64,000 nt of DNA from the sequence record OK148440; one strand, given 5' to 3'. A program made the position numbers and the translations under genes. Within the stretch, counting starts at the first letter, position 1. Each line of letters begins with the position of its first letter. The notes below the pieces were generated by a model. That model worked only from the letters and a program-made list of their open reading frames with translations. It had not been told where the DNA came from and did no database searches. Origin of the DNA: Escherichia phage MLP3. This document shows, piece by piece, positions 1 to 64,000 of this stretch.

Positions 1-365
1 AACCAACCCAAATCACCTTTCAGTGCTTGAACACTTGGGTCGATCATTTTAATCAGATTTAGAATACCAGAGTTCTTAGCTCGTGGGTTTACATCGAAAG
101 ATTTAAACTGGCAAGCAGGACGAGGGTCCAGAGGTTTGCCTTCATTATCAGTCCCTGTTGCATCCACGCCAATCAGTTCAAAAGCCAAGTCCATACGGAA
201 AGCTGGGTTCTTAGGAGTAACTGCTTTAGTCTTAGGGTCAATCCAAGGGTCACGATTGTGAACACCTAAACCTACAACACGAACAATACGTGCTTCGTAC
301 TCACCATCAGGGATTACATCGTAGTTGGATTTACGGGATACAGACAGTTCAGGGATCATAGACAT
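1..365 (-). CDS. hypothetical protein, C-terminally truncated by window edge
   Basis: ATG at 363-365 (minus) with AAGGA about 10 nt upstream; frame open to position 1; absent from ORF track because incomplete. Confidence 0.45.
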   Translation of the reverse strand, partial: MSMIPELSVSRKSNYDVIPDGEYEARIVRVVGLGVHNRDPWIDPKTKAVTPKNPAFRMDLAFELIGVDATGTDNEGKPLDPRPACQFKSFDVNPRAKNSGILNLIKMIDPSVQALKGDLGW

Positions 366-781
366 ATTAATATTTCCTTATATAAATTTAAGATTGTTGC
401 TCTCTTTGAGCGGTTTGTATACTATATACATTACACTTATACAGATAAGGTTCTATTATACTATAACCTTTTTGGTAGTAGATAATGACAAGTAGTAATG
501 TATATATGGTATAGCTAGTAAAGCTATTGCAGGCTTGTATATTGGGCAATTCATAGAATCCCTTGCAAGTACCGAAGGGCAGGAGCCACCTGCGAGATAA
601 AAATAGAGAATTAAGGAAATCCTTGATTTAGGTTGTAGGGACTCCTAGGGACTTTGATTCTCTATTTAAAAGAATATTAATTACTTACTACCTAAATAAT
701 TAACTAACTTACTTAAACCAAACTCAAGAATAATAGATAAAAAGATTATTCCTAAGAAAGCTAAAAAGTAAAGGATATAAG

Positions 782-946
782 TTACCATTCAAGTAAACCT
801 TTAAAGTTAGTTTGTTCTACTATCCTCTGATAATGAAGATTAGAATCAGCTTGTTTCTTTAACATCTCATTATATTTATCTCTGATAGAGTCTTTATAAA
901 CTACAGGTTCTTTAAATAATGAGATCTTGTTCTTTTCTTCTTTCAT
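782..946 (-). CDS. small hypothetical protein (ORF-track ORF 782..1030 trimmed to internal ATG)
   Basis: Internal ATG at 946 preceded by AGGAAGG at 6 nt; the longer form overlaps the phosphatase gene by 118 nt. Confidence 0.35.
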   Translation of the reverse strand: MKEEKNKISLFKEPVVYKDSIRDKYNEMLKKQADSNLHYQRIVEQTNFKGLLEW

Positions 947-1433
947 CGAAAACCTTCCTAATCTCTTGCAGAGAAACAGCTTTATAATTAATTTGCTCCA
1001 TTGATGTACAGAAATATCTCCAATCATCAATTACATGATTATGGGTATGAGCATAAATATTAAACTTCCCTCTCATTTCATCAGTGTGAATAGGAATATG
1101 AGTTACCCAAAACTCTTTATATTTATAATCACCAGAGATTCTACGGAAGACTTTCATCATATCAGGGAGAAGTTCTAACCTGTCATGGTTTCCTAAGACT
1201 AGATGCTTCTCTCCTTTTACTTCAGCGATGATATCAAGGGCATACTTTTCAAACACCCAATCACCGGTAAAGAAAGTTTTATCACGTTTAGTAACATGGT
1301 CAAACGCTGCTAAGATAGCTTTGTCGTGTTCTTCAATACTACTAAACCTCTTCCTAAAGCTACAGATGTTACGATGGCCTAGGTGACCATCACCTGCAAA
1401 ATAAACTTCAGCCATTCTCGTATGTGTCCTCAT
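912..1433 (-). CDS. calcineurin-like metallophosphoesterase
   Basis: Motifs GDGHLGH, GDWV, LVLGNHD, HTH typical of metallophosphatases; true start may be the internal Met (MAEVYFAGDGH). Confidence 0.75.
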   Translation of the reverse strand: MRTHTRMAEVYFAGDGHLGHRNICSFRKRFSSIEEHDKAILAAFDHVTKRDKTFFTGDWVFEKYALDIIAEVKGEKHLVLGNHDRLELLPDMMKVFRRISGDYKYKEFWVTHIPIHTDEMRGKFNIYAHTHNHVIDDWRYFCTSMEQINYKAVSLQEIRKVFDERRKEQDLII

Positions 1434-1558
1434 AATATGAGTAGTTGAAGGATTCAGCTTTCGTTTCAGCCTCCTCCATATCGTCTGTTTCCAGAATCAC
1501 TTTCCAGCCAGAACCATCAGGATACTCAGCTCCTTCGTCTAGCCAGACTTTATATCGT

Positions 1559-1762
1559 TTAGATAGTGCAACCATCGCAGATGTAATCTCCGCTTAGAGA
1601 CTCTTGCAAGAGCCGGGATTGTTCATCTGATACCAACTTGTCAACCTCTTCTTTCAGAGCCATAAGGTCAACAAAGGTTAGTAGCTCGTGTCGGTCAGCA
1701 ATCACTTGGTATTTGTAGTCATTAGTATGTGGTGCGCTTTGTACGACGTAAATATTAGACAT
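1559..1762 (-). CDS. hypothetical protein
   Basis: ORF in co-directional tightly packed minus-strand array. Confidence 0.45.
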   Translation of the reverse strand: MSNIYVVQSAPHTNDYKYQVIADRHELLTFVDLMALKEEVDKLVSDEQSRLLQESLSGDYICDGCTI

Positions 1763-1986
1763 TATAAGATCTCCCTTTGTTTAGCGTTAATGACTGACAT
1801 TGCTGTGATTGGGTTGTTTGTTCCAAGATACTCTAGAACAGGTGGACTACTAACTGGTTTACCAGCCTCCACGTAATTCTTAACCTTTCCACCAAGAACT
1901 GCTAGAGAAGCCTGAGCTTCTGCTTCATCAGTATGAACTCGGTCAACTACTTTCTTTCCAATCTTATAAGTATGAACCCAAATCAT
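1762..1986 (-). CDS. hypothetical protein
   Basis: ORF in minus-strand array, abutting neighbours. Confidence 0.45.
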   Translation of the reverse strand: MIWVHTYKIGKKVVDRVHTDEAEAQASLAVLGGKVKNYVEAGKPVSSPPVLEYLGTNNPITAMSVINAKQREIL

Positions 1987-2189
1987 TTAACTTCCTCAAT
2001 ATCAACTAGTTCAAAACTTCCTATTTCTTCAAGCTGGATAATCTCTTTAACCTTCTCAACAGCTTTAATAGGGTTTTCTTCTTCTACAACTTTACACCCT
2101 GACACTTCAAGACTGCCTGTTCCACGAAGGTATAAATTCAACTTATAAACTACTTTGTAGTATTTCATCGTGCTCCCAATTTCTTTCAT
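1983..2189 (-). CDS. hypothetical protein
   Basis: ORF with 4-nt overlap to upstream gene. Confidence 0.45.
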   Translation of the reverse strand: MKEIGSTMKYYKVVYKLNLYLRGTGSLEVSGCKVVEEENPIKAVEKVKEIIQLEEIGSFELVDIEEVK

Positions 2190-2322
2190 AATATCCAGAG
2201 TTGTAGTTTAGGGCGCATTTCTCGGCCTCTTCTATGTCGTCTGTGTTTAGGATATTAACCCAACCACCAACTTCATCAAAACCCTCTTCTACCTCATTGA
2301 ACCACACGCTGTATTTCTTCAT
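2143..2322 (-). CDS. hypothetical acidic protein (alternative longer start at 2358)
   Basis: Internal ATG at 2322 forms ATGA overlap with stop of the upstream small ORF. Confidence 0.4.
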   Translation of the reverse strand: MKKYSVWFNEVEEGFDEVGGWVNILNTDDIEEAEKCALNYNSGYYERNWEHDEILQSSL

Positions 2323-2498
2323 CTTGATAAGACCCTTCCCCAATCCTTGATGTAACATCGACCATCAACCCACTTGGTCTCTGATTTAAACTCTTGAGAG
2401 ATTCTTGTTTCACAGTCTTCTTTACTGTAATCACCAAGAGCATCCATCACCCAAAGAAACAGAGCAATTACAATAGACCAGATTAGAAACTTCTTCAT
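2319..2498 (-). CDS. small membrane protein (59 aa)
   Basis: ATG at 2498 overlapping stop of 2495..2887 gene (ATGA); hydrophobic N-terminal segment IWSIVIALFLWVM; below ORF-track size cutoff. Confidence 0.35.
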   Translation of the reverse strand: MKKFLIWSIVIALFLWVMDALGDYSKEDCETRISQEFKSETKWVDGRCYIKDWGRVLSR

Positions 2499-2887
2499 CG
2501 TATCACCAGAGGCTCTTCAGAGTACACAGGAGAGGCTATTTCTACCGGAGGTGCTGCTCTAAGGTCATTAAGCCTTACGCCCTTCAGCATACCATCTAGG
2601 TGGTCCATTTTAGGGATACCTACAGGGAAGTCATCAATCCAAACATCCACAAAGAAACCCAAGCTCTGAGTGACGGAATCCTTCTGAACACCATTGCAAA
2701 AGATAACAGGAATATCTAGACTTGCTGCATCTGCTAGAAGCTCCTCATTTGAATACCCATTAGGTTGAGCAAAACGATAGGTGACAATACGAACATCATG
2801 TCCACGAGATTTCATAAGACCTACAATGTGGGTCCACATCTCTTTGTCCACTGTAAAAGTATCATCATAATCTAAACCAATATTCAT
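2495..2887 (-). CDS. HAD-like hydrolase (putative nucleotidase/phosphatase)
   Basis: N-terminal DYDDT matches HAD motif I DxDxT; size about 130 aa. Confidence 0.5.
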   Translation of the reverse strand: MNIGLDYDDTFTVDKEMWTHIVGLMKSRGHDVRIVTYRFAQPNGYSNEELLADAASLDIPVIFCNGVQKDSVTQSLGFFVDVWIDDFPVGIPKMDHLDGMLKGVRLNDLRAAPPVEIASPVYSEEPLVIR

Positions 2888-2898
2888 ATTAGCCTCTT

Positions 2899-2927
2899 AG
2901 ACAAGAAAAGCCACCCGAAGGTAGCTT
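2899..2927 (-). terminator. intrinsic terminator-like hairpin
   Basis: Minus strand AGCTACC-TTCG-GGTGGCT followed by TTTTCTTGTC immediately after stop of 2926..3171 gene. Confidence 0.45.
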
Positions 2928-3171
2928 ATTTATTCTGTGTTTCCAGTTCGCTGATACGAACTTTCAAACCGTTAATCTCAGCCTGAGCAGCTTCTAGTTT
3001 AATTAGAGCTTCTTCAGCGTCAGCTTCTGTTTGAAGAACCGCAGTGGTTAGTTCGTATAAAGCTTGGCGGAGAGAATCTTTTCCCATAGCATGAATCTGT
3101 GCAACAAAGAATTGCTTACCTTCCGTGGTTTCCAAAGTCTCTTTTAATTCTTTAGATGTTAAAGTCATCAT
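2926..3171 (-). CDS. coiled-coil protein
   Basis: 81-aa helical, heptad-like sequence; SD GGGAG upstream of ATGATG. Confidence 0.5.
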   Translation of the reverse strand: MMTLTSKELKETLETTEGKQFFVAQIHAMGKDSLRQALYELTTAVLQTEADAEEALIKLEAAQAEINGLKVRISELETQNK

Positions 3172-3338
3172 TACTCCCTTTCATAAATTTTAAGAACTGT
3201 ACCGCCATCTGCTTCAATCTGAGCAACTACTTCATCGCGCTCTTCATCAGAATAAACCAGTTGGTTGTGAAATTTGCCTGTACTATCTTGGAAATACACA
3301 TTCCATTTTGGAGCAGGTTTACGAATCAAATCCATCAT
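3171..3338 (-). CDS. small hypothetical protein (55 aa)
   Basis: ATG at 3338 with AGGAG 9 nt upstream; stop overlaps next start as TAATG. Confidence 0.3.
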   Translation of the reverse strand: MMDLIRKPAPKWNVYFQDSTGKFHNQLVYSDEERDEVVAQIEADGGTVLKIYERE

Positions 3339-3550
3339 TGATCTTTCTCCTCTCGTTCAACCCATGTATGGAAAAGCTCCCCATACACTTTGGCATCATC
3401 AAAACGTCCTTCTTCCTGTGCGAGTTTTTGTTGCTTCAAGCACCATTCAGAACTTTTTACTTCTTCCACTTCCTTGTCTCCTTAAAAAGAACTAATCAAT
3501 AAGACTAGTTCATTTCGTAATACGATTCAGCTCTTCCACTGAACTAATCA

Positions 3551-3862
3551 CTACTTCTCCACCACAAAGAGGTTAACTTCAATGAAAGTTTCGTATTGTG
3601 TTGACTCCTGCTTACGGGTGTAGTAGAAATGACGACCTTCTAATGCACCTCCGTACTGAGTGGCACATCTTTTAACCATCTCTTTTATCACATCTACAAC
3701 TGATTCGCCTTTCCACGGACGTAACCCCTGAGTTGGGACTTTTGCTGTACAGGTTACTTGTGTGTAACCTACATCTTGTAGAGATATCTCAAGAATCAGC
3801 TTTGCCCAAGCATCAAAATTAAGCTTGGGGTTATATTTAACTTCAGTTTTGATATCAATCAT
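3551..3862 (-). CDS. hypothetical protein
   Basis: 103-aa ORF directly downstream of polymerase gene with ATGA overlap. Confidence 0.5.
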   Translation of the reverse strand: MIDIKTEVKYNPKLNFDAWAKLILEISLQDVGYTQVTCTAKVPTQGLRPWKGESVVDVIKEMVKRCATQYGGALEGRHFYYTRKQESTQYETFIEVNLFVVEK

Positions 3863-5709
3863 TAGTGAGTATGATTCCAGTTTAATCCAATCTTACAATC
3901 TGATGCAAGAGGACATTCCATCTTGAGGTATTCCCCTGCTTTACGAACACATTCTTCAGTGAGGATACGAAGTTTGTTAACATCATCACGATGTACAGTG
4001 AACTGTCCTTCATCATGCATGTCAATAACCTTCGCACAACGAACACCATCCCGCTCAATCCATTTATTGAGGAATAGCATTGCATACTTCATAACAATCG
4101 CCCCAGCGCTCTGTAAGAGTGTATTTAAGGCTTTATGGACCATAACCTTTCCAGTTGCATCTCTTCTCATTGTAATACGACGTCCATCCACACCGTAGAT
4201 GTATCCACTTTGCGCTTTCTCTGTCATACGTTCAATAAGGATTGCAATACAAGGGTTCTCTGCTAAGAATCTTGCTCTCATGATAGCCCCTTCGTCAGAG
4301 CCACCACCTACAATACTTCCTAATTTAGCGTCACCTGCCCCATAGTTAAAGGCATATATAAACGTCTTAGCGTTATCACGAGTAGGAAGACCAGCAAGTT
4401 TTTGGTTATGTGAGTGAATGTCTCCTTCTAAAAGAATATCTCTGTACATAACAGCAGAAGCTAGACCACGTTCAGCTTCTCGTTTCTTAGCCGGGTTGTT
4501 TTCTCGCTCTGCTTCAGCGAGCATCTCACGACATTCTTTAATAAGGTAGTGAGCTAGCATCCTCAGCTCAAGACCAGAGCCATCGTAACCTAAGAAGATT
4601 TCACGACCAGCAGGAACATAGAACTTATAGGCACCTACAGGTTTGTCTTTCTTGCCCGGTTTTCCCACTTCGTAGATAATGTTAGTACCCTTTCGTACGT
4701 AACACCCATCAGGGATATGGTTGGTAATGATGAAAGGATGGTTATGACTATCGTCTGAGGAATAGTCAGATTGAAAAAGACTGCGGCACTCGTGACCAAA
4801 CAAACCGCGAGAAGGAATATTAACAACAATGCGATGTTTAAAACGAAATGTCGGAGTAGCGCAGCTATTAGCTTCGGCGGACAACTTACCATCTTTACGT
4901 TCCTTGTCGATAAGCCCGCTAATCAAACCTAGCCTGTGAGCCGCTACAACGCGTCTCTTAAGCAAACTTCCTACACCCCCTAGCTCACCCCCAAGCCCCT
5001 CTTCAAGAGTCTCCTCAAGGTTTGTAGGGGCTGTGGGCCACTTGTTTGATGTAGCCAAAGCTTTTTTGATTTCATCAAAGGTTACAGGTTTCTTCCTATT
5101 CGGATTAAGACCTAAACCACTGACGTAGGCTTTCATGTAGTTGACAGTGTGATAACGGAAATGTTTATCCAAAAATCTTCGGATATCAGCATCTATCATC
5201 TCCGCTGTCTGTTTCTCTTTAGCATTACCTCGAATCCAAGCAGAATACCATGCAGAGTATGTACCATACTTCTTCATAGCTCTACGGATTTCAAATGTAT
5301 TCCAAGGTTTCTTAGAATAATTCCACTCTGGAGGTATGAAGCCCTCATCCATCAAGGCTTCTTTAATACGTGCATCTTTCGATGGGTCGAAGTCTACATA
5401 CTCAACGCAAGTAAACGCCCCACCGATATCTTCTCTTTTAAGACCAACCCTATCGCAATAGAGCTGAGGCCACTTCTGTAAAGCACCTGATTTCTTAAAA
5501 GGCTTAGCATAAGTTGAACCATCCACCCGCATTTTAGGGAGGAGAGGAATCAGTTCTTTATCAATATTGACAATAATCTCTTTGAGAAGGTGAACAAACC
5601 ACCGAGCGTTTCTTCTGTTGAAGTTGACTCCATGCTTCGCTTGTTTTGAGATTATATCAGCGACTGTCATCTCCGTTATGAAAGGTAACTTATCAGGGTT
5701 ATCCATCAC
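3862..5709 (-). CDS. DNA polymerase, family A polymerase domain (no exonuclease domain)
   Basis: Motif A DGSGLELRMLAHY, motif B RDNAKTFIYAFNYGAG, motif C VIDMHDE. Confidence 0.9.
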   Translation of the reverse strand: MMDNPDKLPFITEMTVADIISKQAKHGVNFNRRNARWFVHLLKEIIVNIDKELIPLLPKMRVDGSTYAKPFKKSGALQKWPQLYCDRVGLKREDIGGAFTCVEYVDFDPSKDARIKEALMDEGFIPPEWNYSKKPWNTFEIRRAMKKYGTYSAWYSAWIRGNAKEKQTAEMIDADIRRFLDKHFRYHTVNYMKAYVSGLGLNPNRKKPVTFDEIKKALATSNKWPTAPTNLEETLEEGLGGELGGVGSLLKRRVVAAHRLGLISGLIDKERKDGKLSAEANSCATPTFRFKHRIVVNIPSRGLFGHECRSLFQSDYSSDDSHNHPFIITNHIPDGCYVRKGTNIIYEVGKPGKKDKPVGAYKFYVPAGREIFLGYDGSGLELRMLAHYLIKECREMLAEAERENNPAKKREAERGLASAVMYRDILLEGDIHSHNQKLAGLPTRDNAKTFIYAFNYGAGDAKLGSIVGGGSDEGAIMRARFLAENPCIAILIERMTEKAQSGYIYGVDGRRITMRRDATGKVMVHKALNTLLQSAGAIVMKYAMLFLNKWIERDGVRCAKVIDMHDEGQFTVHRDDVNKLRILTEECVRKAGEYLKMECPLASDCKIGLNWNHTH

Positions 5710-5722
5710 CCACTCCTTATAG

Positions 5723-6076
5723 TTATTGGTATATTAAGTCTGTGAATGCTTGGTTGTCTTCAACAATATCTAAAGCTTCATATGAATCAGCCAATTCATC
5801 CACATAAAAGACTGCTGGAATATCTTCTGCTCGCTGTCTACGAGATTCCCTTTGTTCATTGATATTTCTTTGAACCTGTGCAAGTTTCATACCCCACACC
5901 TGCTCATACAACTCTGGATATTTGTCACTAACCACTACATAGTTTCGAGCTGGTTGGTTTCTATTAATCTTCGCTGTCAACTCAATAAACTGGCGAAACT
6001 CTTGAATAGAGAGGTTGTCATGAATATTATCCCATTTGAGAACGCAGTGACGTTCTAGGCGTTGAGGTACTGGCAT
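5723..6076 (-). CDS. hypothetical protein
   Basis: 117-aa ORF in minus-strand array. Confidence 0.5.
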   Translation of the reverse strand: MPVPQRLERHCVLKWDNIHDNLSIQEFRQFIELTAKINRNQPARNYVVVSDKYPELYEQVWGMKLAQVQRNINEQRESRRQRAEDIPAVFYVDELADSYEALDIVEDNQAFTDLIYQ

Positions 6077-6079
6077 AAC

Positions 6080-6349
6080 TTACTCCACTGTCGGGAATGG
6101 TTTTAGGTTGTTCATGGCTGTACGAACATCAGCACAGATTTCAGGATCACGATAAGAGAGGAATTTACCATCCTTACCACGAATCATTACATTAGTCCGT
6201 GCTGTTTTATTAGGCAATAAAGAAATCCCTCCAATAAGATGGTTGGTAGGGTGTTGTCCTTGATTAACCTTGTAGTCATGAGTCTGAGCGTCACCATTAA
6301 AGAGATGATCACGAATTTGGATTAAGCTAATCTTCATATTATGCACCAA
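6080..6349 (-). CDS. hypothetical protein, tandem paralog (ARTNV-RG-DGKF-S-RD family)
   Basis: Shares NKTARTNVMIRGKDGKFLSYRD...NLKPFP with adjacent gene. Confidence 0.5.
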   Translation of the reverse strand: MVHNMKISLIQIRDHLFNGDAQTHDYKVNQGQHPTNHLIGGISLLPNKTARTNVMIRGKDGKFLSYRDPEICADVRTAMNNLKPFPTVE

Positions 6350-6626
6350 AGTTAGGGAAAGGTTTCAGATTTTCAATAGACTTAGCAATACGCTTAGGAA
6401 CAGCCTTATCACGGAAGGAGATGAACTTTCCATCAGGACCACGAAGGGCTACATTAGTACGAGCTGTTGTTTTGTTAAACTGAATCATCTCAACAGAGCT
6501 TGTAACATTTTCTACAGGAAAAGTATAGCTCTCAGTTGTGTTCAGAGAAGGGAGGAAATCAGTTACAGTGATGTAAGTTACTTTAGACATATTTATTACC
6601 TTAGGTTCTATAAAAGAAAAGGCCAC
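6339..6626 (-). CDS. hypothetical protein, tandem paralog (ARTNV-RG-DGKF-S-RD family)
   Basis: Shares KTTARTNVALRGPDGKFISFRD...NLKPFP with adjacent gene. Confidence 0.5.
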   Translation of the reverse strand: MAFSFIEPKVINMSKVTYITVTDFLPSLNTTESYTFPVENVTSSVEMIQFNKTTARTNVALRGPDGKFISFRDKAVPKRIAKSIENLKPFPNFGA

Positions 6627-6645
6627 CCGAAATGGGTAGCCTTAT
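6611..6645 (-). terminator. intrinsic terminator-like hairpin
   Basis: Minus strand GGCTACCCATTTCGGGTGGCC followed by TTTTCTTTT downstream of 6647..6964. Confidence 0.4.
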
Positions 6646-6646
6646 A

Positions 6647-6964
6647 TCAACTTGAGCTTAAAGCTCCTTTGCGACCGCCTGCTGATTTTCCAGCACGATC
6701 TCCACTTTTGCCGCCGTTCGAGCGATTTCGAGAGACTGATTCAACACGTAAGTTACTTGACGCATTAGAACCTCCCGACTTGATTGATCGTTTGTGTCCA
6801 ACATCTTTACCTCGGACAGCAGCTTTTCCATCGCGCTTTTCAACGATGCGACGTGCACGGTGGCGCTGAGCATCTCCGCTCTTGCTACCAACGCCGGTCT
6901 CACCCCTTGCGATTGCAGTTCTTCGTTCTTGTGCATAATCACGTTTCGCCTTATCGGTCATCAT
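6647..6964 (-). CDS. basic Gly/Ser/Arg/Lys-rich protein (possible nucleic-acid-binding)
   Basis: ATGATG preceded by strong SD AAGGAG; third-codon composition resembles neighbouring genes better than the overlapping 6658..6942 frame. Confidence 0.45.
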   Translation of the reverse strand: MMTDKAKRDYAQERRTAIARGETGVGSKSGDAQRHRARRIVEKRDGKAAVRGKDVGHKRSIKSGGSNASSNLRVESVSRNRSNGGKSGDRAGKSAGGRKGALSSS

Positions 6965-7008
6965 AACTCCTTAATATATCAGTGTACACTAAGGAGTATA
7001 CATTATGT

Positions 7009-7746
7009 TTATGATTTTTCAGATTCCATTGCTTTAACAATAGCTTTACAGAAACCTGAACGAACAATATCATCTGATTCGCCATCTACTAGAGCGGCAA
7101 ATTCAAATAACTGGTGACGGTAGATGAAATCAGTAGCCCAATCAAGACCGCTCTCACCACGCATGTCGTGCTGGTTAGTGTCCCCCATGCAGAACATCTG
7201 AGAGGTTTCACCAAGACGTGTCATGATTGAATATGCTTCATCAGGAGTAGTGTTCTGGAACTCATCAACAATCACGATAGCATCGTTGAACGAGCGACCA
7301 CGTAGATATTCCAGAGGTACGAACTCAATATTACCATTACCTACTTGACATTCGTAGAAACCTTTACCGTAGCGCTGAGTAATAACATCAACGATTGGCA
7401 TTAGGTATGGTTCAAACTTCTCACGAAGCCCACCGGGAAGTAATCCAAGACTATTACCCATACCAACAGCAGGTCGGCTTAGGATAATCTTCTCAATCTT
7501 CCCACTCTTCAGAGCATCGATCACTGTAGAAGTGATTACGAAGGTCTTACCACATCCAGCAGGAGCATCTGTGAATACAACCTGTTTTGTTTTGATTGCA
7601 TCAAGCAATTCACTCTGGAATTGGTTCTGAGGTACTACCGGCTTAGCAAGAACTACTTCTTCAAATTCCCGCTTTCCTTTCTTGGTGACGAGAGCTTCAC
7701 GACGTAATTCTCTCCGTGATGCTTTCCGAGATTCTCTACGACTCAT
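7009..7746 (-). CDS. phoH: PhoH-like ATPase
   Basis: Walker A APAGCGKT, LSRP, LLPG...EKFEPY, VIVDEFQN motifs. Confidence 0.85.
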   Translation of the reverse strand: MSRRESRKASRRELRREALVTKKGKREFEEVVLAKPVVPQNQFQSELLDAIKTKQVVFTDAPAGCGKTFVITSTVIDALKSGKIEKIILSRPAVGMGNSLGLLPGGLREKFEPYLMPIVDVITQRYGKGFYECQVGNGNIEFVPLEYLRGRSFNDAIVIVDEFQNTTPDEAYSIMTRLGETSQMFCMGDTNQHDMRGESGLDWATDFIYRHQLFEFAALVDGESDDIVRSGFCKAIVKAMESEKS

Positions 7747-7924
7747 TTCCTACCTCCGTGTTCTTCATATAAGAAGCTACAGGATTTACACTCTGAGCAA
7801 TGGATACCTATAACCTTAATTTCGACAAACTTCTTATTCTTCCCTTTAGTCGGGGAGCCTTTGGCAAGCTCCCGTATTACTTTCGAGTCCAAATGGAGAA
7901 GAGTTGATTCACATTTAAAACATT

Positions 7925-8245
7925 TCAGATTGATTTGTCCTTATGTAAACGGTATACTTCAGTAGCCATACAAGCTATACGCTCGTCATGTGGGAGATGC
8001 ATACCAGTAGAGCCGTTCCATCCTTCGAACTCTGAATCAAAGAATCCAATAGGCTCGGGATACATCTCTTGCAAGGTGGTTAAGTCATCAGCCACTTGTT
8101 GCCATTTATCGTCAGACCAGATTGGGTCATCCAACCAATAATACAAATAGGAGTGGATAAGCATCTGTGTTCTATGTCGTTTAATCACTTCAGCAGGACT
8201 GATTTCATTTCCGTTACCAGTCCTAAATGTATTATTGTTGATCAT
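7925..8245 (-). CDS. hypothetical protein
   Basis: 106-aa ORF. Confidence 0.5.
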   Translation of the reverse strand: MINNNTFRTGNGNEISPAEVIKRHRTQMLIHSYLYYWLDDPIWSDDKWQQVADDLTTLQEMYPEPIGFFDSEFEGWNGSTGMHLPHDERIACMATEVYRLHKDKSI

Positions 8246-8721
8246 TCCAAAACCCTTTCTTCTAAATCATAAAAGATTTGATTTGTCCCATTATTCTCAA
8301 CAAGCACTGTTCCATTATCTAGCAGGGTAGCAACTTGGGAATAAGGAATGTTCTTTAACATCAGAGCATTAATGGTCGGCTTGTTTTTGAAGTAAGCGAC
8401 AGGCTCAACATAGAAGGAAATCCCACGACTTCCTTTAATTGGGGTGCTTGAAGATAGAACCCAAATTGTTTCTGGCTTGTCTATTTCCTTTTCAACACCA
8501 ACCTCAACAAGCGAGTCAGCAGCGAAACCTACAGGACGACTAGAAGAGCCAAGCGCCCGAATAAATCCCGGTAATTTTGACATATTAGACCAACTACCAG
8601 TGTTTTCATTAAACACAGGTCTTACATCACCATATGCCCAAACCAGATTATCATAGTCACGGGCTATGTATTTGGTCCAATCAGGAACATCATACTCTCT
8701 TCCTTCAAAAATAGCTTTCAT
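8242..8721 (-). CDS. hypothetical protein
   Basis: 159-aa ORF. Confidence 0.5.
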   Translation of the reverse strand: MKAIFEGREYDVPDWTKYIARDYDNLVWAYGDVRPVFNENTGSWSNMSKLPGFIRALGSSSRPVGFAADSLVEVGVEKEIDKPETIWVLSSSTPIKGSRGISFYVEPVAYFKNKPTINALMLKNIPYSQVATLLDNGTVLVENNGTNQIFYDLEERVLE

Positions 8722-9030
8722 TTAGATAACCTTGTGCTTGTAGATGCTAGGGTTGAAGTAATGCAACCAGTTTATGTATTGTTTCTGTTCAAGGTAGTGT
8801 CTGCAATCATGACAAAAAGCATGACCCAAACCTGTTTCCTCGTTCAGCTTGAAGTTGATAAGAAGCTTCTGCTTTTGACAGAAGCTACATGCTTTAGTGG
8901 GCTTCACGTAGTGCATCCCATGAGATTGGGAAAAGTTTACGAAGCTCTTCATCAACAGTTGATGCGAACACTCGTACTTCATACTGAGCATGGTCGGACA
9001 GTCGCTGACGACATAACTCTGACCAGCCAT
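8722..9030 (-). CDS. Cys/His-rich small protein (start uncertain; overlaps 3' end of thyX)
   Basis: CSFCQ...CHDCRHY zinc-finger-like motifs; no convincing SD at any candidate start. Confidence 0.35.
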   Translation of the reverse strand: MAGQSYVVSDCPTMLSMKYECSHQLLMKSFVNFSQSHGMHYVKPTKACSFCQKQKLLINFKLNEETGLGHAFCHDCRHYLEQKQYINWLHYFNPSIYKHKVI

Positions 9031-9544
9031 ATAAAGAACCTGTCCACACCCACTCAGTGATCATACCTTGAGGTAGAACGAATCGGGCTTGCTCTGGAGC
9101 AATAAACTTAATCAACTCATCATATGACTCAAGAGCTGTTTCATATGCCCGATTAATCAGAACTAGTGCAGAGTTTTGCGCTCCTGTGGTGAGGAGATTC
9201 CCCGCACCTGCATGGAGGTCCGAAGGTCTTTCAAAAATCTCTTTAGGGATGAAGAGTTCAACTGCTCCATCTTTATACCGCCGGGACATTTCGTTCCACG
9301 AGAATCCAACTTGATGCTTGCCCAGCTGTCTCGCAATTGCGATTGGCGCTTTGCATCGGAAGCTAATTGTCGGATGGCGGAATGGTGTGACATGCTTTTC
9401 TCTGGCAAGGAACTTGATAAGGCGTTCATCTCGTTCATTTAACTCTCCTTCACGAGTAACCCCAAAGGAAACTCGAGCTGCATTAACAACAGATTTATCA
9501 GAACCCATTGCTTCAATTAGTGTTGCTTGTAATTGTTCGTTCAT
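8894..9544 (-). CDS. thyX: flavin-dependent thymidylate synthase ThyX
   Basis: ThyX signature RHP(x)...S and SRRY (RHR-x7-S-like motif). Confidence 0.8.
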   Translation of the reverse strand: MNEQLQATLIEAMGSDKSVVNAARVSFGVTREGELNERDERLIKFLAREKHVTPFRHPTISFRCKAPIAIARQLGKHQVGFSWNEMSRRYKDGAVELFIPKEIFERPSDLHAGAGNLLTTGAQNSALVLINRAYETALESYDELIKFIAPEQARFVLPQGMITEWVWTGSLYGWSELCRQRLSDHAQYEVRVFASTVDEELRKLFPISWDALREAH

Positions 9545-9558
9545 CCTTGAATTCTTCC

Positions 9559-9774
9559 TTAGTAATGAATCTTTTTATAAATCAGGTTGCTTCCACTTTC
9601 TGTTTCAATCCCTTTCTGGATTGTAATCTTAGAAGCACCGGTATTAGCAATTTTTAAAGCTCGTTTAAAGCGGCGAGCCTCTCTCCGTGTTGTGTATGAG
9701 GAGAAGCTAGGGATTGTACTATCAAAATTAAACCACTTAACTACCCAAAAAGTAATCCAAGGTTTCTTTTCCAT
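9559..9774 (-). CDS. small basic protein, paralog family A (TRQEAR...KK...Y-Cterm)
   Basis: Similar to 11431..11646 and 11646..11858 (W-rich N-term, RREARRFKRALK, C-terminal KKIHY). Confidence 0.5.
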   Translation of the reverse strand: MEKKPWITFWVVKWFNFDSTIPSFSSYTTRREARRFKRALKIANTGASKITIQKGIETESGSNLIYKKIHY

Positions 9775-9775
9775 A

Positions 9776-10105
9776 TTAAATACCTTTCAGAGCTATATCT
9801 AAAAACGCACGGAGGTTTGATTCAGTTTGCATACCGGACAAGCTGTAGTGAGCACCACTGTTCATATTAGGAACTACAAAGGCTGGGATACTACGAACAC
9901 CGTATTCAACAGCTCGCTCTCGACCATCACCTTCAGTGATATTCACTTCTTCAACCTCTACGTTGTAATCAGCTACAACTTTCTTAAACACAGGAGCCAT
10001 AGCTGCACAGGGTGCACAGGAATTACTATAAAACTTAATAACTTTACTCATTCTATTCCTTGTTAATAAACAGATTGATATGACGCTGGGTAGCAGGAAC
10101 AACAA
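9776..10105 (-). CDS. thioredoxin-like protein
   Basis: CAPC active-site motif, SIPAFVV strand, about 109 aa. Confidence 0.65.
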   Translation of the reverse strand: MLFLLPSVISICLLTRNRMSKVIKFYSNSCAPCAAMAPVFKKVVADYNVEVEEVNITEGDGRERAVEYGVRSIPAFVVPNMNSGAHYSLSGMQTESNLRAFLDIALKGI

Positions 10106-10228
10106 TAAAAGACTTATACTGCCCTTTTGCTAAATCATGGGCAATCTTCTTCGTCTGACCAAGACCCATTACACAGCCACTAACGATAATGGCATGTGCT
10201 TGTAGCTCTTCAGGGAGGCTTAATTTCA

Positions 10229-10450
10229 TTATGCAGTCCACAGGTGGAGAAGGAAAGGAATCACAACAGAGAAGACTACCAGAGCAATGCTGCCATGTTT
10301 AATGGGTTTAGCGTCATTCGGGTTCTCTTTAAGCATCTGTTTCTGAGCTACATAAACGATACCGCCAACAAAAATTGCCCATACAGACCATACGATTGCT
10401 GAAAACATACTCATATCCTTATAAAGAAGTTCGCCCCACCTCTTGAACAA
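10229..10450 (-). CDS. small membrane protein
   Basis: Two hydrophobic segments (FSAIVWSVWAIFVGGIVYV; IALVVFSVVIPFLLHLW). Confidence 0.4.
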   Translation of the reverse strand: MFKRWGELLYKDMSMFSAIVWSVWAIFVGGIVYVAQKQMLKENPNDAKPIKHGSIALVVFSVVIPFLLHLWTA

Positions 10451-10471
10451 AGAGACAGGGCGGAGGTTTGA

Positions 10472-11047
10472 TTAGTAAGACACGTCACCACTGGAGTGGG
10501 ACATGTTGCTCTTGACGAAGTAACAGAACTTGCCAAGACCTTCATTAATTTCTTGAAGCATACTCTGATCAACTGGATAGGTGCACAAGTCTGAATCAAA
10601 CTCGTCCATCTTCTCAATGATACACATAAGAGTCATGCACATGTCGGAAAGCATACCGTCCATGTCGAGATCAGCGTTACCTTCTCGGAACCAAGCGTGA
10701 CCTAAATAGTTACTAGCAGTGGCATCCACCTTAACACAATGGAAGCGCATACGCTCTGCTATTCGGTCGCCTGCCTCACGGGCATAATCTTCTAGTTCAT
10801 CGAACATACCATGAACACCTTGGAAACCAGCTCCAGAGACGTTCCAGTGGTAGTTCTTTGCTTTGATGTGTAGAAGTTCAAGGTTAGCCTGCACACCACA
10901 AAGAATGTGCTCTAGGCTGTTACTGCTAATCAGTTTATTCATTCCCTCAAGACGAGAGATAGAAGAATCAGTAGTAGAGAATGGATTACTAGAACCCACT
11001 CTTGTTAGTTCTGGTAAGTCGAAGACATTATTATGCATTAGGTGCAT
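10472..11047 (-). CDS. Dps/ferritin-like protein
   Basis: HWNVSGAGFQGVHGMFDE resembles the Dps ferroxidase-site helix (HWNV...F...H...DE). Confidence 0.55.
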   Translation of the reverse strand: MHLMHNNVFDLPELTRVGSSNPFSTTDSSISRLEGMNKLISSNSLEHILCGVQANLELLHIKAKNYHWNVSGAGFQGVHGMFDELEDYAREAGDRIAERMRFHCVKVDATASNYLGHAWFREGNADLDMDGMLSDMCMTLMCIIEKMDEFDSDLCTYPVDQSMLQEINEGLGKFCYFVKSNMSHSSGDVSY

Positions 11048-11378
11048 CCCCTTCTAAGTTAGTTGAATTAGCTACATTACGAGCAATGTTATCCATGACC
11101 TGCTGTGTAATAACAATGCAATTCTGAGGGTCTACCGATTTAGAACGCCCCATCTCAGGGTCATAGACTTTGACTCGCTTGGCTGTTGAGCCAGTAACTT
11201 GCAACACTTTGAGAAGATAACCTTGGTTTCCAATAGACCATGCAACAACATCACGATTCTTGATATAACGACCAAGCATATCACGATGATAGAACTGCTG
11301 CATAACTTTAGCTTTGCTAATCTCTTCAGATGGCGGGGCCACTTTACTCAAATCTAACATAACTCTCTCCTGTTTCAT
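11031..11378 (-). CDS. hypothetical protein
   Basis: 115-aa ORF. Confidence 0.5.
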   Translation of the reverse strand: MKQERVMLDLSKVAPPSEEISKAKVMQQFYHRDMLGRYIKNRDVVAWSIGNQGYLLKVLQVTGSTAKRVKVYDPEMGRSKSVDPQNCIVITQQVMDNIARNVANSTNLEGDAPNA

Positions 11379-11430
11379 ACAATATTCTTATACTGTATAT
11401 ACATTTGAGAGTTATCATATCTACTACCAA

Positions 11431-11646
11431 CTAGTAATAAACCTTGCTGGATATGAATCCAGCACTGTTATGGATATTTTCAATCCAACGATGAATCTCC
11501 ACCTTTTCAGCGATTCCTAAAGCTTTTGTAGCTTTTATAGTTTTCTTAGCAAGACGAGCCTCTTGTCTTGTGTTGAATAATTGAATACAATCACCACCAA
11601 GAGTTTTGTTAGCCCATTTAGTACGAACTGCCCATAATTTATCCAT
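11431..11646 (-). CDS. small basic protein, paralog family A
   Basis: WAVRTKWANK...NTRQEARLAKK...SKVYY; tandem with 11646..11858. Confidence 0.5.
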   Translation of the reverse strand: MDKLWAVRTKWANKTLGGDCIQLFNTRQEARLAKKTIKATKALGIAEKVEIHRWIENIHNSAGFISSKVYY

Positions 11647-11858
11647 TAGTAATGTACCTTTCCGCTGATATAGAAACGACCTGATTTAAAGTCTTGAGCT
11701 TTGTGGATAGTGATCTTATTAATTGTGCTTTCACAACTTAATAAGAACTTCTTATGAGCGCGAGCTTCTTGACGGGTATTCCTAATACCCATTGACTCTG
11801 TACCACTGCTCCAGTGAATACGAACTACCCAACGTCTTTTCATTGTTCCAAACTCCAT
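11646..11858 (-). CDS. small basic protein, paralog family A
   Basis: WVVRIHW...NTRQEARAHKK...GKVHY. Confidence 0.5.
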   Translation of the reverse strand: MEFGTMKRRWVVRIHWSSGTESMGIRNTRQEARAHKKFLLSCESTINKITIHKAQDFKSGRFYISGKVHY

Positions 11859-12049
11859 TATCTGTCAACCGATTTAGGGACAAACTGCATTACACAGACC
11901 TGACTACGAGGGAGATTTATTTCACAAGCGGCTCTTCTCGTCTCAATCTTAACGCTAGAATCTGGACCAACGTTAGATATAAATACTCCCATAGCAAATG
12001 CCCCAACTACAAAACCTATAGCTAAGTAAGTAGCTTTTTCTTCTTTCAT
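11858..12049 (-). CDS. small membrane protein
   Basis: N-terminal hydrophobic helix LAIGFVVGAFAMGVFI. Confidence 0.4.
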   Translation of the reverse strand: MKEEKATYLAIGFVVGAFAMGVFISNVGPDSSVKIETRRAACEINLPRSQVCVMQFVPKSVDR

Positions 12050-12054
12050 CTTGG

Positions 12055-12588
12055 TTATACACCCTTAGATGCAACTACACCATTACTGCCGTTGTATCGA
12101 CCCTTCACTGCATAAGAGTCATCACCAGCGTGAGAGTGTTCGAACATAACCATTTGACCAACACGCATCCCAGCACGAACTCGTAAGCTATGATTATGGG
12201 TAACGTTATGAAATTCAAAGGTTAGTTTACTGCTGTTAAACCCTGCATCAGCCCAACCAGCATGGAGGTGGTTTAAACCACAACGAGCCATTGAGGAGCG
12301 AAGTACAAACAGGCTTGAGATGTTATCTGGAAGGTTAAACTCTTCCATTGAGTGCGCTAAGAAGAATTGCCCCGGAGTGATAACAATACCATCTTCAGGG
12401 ATTTTTACTTCTTTCCACTTGAGGTTTTCTTTAGCATCAATGTCAACAATTCCGTCAGCCTGTTCTTCAACAAGGATAGTATCACCAATACGGATATCCA
12501 CGCTAGCAGCGTTAACATATTTATGCTCCGCATCTAAAAAGCCATTATCAATAACGCTGTGTAATTCTTGAGAACCTAAAAGACTCAT
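12055..12588 (-). CDS. dcd: dCTP deaminase
   Basis: dCTP deaminase/dUTPase-fold motifs VDIRIG, GWADAGF, GRYNGSNG. Confidence 0.8.
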   Translation of the reverse strand: MSLLGSQELHSVIDNGFLDAEHKYVNAASVDIRIGDTILVEEQADGIVDIDAKENLKWKEVKIPEDGIVITPGQFFLAHSMEEFNLPDNISSLFVLRSSMARCGLNHLHAGWADAGFNSSKLTFEFHNVTHNHSLRVRAGMRVGQMVMFEHSHAGDDSYAVKGRYNGSNGVVASKGV

Positions 12589-14036
12589 GAGTTTCTGTTT
12601 CCTTGTACAGATGATGCCAAATTATTAATCATGTTACGAGCTGTTTCACGAGATAGTGTAACACCTGCTAAGTTGTTATGAAGCTCACCAGATAGCTCAC
12701 GAGCAGCAGCTCGAAGTTCTGTACCAAGTGTAGTATCGGAGTGAGCCAAACCATTACGACGACTATAAGGTCGAGGAGCTTCGTTAGCGTCATTAGCCAA
12801 TGATGCAAAACCAATACGAGCAGCTTCACGAGCCGCTATAGTTGACACTCGATCTTCCGTAGGGGTTGGCAAATCACCAACTTCTACACGTTCTATATCA
12901 CCAGCACGTAGACCCTGAGCGACTGAGCTTACTGTTTCCCATGAACGACGAGAACGCTGTAAATCACCCATTGACGGAGAAGGAATAGGACGAGCAGTTC
13001 CTCCTTGGACATGCCATGTACGAGTATCCATTCCAGAAGAGCGTGCACTACCAAAACTGCCAGTGAAAGTGTCACGAGGTGCCATTGTAGGAGGAACTGC
13101 GAATCTTTCCTGTTGCCAAGAATCGCGTCTGTTAGTTCCCGGAGTCCAAGGTTGTTCAATTGCTTCAGCACCGATAGTAACTAATCCACTAGACCATTCT
13201 GTCTGTAGGTTAACTTCTTCATCAAGATAAATACGACCCCTTTCCTGAGGAATATTTAATGCAACCTCCATCATCTTCAGGGTATAATGACGACGTTGAT
13301 TCTGGTATAAGTTTACACCAGCCATAGGTCCAACTAACTCACTGATTGGATAAACTTCTGGCTCACCAAAAGCACCCATCGCAAGGTGCATGTATTCGGT
13401 AGAACTGCTATAAACTGCAACAGTTGCTTCAGGCCACTTTTTGTAGACATACTTCATTTCACGGCCTGTCACCACAGGGATAGAATCAGTATATGCCATT
13501 GCAAACAAACCTTCGTTTGACACATACATATCATTAAGAGTCATAAATCCTTGACAGATCATAGGGAAACGACGACTCAAAGTATCCATATCCAAAGGTA
13601 GATTAATCATCATCTGGATTTTAACTTGATCAATCTCAATTTCCAGAATCTCTTGGAAAGTGAAAAGTGATTCAGTATAGGTTGTTCCACTGATAGGCTG
13701 AACTAAGCGAGATGTGGTTTGAAGTCCTTTACTTTCTGTCCAAGATAAGAAGTTGTCAAGGAAAAGTGCAGCATTACCTGCGTTAGCAGGGCTGTTTTCC
13801 TGACGAGTGTTCCAACGAAACCCTCCTTGAACTAGGAAGATATCAACATCATTCGGAGTTCGATTTTGGAAGAACGTATCACGGATAGCACCACCTGCAA
13901 TAACAGGATAGATGCCATCAGGAACTACGTTGTCTCTGATCAGATTGCGAATCAGATCAAGCCCTACGCTGAGGGCTTCTCCTTCTTGAAGGTTTAATTC
14001 AGACAATGGAATCTTAATCATTTCTACATTTTCCAA
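12585..14036 (-). CDS. Pol-beta superfamily nucleotidyltransferase (CCA-adding/polyA-polymerase-like head domain)
   Basis: IAGGAIRD ... DVDIF matches the GG-x-VRD / DxD motif of tRNA nucleotidyltransferase head domains; C-terminal 250 aa low-complexity. Confidence 0.55.
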
Positions 14037-14572
14037 TTTAGAGATGGGGGATTCTTATAATCAAATCCAGCCATTTGACAAAGACACATGTAAACTTTAA
14101 CTGTCAAGTTAACGTCTTGCTCACAATAGGCGAACATGTCTTCAGTGAATGCGTCCCATGCCTCCTCCTGTTCTCCATAATCTCCTTTCAGCTCCCCAAG
14201 AAACTCGCCCCATTGTTTGAGGCCGTGACCACGAGGGCCATGTCTAGGGTCGCCTTTGGGGTATTCTGGACTATCACCAATACGGTCAGGCTTGAGATAT
14301 CTACTCAGGCACAAAGTATCGAAGACGTTAAAGCGAAAAGGTATCACATGAGAATAAAACTTAAACAAAGCAGGAAGGTCAAAATCAATAATATTGTGAC
14401 CTATTACTACATCAGCTTCTTTCAGTTTGTGTAGTGCTTCTTCAATTTGGTGAGGGCGATACCCCCACCGCTCTCCAGATAATACATCAAATATCCAGAT
14501 ACACCAGACATTCTGAATACCATCATAGAGATTATCCCCCTCAATATCAAACGCATACAGTTTCTTTACCAC
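14024..14572 (-). CDS. DEDDy 3'-5' exonuclease (stand-alone PolA proofreading domain)
   Basis: Exo I FDIEGD, Exo [11 protein letters not shown], Exo III YCEQDV. Confidence 0.8.
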
Positions 14573-16356
14573 GGACGTGCCTCCCCTTCTTGTGCAAGTA
14601 AGGAAGCTGCATCCTCTCCATTGGTAACGGTAAAAGGATGCTCTTCATCAACTTCATGATCTTCTCGTTCTACAAGACGACCTGTTTCATTGATGTATTT
14701 GGTATAGCAAACCCCTGTCTGTCCATAGTTACGCTCTTTGAGCAGTCGTATGATTGACAAGTTTTTACCTAACCCATCCGCTTGTTTGTTACGTTCAAAA
14801 CCAATAATACACTGACACCAGCGCATCAATGAACGTGAACCAGTAAACTGTACTTCTTTAACCTGACCACCTTCTTCGTGGGGTGCACCACCTGCCGGAG
14901 CGTTCAAGTGAGATAATACAAAAGCAGTGAAGTCTAATTCCTTACACATACCAGCAAGCTCTGAAGCAATCTTGCTGATTTCTGTGTTTACCTCAGATGG
15001 GGTTAAGTGAGATACCAATGCAGTGATGTTATCAAGAATGATAAATTTACACTGATTCTCAACTACCCAAAAGCGAATACACTGCTTAATGTCTTCCCAC
15101 TCGTTCTGCCCAAAGTTGTCATACAAGAAAAACTTATCAGCGTATCGAAGTGCTTCATCTCGTAGCTGGCTTTCTTCGTACTCAACATCCGGTCGGTGGA
15201 ATGGAATAGATGCAGATTTACCTGCAATGTTCTTAACAGACATGCCTACCTTCTCTTCCAAGAAGAAGCCACCACCATTAAAACCATGCTCAAGGCAAAG
15301 CCATGCTACTAGTTCGTGTGCGATTAAGGTTTTACCTGAACCAACACCACCGCCGATTGCAACCATCTCTCCCCAACGAATACCAAAGGTCATGTCGTTA
15401 AGAGTTTTCCACGGATAAGGAATACCCCATTCCGCTTTCTTCAGAGCATCTTCGAGGCAATCAAAAACTGTAACAGCGCCGGCAGGAGATTCCCGCTTAG
15501 CTGAATACTTCAGATTGTTGAAAAGCTCTTGACCTCTCCCTGCAAGTAACATGTCGTTTGCATCTTTGATTTCCTTTTCTTGTCCGTTATAAGTGAACGT
15601 ACCTTTTGGAATCCTTGCAAACTTAACATGCGGGTACAGAGAACGACCCTTAGTTAAAGCAATCTCACCTGCATCATCATTGTCCATGCAGAGTACAATC
15701 TCCTCGAAACCATTAATAAAATCACGGTTTCTTGATAATACAGAAGAGATTGAACCTGCACCGAACGGAAGAGAGACGCAAGCAGGTTTGATGTTAGTTG
15801 CGTTTGTAAACGCGGTAAGTACGTGGAACCCAGACATACAAGAGAGAGGATCTTCAAAGATGAAGAGTTTCTTGTTGTATACGTCACCACGTTGTGCTTG
15901 AGCCATACCAAACAAGTCGGCTTCTTTCACATTACCTACATAATAGAACTTCTTGCTGTCTAGAAGTTTTACTTCATATCCAACAATGTTCCCATCACGT
16001 TCACGAGGGAAGAAGTAGCTGTCAGGAGTTTGACCATCTGTTTGGCTTAAACCGATACGGCATCCATAACGTTCAGATACAGCTTTAGGAATTAAGCGAC
16101 GAGTCAACTCTCCCTGAGGAAGCTCTAAGCAATCGTCTAAGACTTCTCGGAGTTCTTCAGGGGACAGCTCTTTCTTTTCATTAGGAGTGGGCGTCGTTCC
16201 TTTCTCGAAGATTTCATACGCACCACATCTGTTACATGAACCCCACTCCTCACCGGACTCTTCATTTCGGAAGAGAATCATGTGATTGCGGGTCTTATCA
16301 CGACCATGAGAGATACACTCTTTACAGCCTGTGTCTCCCAAAATGATCTTTGACAT
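14566..16356 (-). CDS. primase-helicase (T7 gp4-like; zinc-finger + TOPRIM + DnaB-type helicase)
   Basis: N-terminal CKEC...CNRCG zinc ribbon; Walker [10 protein letters not shown]; helicase motif SHLN. Confidence 0.85.
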
Positions 16357-16391
16357 GCTCTATCCTCCTTGGAATTCCTTGAGCAATCTTC

Positions 16392-16598
16392 TTAGTAAAA
16401 CGATCGTATTTCTTCCCACACATCATCTTGCAAGTTTCTAAAACCCTGCAAGGTTTGCTTTGTTCTGTGAATAAATTCTTCAGAGTGCTTATCAGGTGTG
16501 AGCATACTGACAAACTTTTCATAGCGATTAATCTTCCACCGCATCTTCAAGTAGTCAGATTCCAGCTTTCTTAACTTCTGCCTGTCAGTTACTGTCAT
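16392..16598 (-). CDS. small hypothetical protein (ORF 16392..16694 trimmed to internal ATG)
   Basis: ATG at 16598 with AGGTGAGAAGG upstream; longer form overlaps the GGCT-like gene by 110 nt. Confidence 0.35.
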   Translation of the reverse strand: MTVTDRQKLRKLESDYLKMRWKINRYEKFVSMLTPDKHSEEFIHRTKQTLQGFRNLQDDVWEEIRSFY

Positions 16599-17016
16599 CC
16601 TTCTCACCTGCCAGATATGCTGTCCAGTCACCAGATTCAACCAGAACATCTTGTTCTTCGTCGATGTGATAAATCCATGCTTCCACAGTTTCACCGCTAT
16701 CCAATAATACTGGAATCAGCGTACGCTTGTAAAAGGTGTATGGGTTATCATTACCACGATGACCTTCTAGACCGTCATACGGACCTTCCAGACCAGCTTG
16801 GGTTGTTTCAAAGACTTCTACACGAACAGGCTTACCATTGCTATCATGCTCCAAAGATACACTTGGGAAGTATGCTGTGCAATACTGATACAGGTTACAG
16901 TTGTTGACTGTCCACCCTTCACCAATAGACACACCACCTGCACGAGCGTTGATAGCGTGGTTGTGTTGACCTTTACGAAGAGAACCATACGTTGCAACTA
17001 ATACTTTATCAGACAT
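16585..17016 (-). CDS. gamma-glutamyl cyclotransferase-like (AIG2/GGCT fold) protein
   Basis: N-terminal VATYGSLRKG motif characteristic of GGCT/AIG2-like proteins; about 143 aa. Confidence 0.6.
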   Translation of the reverse strand: MSDKVLVATYGSLRKGQHNHAINARAGGVSIGEGWTVNNCNLYQYCTAYFPSVSLEHDSNGKPVRVEVFETTQAGLEGPYDGLEGHRGNDNPYTFYKRTLIPVLLDSGETVEAWIYHIDEEQDVLVESGDWTAYLAGEKDDSN

Positions 17017-17020
17017 TACA

Positions 17021-17218
17021 TTACCTTTTGTTTAAGATTTCTTTTGTACAAGAAGTCCCGTTACACACGAGAATTGTTTGAGTTACAGAATCGACAACCG
17101 TTACATGACTGCCACATTGAGTTATGATTTGACCTCTCCCTGAATCTTTAGAGATACACTCATCAGCGGCAATTGCTGATACGCTGAACAAGGAGAGTAG
17201 GAGTAGAATCTTTTTCAT
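17021..17218 (-). CDS. small secreted Cys-rich protein
   Basis: Signal-peptide-like N-terminus MKKILLLLSLFSVSAIAA; six Cys. Confidence 0.5.
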   Translation of the reverse strand: MKKILLLLSLFSVSAIAADECISKDSGRGQIITQCGSHVTVVDSVTQTILVCNGTSCTKEILNKR

Positions 17219-17224
17219 GGCAGC

Positions 17225-17641
17225 TTACCAATCATATTCGAAACCAGAATAGCCGGAGAAGAGGATTGATCGGATTGTCTTTTCAGGAAATTCTTCAAAA
17301 CTTTCCTTAATAGCCCCCTTGGTTTCATCAGACACTGATCCTTTTTCACCAAACCAATATTCTCCAAAAATGTCAGAGAAGGTATAGGTTCGATATTTTT
17401 CCAAGTAGTAACAACCTTCCACCGCATCGGTAACCTCCTCACTGATGACACAAGAAGCTACAGGGAAAAGTGAGCTGTGCTCCATAAACAAACACCAACG
17501 ATTAAAGAGAGGAATCTCTTCATCTTTCAGAAGACTTTCTAATTCTTCCTTTGCCTCTTTCTTGTGCTTCTCAAAGAGGTTTTTGGAATACTCTACATCT
17601 AAGATATGGCTTTTAAACATATCCAGTTTATTGTCAACCAT
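17225..17641 (-). CDS. hypothetical protein
   Basis: 138-aa ORF. Confidence 0.5.
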   Translation of the reverse strand: MVDNKLDMFKSHILDVEYSKNLFEKHKKEAKEELESLLKDEEIPLFNRWCLFMEHSSLFPVASCVISEEVTDAVEGCYYLEKYRTYTFSDIFGEYWFGEKGSVSDETKGAIKESFEEFPEKTIRSILFSGYSGFEYDW

Positions 17642-17698
17642 TTTACAACCTCCAGTTAAATTCGAACTAGCCCCCTCTTTCGAAGAGGCTAAAGCAAA

Positions 17699-17884
17699 TT
17701 ATTCTACTTCGAAGTGTTTGATCACACCAGTCAGTACATCAGATTGGAACGTACCTACTAGCTCTGTACCTCGGAAAAAGTTAACACTTGTTCCAAGTGA
17801 TTCAAAGCGATCTGCTTGAATGTCCAGAGATTGAATATTTCCTTCTGCTGACATTGTACGAAACATGATTGTGTATTTATTCAC
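17699..17884 (-). CDS. hypothetical protein
   Basis: 61-aa ORF. Confidence 0.4.
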   Translation of the reverse strand: MNKYTIMFRTMSAEGNIQSLDIQADRFESLGTSVNFFRGTELVGTFQSDVLTGVIKHFEVE

Positions 17885-18123
17885 AGACTTGTTACTCCCT
17901 TATCTGCTTGTGCAATTGCGATGATACGCTCAGCACATTCCATTGAATATTTATCACCTCGTTTGAGGAAGGTGATGATTGCAGAGAACTGATTACCAAT
18001 CATTCTCTTATTTGTGATACCGAACTCTTCACAGAGTTGGTTGATAGCTTTACGAGAGCCTACAATCAGAGGCTCTTTTTCTTCGGTCATTCCACGGCTG
18101 ATCAAATCTTCGATAGACAACAT
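17881..18123 (-). CDS. hypothetical protein
   Basis: 80-aa ORF. Confidence 0.45.
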   Translation of the reverse strand: MLSIEDLISRGMTEEKEPLIVGSRKAINQLCEEFGITNKRMIGNQFSAIITFLKRGDKYSMECAERIIAIAQADKGVTSL

Positions 18124-18149
18124 TACAAATTCCTTTTTGTTTAATTTAA

Positions 18150-19385
18150 TTACAGAGTTACTGCTACTTCGCTACCCTCAACATTGACAGACTCTAACTT
18201 GCGAGGGTTATGAATCTGGACTGGATTGACCGGAACGTTCCAACCACTGCGGTAGAAGTTACGACCATCACAGAACAGGATGACATTGGCAGACATTGCA
18301 TTCGGTTGCAGGTTGTTGTGGACATGACGGATATTTGCAATCCAGTAGCCACGAGACAAAGTGTAGCCAGTAGGTGCATTACGAATAGTTTGAGTATTCA
18401 TCTGACCTTCCAGTTGCATTTCTTCAGGAACCACATCAACTGAATCAATCGGCTGTGCTACTTGTCCTTCCAGTGCAAAGTTTTCATCATCAGCACTTTC
18501 AATATCATCCACCAACTCACCGTCTCCATCTTCAATCGGAGTCTGGTAAACCACTTTATACTGAGGAGTATAGAGAGGGTTTTGAGCTTTAACAAACTCA
18601 AGAATGTTATGACGGTAGGTATCCAGAGTTGTACCAGTCAGGCCCGGTGCTGTATTAACTTCCAGTACCCACGCTTCTTGACCTTTGGTGATAATATCAA
18701 CTGCACCGAAATCCAGACCCATTGATTCAACAGCTTTCACTGCATTGATCAGAGAGGCGTCATTCGGAGCATCTGTGAAGGAGCTTGAGTAAACCCAGCC
18801 AGTGTGGTGATTACGAATATCTTCACGATAGTTAGGGTCTTCGCGATAACCATTGCGACGAATCTTCTTCTGAACATAGGTGATTACACCTTTGAACACA
18901 TGGACACGCCACTCACGACGTGGGCCTTGAATGCCTTTAGTGTACAGTTCAGCTCGACCAAGACCATCACCCGGTTCTACAACAACAATGCCCGAACCAG
19001 AGTGACCAGTCAGCTCATGGCGCTCATACACAATATTACCAGTGTTTGACCACTCTTGAGCAGTCTCTTGAGCATCTGTGTATTCCACAGTTTTAACACC
19101 TGCTTGGTCCATCACGCTGAAAGCACGACGTTTGTTCGCTGCCATATGTAAGGCTGCGGTACGGTTAAGGACGGTTGCAGAACCAAAGAATGATTCAGGA
19201 TAGCGACGGTTCCCGTAGTTAACAACCACATCACCTTCACGAGAACGCCAGCGGCTATTCTCTGAAAGAAGACCCATCACGTTAGCATTGATGCGTTCAT
19301 CACGGATAGTATCACTGATAGCAGATACTAGAGCGTTAACAGAATCAGACGGGCCATACGGAAGAACACGGATACGAGTAGTCAT
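18150..19385 (-). CDS. ATP-grasp family ligase
   Basis: ATP-grasp signature WVLEVNTAPGLTG and glycine-rich ELTGHSGSGIVVV. Confidence 0.7.
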   Translation of the reverse strand: MTTRIRVLPYGPSDSVNALVSAISDTIRDERINANVMGLLSENSRWRSREGDVVVNYGNRRYPESFFGSATVLNRTAALHMAANKRRAFSVMDQAGVKTVEYTDAQETAQEWSNTGNIVYERHELTGHSGSGIVVVEPGDGLGRAELYTKGIQGPRREWRVHVFKGVITYVQKKIRRNGYREDPNYREDIRNHHTGWVYSSSFTDAPNDASLINAVKAVESMGLDFGAVDIITKGQEAWVLEVNTAPGLTGTTLDTYRHNILEFVKAQNPLYTPQYKVVYQTPIEDGDGELVDDIESADDENFALEGQVAQPIDSVDVVPEEMQLEGQMNTQTIRNAPTGYTLSRGYWIANIRHVHNNLQPNAMSANVILFCDGRNFYRSGWNVPVNPVQIHNPRKLESVNVEGSEVAVTL

Positions 19386-19387
19386 TT

Positions 19388-19618
19388 TTAGATACCTTTT
19401 AGTTTAAGAATTTCGTTACGACAGGATTGAATTTTAGCTTCGATTGCCCAATACTCAGCGAACATTTCGTCTTCTTGGTCATCGCTTGGAGAGTCGATTA
19501 AGTTAAAAGCAAACGGATACAGCTTTCGCTGCTCCGTTACCAGTTGTTGAAGTCGGAGTTGTTGATACTCCAGCATTGTCAGGTGAGGCTTAGCTCCCTT
19601 GCTTGACATGAGGCTCAA
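19388..19618 (-). CDS. hypothetical protein
   Basis: 76-aa ORF. Confidence 0.45.
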   Translation of the reverse strand: MSLMSSKGAKPHLTMLEYQQLRLQQLVTEQRKLYPFAFNLIDSPSDDQEDEMFAEYWAIEAKIQSCRNEILKLKGI

Positions 19619-19823
19619 CTTTAATCCCCTTCATTTTAACATAGTCAGCCAACACGTTATTGATAACGGTTGGAAAAGGGATTTCTACTGGAGAGTCAAC
19701 CAGCTTCCCAATACCTTCTTGCATCCACTTCTGGATTGCTCGGAGGTTATCACATCCTGTGCTTGTCATCGGAATACGGCGGGTAGTTACCACGTTATCC
19801 AACATCAGTTTACGAACTTCCAT
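19590..19823 (-). CDS. hypothetical protein
   Basis: 77-aa ORF. Confidence 0.45.
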   Translation of the reverse strand: MEVRKLMLDNVVTTRRIPMTSTGCDNLRAIQKWMQEGIGKLVDSPVEIPFPTVINNVLADYVKMKGIKVEPHVKQGS

Positions 19824-19834
19824 AACTATACCTC

Positions 19835-21868
19835 TTAGTGTTTACCTTTACAGTAATCTGAATTACAGATCACCCTGTTTTCTTTGTTCAGTGAGCAAGT
19901 TTCTGCATCACGCCACGGAATTTGTTTATAACAAACTGCACAAAACCCAATTGAAGTCCAGAGGGCTTTTGTAAACTCAGCTGTTCGTTGTCCATCGTAA
20001 CTGACAACTGTTTTTCGGAGAGAGGTTGACTTTTCTGGAAATGTCTCCGCTTTCTCAGCGGGTACCTCCTTTGGGGCATTCTTTGGACCATAAACAGAGA
20101 TGGCATAAGTATCACCACCACGTTTTTCCAAATACGAATTAGGAACATCTGCAAGTGTGATGTCCCCTGAACGTTTTGCTGAGCTGACCATTACAATCAT
20201 ACGGCTAAGCATACGTTCATCAACACGAACAGCTACTTCAGGACGACGTGGGTTGGTTGTGTCCACTGCTTTAGTCCAAATATAACCCTCAGACAGCGTA
20301 ACATTCTTTACTTTGTCTTTGATTTCTTTGGAGCAGATATAACAAACATCTTCACCACGAAGTTTACTCATTTCGTTGTCAAACTCGAAATCAGTCTTGA
20401 CTTCACCACAGATAGCACATACACCCAAAGGCACATCTTCTTCCTCTTCAGAGGTTTTAGATAACGCTTCGAAGCATTCTGGATGCCAGTATGCCTGATA
20501 AGCAAACACAGCCTTACGAGCATCTTTCCAGTCAATGTGCTTATCACAACCACCACAGTCACCATGAGAGTGAGATTCCCAGAACTTACGAGTGACTTCT
20601 ACACCATTCTTAGTGATGAAGGAGTCCTCTGCATCAAAAGGGATATCATCATCAAAATCAGCAGTAGTGCTTTGAGGCTCCTTATCTGTAGCATCAACAA
20701 ACAGCCCTGAAGTTAGTACGAGGCGAATCATACTGTCCACTTCGGAGATACAAGCAATCGTCCCGCGATATACTACCTTTGGGTTTTCAAGAGCCTTAAG
20801 ATATTCATCTTTGGCTACGTTGTGAACATCCCCTTCGACATACTCTTGAGCTTTATCATCGTAGATGTAACCAACCATCTTACCACGATCTGTGTTGTTA
20901 TAAGCATGGAACTCGTGAGGAATAATATCCACACGACCATCACGACGATAAGGAAGACCACGATCGGCAGCCAGTTTGTTCTGGTCTTCAATCGCTTTAC
21001 GACGACGAATGTCTCCGCTTGTCACGCCGGGCTTGTCGTCTTTGTTTCCGTAAATGTCGCTTGTGCTGCTGCTTGATTTGTTTGTCTGTTGGTTCTGATA
21101 AAGAGAGGAGTTCGAGTAATAGCCGCCCCAGCGACTCGTTACCGTAAAAACCGGAAGCGTGTGCTCCACCTCTTGAACCAGAGTCATACGACTGTTAGAC
21201 ACATCAAAGATATACTCAGTTCCCACTTTACATTCGAAGTGGTCATTGATACGGTTCTTATGGGACTTAGAACGCTCTAAAATCCACATAAGCATAGCTT
21301 CTTCAGAAGCTCCAAACCAATCCAAACCACAGCGGGCTAGGTGGAAAGGACGCTCATCATTACGGATAATGTGAAGTGTGTTGTCTTTAGCATCATGCCA
21401 AATCAAAGTGAATGCACCATCCAGTTTTTGGATAGTCTCTGCTGCTCCAATGGTGTTAATTGAGTGGCAGATGTTTTCACTATCAACTTCGAAACGCTTA
21501 CTGTCAGGAAGGAGATCTTGATCTAACAGGGTTCCATTATGAACCAGAGTAATATCCCCGTGAGTAAATGGGTGAGCATTTCGAGCATTGACAGCCCCAC
21601 GAGTGGCATGTCGGCTGTGACCAACAATCCACGAAGGAGGAACTACGTAGTTCGTAAGCCCTTTGGTAATATTTGTATATTCTGTCTGGAGCATAAAAGC
21701 ATAAGAAGGAAGAGCTTCTTTATAAGAGAAGACTTGCTTTTCACCTTTACGCTGACCAAACACACCAGTTGAGTGCTGTCCACGGAAAACACCAGCATAC
21801 AGAAGTTGGTTGAAAATGTCCAAATCTGCTGAGGTCATGTTGCCGCCAGCTAATACGATACCACAAAT
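19835..21868 (-). CDS. class II (Ntn) glutamine amidotransferase fused to a Cys-rich C-terminal domain; probable AUU start
   Basis: GlmS-like HSRHATRG...NAHPF and LVHNGTL motifs; in-frame upstream codons ATT-TGT-GGT-ATC-GTA encode (I)CGIV matching the MCGIV N-terminus of GAT-II enzymes; AGGTGG SD 8 nt upstream of ATT; TAG two codons further upstream. Confidence 0.7.
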   Translation of the reverse strand: MCGIVLAGGNMTSADLDIFNQLLYAGVFRGQHSTGVFGQRKGEKQVFSYKEALPSYAFMLQTEYTNITKGLTNYVVPPSWIVGHSRHATRGAVNARNAHPFTHGDITLVHNGTLLDQDLLPDSKRFEVDSENICHSINTIGAAETIQKLDGAFTLIWHDAKDNTLHIIRNDERPFHLARCGLDWFGASEEAMLMWILERSKSHKNRINDHFECKVGTEYIFDVSNSRMTLVQEVEHTLPVFTVTSRWGGYYSNSSLYQNQQTNKSSSSTSDIYGNKDDKPGVTSGDIRRRKAIEDQNKLAADRGLPYRRDGRVDIIPHEFHAYNNTDRGKMVGYIYDDKAQEYVEGDVHNVAKDEYLKALENPKVVYRGTIACISEVDSMIRLVLTSGLFVDATDKEPQSTTADFDDDIPFDAEDSFITKNGVEVTRKFWESHSHGDCGGCDKHIDWKDARKAVFAYQAYWHPECFEALSKTSEEEEDVPLGVCAICGEVKTDFEFDNEMSKLRGEDVCYICSKEIKDKVKNVTLSEGYIWTKAVDTTNPRRPEVAVRVDERMLSRMIVMVSSAKRSGDITLADVPNSYLEKRGGDTYAISVYGPKNAPKEVPAEKAETFPEKSTSLRKTVVSYDGQRTAEFTKALWTSIGFCAVCYKQIPWRDAETCSLNKENRVICNSDYCKGKH

Positions 21869-21945
21869 TTTCTAATCCACCTGAAGGGTAAACCCTTTCA
21901 TCTAATTAACCTTTAAATGCGCCCTGTATAAGAGCGCCCGTTGTG

Positions 21946-23046
21946 TTACAGCAGTCGTTCTAATTGCATTTCCAGATGGTCTGGAATATAACCAGTGACG
22001 TTATCATCACTGCTACCTGATTCACGCATCAATGCAAACATGTGACGAATTTCACGAACCGTTGCGATTCGAGTGCTTTCAATCTGAGGGGTGTAGTAGG
22101 TCATGATCTCTTCGTAGACACTGTTGGCATTACCGCGCACATATCCCAAGAAACCATAGAAGTCATTCATATCACGTAAGTTGATAAGGACTTCACCATC
22201 AGGGCCAGTCTGTTGCACACGAACACGACCAACCAAAGTTACAGATTGCTCACGACAGAAGAGAATATCACGAGCAAGACGATACCCTTCAGTGAGATCA
22301 CTGTCTCTTGGAGTATAGTCTAGGGGTAGATGTTGAATCATAGGAGCGAAGCGCAGCTCATTCAACTTCTCAACATAAGCTTCATTGTCTAAATCTGCAT
22401 ATTCAACAGCAAGTTTCTTGAGAACCAAGAAGCGGTTGACCAGATTCAGAAGTTGGCTCTTTTTCCACTTCGGCTCTGAGATACGGAACTCAACAGAACC
22501 AAATTGAGATAGAGGCAAAAGATTAAGGGAGGTATATTTATCCCAGCTATTAACAAGAGAGTGGAAGAAAGCTTCCCCGTCTCGGTTGAACGCTGACGAA
22601 GCATTCATAACTTGTGCTTGAACGACAGCAAAAGCTGGACAGAAGTTGCTACGATAGCGATGGTATCCAGAACATTTGAACATCATCTTTTCATAGAACG
22701 TCCATCCAAGAATAACTTTCTTAAGGATATTACTATCAGCGTCACGCATATCCATATGAACGTGAGTGGAGCAGCGCCAAGTTCCCTCGGCTCCAGAATC
22801 CTGTACTGCTTCACTCAGATTGTTAATAGCACGAAGTAATTCTTCACCGTTGTAAGGTCGTGCACATACTAATTCACAACCATCACGAAGAGAGCCATCT
22901 TCAGTACAAACCCACATATCAGCGTCAATGTCAGTTGTACCTTCGACTTCTAACTCAATACCAACACCACACTGAAAAGCAATACTTGGATGCGGTTCAG
23001 ATAAGCGAGGGTTACGGTATCCAAAAACTTGTGCTACGGTTGTCAT
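21946..23046 (-). CDS. carboxylate-amine ligase (amidoligase / GCS2-like)
   Basis: GVGIELEVEG and STHVHMDM motifs resembling GCS2/YbdK-type carboxylate-amine ligases. Confidence 0.55.
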   Translation of the reverse strand: MTTVAQVFGYRNPRLSEPHPSIAFQCGVGIELEVEGTTDIDADMWVCTEDGSLRDGCELVCARPYNGEELLRAINNLSEAVQDSGAEGTWRCSTHVHMDMRDADSNILKKVILGWTFYEKMMFKCSGYHRYRSNFCPAFAVVQAQVMNASSAFNRDGEAFFHSLVNSWDKYTSLNLLPLSQFGSVEFRISEPKWKKSQLLNLVNRFLVLKKLAVEYADLDNEAYVEKLNELRFAPMIQHLPLDYTPRDSDLTEGYRLARDILFCREQSVTLVGRVRVQQTGPDGEVLINLRDMNDFYGFLGYVRGNANSVYEEIMTYYTPQIESTRIATVREIRHMFALMRESGSSDDNVTGYIPDHLEMQLERLL

Positions 23047-23669
23047 AATGATTCCACCAACTCTACATTATATGATGACAGGTCTGAAGAAATATGCTTG
23101 AACTTCTCCAGAAGGTTTAAAGATTGACGACCATTGTCGCCATAACCAGCTTCAAGAAGCACGTTTCCAACGTAAGCCCCTTTGTAATAAACTTTTCCAT
23201 CGACAGGATTGATATAGATGAAACGAGTAACCAACCCTTCAAACTCTGGATTAAACAGGTTATACACCAAATCACCCGGAATCGAACGTCCGAGAGAAGG
23301 TGGAGTACCACGAAGTTTATTCCCCATCAAGCCTTTAGCTCGCTGACGAACAGGGTTGATATGGGTCCAGCTCACCATGTTATTACCATGCTGAAGGTAT
23401 CCTACATCTGGAGACTCCAGAATGAGGCTGTGATCAAACACTGGGATATTACTAACAATCTGACGTTCAAACTGACCTTCAGAGTTTTTAGTCCAGCGTT
23501 CCGCCTCAAACACTAAAGACATTTCAGCGTCGTGTGAGTAGTCGTCAATATCAAAGTTACCTTGCTGACGAACATCAAGCACATATAGAGGGAGGTTTTT
23601 ACCATCAGGTGATCGCTGAGCAATCCATGTTCCACAATAATAGTGTTGAAAATCTCTTAACAAGCTCAC
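23043..23669 (-). CDS. hypothetical protein in amidoligase cluster
   Basis: 208-aa ORF translationally coupled to neighbours. Confidence 0.5.
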   Translation of the reverse strand: MSLLRDFQHYYCGTWIAQRSPDGKNLPLYVLDVRQQGNFDIDDYSHDAEMSLVFEAERWTKNSEGQFERQIVSNIPVFDHSLILESPDVGYLQHGNNMVSWTHINPVRQRAKGLMGNKLRGTPPSLGRSIPGDLVYNLFNPEFEGLVTRFIYINPVDGKVYYKGAYVGNVLLEAGYGDNGRQSLNLLEKFKHISSDLSSYNVELVESL

Positions 23670-23678
23670 AATATCACC

Positions 23679-24530
23679 TTATACAATCTGGAGTTTAGAG
23701 GAGAATTTATCCGCTTCTTTAACATCGTTACTGTTGATGATGTTGTGAAGCTTTTCAATTGGAAGGCGAGAGTGAAGTGACATCAATACTTCCATATCAC
23801 AGCCTTGAACAACCTTATCAACTTGCTCATAAACAAACTTGCGGGTTGACTTCTCGCCAATCCAGAAGTTAGAAAGAGAACGATATTCAATACCGTAATC
23901 TTTGTAGCGAATGGCAGAAGCCTTTCCGTATAACTCTTTACGACGAGTATCTTTATCCATGATCACAGCTGGCAAGGACAGGAAGTAATCACACAACACA
24001 CCCAACATCATTTGAGTCTGACGACTAATTTCCAGCGTACCAGTGACGCCAAGGTGAACATGACCGCCAGCAGTACGCAGACCTTTGTCTGTCGCTACTG
24101 GAGATGGGTTTTTCTGACCAGTGAAGGCGTTGAAATCAGGAGTACAACCAAATACAAAGGCTGACGGATGGAAAGATTCCAGCTCTTCTGAAGTGAACAC
24201 ATGAGAGCTAATCCCAAGTGCTGCCTCCATGCCACGTTCATTGAGAACTTTGTTAGTCAGATCAATACCACGCTGAATGTTATCATTAAACGCTTCAAAC
24301 CCTTTCTGTGGGTTAATATCGAACTCGGCCAGAACGTTGTCTTCTTGAAGACGAACATCAGGGGCCAGATCAATTTTGTTGTCTTTAGAGCAGCCCAGCT
24401 TACCAGCCACAGAGGTGATAATACCAGAAGCAGTACGAACAAACATTTCAGGGTCAGAACCAATAAGGAAAGCACGCTTAGTCATTGTAATACTCCACGA
24501 GTTCATCAAAAAGGGAAACAACACGAGCAC
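23679..24530 (-). CDS. second amidoligase-like protein (tentative)
   Basis: FLIGSDPEMFV and GGHVHLGV motifs reminiscent of the E-x-E and HVH motifs of carboxylate-amine ligases. Confidence 0.4.
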   Translation of the reverse strand: MLVLFPFLMNSWSITMTKRAFLIGSDPEMFVRTASGIITSVAGKLGCSKDNKIDLAPDVRLQEDNVLAEFDINPQKGFEAFNDNIQRGIDLTNKVLNERGMEAALGISSHVFTSEELESFHPSAFVFGCTPDFNAFTGQKNPSPVATDKGLRTAGGHVHLGVTGTLEISRQTQMMLGVLCDYFLSLPAVIMDKDTRRKELYGKASAIRYKDYGIEYRSLSNFWIGEKSTRKFVYEQVDKVVQGCDMEVLMSLHSRLPIEKLHNIINSNDVKEADKFSSKLQIV

Positions 24531-25428
24531 CAGCTTCTTCTGGTGTCATTGAGGAAGGTACTGCTTGCATCAGTCGTTCGATAAAACTGCGAACAGTAAT
24601 TCTGTCCATACGCTGATCTAATACTTCTCTCTTGTGACCTGCACAAGTTGACCAGAGACGCAACCACTCACTCATACTCTCGTAATGGTCAGGGTCTTGG
24701 TCACGACGACGTGCCATACGACGGAGAACTCCATCATTGTGGTTTCGTACATAACCATCTCGGTTATCATCAACACCGAACACATTCTGAACCCATACGT
24801 TTTCAGAAAATTCATCAGTGGTGCAAATTAGTGGCAGAAATGCAATTGCACTCATGTCACCATCAAAATAAGTCGCTGCTGACTCGTCAGTTGAGTCTAC
24901 GTCATTACTATAACACCAGCGACCAAAGAAGTTACGACTTAAACCAGCTAAGCGTAGAGCTAAACCGATTCGTTGTCGCTTAAGCAACTCTTCCTTGTCT
25001 TGTACGCCTTCCTGAAGGAACTCCATTCCATTAAAATCACCATCCAAATAGCTACGGATGGTCATTAGTCCAGTAAACACCTTGTCTGCTGGATGGTTTC
25101 GAAGGTTCACGGCAATGGAGTTCACCGAAGTGACAGAGAACATATCTTTATAGCAAGACATTGAGTTAAAAATATCTGTTGCTTCAACTAAAGCTCTTTC
25201 GATATCTTTAGCTGGCACGCCATAAAAATTGTGAGGCCAGAAGTTAATAACTTCAATTTCTGAAGTTCTATCACGAAGGCTTGTTCGGTTACGACTTTCA
25301 CCGTTAATGTCTGTAACAGAATACATGTGCATACAGTTAAAAGTACCAAAGCAAGCTCTTCCTTTGAACACTGACTCACCGAAATCCTCTGCCGGTGTTA
25401 CCGGAGCAATCGATGCGGAGATTGACAT
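24478..25428 (-). CDS. hypothetical protein in amidoligase cluster
   Basis: 316-aa ORF. Confidence 0.55.
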   Translation of the reverse strand: MSISASIAPVTPAEDFGESVFKGRACFGTFNCMHMYSVTDINGESRNRTSLRDRTSEIEVINFWPHNFYGVPAKDIERALVEATDIFNSMSCYKDMFSVTSVNSIAVNLRNHPADKVFTGLMTIRSYLDGDFNGMEFLQEGVQDKEELLKRQRIGLALRLAGLSRNFFGRWCYSNDVDSTDESAATYFDGDMSAIAFLPLICTTDEFSENVWVQNVFGVDDNRDGYVRNHNDGVLRRMARRRDQDPDHYESMSEWLRLWSTCAGHKREVLDQRMDRITVRSFIERLMQAVPSSMTPEEAGARVVSLFDELVEYYND

Positions 25429-25436
25429 ATTCGCCT

Positions 25437-26654
25437 CTATTTATTAAAGAATAATTTTTCCATAATGGTTTCCCACTCTTCTGAGGGGAGGGTTGAGAAC
25501 CCGTTTCCGTGAAGCCTGTTTGTCATGCAACTAATAATATTGTACATGTTGTAGCTTCGGGTGGATTCTGTTCCATTGTTCCAGTTATAACCGAAAACAA
25601 TTTTATCGAAGGAGGTTTTATCCGTAGTTACTTCTCGGATGAACTCAACCAAGAGCGATTTCTCTGTGATGACCGCACGTTCACCATCTGGCAGATTACA
25701 ATACTGAGGAAGAAGGATTGGTAAGAACATCGAATTGTTCACTCGACAATCACGAACACCTTCACTGCGATAGATTAGGCTTGAGAAGTCTTCATCACGC
25801 AGGTGTCCTTCACCTTCAGTGTATTCACACTGTCGCCATTTGGTCTGGCGAGGTTCAATCATTGTACTGCCAACGCCTACTGTATACAGAGACGCTTGGA
25901 AGATACACGAGTCGTAATCATTCCCTGTTAAAGCAACTTGCTCATTGCCGAACACATCCACTGAAGAGTTAATCAGTCGGCTGAATGCAAGAGAGGCTAG
26001 TGGAGACCAACCTTTCTTATACATCTTGTTCAGCATTTCATACACAGCAGATTTTTCATCATCTGTATAGAATGTACGATTCAGCATCAGATAGAACAGA
26101 GCGCGATCAGCAGGACAACCATCAGTACAAACACCCATGAATCCTACTTCATGCCATACCAGACATGAGTCAGAATCTTTATCCATGAATGCTTCAAAGG
26201 CTTCCATTACAGCCCTGTCAGTAACATCAGGACGGTTGTTTTCTTCTGCCCATGTTTCTACATGAGAAGGAGGACGAGGGTCTCCATTCTCCACCCCTTC
26301 GCGGAAATATTGAGTGGTAATAGGCTTTTTATCACCATAACGTTTTACACCATAAGCGGGAAGGTGTGTACCAGAGTTCCAGATGTACTTAATTTCGGAC
26401 ATAGGCATCATGTTTTCGAGAACGTTCTCTTCAGCAGTGCCTTGACGAACCATCATATTTTCACTCCACACCTTAATGCGGATATTCCAGCCGTAGTTGC
26501 TGTCATACGTGTTATAATAATCAGGATCACCATCTTCATCTTCATCATAATCACCACCCTGATAGTAACCTGCTTTCAGGAAACCATAACAAGGAGGCCA
26601 GACGGTTACAACATCATCTGATTCTTTCCAGCTTTGAAGTGTTACAGGGAACAT
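25437..26654 (-). CDS. hypothetical protein in amidoligase cluster
   Basis: 405-aa ORF. Confidence 0.55.
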   Translation of the reverse strand: MFPVTLQSWKESDDVVTVWPPCYGFLKAGYYQGGDYDEDEDGDPDYYNTYDSNYGWNIRIKVWSENMMVRQGTAEENVLENMMPMSEIKYIWNSGTHLPAYGVKRYGDKKPITTQYFREGVENGDPRPPSHVETWAEENNRPDVTDRAVMEAFEAFMDKDSDSCLVWHEVGFMGVCTDGCPADRALFYLMLNRTFYTDDEKSAVYEMLNKMYKKGWSPLASLAFSRLINSSVDVFGNEQVALTGNDYDSCIFQASLYTVGVGSTMIEPRQTKWRQCEYTEGEGHLRDEDFSSLIYRSEGVRDCRVNNSMFLPILLPQYCNLPDGERAVITEKSLLVEFIREVTTDKTSFDKIVFGYNWNNGTESTRSYNMYNIISCMTNRLHGNGFSTLPSEEWETIMEKLFFNK

Positions 26655-26665
26655 CTTTTACCTCT

Positions 26666-27028
26666 TTACTCTGCTACCAAAAGGCTCAGAGATTTGCGAA
26701 TGTAGTCAATACTACGGAAGTTTCGATAATTCTCTTGGAAGCGCATCTTTTCAAACTCTGCTTCCTGAAGCTCTACCTCTGCTGCTTTATATCCTGATAA
26801 AGCTAAACTTACCACATCCTGAGGTAAGGTATTACGACGGCGAATAAGATATTTATTCGCTTTTAGTTTACCTTGTGCACGAGCCATTTTGGCCTTTGCC
26901 GCCTTGATACCATGAGAAATCCAAAGCAGTTGCTGTTTCAGATCTTCCTCATCCATACCACCTAAATCATTTGCTACTTTATGCAGCGTAGACAGGTTCA
27001 CATGGCCTTTAATGGGGCGTAGGTTCAT
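26666..27028 (-). CDS. hypothetical protein
   Basis: 120-aa ORF. Confidence 0.5.
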   Translation of the reverse strand: MNLRPIKGHVNLSTLHKVANDLGGMDEEDLKQQLLWISHGIKAAKAKMARAQGKLKANKYLIRRRNTLPQDVVSLALSGYKAAEVELQEAEFEKMRFQENYRNFRSIDYIRKSLSLLVAE

Positions 27029-27192
27029 AACTTCTCCTGTTTGTCACATTGATTGGTTAGCCAGTTGTAAGACCCACTGTTGTTCTTGCTTAACTCGCAA
27101 GATGCAAAAGAGTACATCCTGACAAACCCCACAGTGGCTAAGCAAATAAAGATTGCTGCCAATAAGAATTTAGCTTTCAACTTATTATCCAT
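27025..27192 (-). CDS. small membrane protein (55 aa)
   Basis: ATG at 27192 with GAAGAGG SD; hydrophobic LLAAIFICLATVGFV; stop overlaps next ATG (ATGA); below ORF-track cutoff. Confidence 0.35.
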   Translation of the reverse strand: MDNKLKAKFLLAAIFICLATVGFVRMYSFASCELSKNNSGSYNWLTNQCDKQEKL

Positions 27193-27212
27193 ACAACCTC
27201 TTCTTTGAGCTT

Positions 27213-27237
27213 AAAAAAGGACTCTCCTAAGAGAGCC
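27213..27237 (-). terminator. intrinsic terminator-like hairpin downstream of conserved element R1
   Basis: Minus strand GGCTCTC-TTAG-GAGAGTCC followed by TTTTTT. Confidence 0.45.
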
Positions 27238-27300
27238 AAGCTTTAAGGCCAATTAAATAGATATCACCCAATATCTGTGGATAACCTGCTCTTAAAATAT

Positions 27301-27436
27301 TCTATCCGACGGATGTTCGAGGATTATTCCTCTCCCTAGCATCGGCCCCATACGGGAAAGATTAAATTAAGTTTAGGTTAGTTGAGCCAGAATAGCTCAC
27401 ATAGCCCTCTGATACTCACAAGGGCTATAGATGTTA
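27301..27436 (-). promoter_or_regulatory. conserved ~130-nt element R1 with 8-bp hairpin (copy 1 of 2)
   Basis: About 70 percent identical to 32598..32722; shared blocks TCTATC, TCTCCCTAGC, CTCACATAGCCCTCTGATA-N-CACAAG-GCTATA; hairpin 27401-27408/27421-27428. Confidence 0.5.
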
Positions 27437-27682
27437 CTCTGTGGCTCCGTCGAATCGGAGGATTGCTGCTGGAACAGGGTATACTTCCAGATCTTCATCC
27501 AGTCGGTATAGATGCCCTGTACTTAAATTTACAGCTGTTACTGGCTTAGAGTGGCCTCCAGCCTGTATGGAAGGAACTCTGATAAAGAACTCTTCTGGAT
27601 ATTCAACAGAGTGGAACACACTTCCTGAATAAAGATCTTTTATTTTAGAAGTTTGTTTAGGAGTTTTATCAGCAATTTTCAT
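27434..27682 (-). CDS. small protein, paralog family B (L-x-DL-x-PG-x-VF core)
   Basis: MKI...KDLYSGSVFHSVEYPEEFF; family also at 28803, 29073, 32721, 32946. Confidence 0.5.
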   Translation of the reverse strand: MKIADKTPKQTSKIKDLYSGSVFHSVEYPEEFFIRVPSIQAGGHSKPVTAVNLSTGHLYRLDEDLEVYPVPAAILRFDGATE

Positions 27683-27915
27683 TACAGACCTTTCTTAGCA
27701 CGATCTTTGGCAGTTTTGCCAGTGCGGATACGATGGGAAACATTAACCAGCTCGCCACCTTCGACGATGGTTACGCTTTTGTTTTTCGCAATATCAAACA
27801 CAGTTTTCTCTGTGCCGCCCAGACGAATCTGTTTAGGCTCACTGTGGGTCTGAGTTGATTTAGACTGGAACTGGAACGGCTGACGGATGGCATCAATTGC
27901 GCTAACTTTAGACAT
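27682..27915 (-). CDS. hypothetical protein
   Basis: 77-aa ORF. Confidence 0.45.
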   Translation of the reverse strand: MSKVSAIDAIRQPFQFQSKSTQTHSEPKQIRLGGTEKTVFDIAKNKSVTIVEGGELVNVSHRIRTGKTAKDRAKKGL

Positions 27916-27943
27916 GTTTTTATTACCTTACATTAAAGAGAGA

Positions 27944-28357
27944 TTAAACAACGAATTGGAACGCTTCGTATCCAAACTTATATAAGAAATCGTGTTTGAA
28001 CTTCGTTACACGACCACGGTCACGGAAAGATTTCAGACGGTTACTGAACCCAGCCATCGGCTCAGGGTCAATAGGACTACGAATCTTCATAGCTACAGAG
28101 TGCAGCTTGAAGCGCTTACCAGTGCTACATGCCATCATCACATACTCCATACGAGTAGTCCAGATGTTAAGCACCATACTTGTTTTCTCCGCTGACCAAC
28201 CAGTCTTGCGGGCGATTTCCTTATGGATGTTAAGCTCCAAAGGAAGTGGGAATTGCTTGTTGAATGAAGCCGGATAGAGTTTGACCAGAAGATCAATGTT
28301 TTCTTTATACGTTAAGTAAGCTAATTTCTTGCTTACGTTGGGGAATTTCCCAGACAT
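27944..28357 (-). CDS. ProQ/FinO-domain RNA-binding protein (tentative)
   Basis: N-terminal region LVKLYPASF...PLPLELNIHKEIARKTGWSAEKTSMVLNIWTTRMEY resembles the ProQ/FinO domain. Confidence 0.45.
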   Translation of the reverse strand: MSGKFPNVSKKLAYLTYKENIDLLVKLYPASFNKQFPLPLELNIHKEIARKTGWSAEKTSMVLNIWTTRMEYVMMACSTGKRFKLHSVAMKIRSPIDPEPMAGFSNRLKSFRDRGRVTKFKHDFLYKFGYEAFQFVV

Positions 28358-28390
28358 TTTTGAAGCTCCAAAACAGCGCCGAAAAGAGAG

Positions 28391-28432
28391 GCGTCATAGT
28401 AGCTAAAAGGAGGAGAGAAGAGGGCTTATTTA
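28391..28432 (-). promoter_or_regulatory. bipartite conserved motif GCGTCATAGTAG-N13-AGAAGAGGGCTTAYTTA (copy A)
   Basis: Second copy at 34508..34550; both preceded by a short hairpin; located just upstream (minus sense) of the ProQ-like gene. Confidence 0.4.
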
Positions 28433-28555
28433 CTTGCCTTTTTCTGTCCGTTAATGTACCAGATAACTGAACCGTCAGGCTGTCGTTGACCGAAGCCTTT
28501 CAAGTTAACCATTTCTTCTTCAGAGTAGGCACGTTTTCTCACTGATTTTCTCCTG

Positions 28556-28813
28556 TCAGTAGAAGGTGTGTGTAGAGTCGTCGTTCATAGATAACCAAAC
28601 GAAGAAGACAATCACACAGAAAGCAATAACACCGAGAATTGCAAGGATTATAGTGTTAGCTAATGTGATATCTAACACGCTTTGCAGATACATAAAGAAC
28701 TGTACGACACCACATACCATCAGCACAACCCCAACGACAATGAGGAGCCAATATGTGCAGAGAAGGACTGCATCTAATAGTGATACATACTTTGGATGAT
28801 CTTTATGTCTCAC
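28556..28813 (-). CDS. membrane protein
   Basis: Several hydrophobic helices (LLCTYWLLIVVGVVLMVCGVV; ILAILGVIAFCVIVFFVWL). Confidence 0.45.
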   Translation of the reverse strand: MRHKDHPKYVSLLDAVLLCTYWLLIVVGVVLMVCGVVQFFMYLQSVLDITLANTIILAILGVIAFCVIVFFVWLSMNDDSTHTFY

Positions 28814-29069
28814 TGATCTTTTCCACTAAATCCAGAGTTGCTGATTCAAATACAACACCAACTACCATATTAGGTGCCATATTACGAACGTATCCGCTCT
28901 GCATAGACACGGCCCGAGAGTATTCAGAACCGTTAGAACTTTTGTTTACCTTCATGTAAAGGGTTTGCTCTTTATCTTCTTTCAGAGTAAAGAAAGAGCC
29001 GGGAAGAAGCCTCTGAACAGTCAGAGGGATATCTGCAACATGAGTCTTATTGATAGTAAGAACTGTCAT
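28803..29069 (-). CDS. small protein, paralog family B (divergent)
   Basis: LLPGSFFTLKEDKEQTLYMKV matches family core. Confidence 0.45.
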   Translation of the reverse strand: MTVLTINKTHVADIPLTVQRLLPGSFFTLKEDKEQTLYMKVNKSSNGSEYSRAVSMQSGYVRNMAPNMVVGVVFESATLDLVEKISET

Positions 29070-29072
29070 TGC

Positions 29073-29327
29073 TTATTCCTTAATAGTTGCTTCAGCTTTA
29101 ATAGGAATAACAGCAACATCTTTACGAGGTGCTGTCGCTCGACCTGTGTTAAGGCAGGCTACAAGTCTATGCTCGTCCGCACCCTTGATGCAGAGTCGAG
29201 TTGAGAACTCAGTAGACAGCAAGATGTACAAATCATCATCTTCACTGTTAGGGTACATGAAGCAATCCCCAAGTCGTAAAGCACTGAGAGGTATTGCACT
29301 CTTACCTGCTGGTTTATTAACTTTCAT
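29073..29327 (-). CDS. small protein, paralog family B
   Basis: LSALRLGDCFMYPNSEDDDLYILL matches family core. Confidence 0.5.
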   Translation of the reverse strand: MKVNKPAGKSAIPLSALRLGDCFMYPNSEDDDLYILLSTEFSTRLCIKGADEHRLVACLNTGRATAPRKDVAVIPIKAEATIKE

Positions 29328-29603
29328 TTTACCACCTTTAGTTATGGACCAATTTATGAGAGAACTCTCGGAAGAATGCTTTCATAAATAGGGGGAGGGG
29401 ACGAATCCTCCCATATCCTATTAATTAATATTGCATGTAAGATCTAACAATTCGATGCTGTAGTGGATAGCGTAAAACGCTTACCGGCATTAAACCCAGC
29501 CCATGAGGGGCTTATGTGAATAAAATGCTCAACATTGAGCGGTTAGTTGATAGGAGATCTGAAGTCCTATCTCAAAGGACTCTCGTAAGAATCCTTCACG
29601 ATA

Positions 29604-29870
29604 TTACTTAGTAATAAAGACTGTCACCTTATCCATTACCCAGCCTATCAGCATAAGGAAAGGTAAGAAGAGGATAAAGATCAGCATAAAAGGCCAGAAG
29701 AATATCACCGTCCAAATAGAGTATTCATCAGGCTTACCACTCCATGAGGAATGGAAGAAGTTGTAGAGTGTATTGGTTTTGAAGCACCATTTAACTACAA
29801 TGGCTGCCAACCACCAACCAATAACATAAATCAGGAGGACATACGCTGCTGTAACCATTGACCGTTCCAT
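29604..29870 (-). CDS. membrane protein
   Basis: Hydrophobic helices throughout 88-aa ORF. Confidence 0.45.
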   Translation of the reverse strand: MERSMVTAAYVLLIYVIGWWLAAIVVKWCFKTNTLYNFFHSSWSGKPDEYSIWTVIFFWPFMLIFILFLPFLMLIGWVMDKVTVFITK

Positions 29871-30085
29871 TGATAGTTGCGAGTTACCACGTTTCCGTGG
29901 ATAAGAAAGTGCTGGCGGCGAAGGATATCTTTAACGTTGTAATAGGCAGCGTTACCGAGATGGCCTTCTTTGATAAGCCAACGAAGATTACGAATATCAA
30001 CCAACAGCATTTTTACTTGCTGTTGGCATGAAGTTTGAGCTGCTGTTTCAAGTAGAGCTTTCGTATCAGAATAATGACCGGACAT
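29831..30085 (-). CDS. hypothetical protein
   Basis: 84-aa ORF. Confidence 0.4.
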   Translation of the reverse strand: MSGHYSDTKALLETAAQTSCQQQVKMLLVDIRNLRWLIKEGHLGNAAYYNVKDILRRQHFLIHGNVVTRNYQWNGQWLQQRMSS

Positions 30086-30086
30086 A

Positions 30087-30419
30087 TCACCACTCCTTAC
30101 CTGTTGTTGTCACAGAGCCACCACACAGCTCACCACGGGAGATGAAGTCATAACGTGACCAATCACCTTGGGTAGCCATATCACGATCTGCATAAGCTTT
30201 CTCGTCAACAGCACCGCCATTGGAACAAGAAGCACCGGCATAACGTATATCAACCTCACCACTAGGAATCTTCTCCCCGCTATGCCAACGGGAAACACAG
30301 ACACCTTCTACAGATAATGCACACCATCCATCAGGACGATGCTGTACACAGCCTGTAAGAGCTACACAGGCGATAAAGATACAGGTTAAGGTAATTACAC
30401 CACCCCAACTCATAAGCAC
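30087..30419 (-). CDS. putative lipoprotein
   Basis: Signal peptide ending in lipobox LTGC (ACVALTGC). Confidence 0.5.
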   Translation of the reverse strand: MLMSWGGVITLTCIFIACVALTGCVQHRPDGWCALSVEGVCVSRWHSGEKIPSGEVDIRYAGASCSNGGAVDEKAYADRDMATQGDWSRYDFISRGELCGGSVTTTGKEW

Positions 30420-30430
30420 CTCCTATTTGA

Positions 30431-30520
30431 TTTGGTGGACTATCTGGAATCGAACCAGAAGCTCACTAAGAAAGCAATTCCCACTGTTATAAAAGCACTT
30501 GCCTCAACAGGGATACACTA
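30431..30520 (-). ncRNA. tRNA-like element (non-canonical; possible second tRNA or pseudo-tRNA)
   Basis: Minus-strand sense ends ...TCTGG-TTCGATT-CCAGA-TAGTCCACCA (canonical T-arm and CCA-like end) but no canonical acceptor/D/anticodon fold found by eye. Confidence 0.3.
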
Positions 30521-30551
30521 ACTCTGGTGCCGTACCCATACTAGCCCTAAA

Positions 30552-30627
30552 TGTGGTGCACCCTACAGGACTCGAACCTGTAACCAACGACTTAGAAGGT
30601 CGCTGCTCTGTCCGTTGAGCTAAGGGT
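30552..30627 (-). tRNA. tRNA-Arg (anticodon UCU)
   Basis: 76-nt cloverleaf folded by hand: acceptor GCACCCT/AGGGTGC, D-stem GCTC/GAGC, anticodon stem GCGAC/GTCGT with loop CTTCTAA, T-arm ACAGG-TTCGAGT-CCTGT, encoded CCA. Confidence 0.9.
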
Positions 30628-30638
30628 GCTGAATTTGT

Positions 30639-30848
30639 TTAACTGAAGATACGCAAGGCCACATCGTGACCGATATGACCGGGAACTTTATGCTGTTCTA
30701 TTTTCAAACAGTGTTTACAGATACGAGATACACGAGATTCTTTTCTCTCTACTGGAGTGTCTTTAGCGTGAGTGATATGTAAGTTTTCAGTGACCACCCA
30801 TTCATGTTTACATCCAGAATCTTCGGGCTTTTTCTTACGAAAGAACAT
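30639..30848 (-). CDS. small zinc-ribbon protein
   Basis: CKHEW...CKHC Cys/His pairs. Confidence 0.45.
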   Translation of the reverse strand: MFFRKKKPEDSGCKHEWVVTENLHITHAKDTPVERKESRVSRICKHCLKIEQHKVPGHIGHDVALRIFS

Positions 30849-30856
30849 AACACCCC

Positions 30857-31021
30857 TTAGATCAGATCTGTTTTCTTGTGCTTACCACACACTTTACAGC
30901 GGGAATAGATACGCAACCCCTGTCGCTCTCCTCCAGCAAGACGATGTGTAACCTTCAATTCATAAGTAGAAAGATCTTCCCACTCATGGAAATGAAAGAG
31001 ACGCTTGAACCATTTAATCAT
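30857..31021 (-). CDS. small zinc-ribbon protein (54 aa), paralog of 31031..31216
   Basis: MIKWFKRLFHFHEW...CKVCGKH parallels MIKWLKRVFHCHDW...CKVCGDV; below ORF-track cutoff. Confidence 0.4.
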   Translation of the reverse strand: MIKWFKRLFHFHEWEDLSTYELKVTHRLAGGERQGLRIYSRCKVCGKHKKTDLI

Positions 31022-31030
31022 AATGATTCC

Positions 31031-31216
31031 TTAGATTACATCACGATGACTAACATCACCACACACCTTACACTGAATAACGTAACGTGTGCCCTTGTCA
31101 TTGTTCCCATCTGAATCTGTATAGACCAGAGGACGGGTGTTAATAATCTTCCAATCATGACAATGGAAGACACGCTTTAGCCATTTAATCATACTAAGCA
31201 CACGCCGGTAATTCAA
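31031..31216 (-). CDS. small zinc-ribbon protein
   Basis: HCHDW...CKVCGD motif. Confidence 0.45.
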   Translation of the reverse strand: MNYRRVLSMIKWLKRVFHCHDWKIINTRPLVYTDSDGNNDKGTRYVIQCKVCGDVSHRDVI

Positions 31217-31451
31217 TTAACTGAGGAGTACGACAAGGGCCATCCTCATACACACCTACTAGTGTTGGCATGTAAGGCCCAGCGCACTGGTATTCATCGA
31301 ACAGTTCATTGTAAGTAGGCTTCCACTTCCAAGCCCACACATAACCCATTCGATCAATGGCAATGTAACGAGTGTTCAGAGGAACCTGCATCATCACATC
31401 ACCAACTGCTATTACTTTCGTAATAACTACTGCTCGGAAGTTTGTCTTCAT
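31194..31451 (-). CDS. hypothetical protein
   Basis: 85-aa ORF. Confidence 0.45.
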   Translation of the reverse strand: MKTNFRAVVITKVIAVGDVMMQVPLNTRYIAIDRMGYVWAWKWKPTYNELFDEYQCAGPYMPTLVGVYEDGPCRTPQLIELPACA

Positions 31452-31756
31452 GACTTTGCAGCCTCCATCATTTTATTCATTTTAGCCACACCTTTACGGA
31501 TAAGAGGCATAAATTCATCAGCCAGTTCAGTGGATAAAAGTTTAAGCCCGCCTGATTTAATACCGTTCACCGCCTTCTCAACTTCATCCGACAGCAATGT
31601 CATTGTTAACCACGGGGATTTTATTACCACAGTAAAGCCTGGTTCATACCGCGAGTGACTGTAGGTGAACTCTAAATGAGTAACACCGGGCATCTTAGAC
31701 ATTTGAGCACGGATATCTACATTAGGGTTGCAGCGAGTTGAAGATGAAATTGTCAT
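31448..31756 (-). CDS. hypothetical protein
   Basis: 102-aa ORF. Confidence 0.5.
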   Translation of the reverse strand: MTISSSTRCNPNVDIRAQMSKMPGVTHLEFTYSHSRYEPGFTVVIKSPWLTMTLLSDEVEKAVNGIKSGGLKLLSTELADEFMPLIRKGVAKMNKMMEAAKS

Positions 31757-32094
31757 GGCGCTTTAATCTCAATCTGAACGTTGACGACGAATACAGTATG
31801 GTTTGCACTGTACACTGAAGTGCCTATGATTGGCTTATCATCACTGAGGATTTCAACAGCGTGCTCAAGGTTAATCTTCAGATGAAGACGCCCTGATTCC
31901 ATGAAGAAATCACCAGCACGTATCTCACCGAACTTAGCTGGCACACCGATAGAGGGTATCAGTATGTCAGTGCGACCTTTACGGTCAAATAAACGATTGA
32001 ACATATCAACCTCTCTTGTTAGTTTAAGTAAGAGTTGTCCCTTAATTAAAACAACAAAGGCCACCCCTAAGGGCAGCCTCTTATTTAAGCGCAA
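31753..32094 (-). CDS. hypothetical protein
   Basis: 113-aa ORF. Confidence 0.5.
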   Translation of the reverse strand: MRLNKRLPLGVAFVVLIKGQLLLKLTREVDMFNRLFDRKGRTDILIPSIGVPAKFGEIRAGDFFMESGRLHLKINLEHAVEILSDDKPIIGTSVYSANHTVFVVNVQIEIKAP

Positions 32095-32300
32095 GCACTA
32101 CGCAGTTTGTTATTCAAGAAGCGATCTTCTGCATTATACAGGAATGCATAGAACAACTCTTTTGCTACATCCCGATCGCAATTGAGACATTTAGAGATCT
32201 GTAACAACAAACCATCACGACTATTAGGATGATCAATTATCGCAAGACGAATAATCTCACGAATACCAATGTCATGCTCAGCCGCCATAGAACCAATCAC
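32085..32300 (-). CDS. hypothetical protein
   Basis: 71-aa ORF. Confidence 0.45.
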   Translation of the reverse strand: MIGSMAAEHDIGIREIIRLAIIDHPNSRDGLLLQISKCLNCDRDVAKELFYAFLYNAEDRFLNNKLRSACA

Positions 32301-32457
32301 CCTGACGTTTACGAATGTTAGTTGTCAGACGAAGCATGGCAGACTCAATCTTCAAAGCACCATTTGCTACTGCATCCATACGTTCAGGACGGTTCATACG
32401 TTTGGTTGTCTTTTTCATAATGTTCTCTCTTTATTGATGGAGGCAGGATTGCCAGTT

Positions 32458-32493
32458 AATATAAAGGGAAGCCCTACACGTTAAGGCTTCCGC
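32458..32493 (-). terminator. intrinsic terminator-like hairpin downstream of conserved element R2
   Basis: Minus strand GGAAGCC-loop-GGCTTCC (7 bp) followed by CTTTATATT. Confidence 0.45.
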
Positions 32494-32597
32494 TTGTACA
32501 AACTGTCGAGAACTCTCTACCCCTAGAATGTTCTCTATCCCAAACCGATACATACCCCTACATATCGGAATGCCATTCGAAAATTAACAGGTTTTAG

Positions 32598-32722
32598 TCT
32601 ATCACCGGATGTTTGAGACAAGTCTCTCCCTAGCGGTGAGCCATATGGCGTTGAGATTATAGTTAATTGAGGAACACCCTCACATAGCCCTCTGATAAAC
32701 ACAAGAGCTATAAGTCGATGTT
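32598..32722 (-). promoter_or_regulatory. conserved ~130-nt element R2 with hairpin (copy 2 of 2)
   Basis: Homolog of 27301..27436; hairpin 32684-32691/32704-32711; the single stem mismatch on the plus strand becomes a G-U pair in minus-sense RNA. Confidence 0.5.
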
Positions 32723-32945
32723 ACTTGTTGGTTAGTCGTGCGTTAGGTACAGGTCTGACTACAGTCGATTTACACTCAGAATCACGCTTACCTGTATAAA
32801 GGTTAACAAAATAACTTTTGTTTTCACCATAACACGCAGTACGCATGTAGTATTGAGTTTCATTGTAGTTAAACTGGAAGACTTCACCCGGATTTAGGTC
32901 TCCGAGAGTTACAACCTCTGGCGTACTATCAATGTCAATCTTCAT
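32721..32945 (-). CDS. small protein, paralog family B
   Basis: MKI...LGDLNPGEVFQFNYNETQYYM. Confidence 0.5.
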   Translation of the reverse strand: MKIDIDSTPEVVTLGDLNPGEVFQFNYNETQYYMRTACYGENKSYFVNLYTGKRDSECKSTVVRPVPNARLTNK

Positions 32946-33176
32946 TTAACCACCAATATTAGTCACTTGAACATCAAATACAGGGATAACTTCATGATGT
33001 TCCTGTAACTGGAATAGTGTTCCCTGACGAAGACCAACCACACGATGCATATCATTCAGGCAGGTGTCTGTCTTTAGATAGAGGTGTTCAGAGTTAGTTG
33101 GTAGACGGAATACATCACCCGGACGTAGATCGCTGAGTTTTTTAGTAACAACTAAAGATGGGAGATTAATTTTCAT
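32946..33176 (-). CDS. small protein, paralog family B
   Basis: MKI...LSDLRPGDVFRLPTNSEHLYL. Confidence 0.5.
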   Translation of the reverse strand: MKINLPSLVVTKKLSDLRPGDVFRLPTNSEHLYLKTDTCLNDMHRVVGLRQGTLFQLQEHHEVIPVFDVQVTNIGG

Positions 33177-33364
33177 TTGATTAACACCAAATCAGTACGA
33201 CGTTCGAAGGAAGGGGAGGATTCACCATTCCACTGAACAAGATAACAGAGAACACCATCAATCGTTGTTCTCCGACGAATAACACCTGTAACAGTTCCAC
33301 CAACAAGGCGAACGGTGTCGCCAACGGTAAATTTAACCTTTGATCGCATCTCCTGTTTCCTCAT
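33173..33364 (-). CDS. hypothetical protein
   Basis: 63-aa ORF. Confidence 0.45.
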   Translation of the reverse strand: MRKQEMRSKVKFTVGDTVRLVGGTVTGVIRRRTTIDGVLCYLVQWNGESSPSFERRTDLVLIK

Positions 33365-33638
33365 TCTGGCGTTTAATTTCTTCAGTGAGTTGTTTGTTTA
33401 GATCTTGAATACGCTTAATCTCCCAACCCAAAGAAGCCAAACGATCGTTACGTGCTTCGATTTGTTCCTGCATTTTGAGTAATTTGGAACGAACATCAGC
33501 ATTAAAAACTTCTTCTTGCTTAAGAAGGAACTCGTAACGACGCTTCCAGCTTGCTGATTTATTTCTTAAAATAATAAACCCTAGAGTAGAAACCGTTACA
33601 GTGAGTACGAAAAGGAACTTATAAACCTCTAAAGACAT
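33333..33638 (-). CDS. membrane-anchored coiled-coil protein (spanin- or FtsB-like architecture)
   Basis: N-terminal TM helix FLFVLTVTVSTLGFIIL followed by charged coiled-coil. Confidence 0.45.
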   Translation of the reverse strand: MSLEVYKFLFVLTVTVSTLGFIILRNKSASWKRRYEFLLKQEEVFNADVRSKLLKMQEQIEARNDRLASLGWEIKRIQDLNKQLTEEIKRQNEETGDAIKG

Positions 33639-33839
33639 ATCTTTATCCTCTTAAAGTAAGATATTATAAGAAATATTATTTAGAATTTATTATTTCTAAA
33701 CTTAATTTCTATCAATAATTTTCAGAGGTCTATATACAGTCATTACCTCTGGTCCCAAATCACTTCCACTTTTTACAGAGAAAATCATAAGTGTGTGATT
33801 TATAAGGAAATTTAGTTTGTCAATATTGGCACCTACGAA

Positions 33840-34226
33840 TCAGTCACGGGAGCTATTATTGAACACTAAATCACCACAATACATCGGATTGGTATACCAC
33901 TTTGGCACCCCTTCGCTCTTACTCTGAAAGTATGTACCACTGTATAAAGGCACATAATCTTTCTTCAGTGCACGCCTTGCAAGCCGCTCGCTTTCTCTGA
34001 TTGATTTCTTTATCAGAGGGTTATCATCACGAATTAGCTTTACATAACGCTTAAAAGGTTTCTCCTTCTTTAATAGGACGGGTATCCACTCGAACTGGTT
34101 TCGTTGATTTATAACCTGCTCGGCAGTCAGTTTTCGTTGTGACATTCTGTTTATTACGGTATCCGCTACTAATGCTTTGCAAGCGGTTGGCTGATTCCCT
34201 GCCTCATAATAAATAGTCAATGTCAA
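33840..34226 (-). CDS. SleB/CwlJ-like cell wall hydrolase domain protein (TTG start as in ORF track)
   Basis: LTIYYEAGNQP...ALVADTVINR resembles the Hydrolase_2 (SleB) N-terminal motif. Confidence 0.45.
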   Translation of the reverse strand: MTLTIYYEAGNQPTACKALVADTVINRMSQRKLTAEQVINQRNQFEWIPVLLKKEKPFKRYVKLIRDDNPLIKKSIRESERLARRALKKDYVPLYSGTYFQSKSEGVPKWYTNPMYCGDLVFNNSSRD

Positions 34227-34278
34227 AAGTAGCTGGGCTGTCGTTATCAGAACTTACTACCCCCTTGTTTTACGGGCA

Positions 34279-34307
34279 TAAAAAAGCCCCATCCGAAGAC
34301 GGGGCGA
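34279..34307 (-). terminator. rho-independent terminator
   Basis: Minus strand GCCCCGTC-TTCG-GATGGGGC (8-bp stem, one G-U) followed by TTTTTT. Confidence 0.6.
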
Positions 34308-34360
34308 CCTGAAAGAGTGAACATGACCTCACTCATTTAAGAATCCTCGTAAAGACTCTT

Positions 34361-34386
34361 AAAAAAGCGGCCTCGTTAAAGGCCCG
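34361..34386 (-). terminator. rho-independent terminator
   Basis: Minus strand GGCCT-loop-AGGCC followed by TTTTTT. Confidence 0.5.
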
Positions 34387-34465
34387 GTCAAATGACCATC
34401 CAATAGGGATTGAACCATGCCAATGATTCACAAAGGGAGTTCCCTTTAGGTATCACTAGCTACGC

Positions 34466-34486
34466 AAAAAGCCGCACAAAGGCGGC
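34466..34486 (-). terminator. rho-independent terminator
   Basis: Minus strand GCCGC-CTTTGT-GCGGC followed by TTTTT. Confidence 0.6.
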
Positions 34487-34507
34487 AGACAAAGACGCTC
34501 AAGAAGA

Positions 34508-34550
34508 GCGTCATAGTAGTTGACCACTGGTACAGAAGAGGGCTTACTTA
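34508..34550 (-). promoter_or_regulatory. bipartite conserved motif GCGTCATAGTAG-N14-AGAAGAGGGCTTAYTTA (copy B)
   Basis: Matches 28391..28432; preceded by hairpin GACGCTC-AAGAA-GAGCGTC (34494-34512). Confidence 0.4.
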
Positions 34551-34987
34551 ACTCTTGCTGTTTTGAGTGGGTCAATATATTTTTCAACTCCCCACTTATG
34601 TTTACTATCAGCGTAGAAAACATCTGGTGCACATTGGCTAGTAGTAGGAAATGCTTTCGGTGGCTTAGTGCTACCTTTATTCTTCTGCTTACCTTTAGTG
34701 CGACCGTTACAAAAGATTTCTAAACGCTTTTCTTGTTCCGTTTTCGCCGCCCCGTTGATTAACAAGGAACGCTTGTGATCAGCAAGAAGAAGCGCATCAG
34801 CACGATGAACACGACGACCTAGTACCTTTGGTACAGGAGATTCTTTATGTTCTTGAGCGGCCTGTTTCATAGCCCTGCGTTTAAGGCTACGTTTGCTAAT
34901 ATGGTTAACAGCGGCTGGCTTTTCTTTTTCCAGCTCATTCATAGAGAACACTCGTCCGCCTTTCATGCTGATTTTAGATTTAGCCAT
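34544..34987 (-). CDS. basic hypothetical protein
   Basis: 147-aa Lys/Arg-rich ORF. Confidence 0.5.
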   Translation of the reverse strand: MAKSKISMKGGRVFSMNELEKEKPAAVNHISKRSLKRRAMKQAAQEHKESPVPKVLGRRVHRADALLLADHKRSLLINGAAKTEQEKRLEIFCNGRTKGKQKNKGSTKPPKAFPTTSQCAPDVFYADSKHKWGVEKYIDPLKTARVK

Positions 34988-35057
34988 TGTTTTATTCCTT
35001 TCGCTGATAAATTATATCGTGCAAGCCTTACCACATAGCAAGGCTTAACCAAATAAC

Positions 35058-35267
35058 TTAATCAATTAAACTAAACGATTTCCAACTACGTGTAATTGCT
35101 ACCTTTTCGCCATCAAAGAGAACACTTACAGAGATCAGTTTACCGCGACAACTGGATACCGTGGTAATACGTCCGGTTAATGCCTTACCTTTATTCAGGT
35201 AGTGATAGCGGACACGACGTCCTAACAAACGAGTAGCTTTCTTCTCTAACGTGCTTAAGCTGGTCAT
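35058..35267 (-). CDS. hypothetical protein
   Basis: 69-aa ORF. Confidence 0.45.
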   Translation of the reverse strand: MTSLSTLEKKATRLLGRRVRYHYLNKGKALTGRITTVSSCRGKLISVSVLFDGEKVAITRSWKSFSLID

Positions 35268-35488
35268 TAAATAGCCCCTTTATATTGGAGTGATCTTACA
35301 CGACGATACATAACAGTTGATGCACTAATCGCCGCTTGTTTTCTTTCGTGCTCATGCTGATTCTTTCGAATCTTATCCATCTCGGCATCATTACGACGAC
35401 GTTGTAAGATTCTGCTACATTTGCGATGGTTATTATTAGCACGTGCTTTCTTACAGATAGGGCACAAATGGGATTGAGTTAAGATCAT
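35267..35488 (-). CDS. basic zinc-finger-like small protein
   Basis: CPICKK...HRKC motif; Arg/Lys-rich. Confidence 0.45.
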   Translation of the reverse strand: MILTQSHLCPICKKARANNNHRKCSRILQRRRNDAEMDKIRKNQHEHERKQAAISASTVMYRRVRSLQYKGAI

Positions 35489-35709
35489 TTGCGTAACCCC
35501 AGCTTACGAAGGAATCGGCCTAACTTAGTTTCTTGCGTGATAGTGTAAGTAACAGAGTTATCAATCAAGGCTTGTTCTTGAATCGGCGACGGATACCATT
35601 CACCGGTAAGAATGCATTTGCATTCGATTCCATATTTATCGGTTTTACGATAGGTCATGTTGTTGAGAATGTTACGATACATCTTAACTTCTGTTTTCAG
35701 TTTTGGCAT
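35485..35709 (-). CDS. hypothetical protein
   Basis: 74-aa ORF. Confidence 0.45.
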   Translation of the reverse strand: MPKLKTEVKMYRNILNNMTYRKTDKYGIECKCILTGEWYPSPIQEQALIDNSVTYTITQETKLGRFLRKLGLRK

Positions 35710-35764
35710 GGTGTTTATCTCTTTTTAGTTTCTTTGATTAGCACACTGAATCAATGCACTAGTA

Positions 35765-35797
35765 AAAGAAAAAGGCGCTACCCTTTCGAATAGCGCC
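35765..35797 (-). terminator. rho-independent terminator
   Basis: Minus strand GGCGCTA-loop-TAGCGCC followed by TTTTTCTTTT, downstream of 35817..36728. Confidence 0.55.
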
Positions 35798-35816
35798 TCA
35801 TGTGTTTTATTGTTGG

Positions 35817-36728
35817 TTATGCTGCCAGTTGACGCGCCGCCATAATCTCGGCAGCTTTGCGTAACACTTCCTCTTCTTCCTGCGCAGCTTTCTCATTAGC
35901 TTTGACAGTTGAAGCGTTTGAGATACGACCGCGAAGGTTAGACAATTTTTCAGTCATTTCATTGATCACCTTTTCCATTTCATCGGCGTACGAGTCCAGA
36001 GATTCAAGCTCTTTAGTTGAGGCATTAATCAGGTAGTCATCGCTGATAGAAACAGTTGAAGCGGTTACTTTCTTAAGGAGTGAATCGAAAGTTTTCTTAA
36101 CTTTGCCTACTTCTTCACTCAATGCGATAGTATTGTCAGAAGATGCGCCGTTGCGTTCATCTGCCAGTAGTGCCGCTTCAATACGGATTGCAGCCAGACG
36201 GTCAACCAGTGCATAAATATCCTGATTAAAGTTTTCGTTAACCTTCTGGTTGATCTGGTTTGCTACCGGAACATTGTCGTTGCAACCTTTGTAGAATGCT
36301 GGGTTATCAACCTGCACGTCTTCACCTTTAGCAAAGCGTTCAAAGGAATTAGACCAGCGGGCGCGGTTTTGTTCCATTTTGGCCTTAACTTGTTCCGGTT
36401 TAGCATCCTCTTTCGCTTTCGCTTCACCTTCCAGATTAATCCATTTCTTTTTACCGTTCGCCCCGTCGCTGTTGTACTTGATCGGGGTTAAGAAAGAGAT
36501 GGCAACCGCAATCACGTCTAAGTCACGATAACGCTCAGTTAACAAGAAATCAACCGCCGCCTGCAATACATCCAGTTTCTTACCGTTGGTGCGGAAGTGC
36601 TGCAAATGGCCTAACAGGAAGTTAGAAACATCTTGTTTGATTGCCGCGTTGTTGCTACGAATGTTGTTAGCCAGTGCATTAAAGCCGGATTCGTTAACCA
36701 GATTAAAAACTTTAGCCATGATATTCAC
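35817..36728 (-). CDS. hypothetical protein (303 aa)
   Basis: Long ORF; first gene after the 1.9-kb non-coding gap. Confidence 0.55.
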   Translation of the reverse strand: MNIMAKVFNLVNESGFNALANNIRSNNAAIKQDVSNFLLGHLQHFRTNGKKLDVLQAAVDFLLTERYRDLDVIAVAISFLTPIKYNSDGANGKKKWINLEGEAKAKEDAKPEQVKAKMEQNRARWSNSFERFAKGEDVQVDNPAFYKGCNDNVPVANQINQKVNENFNQDIYALVDRLAAIRIEAALLADERNGASSDNTIALSEEVGKVKKTFDSLLKKVTASTVSISDDYLINASTKELESLDSYADEMEKVINEMTEKLSNLRGRISNASTVKANEKAAQEEEEVLRKAAEIMAARQLAA

Positions 36729-37541
36729 CTTTCAATTGTAAGGGCACTATGCCCCGCTCTCTATGAGCTTTTTAAGTCACTATTGACTTATCAATAATCA
36801 CTCAATATCAAGTAATTATTGATAAGCGAGGCGGTCTTATCAGGAGTTAACCTTGCCGCCTCCTTATCCGTGATGTTTCATCTGGTATCTTTAATTAGTC
36901 GCTATAAATAAAGCCGACCTGATAGCGATGATCAATCATCACAATAAGGCAGTGCGTCCGACTCTATTTAATTACTTTATCGTAACCGTCGGCAATATCG
37001 TCTACTTTGCTTTCGCTCCCGCCTATCCTTTTGTACTAACTCTCAATCGCTAACCATCGCCCACTACGGGAGGTTATTGCGAAAGAGTCATTAGCCGTCT
37101 AATACATTGACGTTTTATATCTTTCAGCAGGTTTACTACATAAACTGATTATGTACGCCATCAATAGTGGCCTCAAATCATTCACATCGTAAACGTTCAC
37201 ACTAAACCTTATTGTTAAATAGCAATTTGCCACTTTTTAACCATTCACCGCCGCCCCCAATTGGGCGTTAATTCGTCGGATTTGCCTACCCTGATAAACT
37301 TCTTTCACTGTAGCACCTTGTTAGCGATGGCCGCCGCTACCCTTTAACCGTGGGCGATTAGTTTAGGCCGTTGCGTGTACTCAATGAATCCGTTTTATCA
37401 GTGGTGACGTTTCCAGTTAAGGGATTGTAAAAACTGTTTACCCTGATAATTTAGGGAGTCTTACGCCGTTTTATCTGGTATGTTTTCCGATGGTTATTAT
37501 CATCCAACATATTCAACCGATATAGGAGAATGTTTAAATTG

Positions 37542-37552
37542 TTAAAGAGCGG
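37542..37552 (+). promoter_or_regulatory. TTAAAGAGCGG motif copy 1
   Basis: Exact 11-mer repeated at 37772 and 37908, variant at 38311; followed by TATCAGTGTG. Confidence 0.3.
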
Positions 37553-37771
37553 TAAATCTATCAGTGTGCTTTCTCACACTATGCAACTGTTAGCCGTTGT
37601 TACGCTTTTCTTAAGCGGTGAATTGCTTAAGTGTGCTCATTATGAATCATGCTGTTTTAGCTGTCAACCGCTTTTTAATCTTTTTCGTCGTTCCCTTTAT
37701 TGGGAGGATATATCAATCAGCTATATTTGATTGAAGATTAAGCGGTAAGGCTTAACTCGCGATTCATATTT

Positions 37772-37782
37772 TTAAAGAGCGG
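37772..37782 (+). promoter_or_regulatory. TTAAAGAGCGG motif copy 2
   Basis: Exact 11-mer; followed by TATCAGAGTG. Confidence 0.3.
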
Positions 37783-37907
37783 TGTTTCTTACTGCTTGGT
37801 GAACATTCTATCAGAGTGTTTCACCTTGTCAACTCTTTTTATCATCTTCTTTTATTCTATTCCCTTATCTCGCTTGAATCTATGCGAAAGGGCAAGATGA
37901 TAAATTG

Positions 37908-37918
37908 TTAAAGAGCGG
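37908..37918 (+). promoter_or_regulatory. TTAAAGAGCGG motif copy 3
   Basis: Exact 11-mer preceded by AAATTG as in copy 1; followed by TATCATAGTG. Confidence 0.3.
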
Positions 37919-38052
37919 GGCACTAAGTGCCGGATGTTTCAAGTCATCGCTGACCGTGTGAACATCTTATCATAGTGATTCGATGTGTCAACAACTATTT
38001 TTCGATTAATGCATCTTGATAAACTAGCGACCATTAAGGCCGCTAACCTACC

Positions 38053-38253
38053 TCAGTTCATACGTTTAAAGGTTAAATCTTTATCCGTACTTACCAGCGA
38101 AAGCACCGCAATAGCTTTGCCTTTATCGGCATCGGCTACCATCTCTTTAGCTTGCTGTAGCGTACTACCGACTATTCTCATAATCATGTTAGTAACGTTA
38201 ATGCTAGTGCAAGTGATTTGCGTGTCTTTGCTTGAGAAGGTGTAAATATTCAT
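38053..38253 (-). CDS. small hypothetical protein (66 aa)
   Basis: ATG at 38253 with TGAGGA SD 8 nt upstream (ORF-track ORF 38053..38292 trimmed). Confidence 0.35.
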   Translation of the reverse strand: MNIYTFSSKDTQITCTSINVTNMIMRIVGSTLQQAKEMVADADKGKAIAVLSLVSTDKDLTFKRMN

Positions 38254-38310
38254 TGATAAATCCTCATTATGGCATGGTTGGGAGTTTATCAAGATACACT
38301 AATCAGATTC

Positions 38311-38320
38311 TTAAAGAGCA
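38311..38320 (+). promoter_or_regulatory. TTAAAGAGCA variant motif copy 4
   Basis: Variant of the 11-mer. Confidence 0.2.
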
Positions 38321-38568
38321 AGGCTAAACATCTAGCCTATCAGGAGGTAATTTACTGCGTCACGTCCTGACAAGATTCAATATACACTATCCTAAAACCG
38401 TTGCAAGCCTTTTTCTAAAATAATTTCACTTTCTTTTAGGCATAGAGGAACACGCGCACGAATAGCATCAAGGGAGGAAGAAAACAAGCCTTATAATCGA
38501 AAATAAGGCATACAGGAGGCGTTCTAACGAGCTAAACAGGGGCAAGATGTGCAATCACCTTAGAAATG

Positions 38569-38591
38569 AAAAAAGCGCCTCAAAAGGGCGC
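38569..38591 (-). terminator. rho-independent terminator
   Basis: Minus strand GCGCC-CTTTTGA-GGCGC followed by TTTTTT, immediately after stop of 38603..38974. Confidence 0.6.
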
Positions 38592-38602
38592 TTAGGGAAG
38601 TT

Positions 38603-38974
38603 TTACGGATTGGTGCAAGTGCCGTTACCGGATGATATTTCGTTCATCGACTCATCAAACAACGTCATGCTAGACCGCATCATGTGATCTATAGTGATTT
38701 GCTTTCCGGTAATTTCGTTAACAAGCATCGCATACTTGCCATCAACGACACGACGATCATAGTCATTCAGGTCAATCAATACTACCTTGCTAGACTTCTT
38801 TCCAGTGTCGTAGTTTTCCATAAGGTAGGTGCATTGCAGACCATCAAGGCTAGACTCATTGAATACGGCAGCATAGGACACGGAAGAAATAGCGAACAAA
38901 GCAGAACATACAGCTAATTTAATTTTCATGATCCAACCCTTAAGCGGAACGTGCAACAAAGAAAAACAAGTCAT
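38603..38974 (-). CDS. secreted protein
   Basis: Signal-peptide-like N-terminus MKIKLAVCSALFAISSVSYAA. Confidence 0.55.
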   Translation of the reverse strand: MTCFSLLHVPLKGWIMKIKLAVCSALFAISSVSYAAVFNESSLDGLQCTYLMENYDTGKKSSKVVLIDLNDYDRRVVDGKYAMLVNEITGKQITIDHMMRSSMTLFDESMNEISSGNGTCTNP

Positions 38975-39021
38975 AGATAAATGCTATGATACAGAGAACT
39001 AACAGACAATGCAAAAAATAC

Positions 39022-39294
39022 TTATGTAACATTACTCACCACTTTATCTAGATGATCATTGAACGTTTCACAAATGGATTGCACTTCGTCAATATCTAAT
39101 AGCAGACCGTGACGGGCAAAGAATTGAGCTAACTCAAGATAATCCGCACCAATAAGCATGACACCATTGAAAGGGGCGATCTTAACATCTTGAGATGTTA
39201 CCAATAATAAATTACCAATATCAGCAATAGCGTCATAATTCAGCGTAACGCCTACACCGTAATTGTGTGTTTCAATAATGGCAATAGTTTCCAT
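39022..39294 (-). CDS. hypothetical protein
   Basis: 90-aa ORF. Confidence 0.45.
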   Translation of the reverse strand: METIAIIETHNYGVGVTLNYDAIADIGNLLLVTSQDVKIAPFNGVMLIGADYLELAQFFARHGLLLDIDEVQSICETFNDHLDKVVSNVT

Positions 39295-39296
39295 CG

Positions 39297-39545
39297 TTAA
39301 TTATCCTCGACGGTTAGTAGTTCTTCCAGTGACAAACCGGATTTAACCAGCAAATCACGATATTCGTTAGCATCCATCGGATCGAGGCCGGATAATCGGG
39401 CAACGGTCATGCGTGCATGTGCTGAAGACAAGGAAGCTAAAGCACGGATAGGAATCAATACAAGCCCATACTTGCCACTAATAACTAAATCACCGTGCTG
39501 GATGCACATATGAGCATTTACTACGATTGCAAATGATTCGTTCAC
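39297..39545 (-). CDS. hypothetical protein
   Basis: 82-aa ORF. Confidence 0.45.
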   Translation of the reverse strand: MNESFAIVVNAHMCIQHGDLVISGKYGLVLIPIRALASLSSAHARMTVARLSGLDPMDANEYRDLLVKSGLSLEELLTVEDN

Positions 39546-40405
39546 TTGATAGCCTCACAATTAGCAAAGTTAATAAAAGTTGTATAGACTGCTATACCGT
39601 CATTGTAGGCAGTGGTAGCGAGTACAGTTTCGCTAACATCGCCATAACTAACGAGATTAGTTACAAACTGTAATTTCTCTTTCTCAATCTTCTGATATAG
39701 AGAATAAGTTACCATGTCATGATCACTATCAGCACGCTTTAAATTAATAACCGATTGAACGCCAGACTTATCACCTAAGGGGGTAAGAGTGACACGCACA
39801 CTACTAACACTGACGTCATTGAAACGAACACGCCAAAAGGCATCATTTCCATCACTTCCAACGTCACGGCAAGCCATATCAGGAGCGTTTTTAAACGTGC
39901 TAACAAAGGATTGCAGACCAGTAGAAAGAGAGTCTTTTGCCTGAACATTGGTAGAGATAGCACTAACACCGATAGCTGCAACCAGTGCATAAGAAGCCAG
40001 ATTAACAGACTTCATAATCTTACTTGCAATAGAAGGCTTGCTATCTTTCTTCTTCTTGTTCTGAATAGCTTCAACCATAGCAGACAAGCGGGATAATACT
40101 GCGTTAGCATCGCGGCAAGATTCAGGCCAATCCTTTTGAGTCCAACTATCTAAATTAGCCTGAATGTAACAGTTGATAGCATCTTGCATATCGGTAAAAC
40201 CATTCTCTTTCATCGACTCTTTATCTTCACACTGTAAGGCGTTCGCGGTGGAATCAATGATGAGGCAAGCCAGAATGACAGAGTTTTTGAAGCTGGTACG
40301 AGCTTGCTGGTTATCCATCCATTGAGAAGGCACACCAACGGAAAGACCTAACGAAGAAAGTACATCATTTGCTTGATTCAAGTATTTAATTGCTAACTTT
40401 GACAT
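39542..40405 (-). CDS. hypothetical protein (287 aa); first gene of the leftward block
   Basis: Long ORF adjacent to the divergent intergenic region. Confidence 0.55.
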   Translation of the reverse strand: MSKLAIKYLNQANDVLSSLGLSVGVPSQWMDNQQARTSFKNSVILACLIIDSTANALQCEDKESMKENGFTDMQDAINCYIQANLDSWTQKDWPESCRDANAVLSRLSAMVEAIQNKKKKDSKPSIASKIMKSVNLASYALVAAIGVSAISTNVQAKDSLSTGLQSFVSTFKNAPDMACRDVGSDGNDAFWRVRFNDVSVSSVRVTLTPLGDKSGVQSVINLKRADSDHDMVTYSLYQKIEKEKLQFVTNLVSYGDVSETVLATTAYNDGIAVYTTFINFANCEAIK

Positions 40406-40789
40406 TTCCTTATCCTTTCGGTTGATGTGAATTAAAAACTACGATTGCAACTATATATTAAAGGAAAAACCTGTCAACCACTTATTTTCAAACTATTTCA
40501 TAACTCACTGAATATAAAAGGAATTTAATTTACTAAACTTTCTTGTTCAGAGATACAGCTTACCAAATAGATGTTATTTTATAACACTTACAGAACGGGT
40601 AGCAGACCAACGGGATAGATAGATGGGTAAGACGTGCCGCATAGGTTAGCCAATGGGTAAGAAGCCTAACGAGGAAGGGGAAACGGGTAGGATATAATGT
40701 AAGTTAGTTACAGTTAACAGGTCAGACCATGCGGTAATAAATTACCAGTCAATTCGCTACTATCGTAGCTCATATCAAATTCCTACTCA

Positions 40790-40870
40790 TCAAAGATAAA
40801 AGAAAAAGAAAAAAGAAACGCTGAAAAAGAAAAGAATAAAAGAAAGAATAAAAATAATAACTAAAGTAAA
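40790..40870 (+). repeat. oligopurine A-rich tract (AAAGA-type low complexity)
   Basis: aaagataaaagaaaaagaaaaaagaaacgctgaaaaagaaaagaataaaagaaagaataaaaataataa, almost pure purine on plus strand. Confidence 0.5.
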
Positions 40871-41357
40871 CAACTACCAGTCTAAACATACATACATCAA
40901 TAATCCACTCATGAATAATCACATAAGTTATTACATTCAAACTATGGGGGATGGTCATCAATGGTATAGTTTACATAGGTTATCATTAATGTTCTTACTA
41001 TTAATACCGGTTAGTTATAGTCTTCTATTAGTATGCCTGTACAGTGCTAGCCTTTCATCCCTTCTCAACATGAGTAAGAGAAATACGGGTAGGAAATCAC
41101 TGGTTAGATATACATGGGTAAATAATCAATGTGTAATATCAATGGGTAGGTTATTTATGGGTAGGTATGCCACTGAACGCAGGTAGGGCAAGGCTTAGAG
41201 CTTAAAGGCTGATTGATTTCCTAAAGGCAATTGCATTGGTAATAACCCTTTTTTAAATGAGGACTCCCCCCTTTTAGGAAACGCGCTCGGAGCGGCTAGG
41301 TCCATCCGGTCAAATTGAAATTTTAAACTCTTATATATAAGAATAAGGAACTATTTT

Positions 41358-41522
41358 ATGTGGAAGATTAAGTTACTAATTAAGCAATTCAAATGTCAAC
41401 ACGAATACTACCCGATACGGATATCGAGAGGAGATGAACGGTTACACGCTTATTACAAGAGTACATGGAGATGTGCAGACTGTGGTAAGGTTAGGAATAG
41501 TAAATGGGTGGATAGACCATAG
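41358..41522 (+). CDS. small zinc-ribbon protein (54 aa)
   Basis: ATG at 41358 with AAGGA upstream; CQHEYY...CADCGK; below ORF-track cutoff; lies between repeat clusters. Confidence 0.3.
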   Translation: MWKIKLLIKQFKCQHEYYPIRISRGDERLHAYYKSTWRCADCGKVRNSKWVDRP

Positions 41523-41714
41523 AGAGTATGGGGTGGCCTTAACATGACATGGCCTTAATGGGTAAGCACTACTTCGTAGTGACGATGCCTTAATGTGGGG
41601 TAGCCTTTATGGAGTCCCCTTTACATCAGCGTACACGGGTTAGTACACGGGTGGGCCTTTAGATGAGTACGCCTTTATGGGTTGATCACTCTCGTTTATC
41701 AGAGGAGAATAAAT

Positions 41715-41963
41715 ATGTTTCTAGACTTTTTATCAGAGGTACTTCCCTACTTCCGCACTGAGAAATGTGCATTTGTATTTGATGAAGGGGAGGAGTCAAT
41801 GACTTGTTTGGGTAGATTGGTAGACCTAGACGACGATGAAGATTTTGATGCTACGATGGACATTAGTTCATTGGGCTGGTTGTACATGAGATGCTTTGTA
41901 AGTTACAAGGCTGAAACGTTTAAAGATTATCGCTATAGCGCTGAAGGAGAGAATGATGAATAA
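41715..41963 (+). CDS. hypothetical protein (first gene of rightward block)
   Basis: ATG at 41715 with GAGGAG 8 nt upstream (internal Met of ORF-track ORF 41682..41963). Confidence 0.45.
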   Translation: MFLDFLSEVLPYFRTEKCAFVFDEGEESMTCLGRLVDLDDDEDFDATMDISSLGWLYMRCFVSYKAETFKDYRYSAEGENDE

Positions 41964-42609
41964 CATGACAGGAACTAATACACTGAATGCAATCTATGAG
42001 AACATGGGATGTAAAGGCGAAGTTACTTACAATGGTTCACTCCGTCCTTTATCAGAGGACACTTTCTATCTGAATCGTGTTCATGAAACTACTGGAGGTA
42101 AATCCCGAGTTGAGATGGTAAAACAACTGGCTCATGGTTCTGTGTACGGTTATGCTCCTTCAACCCGTGAAATATGGGAAGGTTTGATTCCTCGTACAGA
42201 AGCTAAAGATGTGAAAGACTATTTCACTGTGGCAAAAGAAGTTAAACGTAAGTGTCCATCCAATTTAGAAGTTGTTCCGTATGTAGCTGACAAACATGCA
42301 CACCTACCGGACTATGCCCGTGAGATGATTGAGATGATTGAAGAAGCCGAGTATGAAGCTCTGAATAATTATTTAAATTCAAAAGATCAATGGTCACGTA
42401 ATGTAGTAATTGATGAAGAAGGTAATGAAGTAGTTACGTGGGTACATGCTAGTGAACAAGCTCTGGACCCCGAGCTTGAAGAATACAAAAAATTTTTGGC
42501 GTCCTCTTCTTTTGATGTAGAGAATGACAAATCTGTTCCAGTTAGCTGGGAAGGTGAAACTGTAGCTCTCCAGACTTTGTTCAACCTACACGTAGGTGAT
42601 GTAGATTAA
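41953..42609 (+). CDS. hypothetical protein (218 aa)
   Basis: ORF with AAGGAG SD; followed by terminator. Confidence 0.55.
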   Translation: MMNNMTGTNTLNAIYENMGCKGEVTYNGSLRPLSEDTFYLNRVHETTGGKSRVEMVKQLAHGSVYGYAPSTREIWEGLIPRTEAKDVKDYFTVAKEVKRKCPSNLEVVPYVADKHAHLPDYAREMIEMIEEAEYEALNNYLNSKDQWSRNVVIDEEGNEVVTWVHASEQALDPELEEYKKFLASSSFDVENDKSVPVSWEGETVALQTLFNLHVGDVD

Positions 42610-42620
42610 TAAAAGGTGTT

Positions 42621-42646
42621 GCCTCCTCTCGTGGGAGGCTTTTTGT
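42621..42646 (+). terminator. rho-independent terminator
   Basis: GCCTCC-loop-GGAGGC followed by TTTTTG. Confidence 0.6.
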
Positions 42647-42674
42647 TATAACGATAATGTAGAAGGAGTATAAG

Positions 42675-43142
42675 ATGTTTGGAGAAAAAGGAGAACTCAC
42701 GCCTGCACAGGTAGCTGAGATTACAGGAAGACTGCCCGGAGTAACGGAAGAACTTGAATCCAAGGGCATGGAACCAAGCACAGGGAAGTTTACTAAAGGT
42801 AATAAATTTGGACGTCCCAAAGGTAGTAGAGGTAAATTGACACAGCTCATGCTCGATCGTGTTGCTGCTAGTCATCTGTCTCCCGATGAAGTGTTGATTC
42901 AGATTTATGAAGATCCAAATATTCCACCCGATCTTAGATTCAAGGCTGCAAGTAAAGTCGCTGATCTGGTATATCCTAAGGCAGCTTCTGTTGAGGTTAA
43001 GATTGAGGAAGAGAATGTAATCAATGAAGAATCACTGAACGCACAGATTCGAGACTTCTTGACTGGTGCACTGAAAGTGGATGTGCTACCTCCAGAGGAC
43101 TCTGAGGACGCTGAAAAGGAGGAGGAAGCGGACGAGAGTTAA
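42675..43142 (+). CDS. terminase small subunit (putative)
   Basis: 155-aa protein immediately upstream of TerL; N-terminal HTH-like LTPAQVAEITG; acidic C-terminus. Confidence 0.6.
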   Translation: MFGEKGELTPAQVAEITGRLPGVTEELESKGMEPSTGKFTKGNKFGRPKGSRGKLTQLMLDRVAASHLSPDEVLIQIYEDPNIPPDLRFKAASKVADLVYPKAASVEVKIEEENVINEESLNAQIRDFLTGALKVDVLPPEDSEDAEKEEEADES

Positions 43143-43149
43143 TAGGAAT

Positions 43150-43198
43150 AGAGGGGAGGGTTCTTTTCGCGAGGGATCTCTCCCTTTTTTATTTTATT
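43150..43198 (+). terminator. terminator-like structure (attenuator?) between TerS and TerL
   Basis: GGGAG...CTCCC stem followed by TTTTTT-A-TTTTATT. Confidence 0.4.
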
Positions 43199-43208
43199 GG
43201 AGGAATAT

Positions 43209-44750
43209 ATGTCGTTAGATAAAGAAATCTATGAAGCTCTAACTGGAGACAAGTTGAGTATAGAGGAAAAGAAAGCTTTGCTCAATATGTTAAAAGAAAG
43301 GGACCAGTGGAGAAAATATAACAAGATGTTGGCTTTTAAAGCTTACGACTTTCAGAAGAAATTCTATGCAGCAGGGTTGAAGCATCGCTTTCGATTCCTG
43401 TGCGCAGCTAACCGTGTTGGTAAATCTTACAGCGAGGCATACGAGTTTGCTTGTCATGTCACAGGTCGCTATCCAACTTGGTGGACAGGTTACAGATTTA
43501 ATCGACCCATATTGGCTTGGGCAGTAGGGATTACAGGGGACTCTACAAGAAAGGTATTGCAAAAGGAATTGTTTGGAACACCTATCGGAAAGGATATGAA
43601 TCTAATAGGAACAGGTGTTATTCCTCGTGATGCTATCGTATTGGACACGATAGAACGAGATGGGAACAAATTACAGATTGTACAAATTAAGCATCAAAAC
43701 GCGAGAGGCGAGTTTGACGGTTTAAGTACATTAGAGTTCCGTTCTACCCAACAGGGTGAACATACATTGATGGGTGCTACAGTTGATTATATTTGGCTGG
43801 ACGAAGAAGATCCATATGAATCTATGGCAATCTTCTCTCAGTGCGTAACACGTACACTTACAACTAAAGGTTTAGTTACTATTACAGCTACACCAGAGAA
43901 CGGTTTAACAGAGCTGGTGGATAAGTTTATGAAAGGTGAAGGAGATGAGAACACAGGTTCTCTGTATTTCCAGAATGCTTCTTGGTGGGATGCTCATGTA
44001 GATTTAGGTGGACATATCACTGACCAAGATATTAAAGACATGACTGAAGGTATCCCAACATGGCAGTTAGAGATGCGTTCAAAAGGTATGCCGTTGCTTG
44101 GTTCTGGTTTGATTTATGATGTATCAGATGACATGATTAAGTGTGATCCCTTTGAGATACCTGATACGTGGAAACGTGTTTGTGCTATTGATATTGGTAT
44201 CGATCACCCGACAGCCGCTGTTTGGACAGCATACGATGCTAACACTGATACGATTTATGTTTATGACTGCTATAAAGAAGGTGGATTTACTCCGGTGTAC
44301 CATGCACCAGCTATTAATGGTCGTGGTCAGTGGATTCCAGTTATTCTTCCTCACGATGCCGATAATATTGAGAAGGGAAGTGGTTCGTCTGTTGCTCAAT
44401 TCTATAAGAATGCAGGGGTTAATGTACAGAGTGAGACCTTCTACAACAAGATTGGAATGGATGGTAAGAAGAACTTCTTTGTAGAGCCGGGAATTACTGA
44501 TATTCGTGAACGTATGATGTCAGGTCGTTTTAAAATCTTTAACATTGCTTCGTGTGCTAAACTCTTTGAAGAGAAAGCTCGCTATCACCGTAAGGTTGGC
44601 AAGATTGTTAAGGAACATGATGACTTGATGGATGCTATGCGATATTCAGCTTGTTCTGTAACACATCGTGGACGTAGTAAGCATGATGCTAGTTATGGTA
44701 GTTCATCGCTTTATCAAGACAATATTAACAGATGGAATTCGAGTTACTAA
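43209..44750 (+). CDS. terminase large subunit
   Basis: ATPase Walker A-like AANRVGKS; nuclease-domain DIGIDHP; ATG at 43209 with GGAGG SD (ORF-track start 43197 is TTG). Confidence 0.9.
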   Translation: MSLDKEIYEALTGDKLSIEEKKALLNMLKERDQWRKYNKMLAFKAYDFQKKFYAAGLKHRFRFLCAANRVGKSYSEAYEFACHVTGRYPTWWTGYRFNRPILAWAVGITGDSTRKVLQKELFGTPIGKDMNLIGTGVIPRDAIVLDTIERDGNKLQIVQIKHQNARGEFDGLSTLEFRSTQQGEHTLMGATVDYIWLDEEDPYESMAIFSQCVTRTLTTKGLVTITATPENGLTELVDKFMKGEGDENTGSLYFQNASWWDAHVDLGGHITDQDIKDMTEGIPTWQLEMRSKGMPLLGSGLIYDVSDDMIKCDPFEIPDTWKRVCAIDIGIDHPTAAVWTAYDANTDTIYVYDCYKEGGFTPVYHAPAINGRGQWIPVILPHDADNIEKGSGSSVAQFYKNAGVNVQSETFYNKIGMDGKKNFFVEPGITDIRERMMSGRFKIFNIASCAKLFEEKARYHRKVGKIVKEHDDLMDAMRYSACSVTHRGRSKHDASYGSSSLYQDNINRWNSSY

Positions 44751-44847
44751 AACATGGATGCCGGAGTCTAAGTTAACCGGATATGTAGGGGAGGCATAGT
44801 CCTCCCTTTAGTAATTCCTTCCAAGCTATCACCGAGGGAGAGATTAG

Positions 44848-47091
44848 ATGGCTAAGAAGAAATTTAGTGAAGATGTTTTGGATGAATTACGCGTTGACCT
44901 TCAACGTCGATTCAATTATGCTCAAGGATATGTAGACTTAGCTGTAAAAGGCTATGCTCGTGAGGCTTGGGAATACTTCTATGGGAACCTTCCTGCTCCA
45001 GTTACTGCTGGTAGTTCTAGTTGGGTAGACCGTACAGTATGGGAATCAGTGAACGGTACGCTCCAAGATATCATTAACGTGTTCTGTTCTGGTGACGAAG
45101 CGGTAACTTTCGTAGCCGATAACCAAGAAGATAGTGATGCTGCTGACGTAGCCACTAAACTTGTCAACCAAATTTTGTTACGTGATAATCCGGGATACAA
45201 TATTATCTCTTCAGCGGCACAAGAGTGTCTGGTTACACGTAACTCTTTTATTAAATATTATTGGGATGAACAGACTTCTACTCAAACAGAAGAAGCAGAG
45301 GGTGTTCCTCCGGAAGCTTTGGCTGCATATGTCCAAGGTTTAGAAGCTGGTGGGCTTCAAGATTTAGAAATCTTTACCACTGACAATGAAGATGGTACAG
45401 TGGACGTTAAAGTAACTTACAAACAAACAGTAAAACGTGTTAAAGTAGAATATGTTCCTTCAGAACAGATTTTTGTTGACGAACACGCTACCTCTTTTGC
45501 AGATGCTCAGTACTTCTGTCATCGCACACGTAAATCTAAAGAAGATCTGGTTGCTATGGGCTTCCCTAAAGACGAAATTGAAGCTTTTAACGATTGGACG
45601 GATATGATGGACACTACCCAATCGACTGTTGCTTGGTCACGTACTGACTGGCGTCAGGATATAGATTCAGATATCGGTGTAGACACTGATGATATCGCTT
45701 CTATGGTTTGGGTTTACGAGCATTACATCCGTACTGGTGTACTGGATAAGAATAAAGAAGCAAAACTCTATCAAGTTATTCAAGCAGGTGAGCATATTCT
45801 CAGTTGTGAAGAAGTAACTAGCATTCCTTTTGTAACATTCTGCCCTTATCCTATTCCGGGTTCATTCTATGGACAATCTGTTTATGATATCACCAAAGAT
45901 ATTCAGGATTTGCGTACCGCTTTGGTTCGTGGTTATATCGATAACGTAAACAATGCTAACTATGGTCGATATAAGGCGCTTGTAGGCGCGTATGACCGTC
46001 GTTCTTTGCTAGACAACCGTCCGGGCGGTGTAGTAGAAATGGAGCGTCAGGATGCGATTGATCTCTTCCCATACCATAATCTACCTCAAGGTATCGATGG
46101 CTTGCTGGGAATGTCTGATGAGTTGAAAGAAACTCGTACTGGTGTTACTAAGCTTGGTATGGGTATTAACCCTGATGTGTTTAAGAATGATAACGCATAT
46201 GCAACTGTTGGATTGATGATGAATGCTGCTCAGAACCGTCTCCGTATGGTCTGTCGTAACATTGCTCACAACGGTATGGTTGAATTGATGCGTGGTATTT
46301 ATAATTTAGTCCGAGAAAATGGTGAGGTTCCTTTACAAGTACAAACCCCTCGTGGTATGGTTCAGGTTCATCCTAAACAACTGCCTGCTCGTCACAATCT
46401 ACAAGTTGTTGTAGCTATCTCTCCTAGCGAGAAATCAGAACGTGCACAGAAACTCATTAGTCTGAAGCAATTAATTGCTGCTGATGCTCAGTTAGCACCT
46501 CTGTTTACTCTGGAGCAAGATCGTTACATGACTGCACAGATCTTCGAGTTGATGGGAATTAAAGACACTCACAAATACTTAATGCCTCTGGAACAGTATC
46601 AACCGCCAGAACCTTCTCCGATGGAAATCCTCCAGCTTGAGATGACTAAAGCACAGGTTGAGAACGTACAGGCTTCTTCTCAGAAGATGATTGCTGATGC
46701 ATTCGACCAGCGTGAACGTACTACGTTTGAACAGCAGAAAGCTGCGGACGAGTTCAGCTTACGTCAAGAAGAACTGCAATTTAAGCAAGAGAATGCTGCT
46801 GATCAGATGACTTTGGAGAATCGTAAAGAAGACAACAGTGCTACACTTGAACAGGCTAAGCACAAGTTGGCTCTGCTCCAGCAACAGGTCCGTCAGTATG
46901 AATCTGTACTTAAAGAATTGCAGATGACTCTTAATCATCAGGTCGATGTTGAGAAAGTTGCAAATCAGGCTAAAATTCAAGATAAGACTTTGGAACTCCA
47001 AAAGAAAGAAGCAAATGAAACTAAGAAAGAACAGCAAAGTTCAATCAAAGATTCACGGATTCCTAACCGTCGTCTTGGTAGTAGAAAATAA
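44848..47091 (+). CDS. portal protein
   Basis: 747-aa protein directly after TerL in canonical order; coiled-coil C-terminus. Confidence 0.75.
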   Translation: MAKKKFSEDVLDELRVDLQRRFNYAQGYVDLAVKGYAREAWEYFYGNLPAPVTAGSSSWVDRTVWESVNGTLQDIINVFCSGDEAVTFVADNQEDSDAADVATKLVNQILLRDNPGYNIISSAAQECLVTRNSFIKYYWDEQTSTQTEEAEGVPPEALAAYVQGLEAGGLQDLEIFTTDNEDGTVDVKVTYKQTVKRVKVEYVPSEQIFVDEHATSFADAQYFCHRTRKSKEDLVAMGFPKDEIEAFNDWTDMMDTTQSTVAWSRTDWRQDIDSDIGVDTDDIASMVWVYEHYIRTGVLDKNKEAKLYQVIQAGEHILSCEEVTSIPFVTFCPYPIPGSFYGQSVYDITKDIQDLRTALVRGYIDNVNNANYGRYKALVGAYDRRSLLDNRPGGVVEMERQDAIDLFPYHNLPQGIDGLLGMSDELKETRTGVTKLGMGINPDVFKNDNAYATVGLMMNAAQNRLRMVCRNIAHNGMVELMRGIYNLVRENGEVPLQVQTPRGMVQVHPKQLPARHNLQVVVAISPSEKSERAQKLISLKQLIAADAQLAPLFTLEQDRYMTAQIFELMGIKDTHKYLMPLEQYQPPEPSPMEILQLEMTKAQVENVQASSQKMIADAFDQRERTTFEQQKAADEFSLRQEELQFKQENAADQMTLENRKEDNSATLEQAKHKLALLQQQVRQYESVLKELQMTLNHQVDVEKVANQAKIQDKTLELQKKEANETKKEQQSSIKDSRIPNRRLGSRK

Positions 47092-47100
47092 GGATACTGA

Positions 47101-47337
47101 ATGAATACAAGACAGCAATTCAATAAAGAGCACGCCGCCGCTTTGGCGGCTCTCAATCACAACGGCATTCTTGACGCAGCATTAGAGGCATTAAAAGAAA
47201 CCCTCATGAGAGATATTGTATTAACCGAGGCTCATGAGAATAAGAAACGCGAAGAGTGTTATCAAAAGTATAAAATGGTTGGTAGCTTAAAAGAGGTCAT
47301 AAAAGCTGCTATCAATAATGCAGGAGATATTTCCTAA
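47101..47337 (+). CDS. hypothetical small protein between portal and scaffold
   Basis: 78-aa ORF with AAGGA SD. Confidence 0.5.
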   Translation: MNTRQQFNKEHAAALAALNHNGILDAALEALKETLMRDIVLTEAHENKKREECYQKYKMVGSLKEVIKAAINNAGDIS

Positions 47338-48419
47338 TGGCAAATGATTATATTGACCCGAACGATTTTAAATCTTTCCTCCAACTAGACGACTTAAAAG
47401 GCTCCTTCAAAGAAGAGCTTAGTCAATTAGAATCAGAACGTGAACCAGAAGTGAACATTGATGATGAATTCCCAGAACAGTCTGAGACTTTTGATCTTGA
47501 TGCTTCCGACCTTCTCGGTGATGACGATACGTTAGCGTTCGAAGATGAAGATGGTTGGGAAGATCGTGAAGAGGAAGGCGAAGAAGAAGAGGAAGAGTCT
47601 GAGTTCTCTGATGAAGACGGTGAAGAAGATGATTCCGGTGAAGCAGATCACGATGAAGCTGCTAACAGCGATGAAGATGGCGAAGAAGGTGAAGTCTTTG
47701 ACGTAGATTATGAAACTGTTATCACCCTTCCTGATGGTCGTGAGATGACTATTGAAGAGTTGTCTAATGGCTATTTGACTGGTGCAGAAATGTCCGAACG
47801 TGAGACTACTTTGCAGCGTCATGTTGAAGCTTTTGAAGAACGTGTTGCTGGCTTGGGGGATGTATTAGAACTAGCTGCCCTAGAAGCAGACCGAGTAATT
47901 GAAGATTACAACGGTTTTGATTGGGACAAACTTGCACAAGAAGATCCTCAAGCTTATGTAGAAAACAAACGTTTCTTAGAAAAATATACAGCTCGTCGCC
48001 AACAGCTTGAACAAGCTCAGCTTAAAATCAAGCAAGAAGCACTAGCAAAAGAACAACAGCTCTTCCAAGCTAAATGTACTGAGTGTGTAAGCGTACTTAA
48101 ACGTGAGATTCCTAATTGGGATGACAACTTGTATCAGAACCTGATGCAGTATGCAATCGACTTAGGTGCTACAGAAGAAGAAGTGCTGAAAGAGAACCGT
48201 CCGTCAATCTTCCTAGCTCTACACAAAGCATACCAGTTTGATAAAGGTAAGCAGCAGGTGATGGCTAAGATTAAACGTCCCGGCTCTCCACGCAAGGTTG
48301 TGAAGTCCGATGCTTCTAAGTCTCGTTCTTCCAATACGCCAGACAACGCTAAGGTTGCCAAGGCATTCTCAGAGGGTCGTATTCGTCACGAAGACGCATT
48401 TAAGTATCTCGTAGATTAA
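47337..48419 (+). CDS. scaffolding protein (putative)
   Basis: Position before capsid gene; highly acidic Glu/Asp tract and coiled-coil segments. Confidence 0.55.
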   Translation: MANDYIDPNDFKSFLQLDDLKGSFKEELSQLESEREPEVNIDDEFPEQSETFDLDASDLLGDDDTLAFEDEDGWEDREEEGEEEEEESEFSDEDGEEDDSGEADHDEAANSDEDGEEGEVFDVDYETVITLPDGREMTIEELSNGYLTGAEMSERETTLQRHVEAFEERVAGLGDVLELAALEADRVIEDYNGFDWDKLAQEDPQAYVENKRFLEKYTARRQQLEQAQLKIKQEALAKEQQLFQAKCTECVSVLKREIPNWDDNLYQNLMQYAIDLGATEEEVLKENRPSIFLALHKAYQFDKGKQQVMAKIKRPGSPRKVVKSDASKSRSSNTPDNAKVAKAFSEGRIRHEDAFKYLVD

Positions 48420-48459
48420 TCGACAAATTTATTTTTAATAGTATAGGAGCTAATATAAC

Positions 48460-49515
48460 ATGGCAAATCCAACTTTATTTGTATCTTACGACCAGAATGG
48501 TAAAAAACTTTCTTTTGCTAACTGGATTTCTGTCCTGTCTCCGCAAGACACTCCGTTTGTGTCTATGACTGGTAAAGAGTCTATCAATCAGACTATTTTC
48601 AGCTGGCAGACCGATGCTCTGGCGAGCGTAGATGCTAACAACGCCCACGTCGAAGGCTCTCGTGCTGAAGACGGCGAAATGAAACCGACTGTAATCAAGT
48701 CCAACGTTACTCAGATCCTGCGTAAAGTTGTTCGTGTTTCTGATACTGCTAACACCACCGCTAACTACGGTCGTGGTCGTGAACTGATGTATCAGCTGGA
48801 GAAGAAAGGTAAAGAGATTAAACGTGACCTCGAGAAAATCCTGCTGTCCGGTCAGGCTCGTACCGATATTCTGGCAGACCAGTATCTGACCAACTCTGCA
48901 ACTGATCCTGCTGTTGTAGGTCAGAATGATACCTCAGCTGCTCGTAAGACTGGTGCTTTCCAGTTCCTGTGTGCACACAATGGTGTTGCTGGTGGTGTTG
49001 TTAAGAAAGAAGATGGTCCTGCTGACCCGGATACTGGTGCAGTAACTGTTAAAGTTGCACAGAATGCTTCTAACCCGACTACTAACATCGGTTTTGATGA
49101 AGCTGATATCTTTGATATGACTCTGCAATTGTATACCGCTGGTTCTGAAGCAGACATCATCATGATTAACCCTGCTCACGCTAGTATCTTTGCTAAGCTT
49201 CAGGAAAACTCTGTTGGTTCTCGTCAGCGTATCTTTGAGAACACCAAACAGTTCATCTATGAAGTTAACAGCATCACTGACCCGCTGGGCCAGAGCTATA
49301 AAATCATCGTTAACCGTTGGATGCCTGCTGATGCAGTTTACTTCTTCCGCAGCTCTGACTGGACTCAGATGGTTCTTCGTGCTCCGAAACGTACTGAACT
49401 GGCTAAAGATGGTTCTTACGAGAAGTGGATGATTGAAATGGAAGTTGGTCTGCGTCACCGCAACCCGTATGCTTCCGGCGTTCTGTTCACTGCTGCGGGA
49501 AAGGTGGCGGCGTAA
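48460..49515 (+). CDS. major capsid protein
   Basis: 351-aa ORF after scaffold gene; strong SD; highly biased codon usage. Confidence 0.8.
   Translation: MANPTLFVSYDQNGKKLSFANWISVLSPQDTPFVSMTGKESINQTIFSWQTDALASVDANNAHVEGSRAEDGEMKPTVIKSNVTQILRKVVRVSDTANTTANYGRGRELMYQLEKKGKEIKRDLEKILLSGQARTDILADQYLTNSATDPAVVGQNDTSAARKTGAFQFLCAHNGVAGGVVKKEDGPADPDTGAVTVKVAQNASNPTTNIGFDEADIFDMTLQLYTAGSEADIIMINPAHASIFAKLQENSVGSRQRIFENTKQFIYEVNSITDPLGQSYKIIVNRWMPADAVYFFRSSDWTQMVLRAPKRTELAKDGSYEKWMIEMEVGLRHRNPYASGVLFTAAGKVAA
49497..49503 (+). other. candidate -1 programmed frameshift slippery heptamer G_GGA_AAG
   Basis: X_XXY_YYZ motif 4 codons before capsid stop; -1 frame continues open into the Ig-like ORF. Confidence 0.5.
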
Positions 49516-50039
49516 CAGTAGACAGTGTGACTGTTAGCCCTGCGTCTTTAGCAAGCCTAGAGACAGGGGCTACTCGGCAGTTCACTGCAAGCGCGGAGAA
49601 AAGTGATGGTTCTACCGAAACAACTGGCTTTACTTGGTCAGTGACAGGAGGTGGTTCTATCACTCAGTCGGGTTTGTATACTGCTCCGAGTGCGTCTCAA
49701 TCCACTGATGTATCCATTACTGCAACTTTAGAAGGTGTTTCTGGTACAGCAACCATTTCTGAAATTGTTGCTCCTGCTCCTACTATTGTAGCTAAGGGTC
49801 CAATTACGGGTAAAACTGGTGGTTCTTCCACTAACTTCACTACCATGTTTACTGTAACTAATTCTACTGCTGCGGATTACACGTTTGTTGTAACCCCTAC
49901 AGAAGCTGGTACAGTAAGCGCCGCTGGTGCGTTAACCTTAGATGCTGCTGCAAGTGGCGAAGTTACTGTTCAAGCAAGTTTGACAGCTGACCCGTCCATC
50001 AATGCAACATGCACTTTTACTGGTGTAACACCTGCTTAA
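49497..50039 (+). CDS. Ig-like (Big_2-type) C-terminal extension of capsid protein, expressed by -1 frameshift (long form)
   Basis: -1 frame from the slippery site is open to 50039; Thr/Ser/Gly-rich beta-strand sequence typical of Ig-like domains; no SD for an independent start at 49527. Confidence 0.5.
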   Translation, partial: GKGGGVTVDSVTVSPASLASLETGATRQFTASAEKSDGSTETTGFTWSVTGGGSITQSGLYTAPSASQSTDVSITATLEGVSGTATISEIVAPAPTIVAKGPITGKTGGSSTNFTTMFTVTNSTAADYTFVVTPTEAGTVSAAGALTLDAAASGEVTVQASLTADPSINATCTFTGVTPA

Positions 50040-50046
50040 AACTAGA

Positions 50047-50076
50047 CCCTGCCTTCGGGCGGGGTTTTTTCGTTTT
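50047..50076 (+). terminator. rho-independent terminator after capsid module
   Basis: CCCTGCC-TTCG-GGCGGGG followed by TTTTTT. Confidence 0.7.
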
Positions 50077-50140
50077 AAGACCTATACAAGCTAGTGTGTA
50101 ATGTATATTCTTTGTCTACATATAACAAGGAGGACAACCT

Positions 50141-50653
50141 ATGGCAATGCCAGATTTCAGAGGAGCTTTTACATATAACCCAAATACAGGGCATCTTTTC
50201 TGGTCTATGAGTAACATATTCAATAAACAGAAAGGTCAACGTGCTGGATGTATTAATAGTAAGGGATATCGTGTGTTAACCTTCAAGAAGAAATCTTACC
50301 TAGAGCATAGAGTCATAGCTGAACTCTTTCTTCCTAAAGTAGAAGGGAAGGAGTATGTCAACCATAAGAATGGAATAAAAGATGACAACAGGATTGAGAA
50401 GCTAGAGTGGTGTACTCAACAAGAAAACTGTGTACATGCTTATGAAACAAAACTCTCAACACCAAGGAATCTTGAGGATAATCCTAATTCCAAACTTACT
50501 AAAGAACAAGTTCTTTTCTGTTTAGAGAACTATAAACCGAGGGACAGACAGTTCGGAGCTAGAGCTTTAGCTAGGAAGTTTGGAGTCTCTTCAAGCACAA
50601 TAAGCCTAATAATCAATGGCACAAACTGGAAGGAGGTATCCTATGTTGCCTGA
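50141..50653 (+). CDS. HNH homing endonuclease
   Basis: HNH_3/NUMOD-like motifs YLEHRVIAELF, VNHKNGIKDDNRIEKLEW, QQEN; AT-rich insert between capsid and tail genes. Confidence 0.75.
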   Translation: MAMPDFRGAFTYNPNTGHLFWSMSNIFNKQKGQRAGCINSKGYRVLTFKKKSYLEHRVIAELFLPKVEGKEYVNHKNGIKDDNRIEKLEWCTQQENCVHAYETKLSTPRNLEDNPNSKLTKEQVLFCLENYKPRDRQFGARALARKFGVSSSTISLIINGTNWKEVSYVA

Positions 50654-51392
50654 CGTTCAATACCCCATCAATACCTATGGGTGGCTAAAGAAGGCCGTGT
50701 CCCTCTGGGCAGATAGGGACGATGACGAATTTGTTAATCAAATTCCAAACTTTATTAACTTTGCAGAGAAAGAGATTTATCGTAACTTACGTATTCCTCC
50801 TCTGGAAAAAGAAGTGTATTTAGATATTAAAGATGGAGTAGCTTATATTCCTCCTGATTACTTAGAAGCTCAATGGATGATGAGAGCCAAAGATGGCACA
50901 ATCTTCCAAGTAACCTCTCCTGAAGAGATTAGCTATCGTAGACAGCATGGAACAATTAACCCATCTCACTGGAATAACCAACCTGTCAACTTTGCTCGTT
51001 TCGGTAGTCGTTTCATTTTCTACCCTAGCATCGAAGCAGATACTCCGTACTACCCTGATGATGGAAGCCCTTTGATTCCAGCAGAAAACTCAGTGATTCT
51101 TAGCTATTATGCAGACCCACCGGAATTCCATGAAGATACAGATACTAGTACTATTCTTACTATAGCACCAGAACTTCTTCTGTACTTCACCCTACGTCAT
51201 GCTTGTCTCTTTGTTCAAGATGATAATGGTGTTCAGAAATGGTCAGCATTAGGAAAAGCTATCCTTGATGAAATAGTAGAGCAGAATAAGAAACAAGAGT
51301 ACTCAGGTTCACCTATCGCAATTCCGAATAACATGACTCGACTTCAGAGCAGCTTGCCTGATATTTATGGTATTCGTACTTCTCGTGTATAA
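50643..51392 (+). CDS. structural protein (putative head-tail or tail component)
   Basis: ATG at 50643 with AGGAGG 6 nt upstream (ORF-track start 50616 lacks SD); overlaps HNH stop. Confidence 0.5.
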   Translation: MLPDVQYPINTYGWLKKAVSLWADRDDDEFVNQIPNFINFAEKEIYRNLRIPPLEKEVYLDIKDGVAYIPPDYLEAQWMMRAKDGTIFQVTSPEEISYRRQHGTINPSHWNNQPVNFARFGSRFIFYPSIEADTPYYPDDGSPLIPAENSVILSYYADPPEFHEDTDTSTILTIAPELLLYFTLRHACLFVQDDNGVQKWSALGKAILDEIVEQNKKQEYSGSPIAIPNNMTRLQSSLPDIYGIRTSRV

Positions 51393-51401
51393 GGAGATAA
51401 T

Positions 51402-54044
51402 ATGATCGTTTATAATAACCAAGCACCCGATGCAGTGAATAATGTTGGGCAGTTTGGTGCTACTGAAGGCTCTATTGGAGCTTATAAGCAAGCCGCAGAA
51501 TATGCAGCTGACTCTAAATATTGGGCACTGTTAGCAGAATCTAAGTTTGGTACAATTGATGACTTGATCGCTGAAGTAGAACGTCTGTATCAACAGGGTG
51601 TTCTTATGAAGCAAGATATTGAAGATCTTAAGCAGGACTTTAAAGATCAAGATGCTCGTCTGATGAACTTGATTGCTCAGACTAATGCAGCAGTATCTGA
51701 TGCAAATAACGCAGTCGCCCTTATTAACCAGAAACTCATTGAGGTTCAGAAACAGCTTGATGTTCTGTTGGGAATGTCCGTTAATGTGACTACCCTTCCT
51801 CCGGGAACTCCGGCTACTGGTTCTTTTAATCCTAACACTGGTGTAATCTCTCTAGGTATCCCAGAAGGCGAACCCGGAAAGGATGGTTCTGTTAAGGATT
51901 TAGACACAGCTCCTACTGGTGTTCCAGAGCTAGGTGACTTGGGTTTCTATGTTGATAAAGATGACAACACCGTCCATAAAACTACTCTAGAGAATATTGC
52001 TAACTTAATCCCATCTGTTCGTTCTGTCTCTGTTAACGGTGGTCCAGCTCTTGATGGAGAAGTTGCCTTAACACTTAACAAGGAGACGGTTGGTTTAGGG
52101 AATGTTCTGAACGTCGCTCAGTATAGTCGTCAAGAGATTAACGACAAGTTTGACAAAACCACAAAGACATACCAATCGAAAGCAGAAGCTGATGCTGACG
52201 CTCAGTACCGTCAAGTTGGTGAGAAGGTTTTAGTCTGGGAAGCTACTAAGTATGAGTTCTACACTGTTGCTGCTAACAAAACACTAACCCCTGTTAAAAC
52301 TGAAGGTAGAATTCTTACCGTTAACTCTCGCTCTCCAGACTCTAGTGGTAACATTGACATTACCATTCCAACAGGAAACCCTTCTCTATATCTTGGTGAG
52401 ATGGTGATGTTCCCTTATGATCCAACGAAGAATATCTCCTACCCAGGAGTTCTTCCTGCTGATGGTCGTCTGGTATCAAAAGAATCTGCTTCAGATTTAG
52501 GCCCATCCCTTGTCAGCGGACAGCTCCCTGTTGTTTCAGAAACTGAATGGCAAGCGGGGGCTAAACAGTACTTCTCTTGGGGTAAGTTAGCAGACGGTAT
52601 TACCGATGCGGATTCTACTAATTTTATCAACATTCGACTCCCTGATTGGACTGGAGGGGAGGCAATAAGAGCACCAGATTCTGATAAAGACTCTCAGTAC
52701 AATGGGTCTGTACAGGCTCAGAAACCTTATGTTGTTACTGTAAATAACCAAGCTCCTGATGAGATTACTGGTAATGTGAACATCTCCAGATCAATTTTAG
52801 GTGCTGCTTCTTCTGGAGCAAACTCTGACATTACATCTTTATCTGGACTCACAACACCGCTATCCATCTCTCAAGGTGGTACTGGAGCTAAAGATGCTGC
52901 TGGTGCTCGTTCTAATTTAGGTCTAGGTTCAACAGCTACCCTCAACACAATACCTGTAGCCAATGGTGGCACAGGAGCAACTACTGTTGATGTTGCTCGT
53001 TCCAATTTATCCATAGACCGAATAGATCAAGCCTCCGGGGAGAGTAAATTATTATCCCCTAACAAAGAAACCTACCTCTTTGTGGATAACAATGGGTGGG
53101 GCTGTTATAGTACCTCAGCTGGAAGGGTTGGTGATGTGGCTCTTTCTGTTGAAAGAGGTGGTACTGGAGCTAAAGATGCTGCTGGTGCTCGTTCTAATTT
53201 AGGGTTGGGGAGTGTTTCCACTCTAGATAACGTTCCTATCGCTAGTGGTGGGACAGGGGCTGGAGATGCTGCTGGTGCAAGGTTTAATCTTGGGTTAGGT
53301 AACTCAGCCACAATGAATACCGGAACTAACAGTGATAATGTTCTTAAGGTTGGTGATTTTGGAATTGGAAGACCTGATGGTGCTCTTGTTTTTGATACTA
53401 CTTCACAAGACCAACTTCTTGCTGGACTTGACACTTATGGGCTGTGTGTGTTTAGGAATAACCAACAAATAGCAGCACCTTGGGATATATGGAATTACTC
53501 CTCAAACCTCTTCTTTAGGGCAGGAGACACATACAGTATGATAAGTATTCCGTTTGAGTCTGCCGGTAAGATAAAAGTTTTTGGTGGTGCAGCAGGCAGT
53601 GGGTGGAAAACCTCAAGGACGGTATATGATACTGTAAATACAACTGTTGACGTCAATGGCTTTATCAAAGCAGCGTCACCAATAGTTAAGGTATTCCATG
53701 ACGGAAGTTTTGAAACAAACGAACAATCTGATGGAGTTAGTGTTAAGAAAATCTCCACCGGGGTTTATTTAATTTCAGGGTGTCTTGGTCTTAATTCTGA
53801 TGCAGGATGGGGTGGTGTAGATGGAGGTTTTGAAATCCCAATAGACCGAAACAAACAACCTAGAGTTTGGCTTGACTATGAGGTTAAAGAGGATGGTTCT
53901 CTTTTAATTAAAACTTATCATAGAACCCATTCAACATCCCCAGCTTTTGCTAGAAACGAGTTGGAAGGTTTTTCTGACGGAGACCCTGTTGACATTCCTA
54001 AGGATGCTTTCATTTCGGTTCGTGTTGAAATGCCTTCTAAGTAA
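51402..54044 (+). CDS. tail fibre protein with internal GGTGA...SNLGLG repeats
   Basis: N-terminal coiled coil; repeated QGGTGAKDAAGARSNLGLGS and GGTGAGDAAGARFNLGLGN segments; 880 aa. Confidence 0.65.
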   Translation: MIVYNNQAPDAVNNVGQFGATEGSIGAYKQAAEYAADSKYWALLAESKFGTIDDLIAEVERLYQQGVLMKQDIEDLKQDFKDQDARLMNLIAQTNAAVSDANNAVALINQKLIEVQKQLDVLLGMSVNVTTLPPGTPATGSFNPNTGVISLGIPEGEPGKDGSVKDLDTAPTGVPELGDLGFYVDKDDNTVHKTTLENIANLIPSVRSVSVNGGPALDGEVALTLNKETVGLGNVLNVAQYSRQEINDKFDKTTKTYQSKAEADADAQYRQVGEKVLVWEATKYEFYTVAANKTLTPVKTEGRILTVNSRSPDSSGNIDITIPTGNPSLYLGEMVMFPYDPTKNISYPGVLPADGRLVSKESASDLGPSLVSGQLPVVSETEWQAGAKQYFSWGKLADGITDADSTNFINIRLPDWTGGEAIRAPDSDKDSQYNGSVQAQKPYVVTVNNQAPDEITGNVNISRSILGAASSGANSDITSLSGLTTPLSISQGGTGAKDAAGARSNLGLGSTATLNTIPVANGGTGATTVDVARSNLSIDRIDQASGESKLLSPNKETYLFVDNNGWGCYSTSAGRVGDVALSVERGGTGAKDAAGARSNLGLGSVSTLDNVPIASGGTGAGDAAGARFNLGLGNSATMNTGTNSDNVLKVGDFGIGRPDGALVFDTTSQDQLLAGLDTYGLCVFRNNQQIAAPWDIWNYSSNLFFRAGDTYSMISIPFESAGKIKVFGGAAGSGWKTSRTVYDTVNTTVDVNGFIKAASPIVKVFHDGSFETNEQSDGVSVKKISTGVYLISGCLGLNSDAGWGGVDGGFEIPIDRNKQPRVWLDYEVKEDGSLLIKTYHRTHSTSPAFARNELEGFSDGDPVDIPKDAFISVRVEMPSK

Positions 54045-54052
54045 ATTAACAA

Positions 54053-54073
54053 TGCTCCCTTCGGGGAGCTTTA
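54053..54073 (+). terminator. terminator-like hairpin
   Basis: GCTCCC-TTCG-GGGAGC followed by TTT. Confidence 0.45.
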
Positions 54074-54084
54074 AGGAGATTTAA

Positions 54085-56253
54085 ATGTCTAGAGAATTAA
54101 TGCCCAAATCTGGTATAATGATGCCTCATGTGGTTGTAACCAGAGATGCGGCTGTTGTTGGTGTTTCTACCGTAGATGGACAGGTAGGAGCTGTGAATCT
54201 GACTGATAAATACTTACAGAAAACTGACGCAGCTGCTACATACCAGACTAAAGTAGAAGGGGCTACTAAGCAATATGTAACCGACGCTATCAATCCCATT
54301 ATGACAAATGCTCTTTTTAAAGATGACCCCTTTGTTAATAATGACACACCTATCCGCTCCGGTGGTGGTAATGGTGTTGAATCGGTAGACATGATTAAAG
54401 TCACTCCTGAGAATAATATCAAACTGGGGAGCTATGCTTCTTCTGTTCAGGGGGTTGAGATTCATTCTGCTGGTCGTCTTCAGGTTGTTGATCAGAACGA
54501 TTCTGGAGTCGAAACTAAATACCCGATATACTCCAAAAGGTATCGCCCGGAAGTTGAGGATTTACCTTTCGCTTCAATCGGTTCCTACGTCAAAGATTCC
54601 AAAGGACGCACTATTGGTGTAACTCGTACTGGTATCAACTCTGATATCAAACAACTTACCCAGAAGGTAACTTTCACTCAACCCGTTACTGTTCCTGATG
54701 CAGTTGGTGATTATGATGCGGTTACTTTGAGACAGCTTCGAAACAGCGGTGGTGGTTCTGGTGGTCCTACAATGAGTGGAATTTCTAACTTTGGGATTGG
54801 GGATTTTCATTTACGTGACAGCCGTGCTTTCATCCCAGCTTTTGAGGTAGTGTCTGATGGGCAGCTTTTGAATCGTGCTGACTACCCAGATTTATGGGCT
54901 TATGCACAACTGCTATCTCCAATCGAAGACTCTCTTTGGTTGTCTAATATCTATCAGAGGGGTAGGTATTCTACCGGAAATGGTACAACAACTTTCCGTG
55001 TTCCTGACCGAAATGGTATCCAAGAGGGGTCACTGAGAGCTTTATATGGCCGTGGTGATGGTGGTAATTCTGCTGCAAATGGTCAAGTGTTTGATTCTGC
55101 TGCACCGAATATCACATATGCGTCCCCTCACACAATGGTAACACTAGCCTCCGCTCCGGGGCAGGTGGCGACTAACGGGGCAATTCAATCAATCACCTCT
55201 ACAGACGATGTGGCTCCAGTGGGGGCTGGAGGTAAATACATATCCACAAACTTTGACGCATCGCGTTCCAGTCCTATTTATGGTCGCTCCACTGAGGAGA
55301 TTCTGACCCGTAACTTTGTAGGTGTTTGGACTATTCGTGCGCATGGTGGTTTTACTGCTGCTAACACCTCTTGGTCAGTTATTAACAGTGATGCAAACCG
55401 TCCTGCTGGTGGAACTAAAGCTTCTAGCGGTTCTGTTGTTGCTGAATATAAAATTGGTTCAGAAGTAGAGGCTTCTACTACGCTCCAAACTGATGCTTAT
55501 ATCGACGGAGCTTATTATGGGATTATCAATGTTTATAATAAAACCAAAGGAGTTACCAAGCAATTAGCTTTTGACGATTCTGGAACCCTGAACTCTGATA
55601 GATATGTTGCTCGGTTTGGGACATTGATGTCTTGGAGTGAAACAGGAAGTCGCAGAGGGACGTTTTCTACAGACAACCAAGGGGTTGGTGCTAACTACTC
55701 TTTTAACTCTATACTGAGTGCTTCCCAAGCATCCCAAGGTGGATACAAAACTACTACCCATGTAGGGATGATTCACAATGATGCTGGAACTTTTGCTGAT
55801 TCTTGTTGGCACGTAGCTGGGGATGAAGATAACAAGTATGGTTGTCGTTTAACTCTTCGACCAAACAGAAATGAGATTTATTACTACACTTGGCAGCCAA
55901 GTTCAACCGGAACTTATACTCTTGCTATGAATCCTGTATCTGATGAAAAGTTGAAACATAACATCCAAGATATCTCTCCTGATGAAGCAATTCGTGCGAT
56001 AAAAGGTTTGGATTTCAAATCGTTTGTGTACAACAATGATAATCAAGGAAGAACTCGTCGTGGTATCATTGCACAGCAGGCAGAGAAAGTTGAACCTCTT
56101 TATGTTAAAACTCGTAAATTCCATGACAACGATGGGGTAGAGCAGGAACAGAAAGAGTTGGATGCAACTCCAATGCTTTTAGATACCATGCAGGTTGTTC
56201 AAGATCTGCTGAAGCGTATTGAAGTTCTAGAAGCGAAGTTAGCAGAGAAGTGA
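54085..56253 (+). CDS. tail fibre/spike with C-terminal intramolecular chaperone (peptidase S74) domain
   Basis: C-terminal SDEKLKHNIQDI motif (S74 Ser-Lys dyad context) followed by coiled coil. Confidence 0.7.
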   Translation: MSRELMPKSGIMMPHVVVTRDAAVVGVSTVDGQVGAVNLTDKYLQKTDAAATYQTKVEGATKQYVTDAINPIMTNALFKDDPFVNNDTPIRSGGGNGVESVDMIKVTPENNIKLGSYASSVQGVEIHSAGRLQVVDQNDSGVETKYPIYSKRYRPEVEDLPFASIGSYVKDSKGRTIGVTRTGINSDIKQLTQKVTFTQPVTVPDAVGDYDAVTLRQLRNSGGGSGGPTMSGISNFGIGDFHLRDSRAFIPAFEVVSDGQLLNRADYPDLWAYAQLLSPIEDSLWLSNIYQRGRYSTGNGTTTFRVPDRNGIQEGSLRALYGRGDGGNSAANGQVFDSAAPNITYASPHTMVTLASAPGQVATNGAIQSITSTDDVAPVGAGGKYISTNFDASRSSPIYGRSTEEILTRNFVGVWTIRAHGGFTAANTSWSVINSDANRPAGGTKASSGSVVAEYKIGSEVEASTTLQTDAYIDGAYYGIINVYNKTKGVTKQLAFDDSGTLNSDRYVARFGTLMSWSETGSRRGTFSTDNQGVGANYSFNSILSASQASQGGYKTTTHVGMIHNDAGTFADSCWHVAGDEDNKYGCRLTLRPNRNEIYYYTWQPSSTGTYTLAMNPVSDEKLKHNIQDISPDEAIRAIKGLDFKSFVYNNDNQGRTRRGIIAQQAEKVEPLYVKTRKFHDNDGVEQEQKELDATPMLLDTMQVVQDLLKRIEVLEAKLAEK

Positions 56254-56257
56254 GATA

Positions 56258-56277
56258 AGCCCCTTCGGGGGCTTTTA
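56258..56277 (+). terminator. rho-independent terminator
   Basis: AGCCCC-TTCG-GGGGCT followed by TTTT. Confidence 0.6.
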
Positions 56278-56342
56278 GGAGTGAAACTGGTGAATAAGTA
56301 ATGAAACTACTATATCCAAAAGGAAAATGAAAGGAGAAGAAA

Positions 56343-56561
56343 ATGAAAATGATGAAACAGGTAACTTATGGTCTAGCTTGCTTAGGGACAGGTTTTGTGA
56401 TTTCCACAGCAGTACCTGTAAATGCAGTAGGCTCTCATTCTATTATAGAAGCTCCTGTAGAGAAGCTTAGTTCTCAATGTAAACAAAGGACCATTCAAAA
56501 TAATTTGGTTGTTATTTGCCCAGACGCTCAATCTTCAGCTCTGAGAAAAATTCTTCCTTAA
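56343..56561 (+). CDS. small secreted/membrane protein upstream of endolysin
   Basis: Signal-like N-terminus MKMMKQVTYGLACLGTGFVISTAVPVNA; AAGGAG SD. Confidence 0.45.
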   Translation: MKMMKQVTYGLACLGTGFVISTAVPVNAVGSHSIIEAPVEKLSSQCKQRTIQNNLVVICPDAQSSALRKILP

Positions 56562-56594
56562 TTGACCTAAAATAACAACAAAAGGAGGTCAAAG

Positions 56595-57086
56595 ATGGAC
56601 GCTATCGCATTGCCGCCTATACAGATGAGCCTAAGTCCGGCTGGTATGGAGTTTATCATGAAGCATGAAGGCATGAGAACTAAAGCCTATAAAGACTCCG
56701 CTGGAATCTGGACTATATGTGTAGGGGCTACGCGCGATATGAATGGGTATCCAGTAAGACAAGGATTAACGTATTCTATAGAGGATTGTCTAGCTCTGCT
56801 AGATAGAGACACACAAGACTCTGTTCGTGCTACTCAGAAAAACATAAGAGTTCCTATGCTAGCTCATGAATTTGATGCTGTCACTTCTTTCAACTTTAAT
56901 GTTGGTGGTGGTGCTTTGTCAGCTTCAAAACTTAGGAAAGTGATCAACGGAGATGTGAAGGGTGATGTTTACTCAGAGTTCTTACGTTGGGATAAGATAA
57001 CTGTTAAAGGTGTAAAGCAGCGGAGTCCGGGACTTCACAATCGCAGGGTTGCAGAAGCAAATCTATACACTACAGGAAAATATTAA
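56595..57086 (+). CDS. T4-type lysozyme (GH24 endolysin)
   Basis: HEGMRTKAYKDSAGIWTICVGAT matches the catalytic E-x8-D-x5-T region of phage lysozymes. Confidence 0.85.
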   Translation: MDAIALPPIQMSLSPAGMEFIMKHEGMRTKAYKDSAGIWTICVGATRDMNGYPVRQGLTYSIEDCLALLDRDTQDSVRATQKNIRVPMLAHEFDAVTSFNFNVGGGALSASKLRKVINGDVKGDVYSEFLRWDKITVKGVKQRSPGLHNRRVAEANLYTTGKY

Positions 57087-57098
57087 TGGAGGTGCCTT

Positions 57099-57902
57099 TT
57101 GGCTATCGAAACAACTGCGGTAGTTACTACCGATTTAAACCCCCTATACCCACGGGACAGGGATTATCTTTATGAAGGGGCTGCCCAGATACGACTGGTC
57201 AAACAAGTATTAATTAACACCTTTCCTAACATCACAGAGCCAGTTCAACTTGACTCAGATTCTTTCAACATCTTAGCAAACAAGGTTTCCTTTACTGGAG
57301 ATTCTATGGATGTTGGAGGTTTGATGATCAAAAACTTAACTCCGGGAACTGGTGATAAAGATGCTGTAACCAAAGGTCAGATGGAAGCTTTCATGTTAAA
57401 CTGGATGCAGAATAAACTCTATCGTATTGGGGCTTACTATATCACTGAAGAAGATATCAACCCCGGAGATTCTAGCTCTCTTGGTTTTGGTTCTTGGGCT
57501 AAAGTAACTGGTGTTGTTATGGGTACTGGTGTTGTTAACCCTGATGGCTCTGTTCCTAATGCTCAGCGTGTAGAGTTCCAAGCAGGTGGTACTGGTGGTC
57601 GTGTATTTAACACAATTCGTGCTGACAACATGCCTCTGACTACAATCAATGGTTCTAGTTTTCAAGTTAGTTCTTATTCTCACTCACATAATATCACAAT
57701 GGGTCGTGGAGATGCTAGTGGTCACAACAGCAGTCCTAATTGGTATAGTCCGGGTGGTGGTTATACTCAGGTAACTGACACTAACACCCACTCTCACTCA
57801 ATTACAGGTTCTGTTAGTTTTGGACGTGATGATGTATCGAGACAACCCATCAACACTTTGCCGCCTTTCAGAGCAGCGCATATCTGGAGACGTATTAGCT
57901 AA
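57099..57902 (+). CDS. tail fibre-like protein (TTG start)
   Basis: TTG at 57099 with GGAGG 6 nt upstream; GDKDAVTKGQ motif common at tail-fibre N-termini. Confidence 0.5.
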   Translation: MAIETTAVVTTDLNPLYPRDRDYLYEGAAQIRLVKQVLINTFPNITEPVQLDSDSFNILANKVSFTGDSMDVGGLMIKNLTPGTGDKDAVTKGQMEAFMLNWMQNKLYRIGAYYITEEDINPGDSSSLGFGSWAKVTGVVMGTGVVNPDGSVPNAQRVEFQAGGTGGRVFNTIRADNMPLTTINGSSFQVSSYSHSHNITMGRGDASGHNSSPNWYSPGGGYTQVTDTNTHSHSITGSVSFGRDDVSRQPINTLPPFRAAHIWRRIS

Positions 57903-57911
57903 GGAGGAACT

Positions 57912-60900
57912 ATGGCGCTTTATCCAATAAAATCTTTAGGGGCTGTAGGGGTTATTGCTGACCAAGCTCCGACTGATTTAGCACCTAATGCTTTCACTAA
58001 TGCTATCAATGCCCGCTTTGTAGAGCAAAGAGTTTTTAAGACGGGGGGCAATGCCCCTCTTTCTTATGTAGAAGAAGATAAAGAGATTACACCACTTTCT
58101 TTTATATCAATGCCTTTTGACTACTATAGTGCAGGTAATAGCTTTCTGATTGTTGGTACAGACAAAAAGCTATACAAGCTAACAGATGAAAGTTTGACAG
58201 ATATTAGCCGAAAGGTTGCTACTGTCACAAAAAGAGCTTCCGCTTCTATTAAGATATATCCGGTTGTTTCTCAGATTGTTCCTAAAGAAACTTCTATTTC
58301 AATGAATTTCAATCAAACTAAAACCTTGGAAGTTTCTATTCTTCCTGAAGATGCTAATAACACAGCTTTAGTTTGGGAGGTTAGTAATTCTTCTTATGGT
58401 AAAGTAGAAGCTGACACCGAGAACCCTAAAACTGCAACCTTGACGTCTTATGAAAAAGAAGGGAATTTAGTAGTTACTGTATCAACAGCTGATAAATCTA
58501 TTAGTGCTCAGATTGCAGTAAACATCATAGATGGTGATTCTGGTATCTTCTTAAGTCAGGATACAATAACTGTCCGCAAAGGTGGTAACACAACGCTAAC
58601 TGCTGTTACTGGAAAAACTCCTGTAACTTGGGTCTCTAGTAATGCTTCTGTTGTGTCTGTAACACCTAATGCTAATACACTGACAGCTACTTTGTCTGCT
58701 AATGGTGAGGGTACTGTAACAATAACTGCTGATAACGGAACTAAGAGTGCTTCTTGTCAAATTACTGTTATACCTCAGATAGACAGTATCACTCTGAGTC
58801 AGACAAGCGTTCAAATGAGCAGGGGTACTCAGTATGTTTTAACTGCTACGGTTAATCCTTCAGATGCTCCCAATAAAAGCATAACTTGGACTTCCTCTAA
58901 TCCTGCCATTGCCACAGTTTCTGGAAATAGTACAGAAGCGGTAATAACAGGGTTACTAGCTGGGTTTACTGAAATCACAGCTGTTACTCAAGAGGGTGAT
59001 AGATCAGCAACCTGTACAGTGAGAGTTGATTTAGCTGGGAGAATGATGCGAACTTCTGCAATGGCTTTATCAGAACCTGTTGTAGATTCTATACAAGAAG
59101 AAGAAACCAATAATACTCCTATCGAATCAGAAGAGGTTTTATATTTTGTTAATGAGCCATCTGGAGTTGATACCTCAGGGATGTATGAAGGTAACAACTT
59201 CTATGATTACTCAAACGTCAATGATATGGAAGGTTTTGCACGAGCTGCACTTATGTCCAGTGATACTCCGTTGCAATCTTTATCACTAGATATCATCGAT
59301 GCCTCTCTTGATGTTGGGGAAGATATTGTAATTACAGCCAATGCTTTGCCTGAGGGAGAGTATTTCTATCAGTGGACAGTGGACAAAGCAGGATATGTTT
59401 CAACCACATCTACTACCGGGAAATCTCTAAAACTGACAGCTATTCGTAAAGGTGAGATCAAAGTTACTTGTACTGCTAGTCAAATGACTCAGAAAGATTA
59501 TGATGCTTTTGACGACTATCCTTGGTATCACACCATAATCTCTAACTGTGCAGTGGCTACCACTCACTATGAAACACCACAGGTCAAAGAGTTTGAATCT
59601 GAGTATTTCGTAGATCTTCCGGGATGGGGTGAGCAAACAGTCGTTGATAATGATGGCAACCCTTCTGTTAAGAAATTTAACTGGAAGTGTGAGCGTATTC
59701 GTGCATTCAACAACAGACTTTTTGCTCTGAATATGAGGGAATCTAATGCATCTGGTGTAACTACTCACTACCCTCTAAGACTCCGGTGGTCGAATTTCGC
59801 TAACGAAAACAAAGCTCCATCTCTTTGGGATGATTATGCTTATGATCGTTTAACAACTTCAGACCTATCAGCAAACATTGTTGGTCAAACTGAGGCTTTG
59901 GAAAATGGGTACGCTGGGTATATAGATTTAGCAGATTCTAACGGAAGCTTGATTGATGTACTTCCTCTGAAAGATTACCTTTTTGTTTACACGGAGTTCG
60001 AAACCTACATTGGTTCTCCAACCAATAACACATATCAGCCCCTTATGTTTAAGAAGCTGTTTAATGACTCTGGCATACTTGCTCCTGAGTGTGCAGTTGA
60101 AGTCGAAGGTGGACACTTCGTAGTAACTCAAAATGATGTGATCTTACACAATGGTGCATCTAAAAAATCTATAGCATCTAACCGAGTCAAGAATCTTCTC
60201 ATTAATGAGATCTGTCTAGTAAACCCTCTAGCTACTAGAGTTCACCTACACCAAGACAAGAAAGAGGTTTGGGTTTTATATGTAGGTCCGGGAGAGCCTA
60301 AAGAGAGTTTTGCTTGTAATAAAGCCGCTGTTTGGAATTATGAGTTTGACACTTGGTCTTTCCGTACAATACCATATGCTCAGTGTATTGGGTTAGTCGA
60401 TCCACCAGTTCTTGAGAGAGGTCCAATCTGGGCAGATTTTCAAGAGATCACTTGGGATGATCCCTCTATTAACCAATTAGTCTGGAGAAAGGATGCTAAT
60501 AACTTCCGTCAAAGGATTACAATAGTTGGCTCTTTCCTGAAGGGATTCTATCAAGTGGATGTTGGTGCTCTGGACTACATCTATGACAGAACCAATGATA
60601 GGATTATAGAAAAACCTTTAGAAATGAGGCTAGAAAGAACTGGTATTGATTTTGATAGTGTCACTAACGAGTGGAATCAAAAACATATTAATAGATTTAG
60701 ACCTCAAGTCACTGGTACGGGTACTTATACTTTTGAAGTCGGTGGAAGTCAATTCTCAAACGAATATGGACACAATCACTCAACTAAAGAGTTTAGGGTA
60801 GGCTCAGATCGTCATGTATCCGTGAGACTGAACCATCCATACCTATTCTATAATGTTATAGATAATGATGTTAACAGTAATGCTTCTATGAATGGTTTAA

Positions 60901-60932
60901 CCATAGAGTTTAGTGTTGGCGGTCGAAGATAA
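57912..60932 (+). CDS. large structural protein with three Big_2 (bacterial Ig-like) domains
   Basis: Three about 80-aa repeats ending ...TVTV/TITA...; 1006 aa; strong SD. Confidence 0.65.
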   Translation: MALYPIKSLGAVGVIADQAPTDLAPNAFTNAINARFVEQRVFKTGGNAPLSYVEEDKEITPLSFISMPFDYYSAGNSFLIVGTDKKLYKLTDESLTDISRKVATVTKRASASIKIYPVVSQIVPKETSISMNFNQTKTLEVSILPEDANNTALVWEVSNSSYGKVEADTENPKTATLTSYEKEGNLVVTVSTADKSISAQIAVNIIDGDSGIFLSQDTITVRKGGNTTLTAVTGKTPVTWVSSNASVVSVTPNANTLTATLSANGEGTVTITADNGTKSASCQITVIPQIDSITLSQTSVQMSRGTQYVLTATVNPSDAPNKSITWTSSNPAIATVSGNSTEAVITGLLAGFTEITAVTQEGDRSATCTVRVDLAGRMMRTSAMALSEPVVDSIQEEETNNTPIESEEVLYFVNEPSGVDTSGMYEGNNFYDYSNVNDMEGFARAALMSSDTPLQSLSLDIIDASLDVGEDIVITANALPEGEYFYQWTVDKAGYVSTTSTTGKSLKLTAIRKGEIKVTCTASQMTQKDYDAFDDYPWYHTIISNCAVATTHYETPQVKEFESEYFVDLPGWGEQTVVDNDGNPSVKKFNWKCERIRAFNNRLFALNMRESNASGVTTHYPLRLRWSNFANENKAPSLWDDYAYDRLTTSDLSANIVGQTEALENGYAGYIDLADSNGSLIDVLPLKDYLFVYTEFETYIGSPTNNTYQPLMFKKLFNDSGILAPECAVEVEGGHFVVTQNDVILHNGASKKSIASNRVKNLLINEICLVNPLATRVHLHQDKKEVWVLYVGPGEPKESFACNKAAVWNYEFDTWSFRTIPYAQCIGLVDPPVLERGPIWADFQEITWDDPSINQLVWRKDANNFRQRITIVGSFLKGFYQVDVGALDYIYDRTNDRIIEKPLEMRLERTGIDFDSVTNEWNQKHINRFRPQVTGTGTYTFEVGGSQFSNEYGHNHSTKEFRVGSDRHVSVRLNHPYLFYNVIDNDVNSNASMNGLTIEFSVGGRR

Positions 60933-60937
60933 CAAAT

Positions 60938-60965
60938 AGGGGCTTCGGCCCCTTTTATTGTTTTT
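60938..60965 (+). terminator. rho-independent terminator
   Basis: AGGGGC-TTCG-GCCCCT followed by TTTTATTGTTTTT. Confidence 0.7.
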
Positions 60966-60967
60966 AA

Positions 60968-61948
60968 TTGGAGGTACTTATGGGTGCTGGAGGTTTTCGA
61001 AAGAATACTGGTAGAAACAACACCACACTTCCGTACAATGTTGGTTTTCTAAACAATGTGCAGGATACAGAAACTTACAACGTTGCCGTCTATGATGAAC
61101 TACAAAAAGTTAGTACAGCAACTAATCAGATGTTTCAAGCCATTGATGAAATACATGAAGAAATTGATGTTAGGATTAAAGCTCTTAATGCAATGAATCT
61201 TCAATTTGATGAACTTGAAAACAGAATTACTACAGAGATCGAAACAGCTATTGCTGATATTCAAACACAGATGGGCAATCTGTCCACTGAAGATATTTGG
61301 GATAATTCAGTACAACCGCCAGTTAAGCTAGAAAGTTCTATGGCAGGGTTTAAAACTTCTATAGAAGGTAATGAGGTTAAGATACAATCTGTTGAGGGAA
61401 TCGTAAACCAGCAGGGAGAGGAAATTGGCTTAGTTCAAACAGAGATCTCCAACATTAACAGCAGTCTATCTTCTTATATGAAGCTATCTGACTACGAGGC
61501 TACGTGGGGGGTTAACTCAAATGTCAACGGTAGGTATGCTGGTGTCAAGTTAACTAACAACGGAACAAACAGTCAATTCCAAGTAACAGCTAACAAATTT
61601 ATTGTTGGTGATGGCAGCTCTGGTAACACACCTTTTGTGTTTGAGGGTGGTAGGGCTAGAATGGAGTTCGCTGACATAAAGAACGTCAACATCACAACTG
61701 CTCAGATTGCCAACGCTAGGATCCAATGGGCACAGATTGATAACGTATCTATCTCCAATGCTCAGATTCAGAATTTATCAGCGGATAAAATCACTGCTGG
61801 TTCTATGTGGGGTTCTAACTGGAGACTTACTGTTGGTGGTGATTTTGTTATGGGTGGTACAGGTGGTTCTCAGTTGTGGATGAATGGTAATAGAATAGAT
61901 TTTTATGATGGGAGTGGAACTCTTCGCATAAGAATAGGGAGTTGGTAA
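60968..61948 (+). CDS. tail protein (coiled-coil N-terminus; fibre-like C-terminus)
   Basis: 326-aa ORF with GGAGG SD; repetitive IANARIQWAQIDNVSISNAQIQN segment. Confidence 0.5.
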   Translation: MEVLMGAGGFRKNTGRNNTTLPYNVGFLNNVQDTETYNVAVYDELQKVSTATNQMFQAIDEIHEEIDVRIKALNAMNLQFDELENRITTEIETAIADIQTQMGNLSTEDIWDNSVQPPVKLESSMAGFKTSIEGNEVKIQSVEGIVNQQGEEIGLVQTEISNINSSLSSYMKLSDYEATWGVNSNVNGRYAGVKLTNNGTNSQFQVTANKFIVGDGSSGNTPFVFEGGRARMEFADIKNVNITTAQIANARIQWAQIDNVSISNAQIQNLSADKITAGSMWGSNWRLTVGGDFVMGGTGGSQLWMNGNRIDFYDGSGTLRIRIGSW

Positions 61949-61949
61949 C

Positions 61950-62984
61950 ATGGCATATGGAATATGGACACGCCCGGTTGGTCCGGGTCCAGCGGCCCCT
62001 GCTGATATTTATATTGATAGTGGTAGCACATTCCCTCAACTCAGAAATAGGGTCAGTGGGAATTTCTCTTTTAGTGGAAATACCTGTGACTTGCCTATAA
62101 GTGGTTGGGATGGTAGTGGTCAGATAGTTATAGTTCCAACAGGGTCTGTTGTTTGGGAGAGATACATACCTCCCAATTTAACATCTGATGTATATTGGAT
62201 AACTGACATATCTGTTATTAATAACTCAACCTTCAGAGTTACTATGGACTATAATGTAAACGGTTGGATATTTGATATGGCTTTTAATGTGTATCAAATA
62301 TGGCCTAGAGCTAATAGGAACTATGGAATCACATTCTCCAACTCTGCTGACTATTTCTCAATCTCTGATTCTGGAGTTGTTGGTCAATGTATTTGGGCTT
62401 GGGAAGGTGACATAAATGGTTCTCTTCAAATACCAGATATTGGTGGTTTTGATATGAGCCGAGCAACTGTCTACGCAAATTGGAGTAACGGAGGAGCAGG
62501 GCTTCTATACAATCCATCCAATAGGGTTGTTTATGTGTACCAGAACAGGTCTCATGATAATGGTAACACAAACCAAACAGGATCCATTGGCGGTGTTAGA
62601 ATTGCCGTCTTCTGTGATGGTTCTGGAGTACCGACTCATAATGGAGGTTTAAATATCTTTTCTCCAAATGGGTCTCAGTGTGTATTTTCTACATATAGAA
62701 CCCCTTTTAGTGTTGAGGGATTTATGCCTATGAGTGGTGGTAACACATCTCTGGCCTATCCAATGATACCACTATCTTACGGAGCCGGAGCAATAAGAGG
62801 CAGGACTAGTGGTTGGTATTTTCAACACACAAGATCTCACATGATGAATGGCTCTTCTTTCAGCACAGGTTTCGGTAGGATGATTTACTCTTGGAGTGAC
62901 CAATACGATTTAGGAGGGGGTGGTGCTCTCGGATTAAGCATTCCGATATTAGATGCTAGGAAAATATTCAGGAGTATACAATAA
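61950..62984 (+). CDS. tail protein (hypothetical)
   Basis: 344-aa ORF translationally coupled to previous gene. Confidence 0.5.
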   Translation: MAYGIWTRPVGPGPAAPADIYIDSGSTFPQLRNRVSGNFSFSGNTCDLPISGWDGSGQIVIVPTGSVVWERYIPPNLTSDVYWITDISVINNSTFRVTMDYNVNGWIFDMAFNVYQIWPRANRNYGITFSNSADYFSISDSGVVGQCIWAWEGDINGSLQIPDIGGFDMSRATVYANWSNGGAGLLYNPSNRVVYVYQNRSHDNGNTNQTGSIGGVRIAVFCDGSGVPTHNGGLNIFSPNGSQCVFSTYRTPFSVEGFMPMSGGNTSLAYPMIPLSYGAGAIRGRTSGWYFQHTRSHMMNGSSFSTGFGRMIYSWSDQYDLGGGGALGLSIPILDARKIFRSIQ

Positions 62985-62993
62985 GGAGTTATT

Positions 62994-63791
62994 ATGTCAA
63001 TTAGAATGGGTATTGAAGAACTAGACCCAATGGTTCAACAGGCTTCAAAGAAGTATGGGATTCCTGCTGCTTTGATTCATGCTGTAATCCAAAGAGAGTC
63101 TAGTGGTCGTCCTACAGTGGCTTCTGGAACTGGTCCTGTAGGTTTAATGCAGATTAGTAAAGGGTTGGCTAAAGATTACGGTTACAAACTTGAAGATAGG
63201 TTAGACCCTGCAAAGAATATTGACATGGGTGCTAGATATTTAAGAGATAACCTGAAAGCTTTTGACGGCGATGTGAGGAAGGCTTTGGTGGGGTATTCAG
63301 AAGGGACTGGTGGTGCTAAGCAAATGTTTGCTGGTAAGAAAGGGTTTACACCTCAAGCTTTAGATTCAATGAATAATAAGCTGTTCCTACCATTCTTTGA
63401 TAAGAATACAGCAGCGGCACAAGTGGCTAATCCTGTAGGTGCTTTGAAAGCAGTACAGCCTGTGGACCAGTTTGATTCTAATACGCTGACTAGAGAAGGT
63501 GCTGCAAACGCTCCTACTCAAGCAGAGATAGCTGCAAGCAAGGCTGGAGCTTTAGGTGGTCGTCCTGTAGAGTTTTACTCTGATGAACAATCTACTGGGG
63601 AAAATCAAAAACCTCAACAGAACTTTGGAAATGCTGTATTGGCAGCTGCTTCTATGCTTGCAGGAAAACAGCCTAACTCTCAAACCGTACAGAGAGCACA
63701 TGCCCCTACTCAAGCAGGTTCTCGATACAGTCCACAAACACAAGCCGTGCTGAGACGTTTGTCTAGCATAGGTACTGATATTTACAGATAA
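62994..63791 (+). CDS. lytic transglycosylase (SLT domain), probably virion-associated
   Basis: SLT motifs QRESSGRP...GPVGLMQI...YLRDNL; located among tail genes. Confidence 0.8.
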   Translation: MSIRMGIEELDPMVQQASKKYGIPAALIHAVIQRESSGRPTVASGTGPVGLMQISKGLAKDYGYKLEDRLDPAKNIDMGARYLRDNLKAFDGDVRKALVGYSEGTGGAKQMFAGKKGFTPQALDSMNNKLFLPFFDKNTAAAQVANPVGALKAVQPVDQFDSNTLTREGAANAPTQAEIAASKAGALGGRPVEFYSDEQSTGENQKPQQNFGNAVLAAASMLAGKQPNSQTVQRAHAPTQAGSRYSPQTQAVLRRLSSIGTDIYR

Positions 63792-63800
63792 GGAGGACGT

Positions 63801-64000
63801 ATGTCTCTTTTCGGTTCTGCTCCTAAATCTAAGACTACGGTAGCTCCGTCTTCTCAGGTTGATGCTCTTCTGAAACAGATTGTAGCAAATGCTCAGGCTA
63901 TGAATCAAAACGATCAAGGTTTTATTAATCGTAACATAGCAGGTTTTAATGAAAATCAAACAGCAGCTCTTTCTAATTTAGCAAATTCTAACACACTCAA
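63801..64000 (+). CDS. hypothetical protein, truncated by window edge
   Basis: ATG at 63801 with AAGGAGG SD; open to end of window. Confidence 0.5.
   Translation, partial: MSLFGSAPKSKTTVAPSSQVDALLKQIVANAQAMNQNDQGFINRNIAGFNENQTAALSNLANSNTL

Follow-up and report, generated by a model that had tools for sequence, protein, structure and literature searches.

How does a phage proofread its DNA when the polymerase and exonuclease domains of its replicase are encoded by two distant genes? The question is raised by the 64,000-nucleotide stretch of Escherichia phage MLP3 analyzed here (record OK148440; hereafter, the window), in which a sequence-only reading had noticed a split polymerase, its two ORFs lying about 8 kb apart. 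Both ORFs are indeed present where that reading placed them, and the distance from the exonuclease gene (exo) stop codon to the ATG of the polymerase gene (pol) is 8,317 nt. That reading did not give the strand, which is minus for both. The split was seemingly taken as a new observation; however, it is already found in the closest GenBank records and in PMC3517423, PMC9965538 and PMC3890496, and its annotation and publication for this phage group date back to 2008. The reading that we favor, with a probability of about three in four, is that a replicative polymerase of the T7 gp5 type would be produced as two polypeptides, with Exo proofreading for Pol in trans.

The polymerase gene encodes no recognizable exonuclease domain

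Pol matched the Pfam domain DNA_pol_A (PF00476) over residues 363-612 (E = 1.7e-23; 83.7 bits vs. a cut-off of 34.3) and PHROG 17 (DNA polymerase) over profile positions 837-1233. T7 gp5 was its best match among PDB sequences (phmmer E = 1.8e-33), and a Foldseek search with the AF2 model (pLDDT 90.3) returned T7 gp5 as all of the top 27 matches (E about 1e-25, TMq about 0.59). The family A consensus motifs A (DxxxLExR), B (RxxxKxxxYG) and C (HDE) are all intact. In a 46-sequence alignment, D375, L379, E380, L381 and R382 of motif A were invariant, as were R443, K447, Y451 and H564, and D565 and E566 were nearly so. No PF01612 match was found in Pol, and an HMM of the exonuclease family detected nothing in it at E ≤ 10 with filters off; the 3′-5′ exonuclease domain that canonically occupies the N-terminus of the same chain was thus not found. 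By its sequence, Pol belongs to the T7-like family A DNA polymerases and, as had been proposed, lacks an exonuclease domain.

The polymerase had been described as a protein of 615 aa encoded at 3862..5709. This ORF exists, but its start is more likely to be the ATG at 5706 than the GTG at 5709, one codon upstream, because a TAAGGAG Shine-Dalgarno sequence is found 6 nt upstream and relatives are annotated likewise. Pol would therefore have 614 aa, and its residues are numbered accordingly.

The standalone protein resembles the exonuclease domain of T7 gp5

The 182-aa product of exo matched Pfam DNA_pol_A_exo1 (PF01612) with 24.7 bits, barely over the gathering cut-off of 23.6 bits, and more clearly PHROG 38876 (E = 1e-66) and PHROG 403 (E = 4e-37), both named 'DNA polymerase exonuclease subunit'. 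T7 gp5 was the only PDB sequence matched, and the 27 best Foldseek matches of the AF2 model (pLDDT 92.7) were again all T7 gp5; most of those that came next were exonuclease domains of polymerases from family B or of other members of family A. Nucleases of the DnaQ fold that stand alone and serve other functions ranked lower in the same search. The best match in sequence and in fold is thus the exonuclease domain of T7 DNA polymerase and not an unrelated RNase, the alternative that the sequence-only reading had kept in view. In homologues that are longer than Exo, the matching segment is always N-terminal.

The Exo I, II and III motifs noticed earlier are all present and follow the DEDDy pattern (Exo I DxE, Exo II Nx(2-3)[FY]D, Exo III Yx3D). 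Their residues D9 and E11, H59, N60 and D65, and Y149 and D153 are invariant in 35 standalone homologues, LUZ24 gp25 and T7 gp5. Exo is predicted to be a DEDDy 3′-5′ exonuclease of the T7 gp5 type, equivalent to gp5 residues 1 to about 198.

Table 1. Features of the exo-pol region of the window (residue numbers of Pol follow the 614-aa version)
Feature	Position	Strand	Basis or remark
pol, pol-only T7-like family A DNA polymerase gene	3862..5706	minus	614 aa from ATG 5706; Pfam, PHROG, fold
Motif C, HDE (H564 D565 E566)	4009..4017	minus	alignment
Motif B, RDNAKTFIYAFNYGAG (R443, K447, Y451), residues 443-458	4333..4380	minus	alignment
Insertion 3, Pol residues 393-421	4444..4530	minus	alignment
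Motif A, DGSGLELR (D375, E380), residues 375-382	4561..4584	minus	alignment
Insertion 2, Pol residues 313-368	4603..4770	minus	alignment and AF2 model; beta-rich, directly before motif A
Insertion 1, Pol residues 136-240	4987..5301	minus	alignment and AF2 model; predicted helical
Co-oriented block between pol and exo	5707..14023	minus	8,317 nt, ~25 genes
Terminator-like hairpin, 10-bp stem and T-run	6619..6643	minus	coding strand, between exo and pol
Phage-encoded thioredoxin, CAPC active site	9776..10054	minus	PHROG 22; within the exo-pol block
Terminator-like hairpin, 13-bp stem	10432..10462	minus	coding strand, between exo and pol
exo, standalone 3′-5′ proofreading-type exonuclease gene	14024..14572	minus	182 aa; Pfam, PHROG, fold
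Exo III, YCEQD (Y149, D153)	14114..14128	minus	homologue alignment
Exo II, HNIIDFD (H59, N60, D65)	14378..14398	minus	homologue alignment
Exo I, DIE (D9, E11)	14540..14548	minus	homologue alignment
T7 gp4-like primase-helicase gene	14566..16356	minus	upstream neighbor of exo

The break falls on the linker between the two domains

Exo and Pol matched adjoining parts of PHROG 17 (profile positions 670-826 for Exo) and, placed end to end, are colinear with residues 1-704 of T7 gp5 with no residue to spare. The junction follows FPPEIDFT of T7, at about residue 197-200, which is the linker between the exonuclease and polymerase domains. All three replication genes are under strong purifying selection, with dN/dS values relative to close relatives of 0.005-0.04 for exo, 0.02-0.055 for pol and 0.015-0.033 for the helicase gene.

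These data bear on the idea that Exo is mainly a structural or stabilizing subunit of the polymerase, or of a helicase-polymerase assembly, with a dispensable nuclease activity. There is precedent, in that some PolAs keep inactive exonuclease domains for stability (PMC10201439). However, the five DEDDy residues, along with H59 and N60, are invariant down to 32% identity, and such invariance combined with a low dN/dS is the pattern expected of an active enzyme. We consider a purely structural role very unlikely.

It is harder still to credit that the two halves are rejoined, by a split intein, trans-splicing or a programmed frameshift, or that the split stems from an error in assembly or annotation or from the decay of a pseudogene. 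Relatives do have homing-endonuclease insertions within pol, the gene pair of the LUZ24 type has been called 'exons' (PMC3890496, where the split is also discussed), and the 24 codons that precede the GTG of exo, within the helicase gene, contain no in-frame stop. Yet the T7 gp5 alignment leaves no terminal residues for intein halves, and a split-intein or trans-spliced polymerase was rejected for want of surplus residues at the junction. No slippery heptamer was found near the end of the helicase gene, and a Shine-Dalgarno sequence and a start codon are present separately for exo and for pol. The gap is filled by about 25 conserved co-oriented genes and the identical architecture recurs in 115 phage records and many metagenomic contigs. 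Finally, a 69-kDa Pol product was detected in the proteomics of phage SU10 (PMC4281155). Together with the purifying selection, these observations contradict a rejoined, artefactual or pseudogene split.

exo is coupled to the primase-helicase gene and lies far upstream of pol

As had been noticed, exo adjoins the primase-helicase gene. Its start sits 7 nt inside the end of that gene, the overlap with the stop codon reading GTGGTAA, and GGGGAGG is found upstream of the GTG; exo is translationally coupled to its neighbor. The primase-helicase is gp4-like, and its C-terminal tail is acidic, with an aromatic last residue.

The block between exo and pol encodes PhoH-like and small ligase-like proteins, a ThyX-type thymidylate synthase, a thioredoxin, a Dps-like DNA-binding protein, a dCTP deaminase, a 483-aa nucleotidyltransferase and many small ORFs. 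The thioredoxin is a candidate processivity partner of the polymerase, a hypothesis already raised for a relative (PMC7881722). Two terminator-like hairpins also lie in this interval. In the exo-pol interval of SU7, the authors of that study annotated one terminator, about as far upstream of pol as the hairpin at 6619..6643 is here. Because of these hairpins, exo and pol may belong to separate transcription units and could be produced in unequal amounts.

This arrangement lends some weight to a role for Exo independent of Pol, for instance in recombination or repair, in the processing of ends or in the breakdown of host DNA, with Pol replicating without proofreading: 8.3 kb and terminator-like hairpins separate the two genes, exo is coupled to the primase-helicase gene and not to pol, and standalone DnaQ-fold nucleases with other roles exist, as seen lower in the fold-search list. 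Against this, the nearest relatives of Exo in both sequence and fold are without exception proofreading domains that form part of a T7-like PolA, the break falls exactly on the domain linker and, wherever such a Pol was found, it was in the same genome and on the same strand as a standalone Exo. In addition, relatives have a separate 5′-3′ exonuclease for roles of the T7 gp6 type and, according to the authors of PMC10201439, PolAs generally need their exonuclease domain for stability. An independent Exo is thus unlikely. Of the two functions suggested for Exo in the sequence-only reading, we favor proofreading in trans over a separate recombination or repair role; its structural claim is fully supported by our data and its interpretation as a whole partly so.

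The same split is found in phiEco32-like and LUZ24-like phages

At the DNA level, the 10.7-kb region shares 98% identity with phages IME267 and vB_EcoP-101114UKE3 (phiEco32-like, Gordonclarkvirinae). Pol is 99.7% and Exo 98.9% identical to the proteins of these two phages, the closest Exo being that of EK010 (99.5%). The phiEco32-like or Kuravirus-like phages compared (IME267, vB_EcoP-101114UKE3, SU7, ECBP2, Bas86-89, YF01 and phiEco32) share the gene order, with the small protein annotated as 'DNA polymerase exonuclease subunit', and show no essential difference from MLP3. The gap measures 8.3 kb here but about 9.0-9.2 kb in SU7 and in Bas87; the absence from this window of the HNH gene of Bas87 accounts for part of the difference. 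In MLP3, pol is uninterrupted, whereas SU7, ECBP2, KBNP1711, PAS59 and Bas89 have an endonuclease insertion within it. A separate exo and pol have been reported as a trait shared by all Kuravirus-like phages and neighboring groups (PMC9965538), and the separation has also been described for the LUZ24 group and phiEco32 (PMC3517423).

In LUZ24-like phages (Bruynoghevirus), where the two genes are called 'DNA polymerase part I' and 'part II', the primase-helicase gene overlaps at its end with the standalone exo, and the gene for a pol-only protein follows downstream on that strand (PMC3517423, PMC3890496). The shared order is COOH-NH2 ligase, amidoligase, GFAT, RimK, GGCT, helicase, exo, then pol. 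In contrast to MLP3, a gap of 2.3 kb accommodates eight small genes, the genome has a size of about 45 kb and, in LUZ24 itself, pol is interrupted near motif B. Identity to the MLP3 proteins is about 37-54% for Pol and 32-33% for Exo.

A T7-like PolA split at the same domain boundary into two genes is also known from an S-SBP1-like cyanophage (Czernecki et al. 2023, PMC10201439). A non-covalent complex equal to the intact enzyme was proposed, and the AF2 complex superposes on intact PolA (PMC10201439, in which phiEco32 and LUZ24 are not mentioned). The thioredoxin-binding loop is shortened both in that PolA and here. However, the S-SBP1 genes are adjacent and overlap through a recent +1 frameshift, whereas the MLP3 split belongs to an old clade with insertions of its own. 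Fission of the S-SBP1 type between adjacent genes was rejected for MLP3, where 8,317 nt and about 25 genes intervene.

The sampled pol-only proteins form one clade with two clade-wide insertions

We surveyed 11 near IMG/VR loci (Exo identity 95-42%) and 69 more distant ones. The exo frame was standalone in all 11 near loci, each with a helicase match upstream that mostly abutted exo. In seven of them, Pol followed downstream on the same strand at a distance of 6.8-9.6 kb; in the other four, none was found within the examined flank. In contrast, 60 of the 69 distant loci, mostly T7-like marine contigs, had one frame of at least 500 codons spanning both domains or reaching the contig end, with a helicase match upstream of the Exo match in 66 of the 69. 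The position of exo after the primase-helicase gene is the ancestral slot, which has been retained, while the distance to the downstream pol ranges from 2.3 kb in LUZ24 to over 9 kb.

The best ~110 homologues of Pol were mostly full-length pol-only proteins of 490-620 aa, with some fragments of 420-460 aa. In a sample of 24 pol-only and 17 fused proteins, the exonuclease-family HMM was negative for all 24 of the former and positive for all 17 fused controls, and the two sets were separated by a single bipartition (neighbor-joining bootstrap 200/200). As judged from this tree, the sampled pol-only proteins, that of MLP3 included, are one clade. Exo is 38-42% identical to fused marine exonuclease domains vs. 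32-33% to the standalone LUZ24 Exo; since it is slightly closer to the former, it is the polymerase tree alone that argues for a single fission.

Pol has three insertions relative to T7 gp5, and its loop resembling the thioredoxin-binding domain has 61 aa vs. 84 in T7. The insertion 1 region, which had no Pfam match, spans 72-110 aa in all 24 pol-only proteins, but just 12-17 aa in the 17 fused ones, and that of insertion 2 spans 28-60 vs. 4-12 aa. Insertion 3 is confined to the 13 of the 24 pol-only proteins closest to Pol, including that of Vp_R1; the LUZ24-like proteins, which cluster with Pol and share insertions 1 and 2, lack it. To the published accounts of the split, the survey adds the constant slot of exo and range of distances to pol, the single clade of the sampled pol-only proteins and the two insertions found in all of them and in none of the sampled fused relatives.

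Probable proofreading in trans

T7 gp5, the best solved-structure match for both Exo and Pol, has catalytic motifs identical in kind and works with a similar helicase, gp4; it is a single 704-aa chain using host thioredoxin, whereas MLP3 encodes two chains and a thioredoxin of its own. Proofreading by a separate subunit occurs in E. coli Pol III (alpha/epsilon) and archaeal PolD (DP2/DP1). The phiKZ-like family B polymerases, with a separate exonuclease ORF, also count among replicases proofread in trans (PMC3201878, PMC10201439). These cases concern other polymerase families of independent origin, and the analogy is functional only.

The most likely mechanism is a non-covalent Exo-Pol heterodimer. 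In this phiEco32-like (Gordonclarkvirinae) E. coli podophage, the replicase domains would be made as two polypeptides, Exo from the ancestral slot behind the primase-helicase gene and Pol from a gene that now follows 8.3 kb downstream on that strand, after nucleotide-metabolism and small genes. Exo and Pol would then reassemble into a T7-like holoenzyme, probably joined by the phage thioredoxin and the gp4-like helicase, in which mismatched 3′ ends left by the Pol subunit would be excised in trans by Exo. We favor proofreading in trans because of the colinearity with T7 gp5, the invariant catalytic residues, the strong purifying selection and the co-occurrence of the two genes across a deep clade.

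A more speculative proposal, and quite an unlikely one, is that insertion 1, of about 105 aa, and insertion 2, of about 56 aa, are adaptations to the split and provide a surface on which a dissociable Exo could dock or be regulated, or else that Exo is delivered by the primase-helicase, with whose gene exo is translationally coupled. If either were true, proofreading in the large LUZ24/phiEco32/7-11 clade would be exchangeable and tunable instead of being built into the replicase.

Two genes encode the halves of a T7-like DNA polymerase

The sequence-only reading held that a family A DNA polymerase and its proofreading exonuclease are encoded apart from one another in this phage, and both open reading frames lie where it had placed them, on the minus strand. 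The last 250 residues of the 3862..5709 product match Pfam DNA_pol_A (E 1.7e-23), and the full-length product matches positions 837-1233 of PHROG 17, a phage DNA polymerase profile. Polymerase motifs A (DGSGLELR, residues 375-382), B (RDNAKTFIYAFNYGAG, 443-458) and C (HDE, 564-566) are intact, as had been claimed. The frame stands, with one correction: translation more likely begins a codon later than the GTG at 5709, at the ATG at 5706, which has TAAGGAG 6 nt upstream and is the start annotated in relatives; the polymerase is then 614 aa long.

The 182-aa product of the second frame passes the Pfam DNA_pol_A_exo1 cut-off narrowly (24.7 vs. 23.6 bits) and has very strong matches to two PHROGs, 38876 and 403, each carrying the name "DNA polymerase exonuclease subunit". 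A further match is to PHROG 17 at positions 670-826, immediately ahead of those matched by the polymerase. The predicted Exo I (D9, E11), Exo II (H59, N60, D65) and Exo III (Y149, D153) residues are all present, and are invariant in 35 standalone homologues, LUZ24 gp25 and T7 gp5. A purely structural role for this protein is disfavoured by the invariance of these catalytic residues. An HMM built from the 35 homologues and run with filters off against every stop-to-stop frame of the window matched only the exonuclease frame (E 9e-92); the polymerase frame gave no match even at E<=10. The exonuclease gene adjoins the gp4-like primase-helicase gene, as proposed, its GTG start sharing bases with the helicase stop codon (GTGGTAA) and having GGGGAGG upstream. 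The expected separation of about 8 kb is borne out, with 8,317 nt between the exonuclease stop and the polymerase ATG.

Both proteins point to T7 gp5. It is the only solved protein matched by the exonuclease sequence (E 5.6e-8, gp5 residues 4-142) and the best such match of the polymerase (E 1.8e-33). T7 DNA polymerase chains are the top 27 Foldseek matches in the PDB for the AF2 models of both the exonuclease (pLDDT 92.7) and the polymerase (pLDDT 90.3). Placed end to end, the two are colinear with gp5 residues 1-704, the junction falling just past FPPEIDFT (about residue 197-200), in the exonuclease/polymerase linker. From the HMM search, the catalytic motifs, the sequence and fold matches to gp5 and this colinearity, we conclude that the polymerase has no exonuclease domain and that the small protein is a proofreading-type exonuclease.

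We considered whether the halves might be rejoined, by an intein, trans-splicing or frameshifting, or whether the arrangement might be an artefact or a pseudogene. These explanations are contradicted by the colinearity with gp5, the 25 conserved genes between the two, a separate ribosome-binding site for each, the 69.1-kDa polymerase product detected by proteomics in SU10 (PMC4281155) and the recurrence of the architecture in more than 100 genomes. A split intein was specifically rejected because of the colinearity, and the alignment to gp5 contains no surplus residues able to form intein halves. A helicase-exonuclease frameshift fusion was also rejected, there being no slippery heptamer and the exonuclease having its own Shine-Dalgarno sequence.

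Relative to close relatives, dN/dS is 0.005-0.04 for the exonuclease, 0.02-0.055 for the polymerase and 0.015-0.033 for the helicase, indicating that the exonuclease is kept as strictly as core replisome genes. Compared with phage Bas87, the exonuclease gene has a pS of 0.37, roughly double the values for the flanking helicase (0.17) and the polymerase (0.16), although the two exonuclease proteins are 98.9% identical; this synonymous divergence is a hint of local mosaicism or of recombination in the vicinity of the gene.

Features of the region and of comparison loci (window positions unless a locus is named)
Feature	Position	Strand	Remarks
Polymerase	3862..5706	minus	614 aa
Insertion 2	4603..4770; residues 313-368	minus	beta-rich, just before motif A; 28-60 aa in pol-only vs. 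4-12 aa in fused
Insertion 1	4987..5301; residues 136-240	minus	predicted helical; 72-110 aa in 24/24 pol-only vs. 12-17 aa in 17/17 fused
Strong intergenic terminator-like hairpins	6619..6643; 10432..10462	minus (coding strand)	between exonuclease and polymerase
Phage thioredoxin, CAPC	9776..10054	minus	between exonuclease and polymerase genes
483-aa protein	12585..14036	minus	directly downstream of exonuclease; sole match PHROG 12715 ("nucleotidyltransferase")
Exonuclease	14024..14572	minus	182 aa
Helicase C-terminus	14566..14660	minus	acidic tail, terminal aromatic residue
COOH-NH2 ligase, amidoligase, GFAT-like amidotransferase, RimK-like S6 glutaminyl transferase, GGCT	16585..25428	minus	upstream of helicase
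tRNA-Arg, anticodon TCT	30554..30629	minus	single
Polymerase interruption, SU7	L083 651..3102		between H564 and D565 of motif C
Polymerase interruption, LUZ24	L085 17999..20305		residues 441-454, motif B
Polymerase interruption, KBNP1711	L004		residues 441-454, motif B

The exonuclease accompanies the helicase, and the polymerase is displaced

In DNA sequence, the 10.7-kb region shares 98% identity with the Escherichia phages IME267 and vB_EcoP-101114UKE3, and 115 phage records contain it. The closest are nearly all phiEco32-like podophages of E. coli (SU7 is placed in Gordonclarkvirinae), in which the small protein is labelled either "DNA polymerase" or "DNA polymerase exonuclease subunit". 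Scanning IMG/VR with the exonuclease alignment gave 80 loci. In the 11 closest, with exonuclease identities of 95-42% (contigs of 76-97 kb for eight, shorter contigs for three), the exonuclease is a standalone frame of 169-206 codons. All 11 have a helicase match upstream, directly abutting the exonuclease in most, and seven have a polymerase match on the same strand, 6.8-9.6 kb downstream; no polymerase was found within the examined flank of the other four, two of which are short or incomplete contigs.

In the next 69 loci (exonuclease identity about 37-42%; contigs up to about 41 kb), exonuclease and polymerase usually share one open frame, which is at least 500 codons long or runs off the contig end in 60. 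The helicase match is again upstream in 66 of the 69. Its presence there in both standalone and fused loci indicates that the exonuclease kept the ancestral slot and that the polymerase gene was displaced. In three of the 69, the frame is shorter and the polymerase match continues out of frame: L014, a marine T7-like contig, has a 244-codon exonuclease frame with the polymerase match beginning 431 nt downstream (9617..11366), and the breaks in contigs L038 and L077 are within the polymerase. Possible explanations are introns, sequencing errors or adjacent fissions of the S-SBP1 type that arose independently.

The exonuclease might act independently of the polymerase, in repair or recombination. 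We disfavour this explanation, since its near relatives are without exception proofreading domains attached to polymerases and since it accompanies a pol-only gene, i.e. one without an exonuclease domain, in every locus where a polymerase was found.

LUZ24 has the same order as the window, from the COOH-NH2 ligase through to the primase-helicase, exonuclease and polymerase, with an exonuclease-polymerase gap of only 2.3 kb vs. 8,317 nt. The shared order of LUZ24 gp16-gp22 and the genes upstream of the helicase shows that synteny between podophages of 45 kb and 76 kb runs deep. Several relatives have an endonuclease gene that further breaks up the polymerase gene at catalytic motifs; the window polymerase is uninterrupted. 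No group I intron was detected around these insertions in the SU7 and LUZ24 loci with Rfam at the gathering threshold.

The interval encodes a PhoH-like protein, a small ligase-like protein, a thymidylate synthase (thyX/thy1 type by the SU7 annotation), a thioredoxin, a dCTP deaminase, a DNA-binding protein (DPS domain in the SU10 annotation) and a 483-aa nucleotidyltransferase. The 191-aa 'DNA binding protein' was rejected as a gp2.5-like SSB: it has no acidic tail with a terminal aromatic residue, and the annotation of a relative is Dps-like. The 483-aa protein matched no Pfam family; it has a GGAIRD...DVDIF motif, resembling the heads of CCA-adding enzymes and poly(A) polymerases, and a long, low-complexity C-terminal half. 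Of the 11 standalone loci, the seven closest carry it; it was not found in phage 7-11 or the more distant ones.

The hairpins between exonuclease and polymerase suggest that the two genes may not be co-transcribed. The region has 18 terminator-like sites vs. 9.9 expected from shuffles, and the SU7 authors annotated one terminator in this interval, at a similar distance upstream of the polymerase. A sigma-70 promoter scan gave fewer matches than shuffled controls (18 vs. 30.4) and was uninformative on transcription units. In phiEco32, the polymerase and nucleotide-metabolism genes are part of a cluster of the middle expression class (PMC8948821). Around 40000..41000, the sign of the GC skew reverses and coding passes from the minus strand (early/middle genes) to the plus strand (late/structural genes), in agreement with the divergent arrangement reported for phiEco32-like phages.

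Two insertions track the split

The best ~110 polymerase homologues (99% to 35% identity), which include LUZ24-like Pseudomonas phages and Vibrio phage Vp_R1, are mostly full-length pol-only proteins of 490-620 aa, the remainder being 420-460-aa fragments with about three-quarters of the query covered. Fused proteins appear only lower in the list, with about 60% covered. We drew a sample of 24 pol-only and 17 fused proteins, chosen for their similarity to the query, and confirmed their class with the exonuclease HMM. In a neighbour-joining tree, the pol-only proteins formed one bipartition in 200/200 bootstraps. This tree, neighbour-joining only and of a similarity-chosen sample, favours one old fission followed by gene accretion in the gap, with the caveat that the window exonuclease is no closer to that of LUZ24 than to fused marine exonucleases.

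Insertions 1 and 2 track the split perfectly in this sample (phiEco32-, 7-11-, Vp_R1- and LUZ24-like pol-only proteins vs. fused ones including T7), and both modules are confidently predicted. A third insertion (residues 393-421) occurs only in the 13 sampled pol-only proteins nearest the window polymerase, including Vp_R1. A Pfam scan matched none of the three, with only a sub-threshold DUF3201 in the scan of insertions 1 and 2. The first two insertions might relate to docking of the detached exonuclease subunit. Their strict co-occurrence with the split across the LUZ24/phiEco32/7-11 clade was not found in the accessible literature.

A proposed non-covalent counterpart of gp5

The motifs, colinearity, selection and co-occurrence best support a model in which exonuclease and polymerase would form a non-covalent heterodimer corresponding to T7 gp5, in which the exonuclease subunit would proofread in trans. 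The sequence-only reading is thus partly supported overall: the split itself is confirmed, and proofreading in trans is the favoured interpretation of it. The heterodimer would work with the gp4-like helicase, whose tail resembles the acidic tail of T7 gp4. The latter ends in Phe and binds gp5. The phage thioredoxin may also take part. Polymerase residues 58-118 form a 61-aa loop at the position of the 84-aa thioredoxin-binding domain of T7, compared to 27-47 aa in marine fused relatives. A pairing of phage thioredoxin and polymerase has been put forward as a hypothesis for the relative Privateer (PMC7881722).

The split is real and was already known, from the GenBank annotation of the nearest relatives and several papers. 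Separate genes are described for all Kuravirus-like phages and also in 7-11, Privateer, Vp_R1 and BUCT695 (PMC9965538), and in all LUZ24-group phages in the phage tf paper (PMC3517423), through which Savalia et al. 2008 is cited for phiEco32; in LUZ24-type genomes the pair is labelled "DNA polymerase part I / part II" (PMC3890496). Czernecki et al. 2023 presented the fission in S-SBP1-like cyanophages as the first PolA case, with an AF2 complex of the halves that superposes on intact PolA; phiEco32 and LUZ24 are unmentioned in their PolA reclassification (PMC10201439). No biochemical characterisation of any member of the LUZ24/phiEco32/7-11 clade is apparent in the accessible literature.

The split therefore carries little weight as a discovery. 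Its modest value lies in recalling a literature gap: the 2023 study overlooked a clade that is older and much larger (LUZ24-, phiEco32- and 7-11-like), with the halves kilobases apart. These phages are easily grown on E. coli or Pseudomonas and would offer a convenient system for studying a family A replicase with proofreading on a separate subunit, one also suited to asking whether the clade-specific polymerase insertions mediate work with that subunit.

What the first reader, a model, noticed from the sequence alone, without database searches (positions are those of the whole stretch)
9559..11858. Second paralog family: three ~70-aa basic proteins (W-rich N-terminus, TRQEAR core, C-terminal K-x-HY)
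ORFs 9559..9774, 11431..11646 and 11646..11858 share a W-x-V-R/K-x-W N-terminus, a (N/T)TRQEAR-x-KK core and a K(V/I)(H/Y)Y C-terminus, with two in tandem. These are likely small nucleic-acid-binding or regulatory proteins, duplicated within the early region.
Basis: seen in the sequence. Interest (0 to 1): 0.45.

Follow-up and report, generated by a model that had tools for sequence, protein, structure and literature searches.

The report
Variable array of small basic phage proteins
The three small basic proteins are real paralogs of an uncharacterised family found only in phiEco32-like coliphages, where two to five diverged copies sit in one fast-changing slot between highly conserved genes; what they do is unknown.

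Summary
The three minus-strand ORFs (9559-9774, 11431-11646, 11646-11858; the last more likely starts at 11843) are significantly similar: BLASTP E 2e-5 to 6e-10, shuffle z 8.6-14.9.

All three match PHROG 4939 ("unknown function", E 1e-22 to 1e-26). The window is a Suseptimavirus, a phiEco32-like podophage. The tandem pair corresponds to phiEco32 gp70 and gp69.

The family has no Pfam, NCBIfam, PADLOC or PDB relative. Only 18 genuine 50%-identity clusters turned up among 1.84 billion proteins.

All copies found in the sampled loci occupy one of two slots:
- a tandem array of 2-5 abutting genes between dCTP deaminase and the conserved P68 middle promoter;
- 0-2 extra copies between thioredoxin and ThyX.

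The array is a hypervariable island. Its flanks are 92-100% identical between phages whose array proteins share only 41-48%. Within lineages, dN/dS is below 1 in every comparison with more than two synonymous differences.

Function is inferred only. My best guess is nucleic-acid or phosphate binding by an early accessory protein. A host-factor or anti-defence role is nearly as likely.

The parts
11646..11858 (-). Copy C (phiEco32 gp70 type). It is the first gene of the tandem pair. The likely start is ATG 11843, giving 65 aa with pI 10.75.
   Evidence: ORF. Matches PHROG 4939 at E 3.5e-26. AF2 pLDDT 79, fold ββαββ. dN/dS 0.03-0.24 among orthologs. 48% identical to phiEco32 gp70.
11431..11646 (-). 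Copy B (phiEco32 gp69 type). It is the last gene of the array, 71 aa, pI 9.9. Its ATG overlaps the stop of copy C (TAATG).
   Evidence: Matches PHROG 4939 at E 2.2e-22. AF2 pLDDT 87.3. dN/dS 0.17-0.66. 42% identical to phiEco32 gp69.
9559..9774 (-). Copy A, a satellite copy between thioredoxin and ThyX. 71 aa, pI 10.3.
   Evidence: Matches PHROG 4939 at E 5.9e-22. dN/dS 0.06-0.28. At least 90% identical in 18 phage records. Absent from phiEco32, SU10, SU7 and Bas86.
11379..11430 (-). Conserved intergenic region holding the ortholog of phiEco32 middle promoter P68 (AAATGTATA at 11398-11406). It is the downstream boundary of the variable array and the early/middle boundary.
   Evidence: Nearly identical in all 16 loci compared. 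One mismatch to the consensus tAATGTAtA. P68 is characterised experimentally in phiEco32 (PMC12276001).
11858..12049 (-). 63-aa predicted membrane protein. It is not a family member. It lies between dCTP deaminase and the array; Kuravirus and Nieuwekanaalvirus arrays carry a gp71-type third copy that the window lacks.
   Evidence: No HMM hit and no Pfam hit. phiEco32, SU10, 4E8 and KBNP1711 carry a gp71-type family member as the first gene of the array. KBNP1711 has both a gene of the same size in the corresponding place, not compared by sequence, and the third copy. The gene is absent from EK010, SU7 and Bas86.
12055..12588 (-). dCTP deaminase, the conserved upstream flank of the array.
   Evidence: 93% aa identity to phiEco32 and 96% to 4E8. 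Nucleotide identity falls from 93-100% to below 50% at its 3' end.
11031..11378 (-). gp68 homolog, the conserved downstream flank and first gene after P68.
   Evidence: 92% aa identity to phiEco32 and 97% to 4E8.
9776..10051 (-). Thioredoxin, the upstream flank of copy A.
   Evidence: Annotated in relatives. 80-93% aa identity.
8894..9544 (-). ThyX thymidylate synthase, the downstream flank of copy A.
   Evidence: Annotated in relatives. 84-100% aa identity.

Best explanation
Shown by the evidence:
- The three ORFs are expressed-looking, selection-constrained paralogs of a family restricted to one phage lineage. The family is PHROG 4939, and its phiEco32 members are gp69, gp70 and gp71.
- The family forms a tandem array of 2-5 abutting, probably translationally coupled genes. 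The array sits at the 3' end of the early transcription unit, between dCTP deaminase and the P68 middle promoter.
- Satellite copies sit in the thioredoxin-ThyX slot.
- Whole array variants are exchanged between phages by recombination in the conserved flanks.
- Each protein is predicted as a single ββαββ domain of 64-82 aa.

Inferred mechanism:
- The invariant helix N-terminus (Thr cap, then Arg, Arg and Lys at positions i, i+4 and i+7), together with a positive charge kept across all family members examined, forms a phosphate- or polyanion-binding surface.
- The proteins would therefore bind nucleic acid, or a nucleotide-like or nucleic-acid-bound target, early in infection. They would act as dispensable, diversifying accessory factors in host takeover or protection of phage DNA.
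- The variable loops and strands would set specificity.

The stated confidence refers to the binding mechanism. That these are real paralogs in a variable array is near certain.
For: Paralogy is significant:
- BLASTP E 2e-5 to 6e-10.
- Shuffle z 8.6-14.9.
- PHROG 4939 at E 1e-22 to 1e-26.

These are real genes. dN/dS is 0.03-0.66 in every comparison with more than two synonymous differences. The only values at or above 0.7 are gp69-type pairs resting on one or two synonymous differences.

Array architecture and copy number (2-5, plus satellites) come from 16 loci.

Hypervariable island:
- Against phiEco32, DCD is 93% identical and gp68 92%, but copy B is 42% and copy C 48%.
- Against 4E8, flanks are 96-100% identical, but copy B is 44% and copy C 41%.
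- The nucleotide identity profile shows sharp boundaries at about 12040 and 11412.

The P68 region downstream is conserved, and P68 is an experimentally characterised middle promoter (PMC12276001). CDS 69-125 are classed as early (PMC4281155).

Fold: ββαββ, pLDDT 79 and 87.

Charge and motifs:
- All 34 distinct members have pI 9.3-11.0 and net charge +4 to +12.
- Small ORFs of the same window range from pI 4 to 11.6, median 8.85.
- Invariant W, T, R, A, R and K, and a near-invariant C-terminal Y, across 30 diverse members.
Against: - No sequence or structural relationship to any known nucleic-acid-binding family. Pfam, NCBIfam and PDB sequence searches are empty.
- Basic pI alone is weak evidence: 15 of 53 small ORFs in this window have pI ≥9.7.
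- Cassette-like hypervariability and copy-number change are more typical of proteins that engage host proteins or defences than of generic nucleic-acid binders.
- No expression or proteomic evidence exists for these proteins. SU10 proteomics did not detect gp69-71.
Confidence: 0.35

Rival explanations
1. The proteins are protein-binding inhibitors or modulators of host factors, including anti-defence proteins. Each paralog would bind a different host protein or allele through its variable surface. The array would diversify in an arms race.
For: - A hypervariable island inside conserved flanks, with variable copy number 2-5 plus satellites.
- Position at the end of the early unit.
- Restriction to one virulent phage lineage.
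- Gordonclarkvirinae are reported as remarkably resistant to RM and other defence systems, with no known mechanism (PMC11990801).
Against: - The invariant basic helix motif and the uniformly basic charge across all subtypes suggest a common ligand rather than many different protein targets.
- Within lineages selection is purifying, not positive.
Confidence: 0.3
2. The proteins are accessory subunits or regulators of the neighbouring phage nucleotide-metabolism and replication enzymes (dCTP deaminase, ThyX, thioredoxin, Dps-like protein, nucleotidyltransferase). They might form B/C hetero-oligomers.
For: - In the sampled loci, copies occupy only two slots, both inside the nucleotide-metabolism module.
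- Abutting or overlapping start and stop codons suggest translational coupling and equimolar synthesis.
- B-type and C-type copies are present in all 98 related phage records.
Against: - The putative partner enzymes are 84-100% conserved where the array proteins are 41-48% identical. Co-evolving subunits would be expected to track their partners.
- Copy number varies and subtypes are freely gained and lost.
- Copy A is missing from phiEco32, SU10, SU7 and Bas86, although ThyX and thioredoxin are present.
Confidence: 0.12
3. The family consists of distant, phage-adapted members of the widespread bacterial DUF2188 (PF09954) family. That family has a similar size and a W-x-V-K…T-x-x-E-A…I-H…G pattern.
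For: hhalign of the family profile against a 31-sequence DUF2188 alignment picks the expected register, W-V-R aligned to W-A-V-K and T-R-x-E-A-R aligned to T-Q-A-E-A-I.
Against: - hhalign probability is only 4.9%, score 16.6 over 31 columns.
- None of 30 members hits PF09954 in hmmscan at E ≤10.
- DUF2188 has no known function, so membership would not explain the mechanism.
Confidence: 0.08
4. The ORFs are chance open frames, or selfish passenger genes of homing-endonuclease cassettes with no benefit to the phage.
For: In relatives, the ThyX-thioredoxin slot that holds copy A also holds free-standing HNH endonuclease genes. It holds copies plus HNH in Bas87 and EK010, and HNH alone in SU7 and Bas86.
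Against: - dN/dS is well below 1 wherever there are enough synonymous differences to judge it.
- Motifs stay invariant at 25-30% identity.
- The tandem array is present in all 98 related records with no adjacent HNH.
- The fold is confidently predicted.
Confidence: 0.03

Closest known systems
PHROG 4939, including phiEco32 gp69, gp70 and gp71 and SU10 gp69-71
   Same: This is the same family. All three window proteins match full length at E 1e-22 to 1e-26. Gene position is syntenic between dCTP deaminase and gp68. Copies C and B are the positional orthologs of gp70 and gp69.
   Different: - The window's clade lacks the gp71-type copy and instead carries a 63-aa membrane protein between dCTP deaminase and the array.
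- It also has an extra copy (A) between thioredoxin and ThyX that phiEco32 lacks.
- Orthologs are only 42-48% identical.
- The family has no assigned function.
Plastic accessory-gene regions of virulent phages. Examples recalled from memory: small early host-takeover genes of T4 and T7, and anti-defence gene clusters.
   Same: Small genes, early expression, variable copy number, mosaic replacement between conserved core genes, and restriction to one lineage.
   Different: Here all the genes in the slot are paralogs of one family, with an invariant motif and a conserved positive charge. No member matches any known anti-defence or takeover protein.
DUF2188 (PF09954)
   Same: Similar length and a similar motif order: a β-strand with W-x-V-K/R, then a helix starting with T-x-x-E-A, then a strand with I-H. 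hhalign chooses this register.
   Different: Not statistically supported: probability 4.9%, and no hmmscan hit at E ≤10. DUF2188 members in the sample came from bacterial genomes and metagenomes. The phage family lacks their C-terminal D-G-R-I-R…G-x-D-P motif.

Membership tests
PHROG 4939 (phage protein family of unknown function) | Full-length match to the family profile HMM | tested here: met
   E 5.9e-22 (A), 2.2e-22 (B) and 3.5e-26 (C), covering profile positions 1-67 of 67.
phiEco32 gp69/gp70/gp71 ortholog group | Syntenic position between dCTP deaminase and gp68/P68, plus sequence similarity | tested here: met
   Copy C is 48% identical to gp70 and copy B 42% to gp69. The gene order and the downstream P68 region are the same. 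No gp71-type copy is present in the window.
Any Pfam, NCBIfam or PADLOC family | Profile match at or near the curated threshold | tested here: not met
   No Pfam hit at E ≤10 for the three proteins. Only scattered single-member noise appeared for 30 members. NCBIfam gave only two far-sub-threshold chance matches, and PADLOC none.
DUF2188 (PF09954) | Significant profile-profile or profile-sequence similarity | tested here: not met
   hhalign probability 4.9%, score 16.6, 31 columns. No hmmscan hit.
Known nucleic-acid-binding folds (RRM, dsRBD, Alba, HU, RHH and others) | Structural superposition with a clearly significant score and shared binding motifs | tested here: inconclusive
Known anti-defence proteins (Acr, Ocr, Ard, Gad, Tad and similar) | Sequence or structural similarity to a characterised member | tested here: not met
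phiEco32 early gene class | Transcribed by σ70 holoenzyme from the right-end early promoters, upstream of the first middle promoter | not testable with these tools
   Position only. B and C lie directly upstream of the conserved P68 ortholog. SU10 and phiEco32 CDS 69-125 are classed as early. The primary macroarray paper (PMC3275717) was not available.

The most novel reading that the evidence does not exclude
The array is a diversifying multigene family of early counter-defence proteins. Each subtype would neutralise a different nucleic-acid-targeting host immune system, for example by masking phage DNA or sequestering a nucleotide signal. Cassette exchange of array variants would contribute to the so far unexplained broad resistance of Gordonclarkvirinae to restriction-modification and other defence systems.
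Probability: 0.12. Interest if true: 0.75.

Novelty: new member of a known kind. Interest (0 to 1): 0.36.

Why it matters
Gordonclarkvirinae (phiEco32-like phages) are abundant coliphages with broad host range and are candidates for therapy. Their strong resistance to restriction and other defence systems has no known basis (PMC11990801).

This family is one of very few loci in an otherwise conserved replication and nucleotide-metabolism module that varies sharply between close relatives. That makes it a concrete, genetically tractable candidate for a host-interaction function. BASEL phages Bas86-88 grow on K-12 with restored O-antigen, so the experiments are feasible.

If the family turns out to be only a generic small nucleic-acid binder, the result would be of local interest.

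Tried and rejected
- **Profile libraries.** Pfam, NCBIfam and PADLOC gave nothing.
- **PDB sequence search.** Profiles of 13 and 30 sequences gave only noise: Sec3 at E 0.046 and a Gifsy-1 protein at E 0.67.
- **Exhaustive HMM search of 1.84 billion proteins.** It returned 19 clusters. One, P0022, is a spurious repetitive 1068-aa protein.
- **DUF2188 lead from memory.** Tested by hhalign and rejected as unsupported.
- **Collection scans.**
  - IMG/VR yielded one locus, an ECBP2-like genome.
  - GTDB genomes yielded none.
  - tblastn with the distant member P0021 found nothing in phage genomes.
- **C-terminal K-V-x-Y as a disordered docking tail.** I dropped the idea because the deeper-MSA model folds it back onto the sheet with pLDDT ~79.
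- **Resemblance of the helix to the λ N arginine-rich motif.** This is recalled from memory only. I did not pursue it, because here the helix belongs to a folded domain and the genes lie at the end of the early operon, not its start.
- **Literature.** No paper mentions these proteins. The primary phiEco32 genome and transcription papers were not held.
Full report
**What is there.** ORF listing confirms three minus-strand ORFs at 9559-9774 (A, 71 aa), 11431-11646 (B, 71 aa) and 11646-11858 (C, 70 aa).

They align over their full length and share these motifs:
- an N-terminal W-x-V-R/K strand;
- a (N/T)TR(Q/R)EAR-x-x-K(K/R) core;
- a K(V/I)(H/Y)Y C-terminus.

The similarity is significant. Pairwise BLASTP gives E 6e-10 (B/C), 2e-9 (A/C) and 2e-5 (A/B). 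Local alignment scores lie 8.6-14.9 sd above 2000 shuffles, and none reached the observed value. HMM and jackhmmer scans of all six-frame ORFs find exactly these three copies in the window.

C abuts B with a TAATG stop/start overlap. C itself most likely starts at the second ATG (11843). That start has a GGAG 9 nt upstream, fits the family consensus MKKxW, and is the start annotated in the nearest relatives (UKE3, Bas87, SU7), giving 65 aa.

**Where the window comes from.** The region is 98.4% identical to Escherichia phage vB_EcoP-101114UKE3 (Suseptimavirus, Gordonclarkvirinae). It matches 98 phiEco32-like phage records.

The neighbouring genes are ThyX, thioredoxin, a Dps/ferritin-like protein, a gp68 homolog, dCTP deaminase, a nucleotidyltransferase, and replication genes.

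**The family.**
- All three proteins match PHROG 4939, "unknown function", full length at E 1e-22 to 1e-26.
- There is no Pfam, NCBIfam or PADLOC hit.
- No significant PDB sequence hit appears, even with a 30-sequence profile.
- An exhaustive profile search of 1.84 billion cluster representatives finds only 19 clusters. One is a spurious repeat protein; the rest are 65-78 aa proteins with the same motifs.
- IMG/VR yields one locus and GTDB genomes yield none.
- Among cultured phages the family is confined to phiEco32-like phages of Escherichia and Shigella, plus one Salmonella phage. Structural matches also appear in Salmonella SE131 and Cronobacter GAP52.
- No paper in the searchable library mentions these proteins.

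**Architecture across relatives.** I scanned 16 loci from phage genomes and metagenomic contigs with family HMMs. The family occupies two slots.

1. A tandem array lies between dCTP deaminase and gp68.
   - 2 copies: the window, UKE3, Bas87, SU7, EK010, Bas86 and L006.
   - 3 copies: phiEco32 gp71-gp70-gp69, SU10, 4E8, KBNP1711, L009 and L013.
   - 4 copies: L007.
   - 5 copies: L011.
   - The genes abut or overlap.
   - In E. coli phages the order is fixed: gp71 type, then gp70/C type, then gp69/B type.
   - The window lacks the gp71-type copy. A 63-aa membrane protein (11858-12049) lies between dCTP deaminase and the array.
2. The thioredoxin-ThyX junction holds 0-2 copies.
   - The window has A.
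   - Bas87 and EK010 have two copies plus an HNH endonuclease.
   - SU7 and Bas86 have only the HNH.
   - phiEco32 and SU10 have nothing there.

tblastn census of cultured phage records:

| Copy type | Records |
|---|---|
| C type | all 98 |
| B type | about 100 |
| gp71 type | about 61, at ≥60% identity |
| A type | 18 at ≥90% identity, plus about 20 with a ~37% identical relative in the same slot |

**A hypervariable island.** Amino-acid identity of window proteins to two other phages:

| Protein | vs phiEco32 | vs 4E8 |
|---|---|---|
| dCTP deaminase | 93% | 96% |
| gp68 | 92% | 97% |
| Dps-like | 84% | 99% |
| ThyX | 84% | 100% |
| Copy B | 42% | 44% |
| Copy C | 48% | 41% |

The nucleotide identity profile against 4E8 has sharp edges:
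- 93-100% in the 5' part of DCD;
- 17-72% from about 12040 to 11413;
- back to 92-100% from 11412 onward.

Such a contrast cannot come from divergence in place. Whole array variants must be exchanged by recombination in the conserved flanks.

Within a variant lineage the genes are under purifying selection. Nei-Gojobori dN/dS is 0.03-0.24 for the C type, 0.17-0.66 for the B type, and 0.06-0.28 for the A type. The only higher values (0.70, 1.42) are gp69-type pairs with one or two synonymous differences, too few to interpret. The ORFs are therefore real protein-coding genes.

**Transcriptional position.** The 50-nt spacer after the last array gene is almost invariant in all loci and contains AATGTATATA (window 11398-11406). 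This is the ortholog of phiEco32 P68, a middle promoter used by the gp36 holoenzyme and characterised experimentally (PMC12276001; consensus in PMC8948821).

The SU10 paper, by homology to phiEco32, classes CDS 69-125 as early and 25-68 as middle (PMC4281155). B and C are thus the last genes of the early unit. A lies in the middle unit. SU10 proteomics did not detect gp69-71.

**Structure and conserved features.** AlphaFold2 predicts the same single-domain ββαββ fold for both copies modelled. C gives pLDDT 79 with a 13-sequence MSA, and B gives pLDDT 87.3 with a 26-sequence MSA. In the second it folds back as a short strand.

Across 30 diverse members the invariant positions are one Trp in β1 and T-R-x-x-A-R-x-x-K at the helix start. 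The terminal Tyr is near-invariant. In a helix, the Arg, Arg and Lys at i, i+4 and i+7 lie on one face (inference).

All 34 distinct members are basic, with pI 9.3-11.0 and net charge +4 to +12. Small ORFs of the same window span pI 4-11.6, with median 8.85 and 15 of 53 at pI ≥9.7. The charge is therefore a conserved family trait, though not an exceptional one for a single small phage protein.

**Interpretation.** The following are shown:
- a real, selection-constrained, lineage-restricted multigene family;
- its two slots, and its variable copy number;
- cassette-like replacement of array variants;
- its position at the early/middle boundary;
- its predicted fold and invariant motif.

Inferred with moderate-to-low confidence: the invariant Thr-capped helix N-terminus, with its Arg/Arg/Lys ridge and the conserved positive charge, forms a phosphate- or polyanion-binding site. 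On that reading the proteins bind nucleic acid, or a nucleotide-like or nucleic-acid-bound target, early in infection.

The population-genetic pattern argues for a dispensable, diversifying host-interaction or counter-defence role rather than a core replication function. The BASEL study reports that these phages resist RM and other defence systems with no known mechanism (PMC11990801). That makes a counter-defence role worth testing, but no evidence yet links it to this family.

**Rivals.**
- Protein-binding inhibitors of host factors. This fits the variability as well or better, but fits the common invariant basic motif less well.
- Accessory subunits of the adjacent enzymes. This is disfavoured because those enzymes are highly conserved where the array is not, and because copies come and go.
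- Distant DUF2188 membership. hhalign probability is 4.9%, so it is unsupported and would not explain function in any case.
- Chance ORFs. This is refuted.

The family is already catalogued as hypothetical proteins (PHROG 4939). I found no description of it in the searchable literature as a variable paralog array bounded by DCD and P68. It is a new example of a known kind of thing, a plastic accessory-gene slot in a virulent phage, and is of moderate interest.

Noticed in passing
window 6080-6337 and 6339-6590 (- strand): This is another tandem paralog pair, of 85 and 83 aa, 36% identical at BLASTP E 2e-14.
   Followed up: partly
window 12585-14036 (- strand): The 483-aa "nucleotidyltransferase" upstream of dCTP deaminase is also hypervariable. 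It is 31% identical to phiEco32 gp73 and 81% to 4E8, while the adjacent DCD is 93-96% identical. The window protein has no Pfam hit, but a homolog in metagenomic locus L006 carries a weak Pfam Gad2 (Gabija anti-defence) hit.
   Followed up: partly
window 11398-11406 (- strand), within spacer 11379-11430: AAATGTATA lies in a spacer that is nearly invariant across all related loci. It is the ortholog of phiEco32 middle promoter P68. Perfect TAATGTATA matches also occur at 425-433 (-), 496-504 (+), 6997-7005 (-) and 50099-50107 (+). These are candidate gp36-dependent promoters.
   Followed up: partly
window 11445-11464 (- strand): An 8-bp stem with a 4-nt loop (TGCTGGATTCATATCCAGCA) followed by a weak T-rich tail lies inside the 3' end of copy B, just before the early/middle boundary. 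It could be an RNA 3'-end or stability element. EK010 and Bas86 carry different bases at these positions, and I did not check whether pairing is preserved.
   Followed up: no
window 11858-12049 (- strand): A 63-aa ORF with one hydrophobic helix (YLAIGFVVGAFAMGVFI) lies between dCTP deaminase and the array, in a clade that lacks the gp71-type third copy. It is absent from EK010, SU7 and Bas86. A gene of the same size sits in the corresponding place in KBNP1711, alongside a third copy; I did not compare the sequences.
   Followed up: partly
L001 4013-4225 (Bas87_0057); L014 1536-1748 (EK010 ORF58); the slot corresponds to window ~9545-9775: The ThyX-thioredoxin junction is a second variable slot. 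In relatives it holds extra, very divergent family copies, a free-standing HNH homing endonuclease, or both. Homing may drive turnover there.
   Followed up: partly
window 30554-30629 (- strand): A single tRNA-Arg (anticodon TCT) gene.
   Followed up: no
window 8722-9030 (- strand): As listed, this 102-aa Cys-rich ORF overlaps the 3' end of ThyX by about 137 nt. Most relatives annotate a shorter gene (186-195 nt), so the true start is probably internal. It has a weak zinc-ribbon (Elf1-like) Pfam hit at E 0.002.
   Followed up: no

Follow-up and report, generated by a model that had tools for sequence, protein, structure and literature searches.

A predicted Dps-family mini-ferritin encoded among the middle genes of the phiEco32-like Escherichia phage MLP3

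Does a lytic coliphage carry a ferritin-like protein of its own, and if so, what would such a protein do during infection? This question is raised by an open reading frame on the minus strand of Escherichia phage MLP3 (sequence record OK148440), of which we analysed a stretch of 64,000 nucleotides, called the window below. On the one hand, an earlier note made from the letters of this DNA had read the product as a Dps/ferritin-like protein encoded in the phage early region, which may protect replicating phage DNA or manipulate the iron or redox state of the host. On the other hand, the orthologues in public databases carry names that point elsewhere. The product is called an integrase in IME267, 101114BS3, DE5, KM01 and others and also in UniRef, the records so labelled including MZ398243 (IME267), MZ234015, MZ234017, MW741821 and PV018827/8, and many further records give it as a 'DNA-binding protein'. 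The Dps identification itself is already on record for phiEco32-like phages. The GenBank entry of phiEco32 gp67 has carried the name 'DNA-binding protein' with the remark 'member of the Dps family' since its deposition in 2008, and the SU10 genome paper and the Privateer paper (PMC7881722) both mention a Dps homologue, the latter calling its function unverified. The identification as such therefore goes little further than the phiEco32, SU10 and Privateer genome papers. To this record, we add a corrected start codon, the placement of the gene in a middle-class operon behind the promoter P68, the absence of a DNA-binding tail, a clade-specific N-terminal extension, the conserved pairing of the gene with gp68, and the exposure of errors in annotation.

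The source phage is a phiEco32-like podophage of the Gordonclarkvirinae. The 6-kb stretch around the Dps gene matched 98 records, all of them from Escherichia/Shigella podophages of the Gordonclarkvirinae, with 97% identity over its full length to vB_EcoP-101114UKE3, HC-25922 and IME267 and approximately 92% identity to ECBP2 and Bas87/88. At the protein level, the product showed 99.5% identity to SU7 gp067, making the SU7/HC-25922 type the closest, and 83.5% identity to phiEco32 gp67. Together with SU10 CDS67, these proteins of Kuravirus and Suseptimavirus (phiEco32 gp67 is ABY52868.1) are orthologues with 83-99% protein identity. Their genes occupy the same slot, between gp68 and the genes for a small membrane protein, thioredoxin and ThyX, have the same promoter element in front, and show no substantive difference from the MLP3 copy.

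The longest open reading frame at this locus is slightly longer than the gene (Table 1). The minus-strand sequence upstream of the frame reads AGAAGGGGATGCACCTAATGCATAATAATG, and the Shine-Dalgarno-like element AGAAGGGGA lies 9 nt from the second ATG of the frame (11038) and 0 nt from the first (11047). The start sites of phiEco32 gp67 and SU7 gp067 in GenBank correspond to the second ATG, and the SU7 record has an annotated ribosome-binding site at the position equivalent to AGAAGGGGA. Because of this spacing and the start sites of the two orthologues, we consider that the true start is most likely the second ATG, 9 nt inside the longest frame. The resulting 188-aa protein, whose residue numbering is used throughout unless the longer frame is named, has a computed mass of 21.1 kDa and a computed pI of 4.79 (4.57 for the core).

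Table 1. Coordinates of the features discussed, in positions of the window.
Feature	Position	Strand	Description or basis
Longest open reading frame	10472..11047	minus	191 codons, then TAA; open reading frame list
Dps-family mini-ferritin gene	10472..11038	minus	188 aa and TAA stop; orthologue of phiEco32 gp67
Shine-Dalgarno-like AGAAGGGGA	11047..11055	minus	serves ATG at 11038; read from sequence
Clade-specific N-terminal extension, residues 1-45	10904..11038	minus	alignment, pLDDT, composition
Ferroxidase residues, codons H64 to E95	10754..10849	minus	gap-free alignment to E. coli and Listeria Dps
gp68-like gene, 109 aa, phrog_10984	11031..11360	minus	PHROG match, 1.8e-62
Promoter element aAATGTAtA, phiEco32 P68 equivalent	11398..11406	minus	matches tAATGTAtA
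Hairpin, 13 bp	10432..10462	minus	10 nt past Dps stop; terminator scan
Other exact AATGTATA copy	6997..7004	minus	
Other exact AATGTATA copy	425..432	minus	
Other exact AATGTATA copy	497..504	plus	
Other exact AATGTATA copy	50100..50107	plus	
Thioredoxin gene	9776..10051	minus	PF00085, 2.4e-12
ThyX gene	8894..9544	minus	PF02511, 1e-42
Ligase Ia domain gene, 106 aa	7925..8245	minus	PF22745, 8e-34
Nucleotidyltransferase gene, 483 aa	12585..14036	minus	phrog_12715
phrog_4939 paralogue, about 70 aa	11431..11646	minus	
phrog_4939 paralogue, about 70 aa	11646..11858	minus	
phrog_4939 paralogue, about 70 aa	9559..9774	minus	
Open reading frame overlapping ThyX	8722..9030	minus	

Membership of this protein in the Dps family is near certain, and the family assignment of the earlier note is borne out by Pfam, PHROG, PDB, profile and AlphaFold2/Foldseek evidence. 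The Pfam family Ferritin (PF00210), which had been proposed as a check, scored 32.9 bits (gathering cut-off, 24.5), with only 44 residues covered (59-102 of the 191-aa frame). The match to PHROG 3636, a family named 'DNA-binding protein', reached 5e-53 over the whole domain. Among PDB sequences, 60 matched, nearly all of them Dps proteins; the best was M. smegmatis Dps2 at approximately 1e-9, and some of the matches to Dps extended over residues 52-188. When a profile of 26 family members was searched against 1.84 billion representatives, 5248 proteins were found at E<=1e-3, which are typically 140-160 aa long and align to profile positions of approximately 35-175. One protein of 1156 aa in the representative search (P0041), with 20 repeated matches, is an artefact of low-complexity repeats and no Dps.

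The predicted structure agrees with this assignment. A four-helix bundle, also named beforehand as a check, was modelled by AlphaFold2 with a mean pLDDT of 82.5 and values above 90 across the bundle, so that a ferritin-like fold is present in the model. The helices span residues 42-66 (A), 72-99 (B), 108-113 (short BC helix), 126-146 (C) and 155-177 (D). The best 50 structures found by Foldseek in the PDB were all Dps proteins, with a probability of 1.00 and TM(target) values of 0.75-0.91, and the rmsd for well-aligned Dps structures was 1.2-2.5 A. The solved Dps structures of M. smegmatis (Dps2, 2z90; Dps1, 1uvh), B. anthracis (Dlp-2, 1jig), Listeria innocua (1qgh) and E. coli (1dps) show the same bundle with the short BC helix, although their sequence identity to the phage protein is only 19-26%. 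A classical ferritin or bacterioferritin of the 24-mer type was considered and rejected: the sole ExxH motif (E54-L-L-H57) is unconserved, with tyrosine in place of H57 in most family members, and the 50 best structural neighbours are all Dps. We likewise rejected the integrase identity given by many GenBank and UniRef labels. Apart from the product name on several deposited orthologues, nothing in our searches speaks for it; the Pfam and NCBIfam searches gave no integrase or recombinase domain, and the Dps fold accounts for the whole protein. Accordingly, we give the integrase reading practically no chance of being right and regard the label as a propagated annotation error.

The active site that defines Dps enzymes is preserved in the phage sequence. 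In a gap-free alignment, H64, W65, H76 and D80 on helix A or at the start of helix B, and D91 and E95 on helix B, correspond with identical spacing to H51, W52, H63, D67, D78 and E82 of E. coli Dps and to H31, W32, H43, D47, D58 and E62 of Listeria innocua Dps; both references had been checked to be identical to the PDB entries (1f30/1dps and 1qgh). The ligand set and its spacing are thus those of the solved bacterial Dps proteins, in which the tryptophan beside the first histidine is also conserved. H64, H76, D91 and E95 were invariant in 13/13 aligned sequences, and all six residues were invariant in the alignment of the 26-member phage family, which reaches down to 38% identity. The absence of ferroxidase ligands, which the earlier note had named as grounds for giving up its reading, was therefore not found; all ligands are present, aligned and invariant. 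The signature that it had quoted, HWNV...G...F...H...DE, is far beyond chance and is present as H64-W65-N66-V67, G69/G71, F72, H76 and D80-E81. However, the carboxylate ligands are not the quoted 'DE' but D91 and E95, which the next helix carries.

On the other hand, the phage protein departs from solved bacterial Dps proteins at several points outside the ferroxidase centre. It has an extra N-terminus of approximately 45 residues that is not basic, it is acidic and lacks a lysine-rich tail, it carries six cysteines, none of which is invariant, and two of the three aspartates of the Listeria pore are replaced. The extension is absent from typical Dps proteins, which align to profile positions of approximately 35-175 only, and also from the Dps of Privateervirus, Moazamivirus and Lahexavirus, which are 146-156 aa long. 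Within the clade, it contains a conserved F-D-L-P motif at its N-terminal end and nearly invariant R29 and M33; it was modelled at a pLDDT of 44-62, with a low-confidence helix at residues 26-38. With regard to iron entry, D121, D126 and D130 of Listeria Dps line the entry pore. These residues align with D150, P155 and S159 of the phage protein, that is, one acidic residue of three, in a loop whose alignment is uncertain, and the C-D loop as a whole is rich in acids (E142, D145, E146, D148, D150 and D157). Given the replaced pore aspartates, iron uptake may differ from that of Listeria Dps.

The charge of the protein bears on the label 'DNA-binding protein'. E. coli Dps binds DNA non-specifically by the lysines of its tail. 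At the aligned positions of K5, K8 and K10 in that tail, the phage protein has phenylalanine, threonine and serine. The N-terminal 45 residues contain one lysine and two arginines against five aspartates or glutamates, the C-terminal tail contains a single lysine, and by composition neither terminus has the Lys/Arg-rich tail of the DNA-binding Dps of the E. coli type. Accordingly, direct DNA binding seems unlikely from the sequence. For an acidic protein (pI 4.79) that lacks a lysine-rich tail, we see no support for the 'DNA-binding' label, which was apparently inherited from the name of the family. The score against NCBIfam NF006975, the equivalog model of enterobacterial Dps, was 34.9 bits, below its cut-off of 114, and the identity to the Dps of the host E. 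coli is 19%. From this score and this identity, we consider the phage Dps to be a distinct lineage and no recent capture of the E. coli gene.

In terms of expression, the placement in an early region did not hold, and the gene lies in a middle-class cluster for replication and nucleotide metabolism. CDS 25-68 are given as the middle class in the SU10 paper; this temporal class rests on what later papers report when citing the genome and transcription work on phiEco32. Upstream of the gp68 gene, 38-46 nt from its start, there is a promoter element that we regard as the equivalent of phiEco32 P68. Its consensus tAATGTAtA is described as a promoter of a single element, to which the phage sigma factor phi32_gp36 responds (PMC8948821), the genes with such a promoter are given as 6, 13, 26, 40, 58 and 68 (PMC8948821, PMC4331800), and P68 is among the phage-sigma promoters listed as consistent with experiment. 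The exact octamer AATGTATA is found in MLP3 and at the equivalent site upstream of gene 68 in phiEco32 and SU7. Our argument for P68 relies on this conserved position and not on the count, since the octamer is not over-represented in the whole window (5 found, 3 expected). Four other exact copies occur in the window (Table 1), of which the minus-strand copy at 6997 is probably the counterpart of the one upstream of phiEco32 gene 58 (positions 7557-7564 of our comparison sequence L001). A sigma-70 promoter for the unit was considered and rejected; a generic promoter scan gave no minus-strand site upstream of gp68, and the phage-sigma element explains the unit better. On these grounds, we place the Dps gene as a middle gene, the second after P68 in a gp68-Dps unit. 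The hairpin that follows the Dps gene has a weak T-tract and an MFE of -18.1 kcal/mol, which is unexceptional with a z-score of only -1.4; its stem is conserved in phiEco32 and its loop differs. It may be a terminator, an attenuator or an RNA-stabilising 3' element closing the gp68-Dps unit. Expression is on record for a related phage, the homologue having been seen in the SU10 lysate by 6 peptides with 35.8% coverage (SU10 paper).

The gene in front of Dps is a conserved partner. The end of the gp68 gene overlaps the Dps start by 8 nt (ATGCATAA), and because gp68 ends inside the Dps gene in this way, translational coupling of the two is suggested. The gp68 protein gave no informative match in the PDB profile search, Pfam, NCBIfam or PADLOC, and its AlphaFold2 model (pLDDT 48) was too poor for a fold search. 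Homologues of gp68 lie directly upstream of Dps in Privateervirus P59 (38% identity), in Lahexavirus LAh_6 (36%) and in two metagenomic contigs (L006 and L007, 71%), and, by coordinates, immediately upstream of Dps in GAP52, BUCT695, ECO319P1 and LAh_9; in SE131, the two genes are approximately 1.3 kb apart. In our comparison sequences, the homologues were located at 2639-2923 of L003, 2609-2962 of L005 and 3681-4001 of L006. The occurrence of the two genes nearly matches, at 133 against 130 of 50,697 phage records and with near-identical genus counts, and two Synechococcus phage records have Dps without gp68.

The neighbourhood of the unit is one of nucleotide metabolism. The thioredoxin and ThyX genes named in the earlier note were both confirmed (Table 1), and genes for dCTP deaminase, a nucleotidyltransferase, PhoH and a stand-alone NAD-ligase Ia domain are also nearby. 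Some of these neighbours have features of their own. Of NAD-dependent DNA ligase, the ligase-like product has the N-terminal Ia (NAD+-binding) domain alone, the adenylation and OB domains being absent; it is labelled 'NAD-dependent DNA ligase' in phiEco32. The nucleotidyltransferase has no Pfam match and ends in a long Ser/Arg/Gly-rich region, seemingly of low complexity. Three paralogues of phrog_4939, two just upstream of P68 and one between thioredoxin and ThyX, are 32-35% identical and have the residues W..V..W...TR.EAR..K...K..I...I..K..Y in common. A further open reading frame, read in a different frame from ThyX, shares 137 nt with the 3' end of that gene; its translation probably begins at an internal Met, and the CxxC...CxxC spacing in its C-terminal part is suggestive of a small zinc-ribbon protein.

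The association with nucleotide metabolism extends beyond MLP3. In every related lineage examined, Dps is found among genes such as ThyX, NrdD/NrdG, dCTP deaminase, PhoH and thioredoxin. Among distant relatives with a Dps of 33-43% identity, the gene follows ThyX directly in SE131 and adjoins anaerobic RNR genes in P59 and LAh_6. In metagenomic contigs of 100 kb, it has dCTP deaminase on one side and ThyX on the other, and NrdD is close by. The Dps proteins of Grimontviridae (Privateer, 7-11/SE131) and Lahexavirus belong to this range of identity and lack the N-terminal extension, and the C3 podophages have the same nucleotide-metabolism cluster and the same gp68 partner as MLP3. Phage Dps also recurs in several other lineages. 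Queries with Listeria and E. coli Dps found Dps in phages of Streptomyces, Lactobacillus, Campylobacter, Clostridium and others, those of the Streptomyces cluster phages of approximately 130 kb and of the Lactobacillus and Campylobacter myophages being recovered only with these queries; in the tblastn matches at E<=1e-3, no gp68 homologue was found in the Streptomyces, Lactobacillus, Campylobacter and Clostridium phages. The gut 'Gratiaviridae' likewise carry a phage-borne Dps. The earlier remark that Dps is not common phage cargo is thus right overall, at a few hundred of the 50,697 phage records, but does not apply to the phiEco32-like lineage, where Dps is a core gene, as it is across the C3-morphotype podophage group.

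With regard to function, we favour, with moderate confidence, a role in the removal of Fe2+ and H2O2 during the synthesis of phage DNA and dNTPs. By homology, twelve four-helix-bundle subunits would assemble into a hollow cage, which in Dps proteins has 23 symmetry. Each dimer interface would contain a site made up of H64 and H76 from one subunit and of D91 and E95 from its neighbour, at which Fe2+ would be bound and oxidised, with H2O2 as the preferred oxidant. The resulting Fe3+ would be deposited inside the cage, such that both Fenton reagents are removed and the formation of hydroxyl radicals is suppressed. The gp68-Dps unit would be transcribed from P68 in the middle phase, alongside thioredoxin, ThyX, dCTP deaminase and the replication genes. 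Induction of the dps gene of the host depends on OxyR and sigma-70. The product of another middle gene, gp79, is described as an inhibitor of host sigma-70 transcription. Once gp79 acts, the host would be left with no sigma-70-dependent response to oxidative stress, and because this shut-off would block the host's own induction, the phage would supply its own buffer against peroxide and iron. Phage Dps and phage thioredoxin could then protect the replicating DNA as well as redox-sensitive enzymes such as ThyX or, where relatives carry it, the glycyl-radical RNR. A comparable rationale, the limiting of oxidative or iron damage during infection, has been proposed for the Dps of gut phages (PMC8008677). 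The assembly of the cage, its activity as a ferroxidase and its part in infection are thus inferred; in the searchable literature, phage Dps proteins came up in genome papers and in one metagenomic discussion, and we found no biochemical or genetic study of one.

Other uses of the protein have to be weighed against this role. The protein could act mainly as a DNA-binding or compacting protein that coats phage DNA or condenses the host nucleoid, as is conceivable considering that some Dps proteins, that of E. coli among them, bind DNA non-specifically and that many records and PHROG 3636 carry this name. The acidic pI of the whole protein and of the core and the lack of the tail lysines speak against such a function, which we regard as improbable. 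The protein could also be associated with the virion and thus be more than a cytoplasmic enzyme; it would then be carried inside the long prolate capsid or on its surface and, for example, protect packaged or injected DNA. This would agree with Dps belonging to the core genes throughout the C3-morphotype podophages. Moreover, mass spectrometry identified the homologue of the Proteus phage Privateer in virions that had passed through CsCl step and equilibrium gradients, in a study whose supplements give no spectral counts for Dps. However, Dps cages are robust particles, so co-purification is plausible, and the promoter is of the middle and not the late type; moreover, Dps occurs in unrelated phages of other morphologies. 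The detection in SU10 does not speak for the virion reading, since the preparation had been purified no further than by PEG precipitation and included DNA polymerase, thioredoxin, PhoH, the sigma factor and early proteins. Altogether, a place in the virion appears to us doubtful, to about the same degree as a role in compacting DNA.

The Dps fold might also serve another end, such as iron supply to Fe-dependent enzymes of the phage or the host, a function that depends on gp68, or counter-defence, with the ferroxidase chemistry being secondary. The conserved and coupled gp68-Dps pair, in which gp68 is the more conserved partner (71% identity to the L006 phage, compared with 47% for Dps), the clade-specific extension with its FDLP motif and the altered pore residues would all fit this reading. 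The strict invariance of the ferroxidase ligands, on the contrary, speaks for selection on the catalytic site; in addition, PADLOC matched neither gp68 nor Dps to a defence or anti-defence model, and gp68 has no informative homologue and a poor structural model. We therefore hold this reading, too, to be unlikely. Slightly less remote, although still speculative, is the idea of gp68 and Dps as a dedicated module of two proteins that is conserved and translationally coupled in all C3-morphotype podophages. Within it, gp68 and/or the FDLP extension would give the acidic, tail-less cage a phage-specific role, for example by targeting it to phage DNA, to the replisome or to the virion. Targeting to the virion would fit the detection of the Privateer homologue in CsCl-purified particles. 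If this were the case, the role of Dps would exceed that of a generic antioxidant. In our assessment, the removal of iron and peroxide during phage DNA and dNTP synthesis is nevertheless the role that the protein probably has.

In summary, in this study, we confirmed a Dps-family protein in a phiEco32-like phage and, with it, mended two widespread labels, the erroneous 'integrase' and the unsupported 'DNA-binding protein'. The former, if believed, could wrongly mark strictly lytic phages as temperate. Our analysis indicates that a lytic coliphage lineage keeps a predicted intact ferroxidase cage as a core middle gene beside the enzymes of dNTP synthesis. The gene thereby poses the question of whether phages need control of iron and peroxide after they have silenced the stress response of their host.
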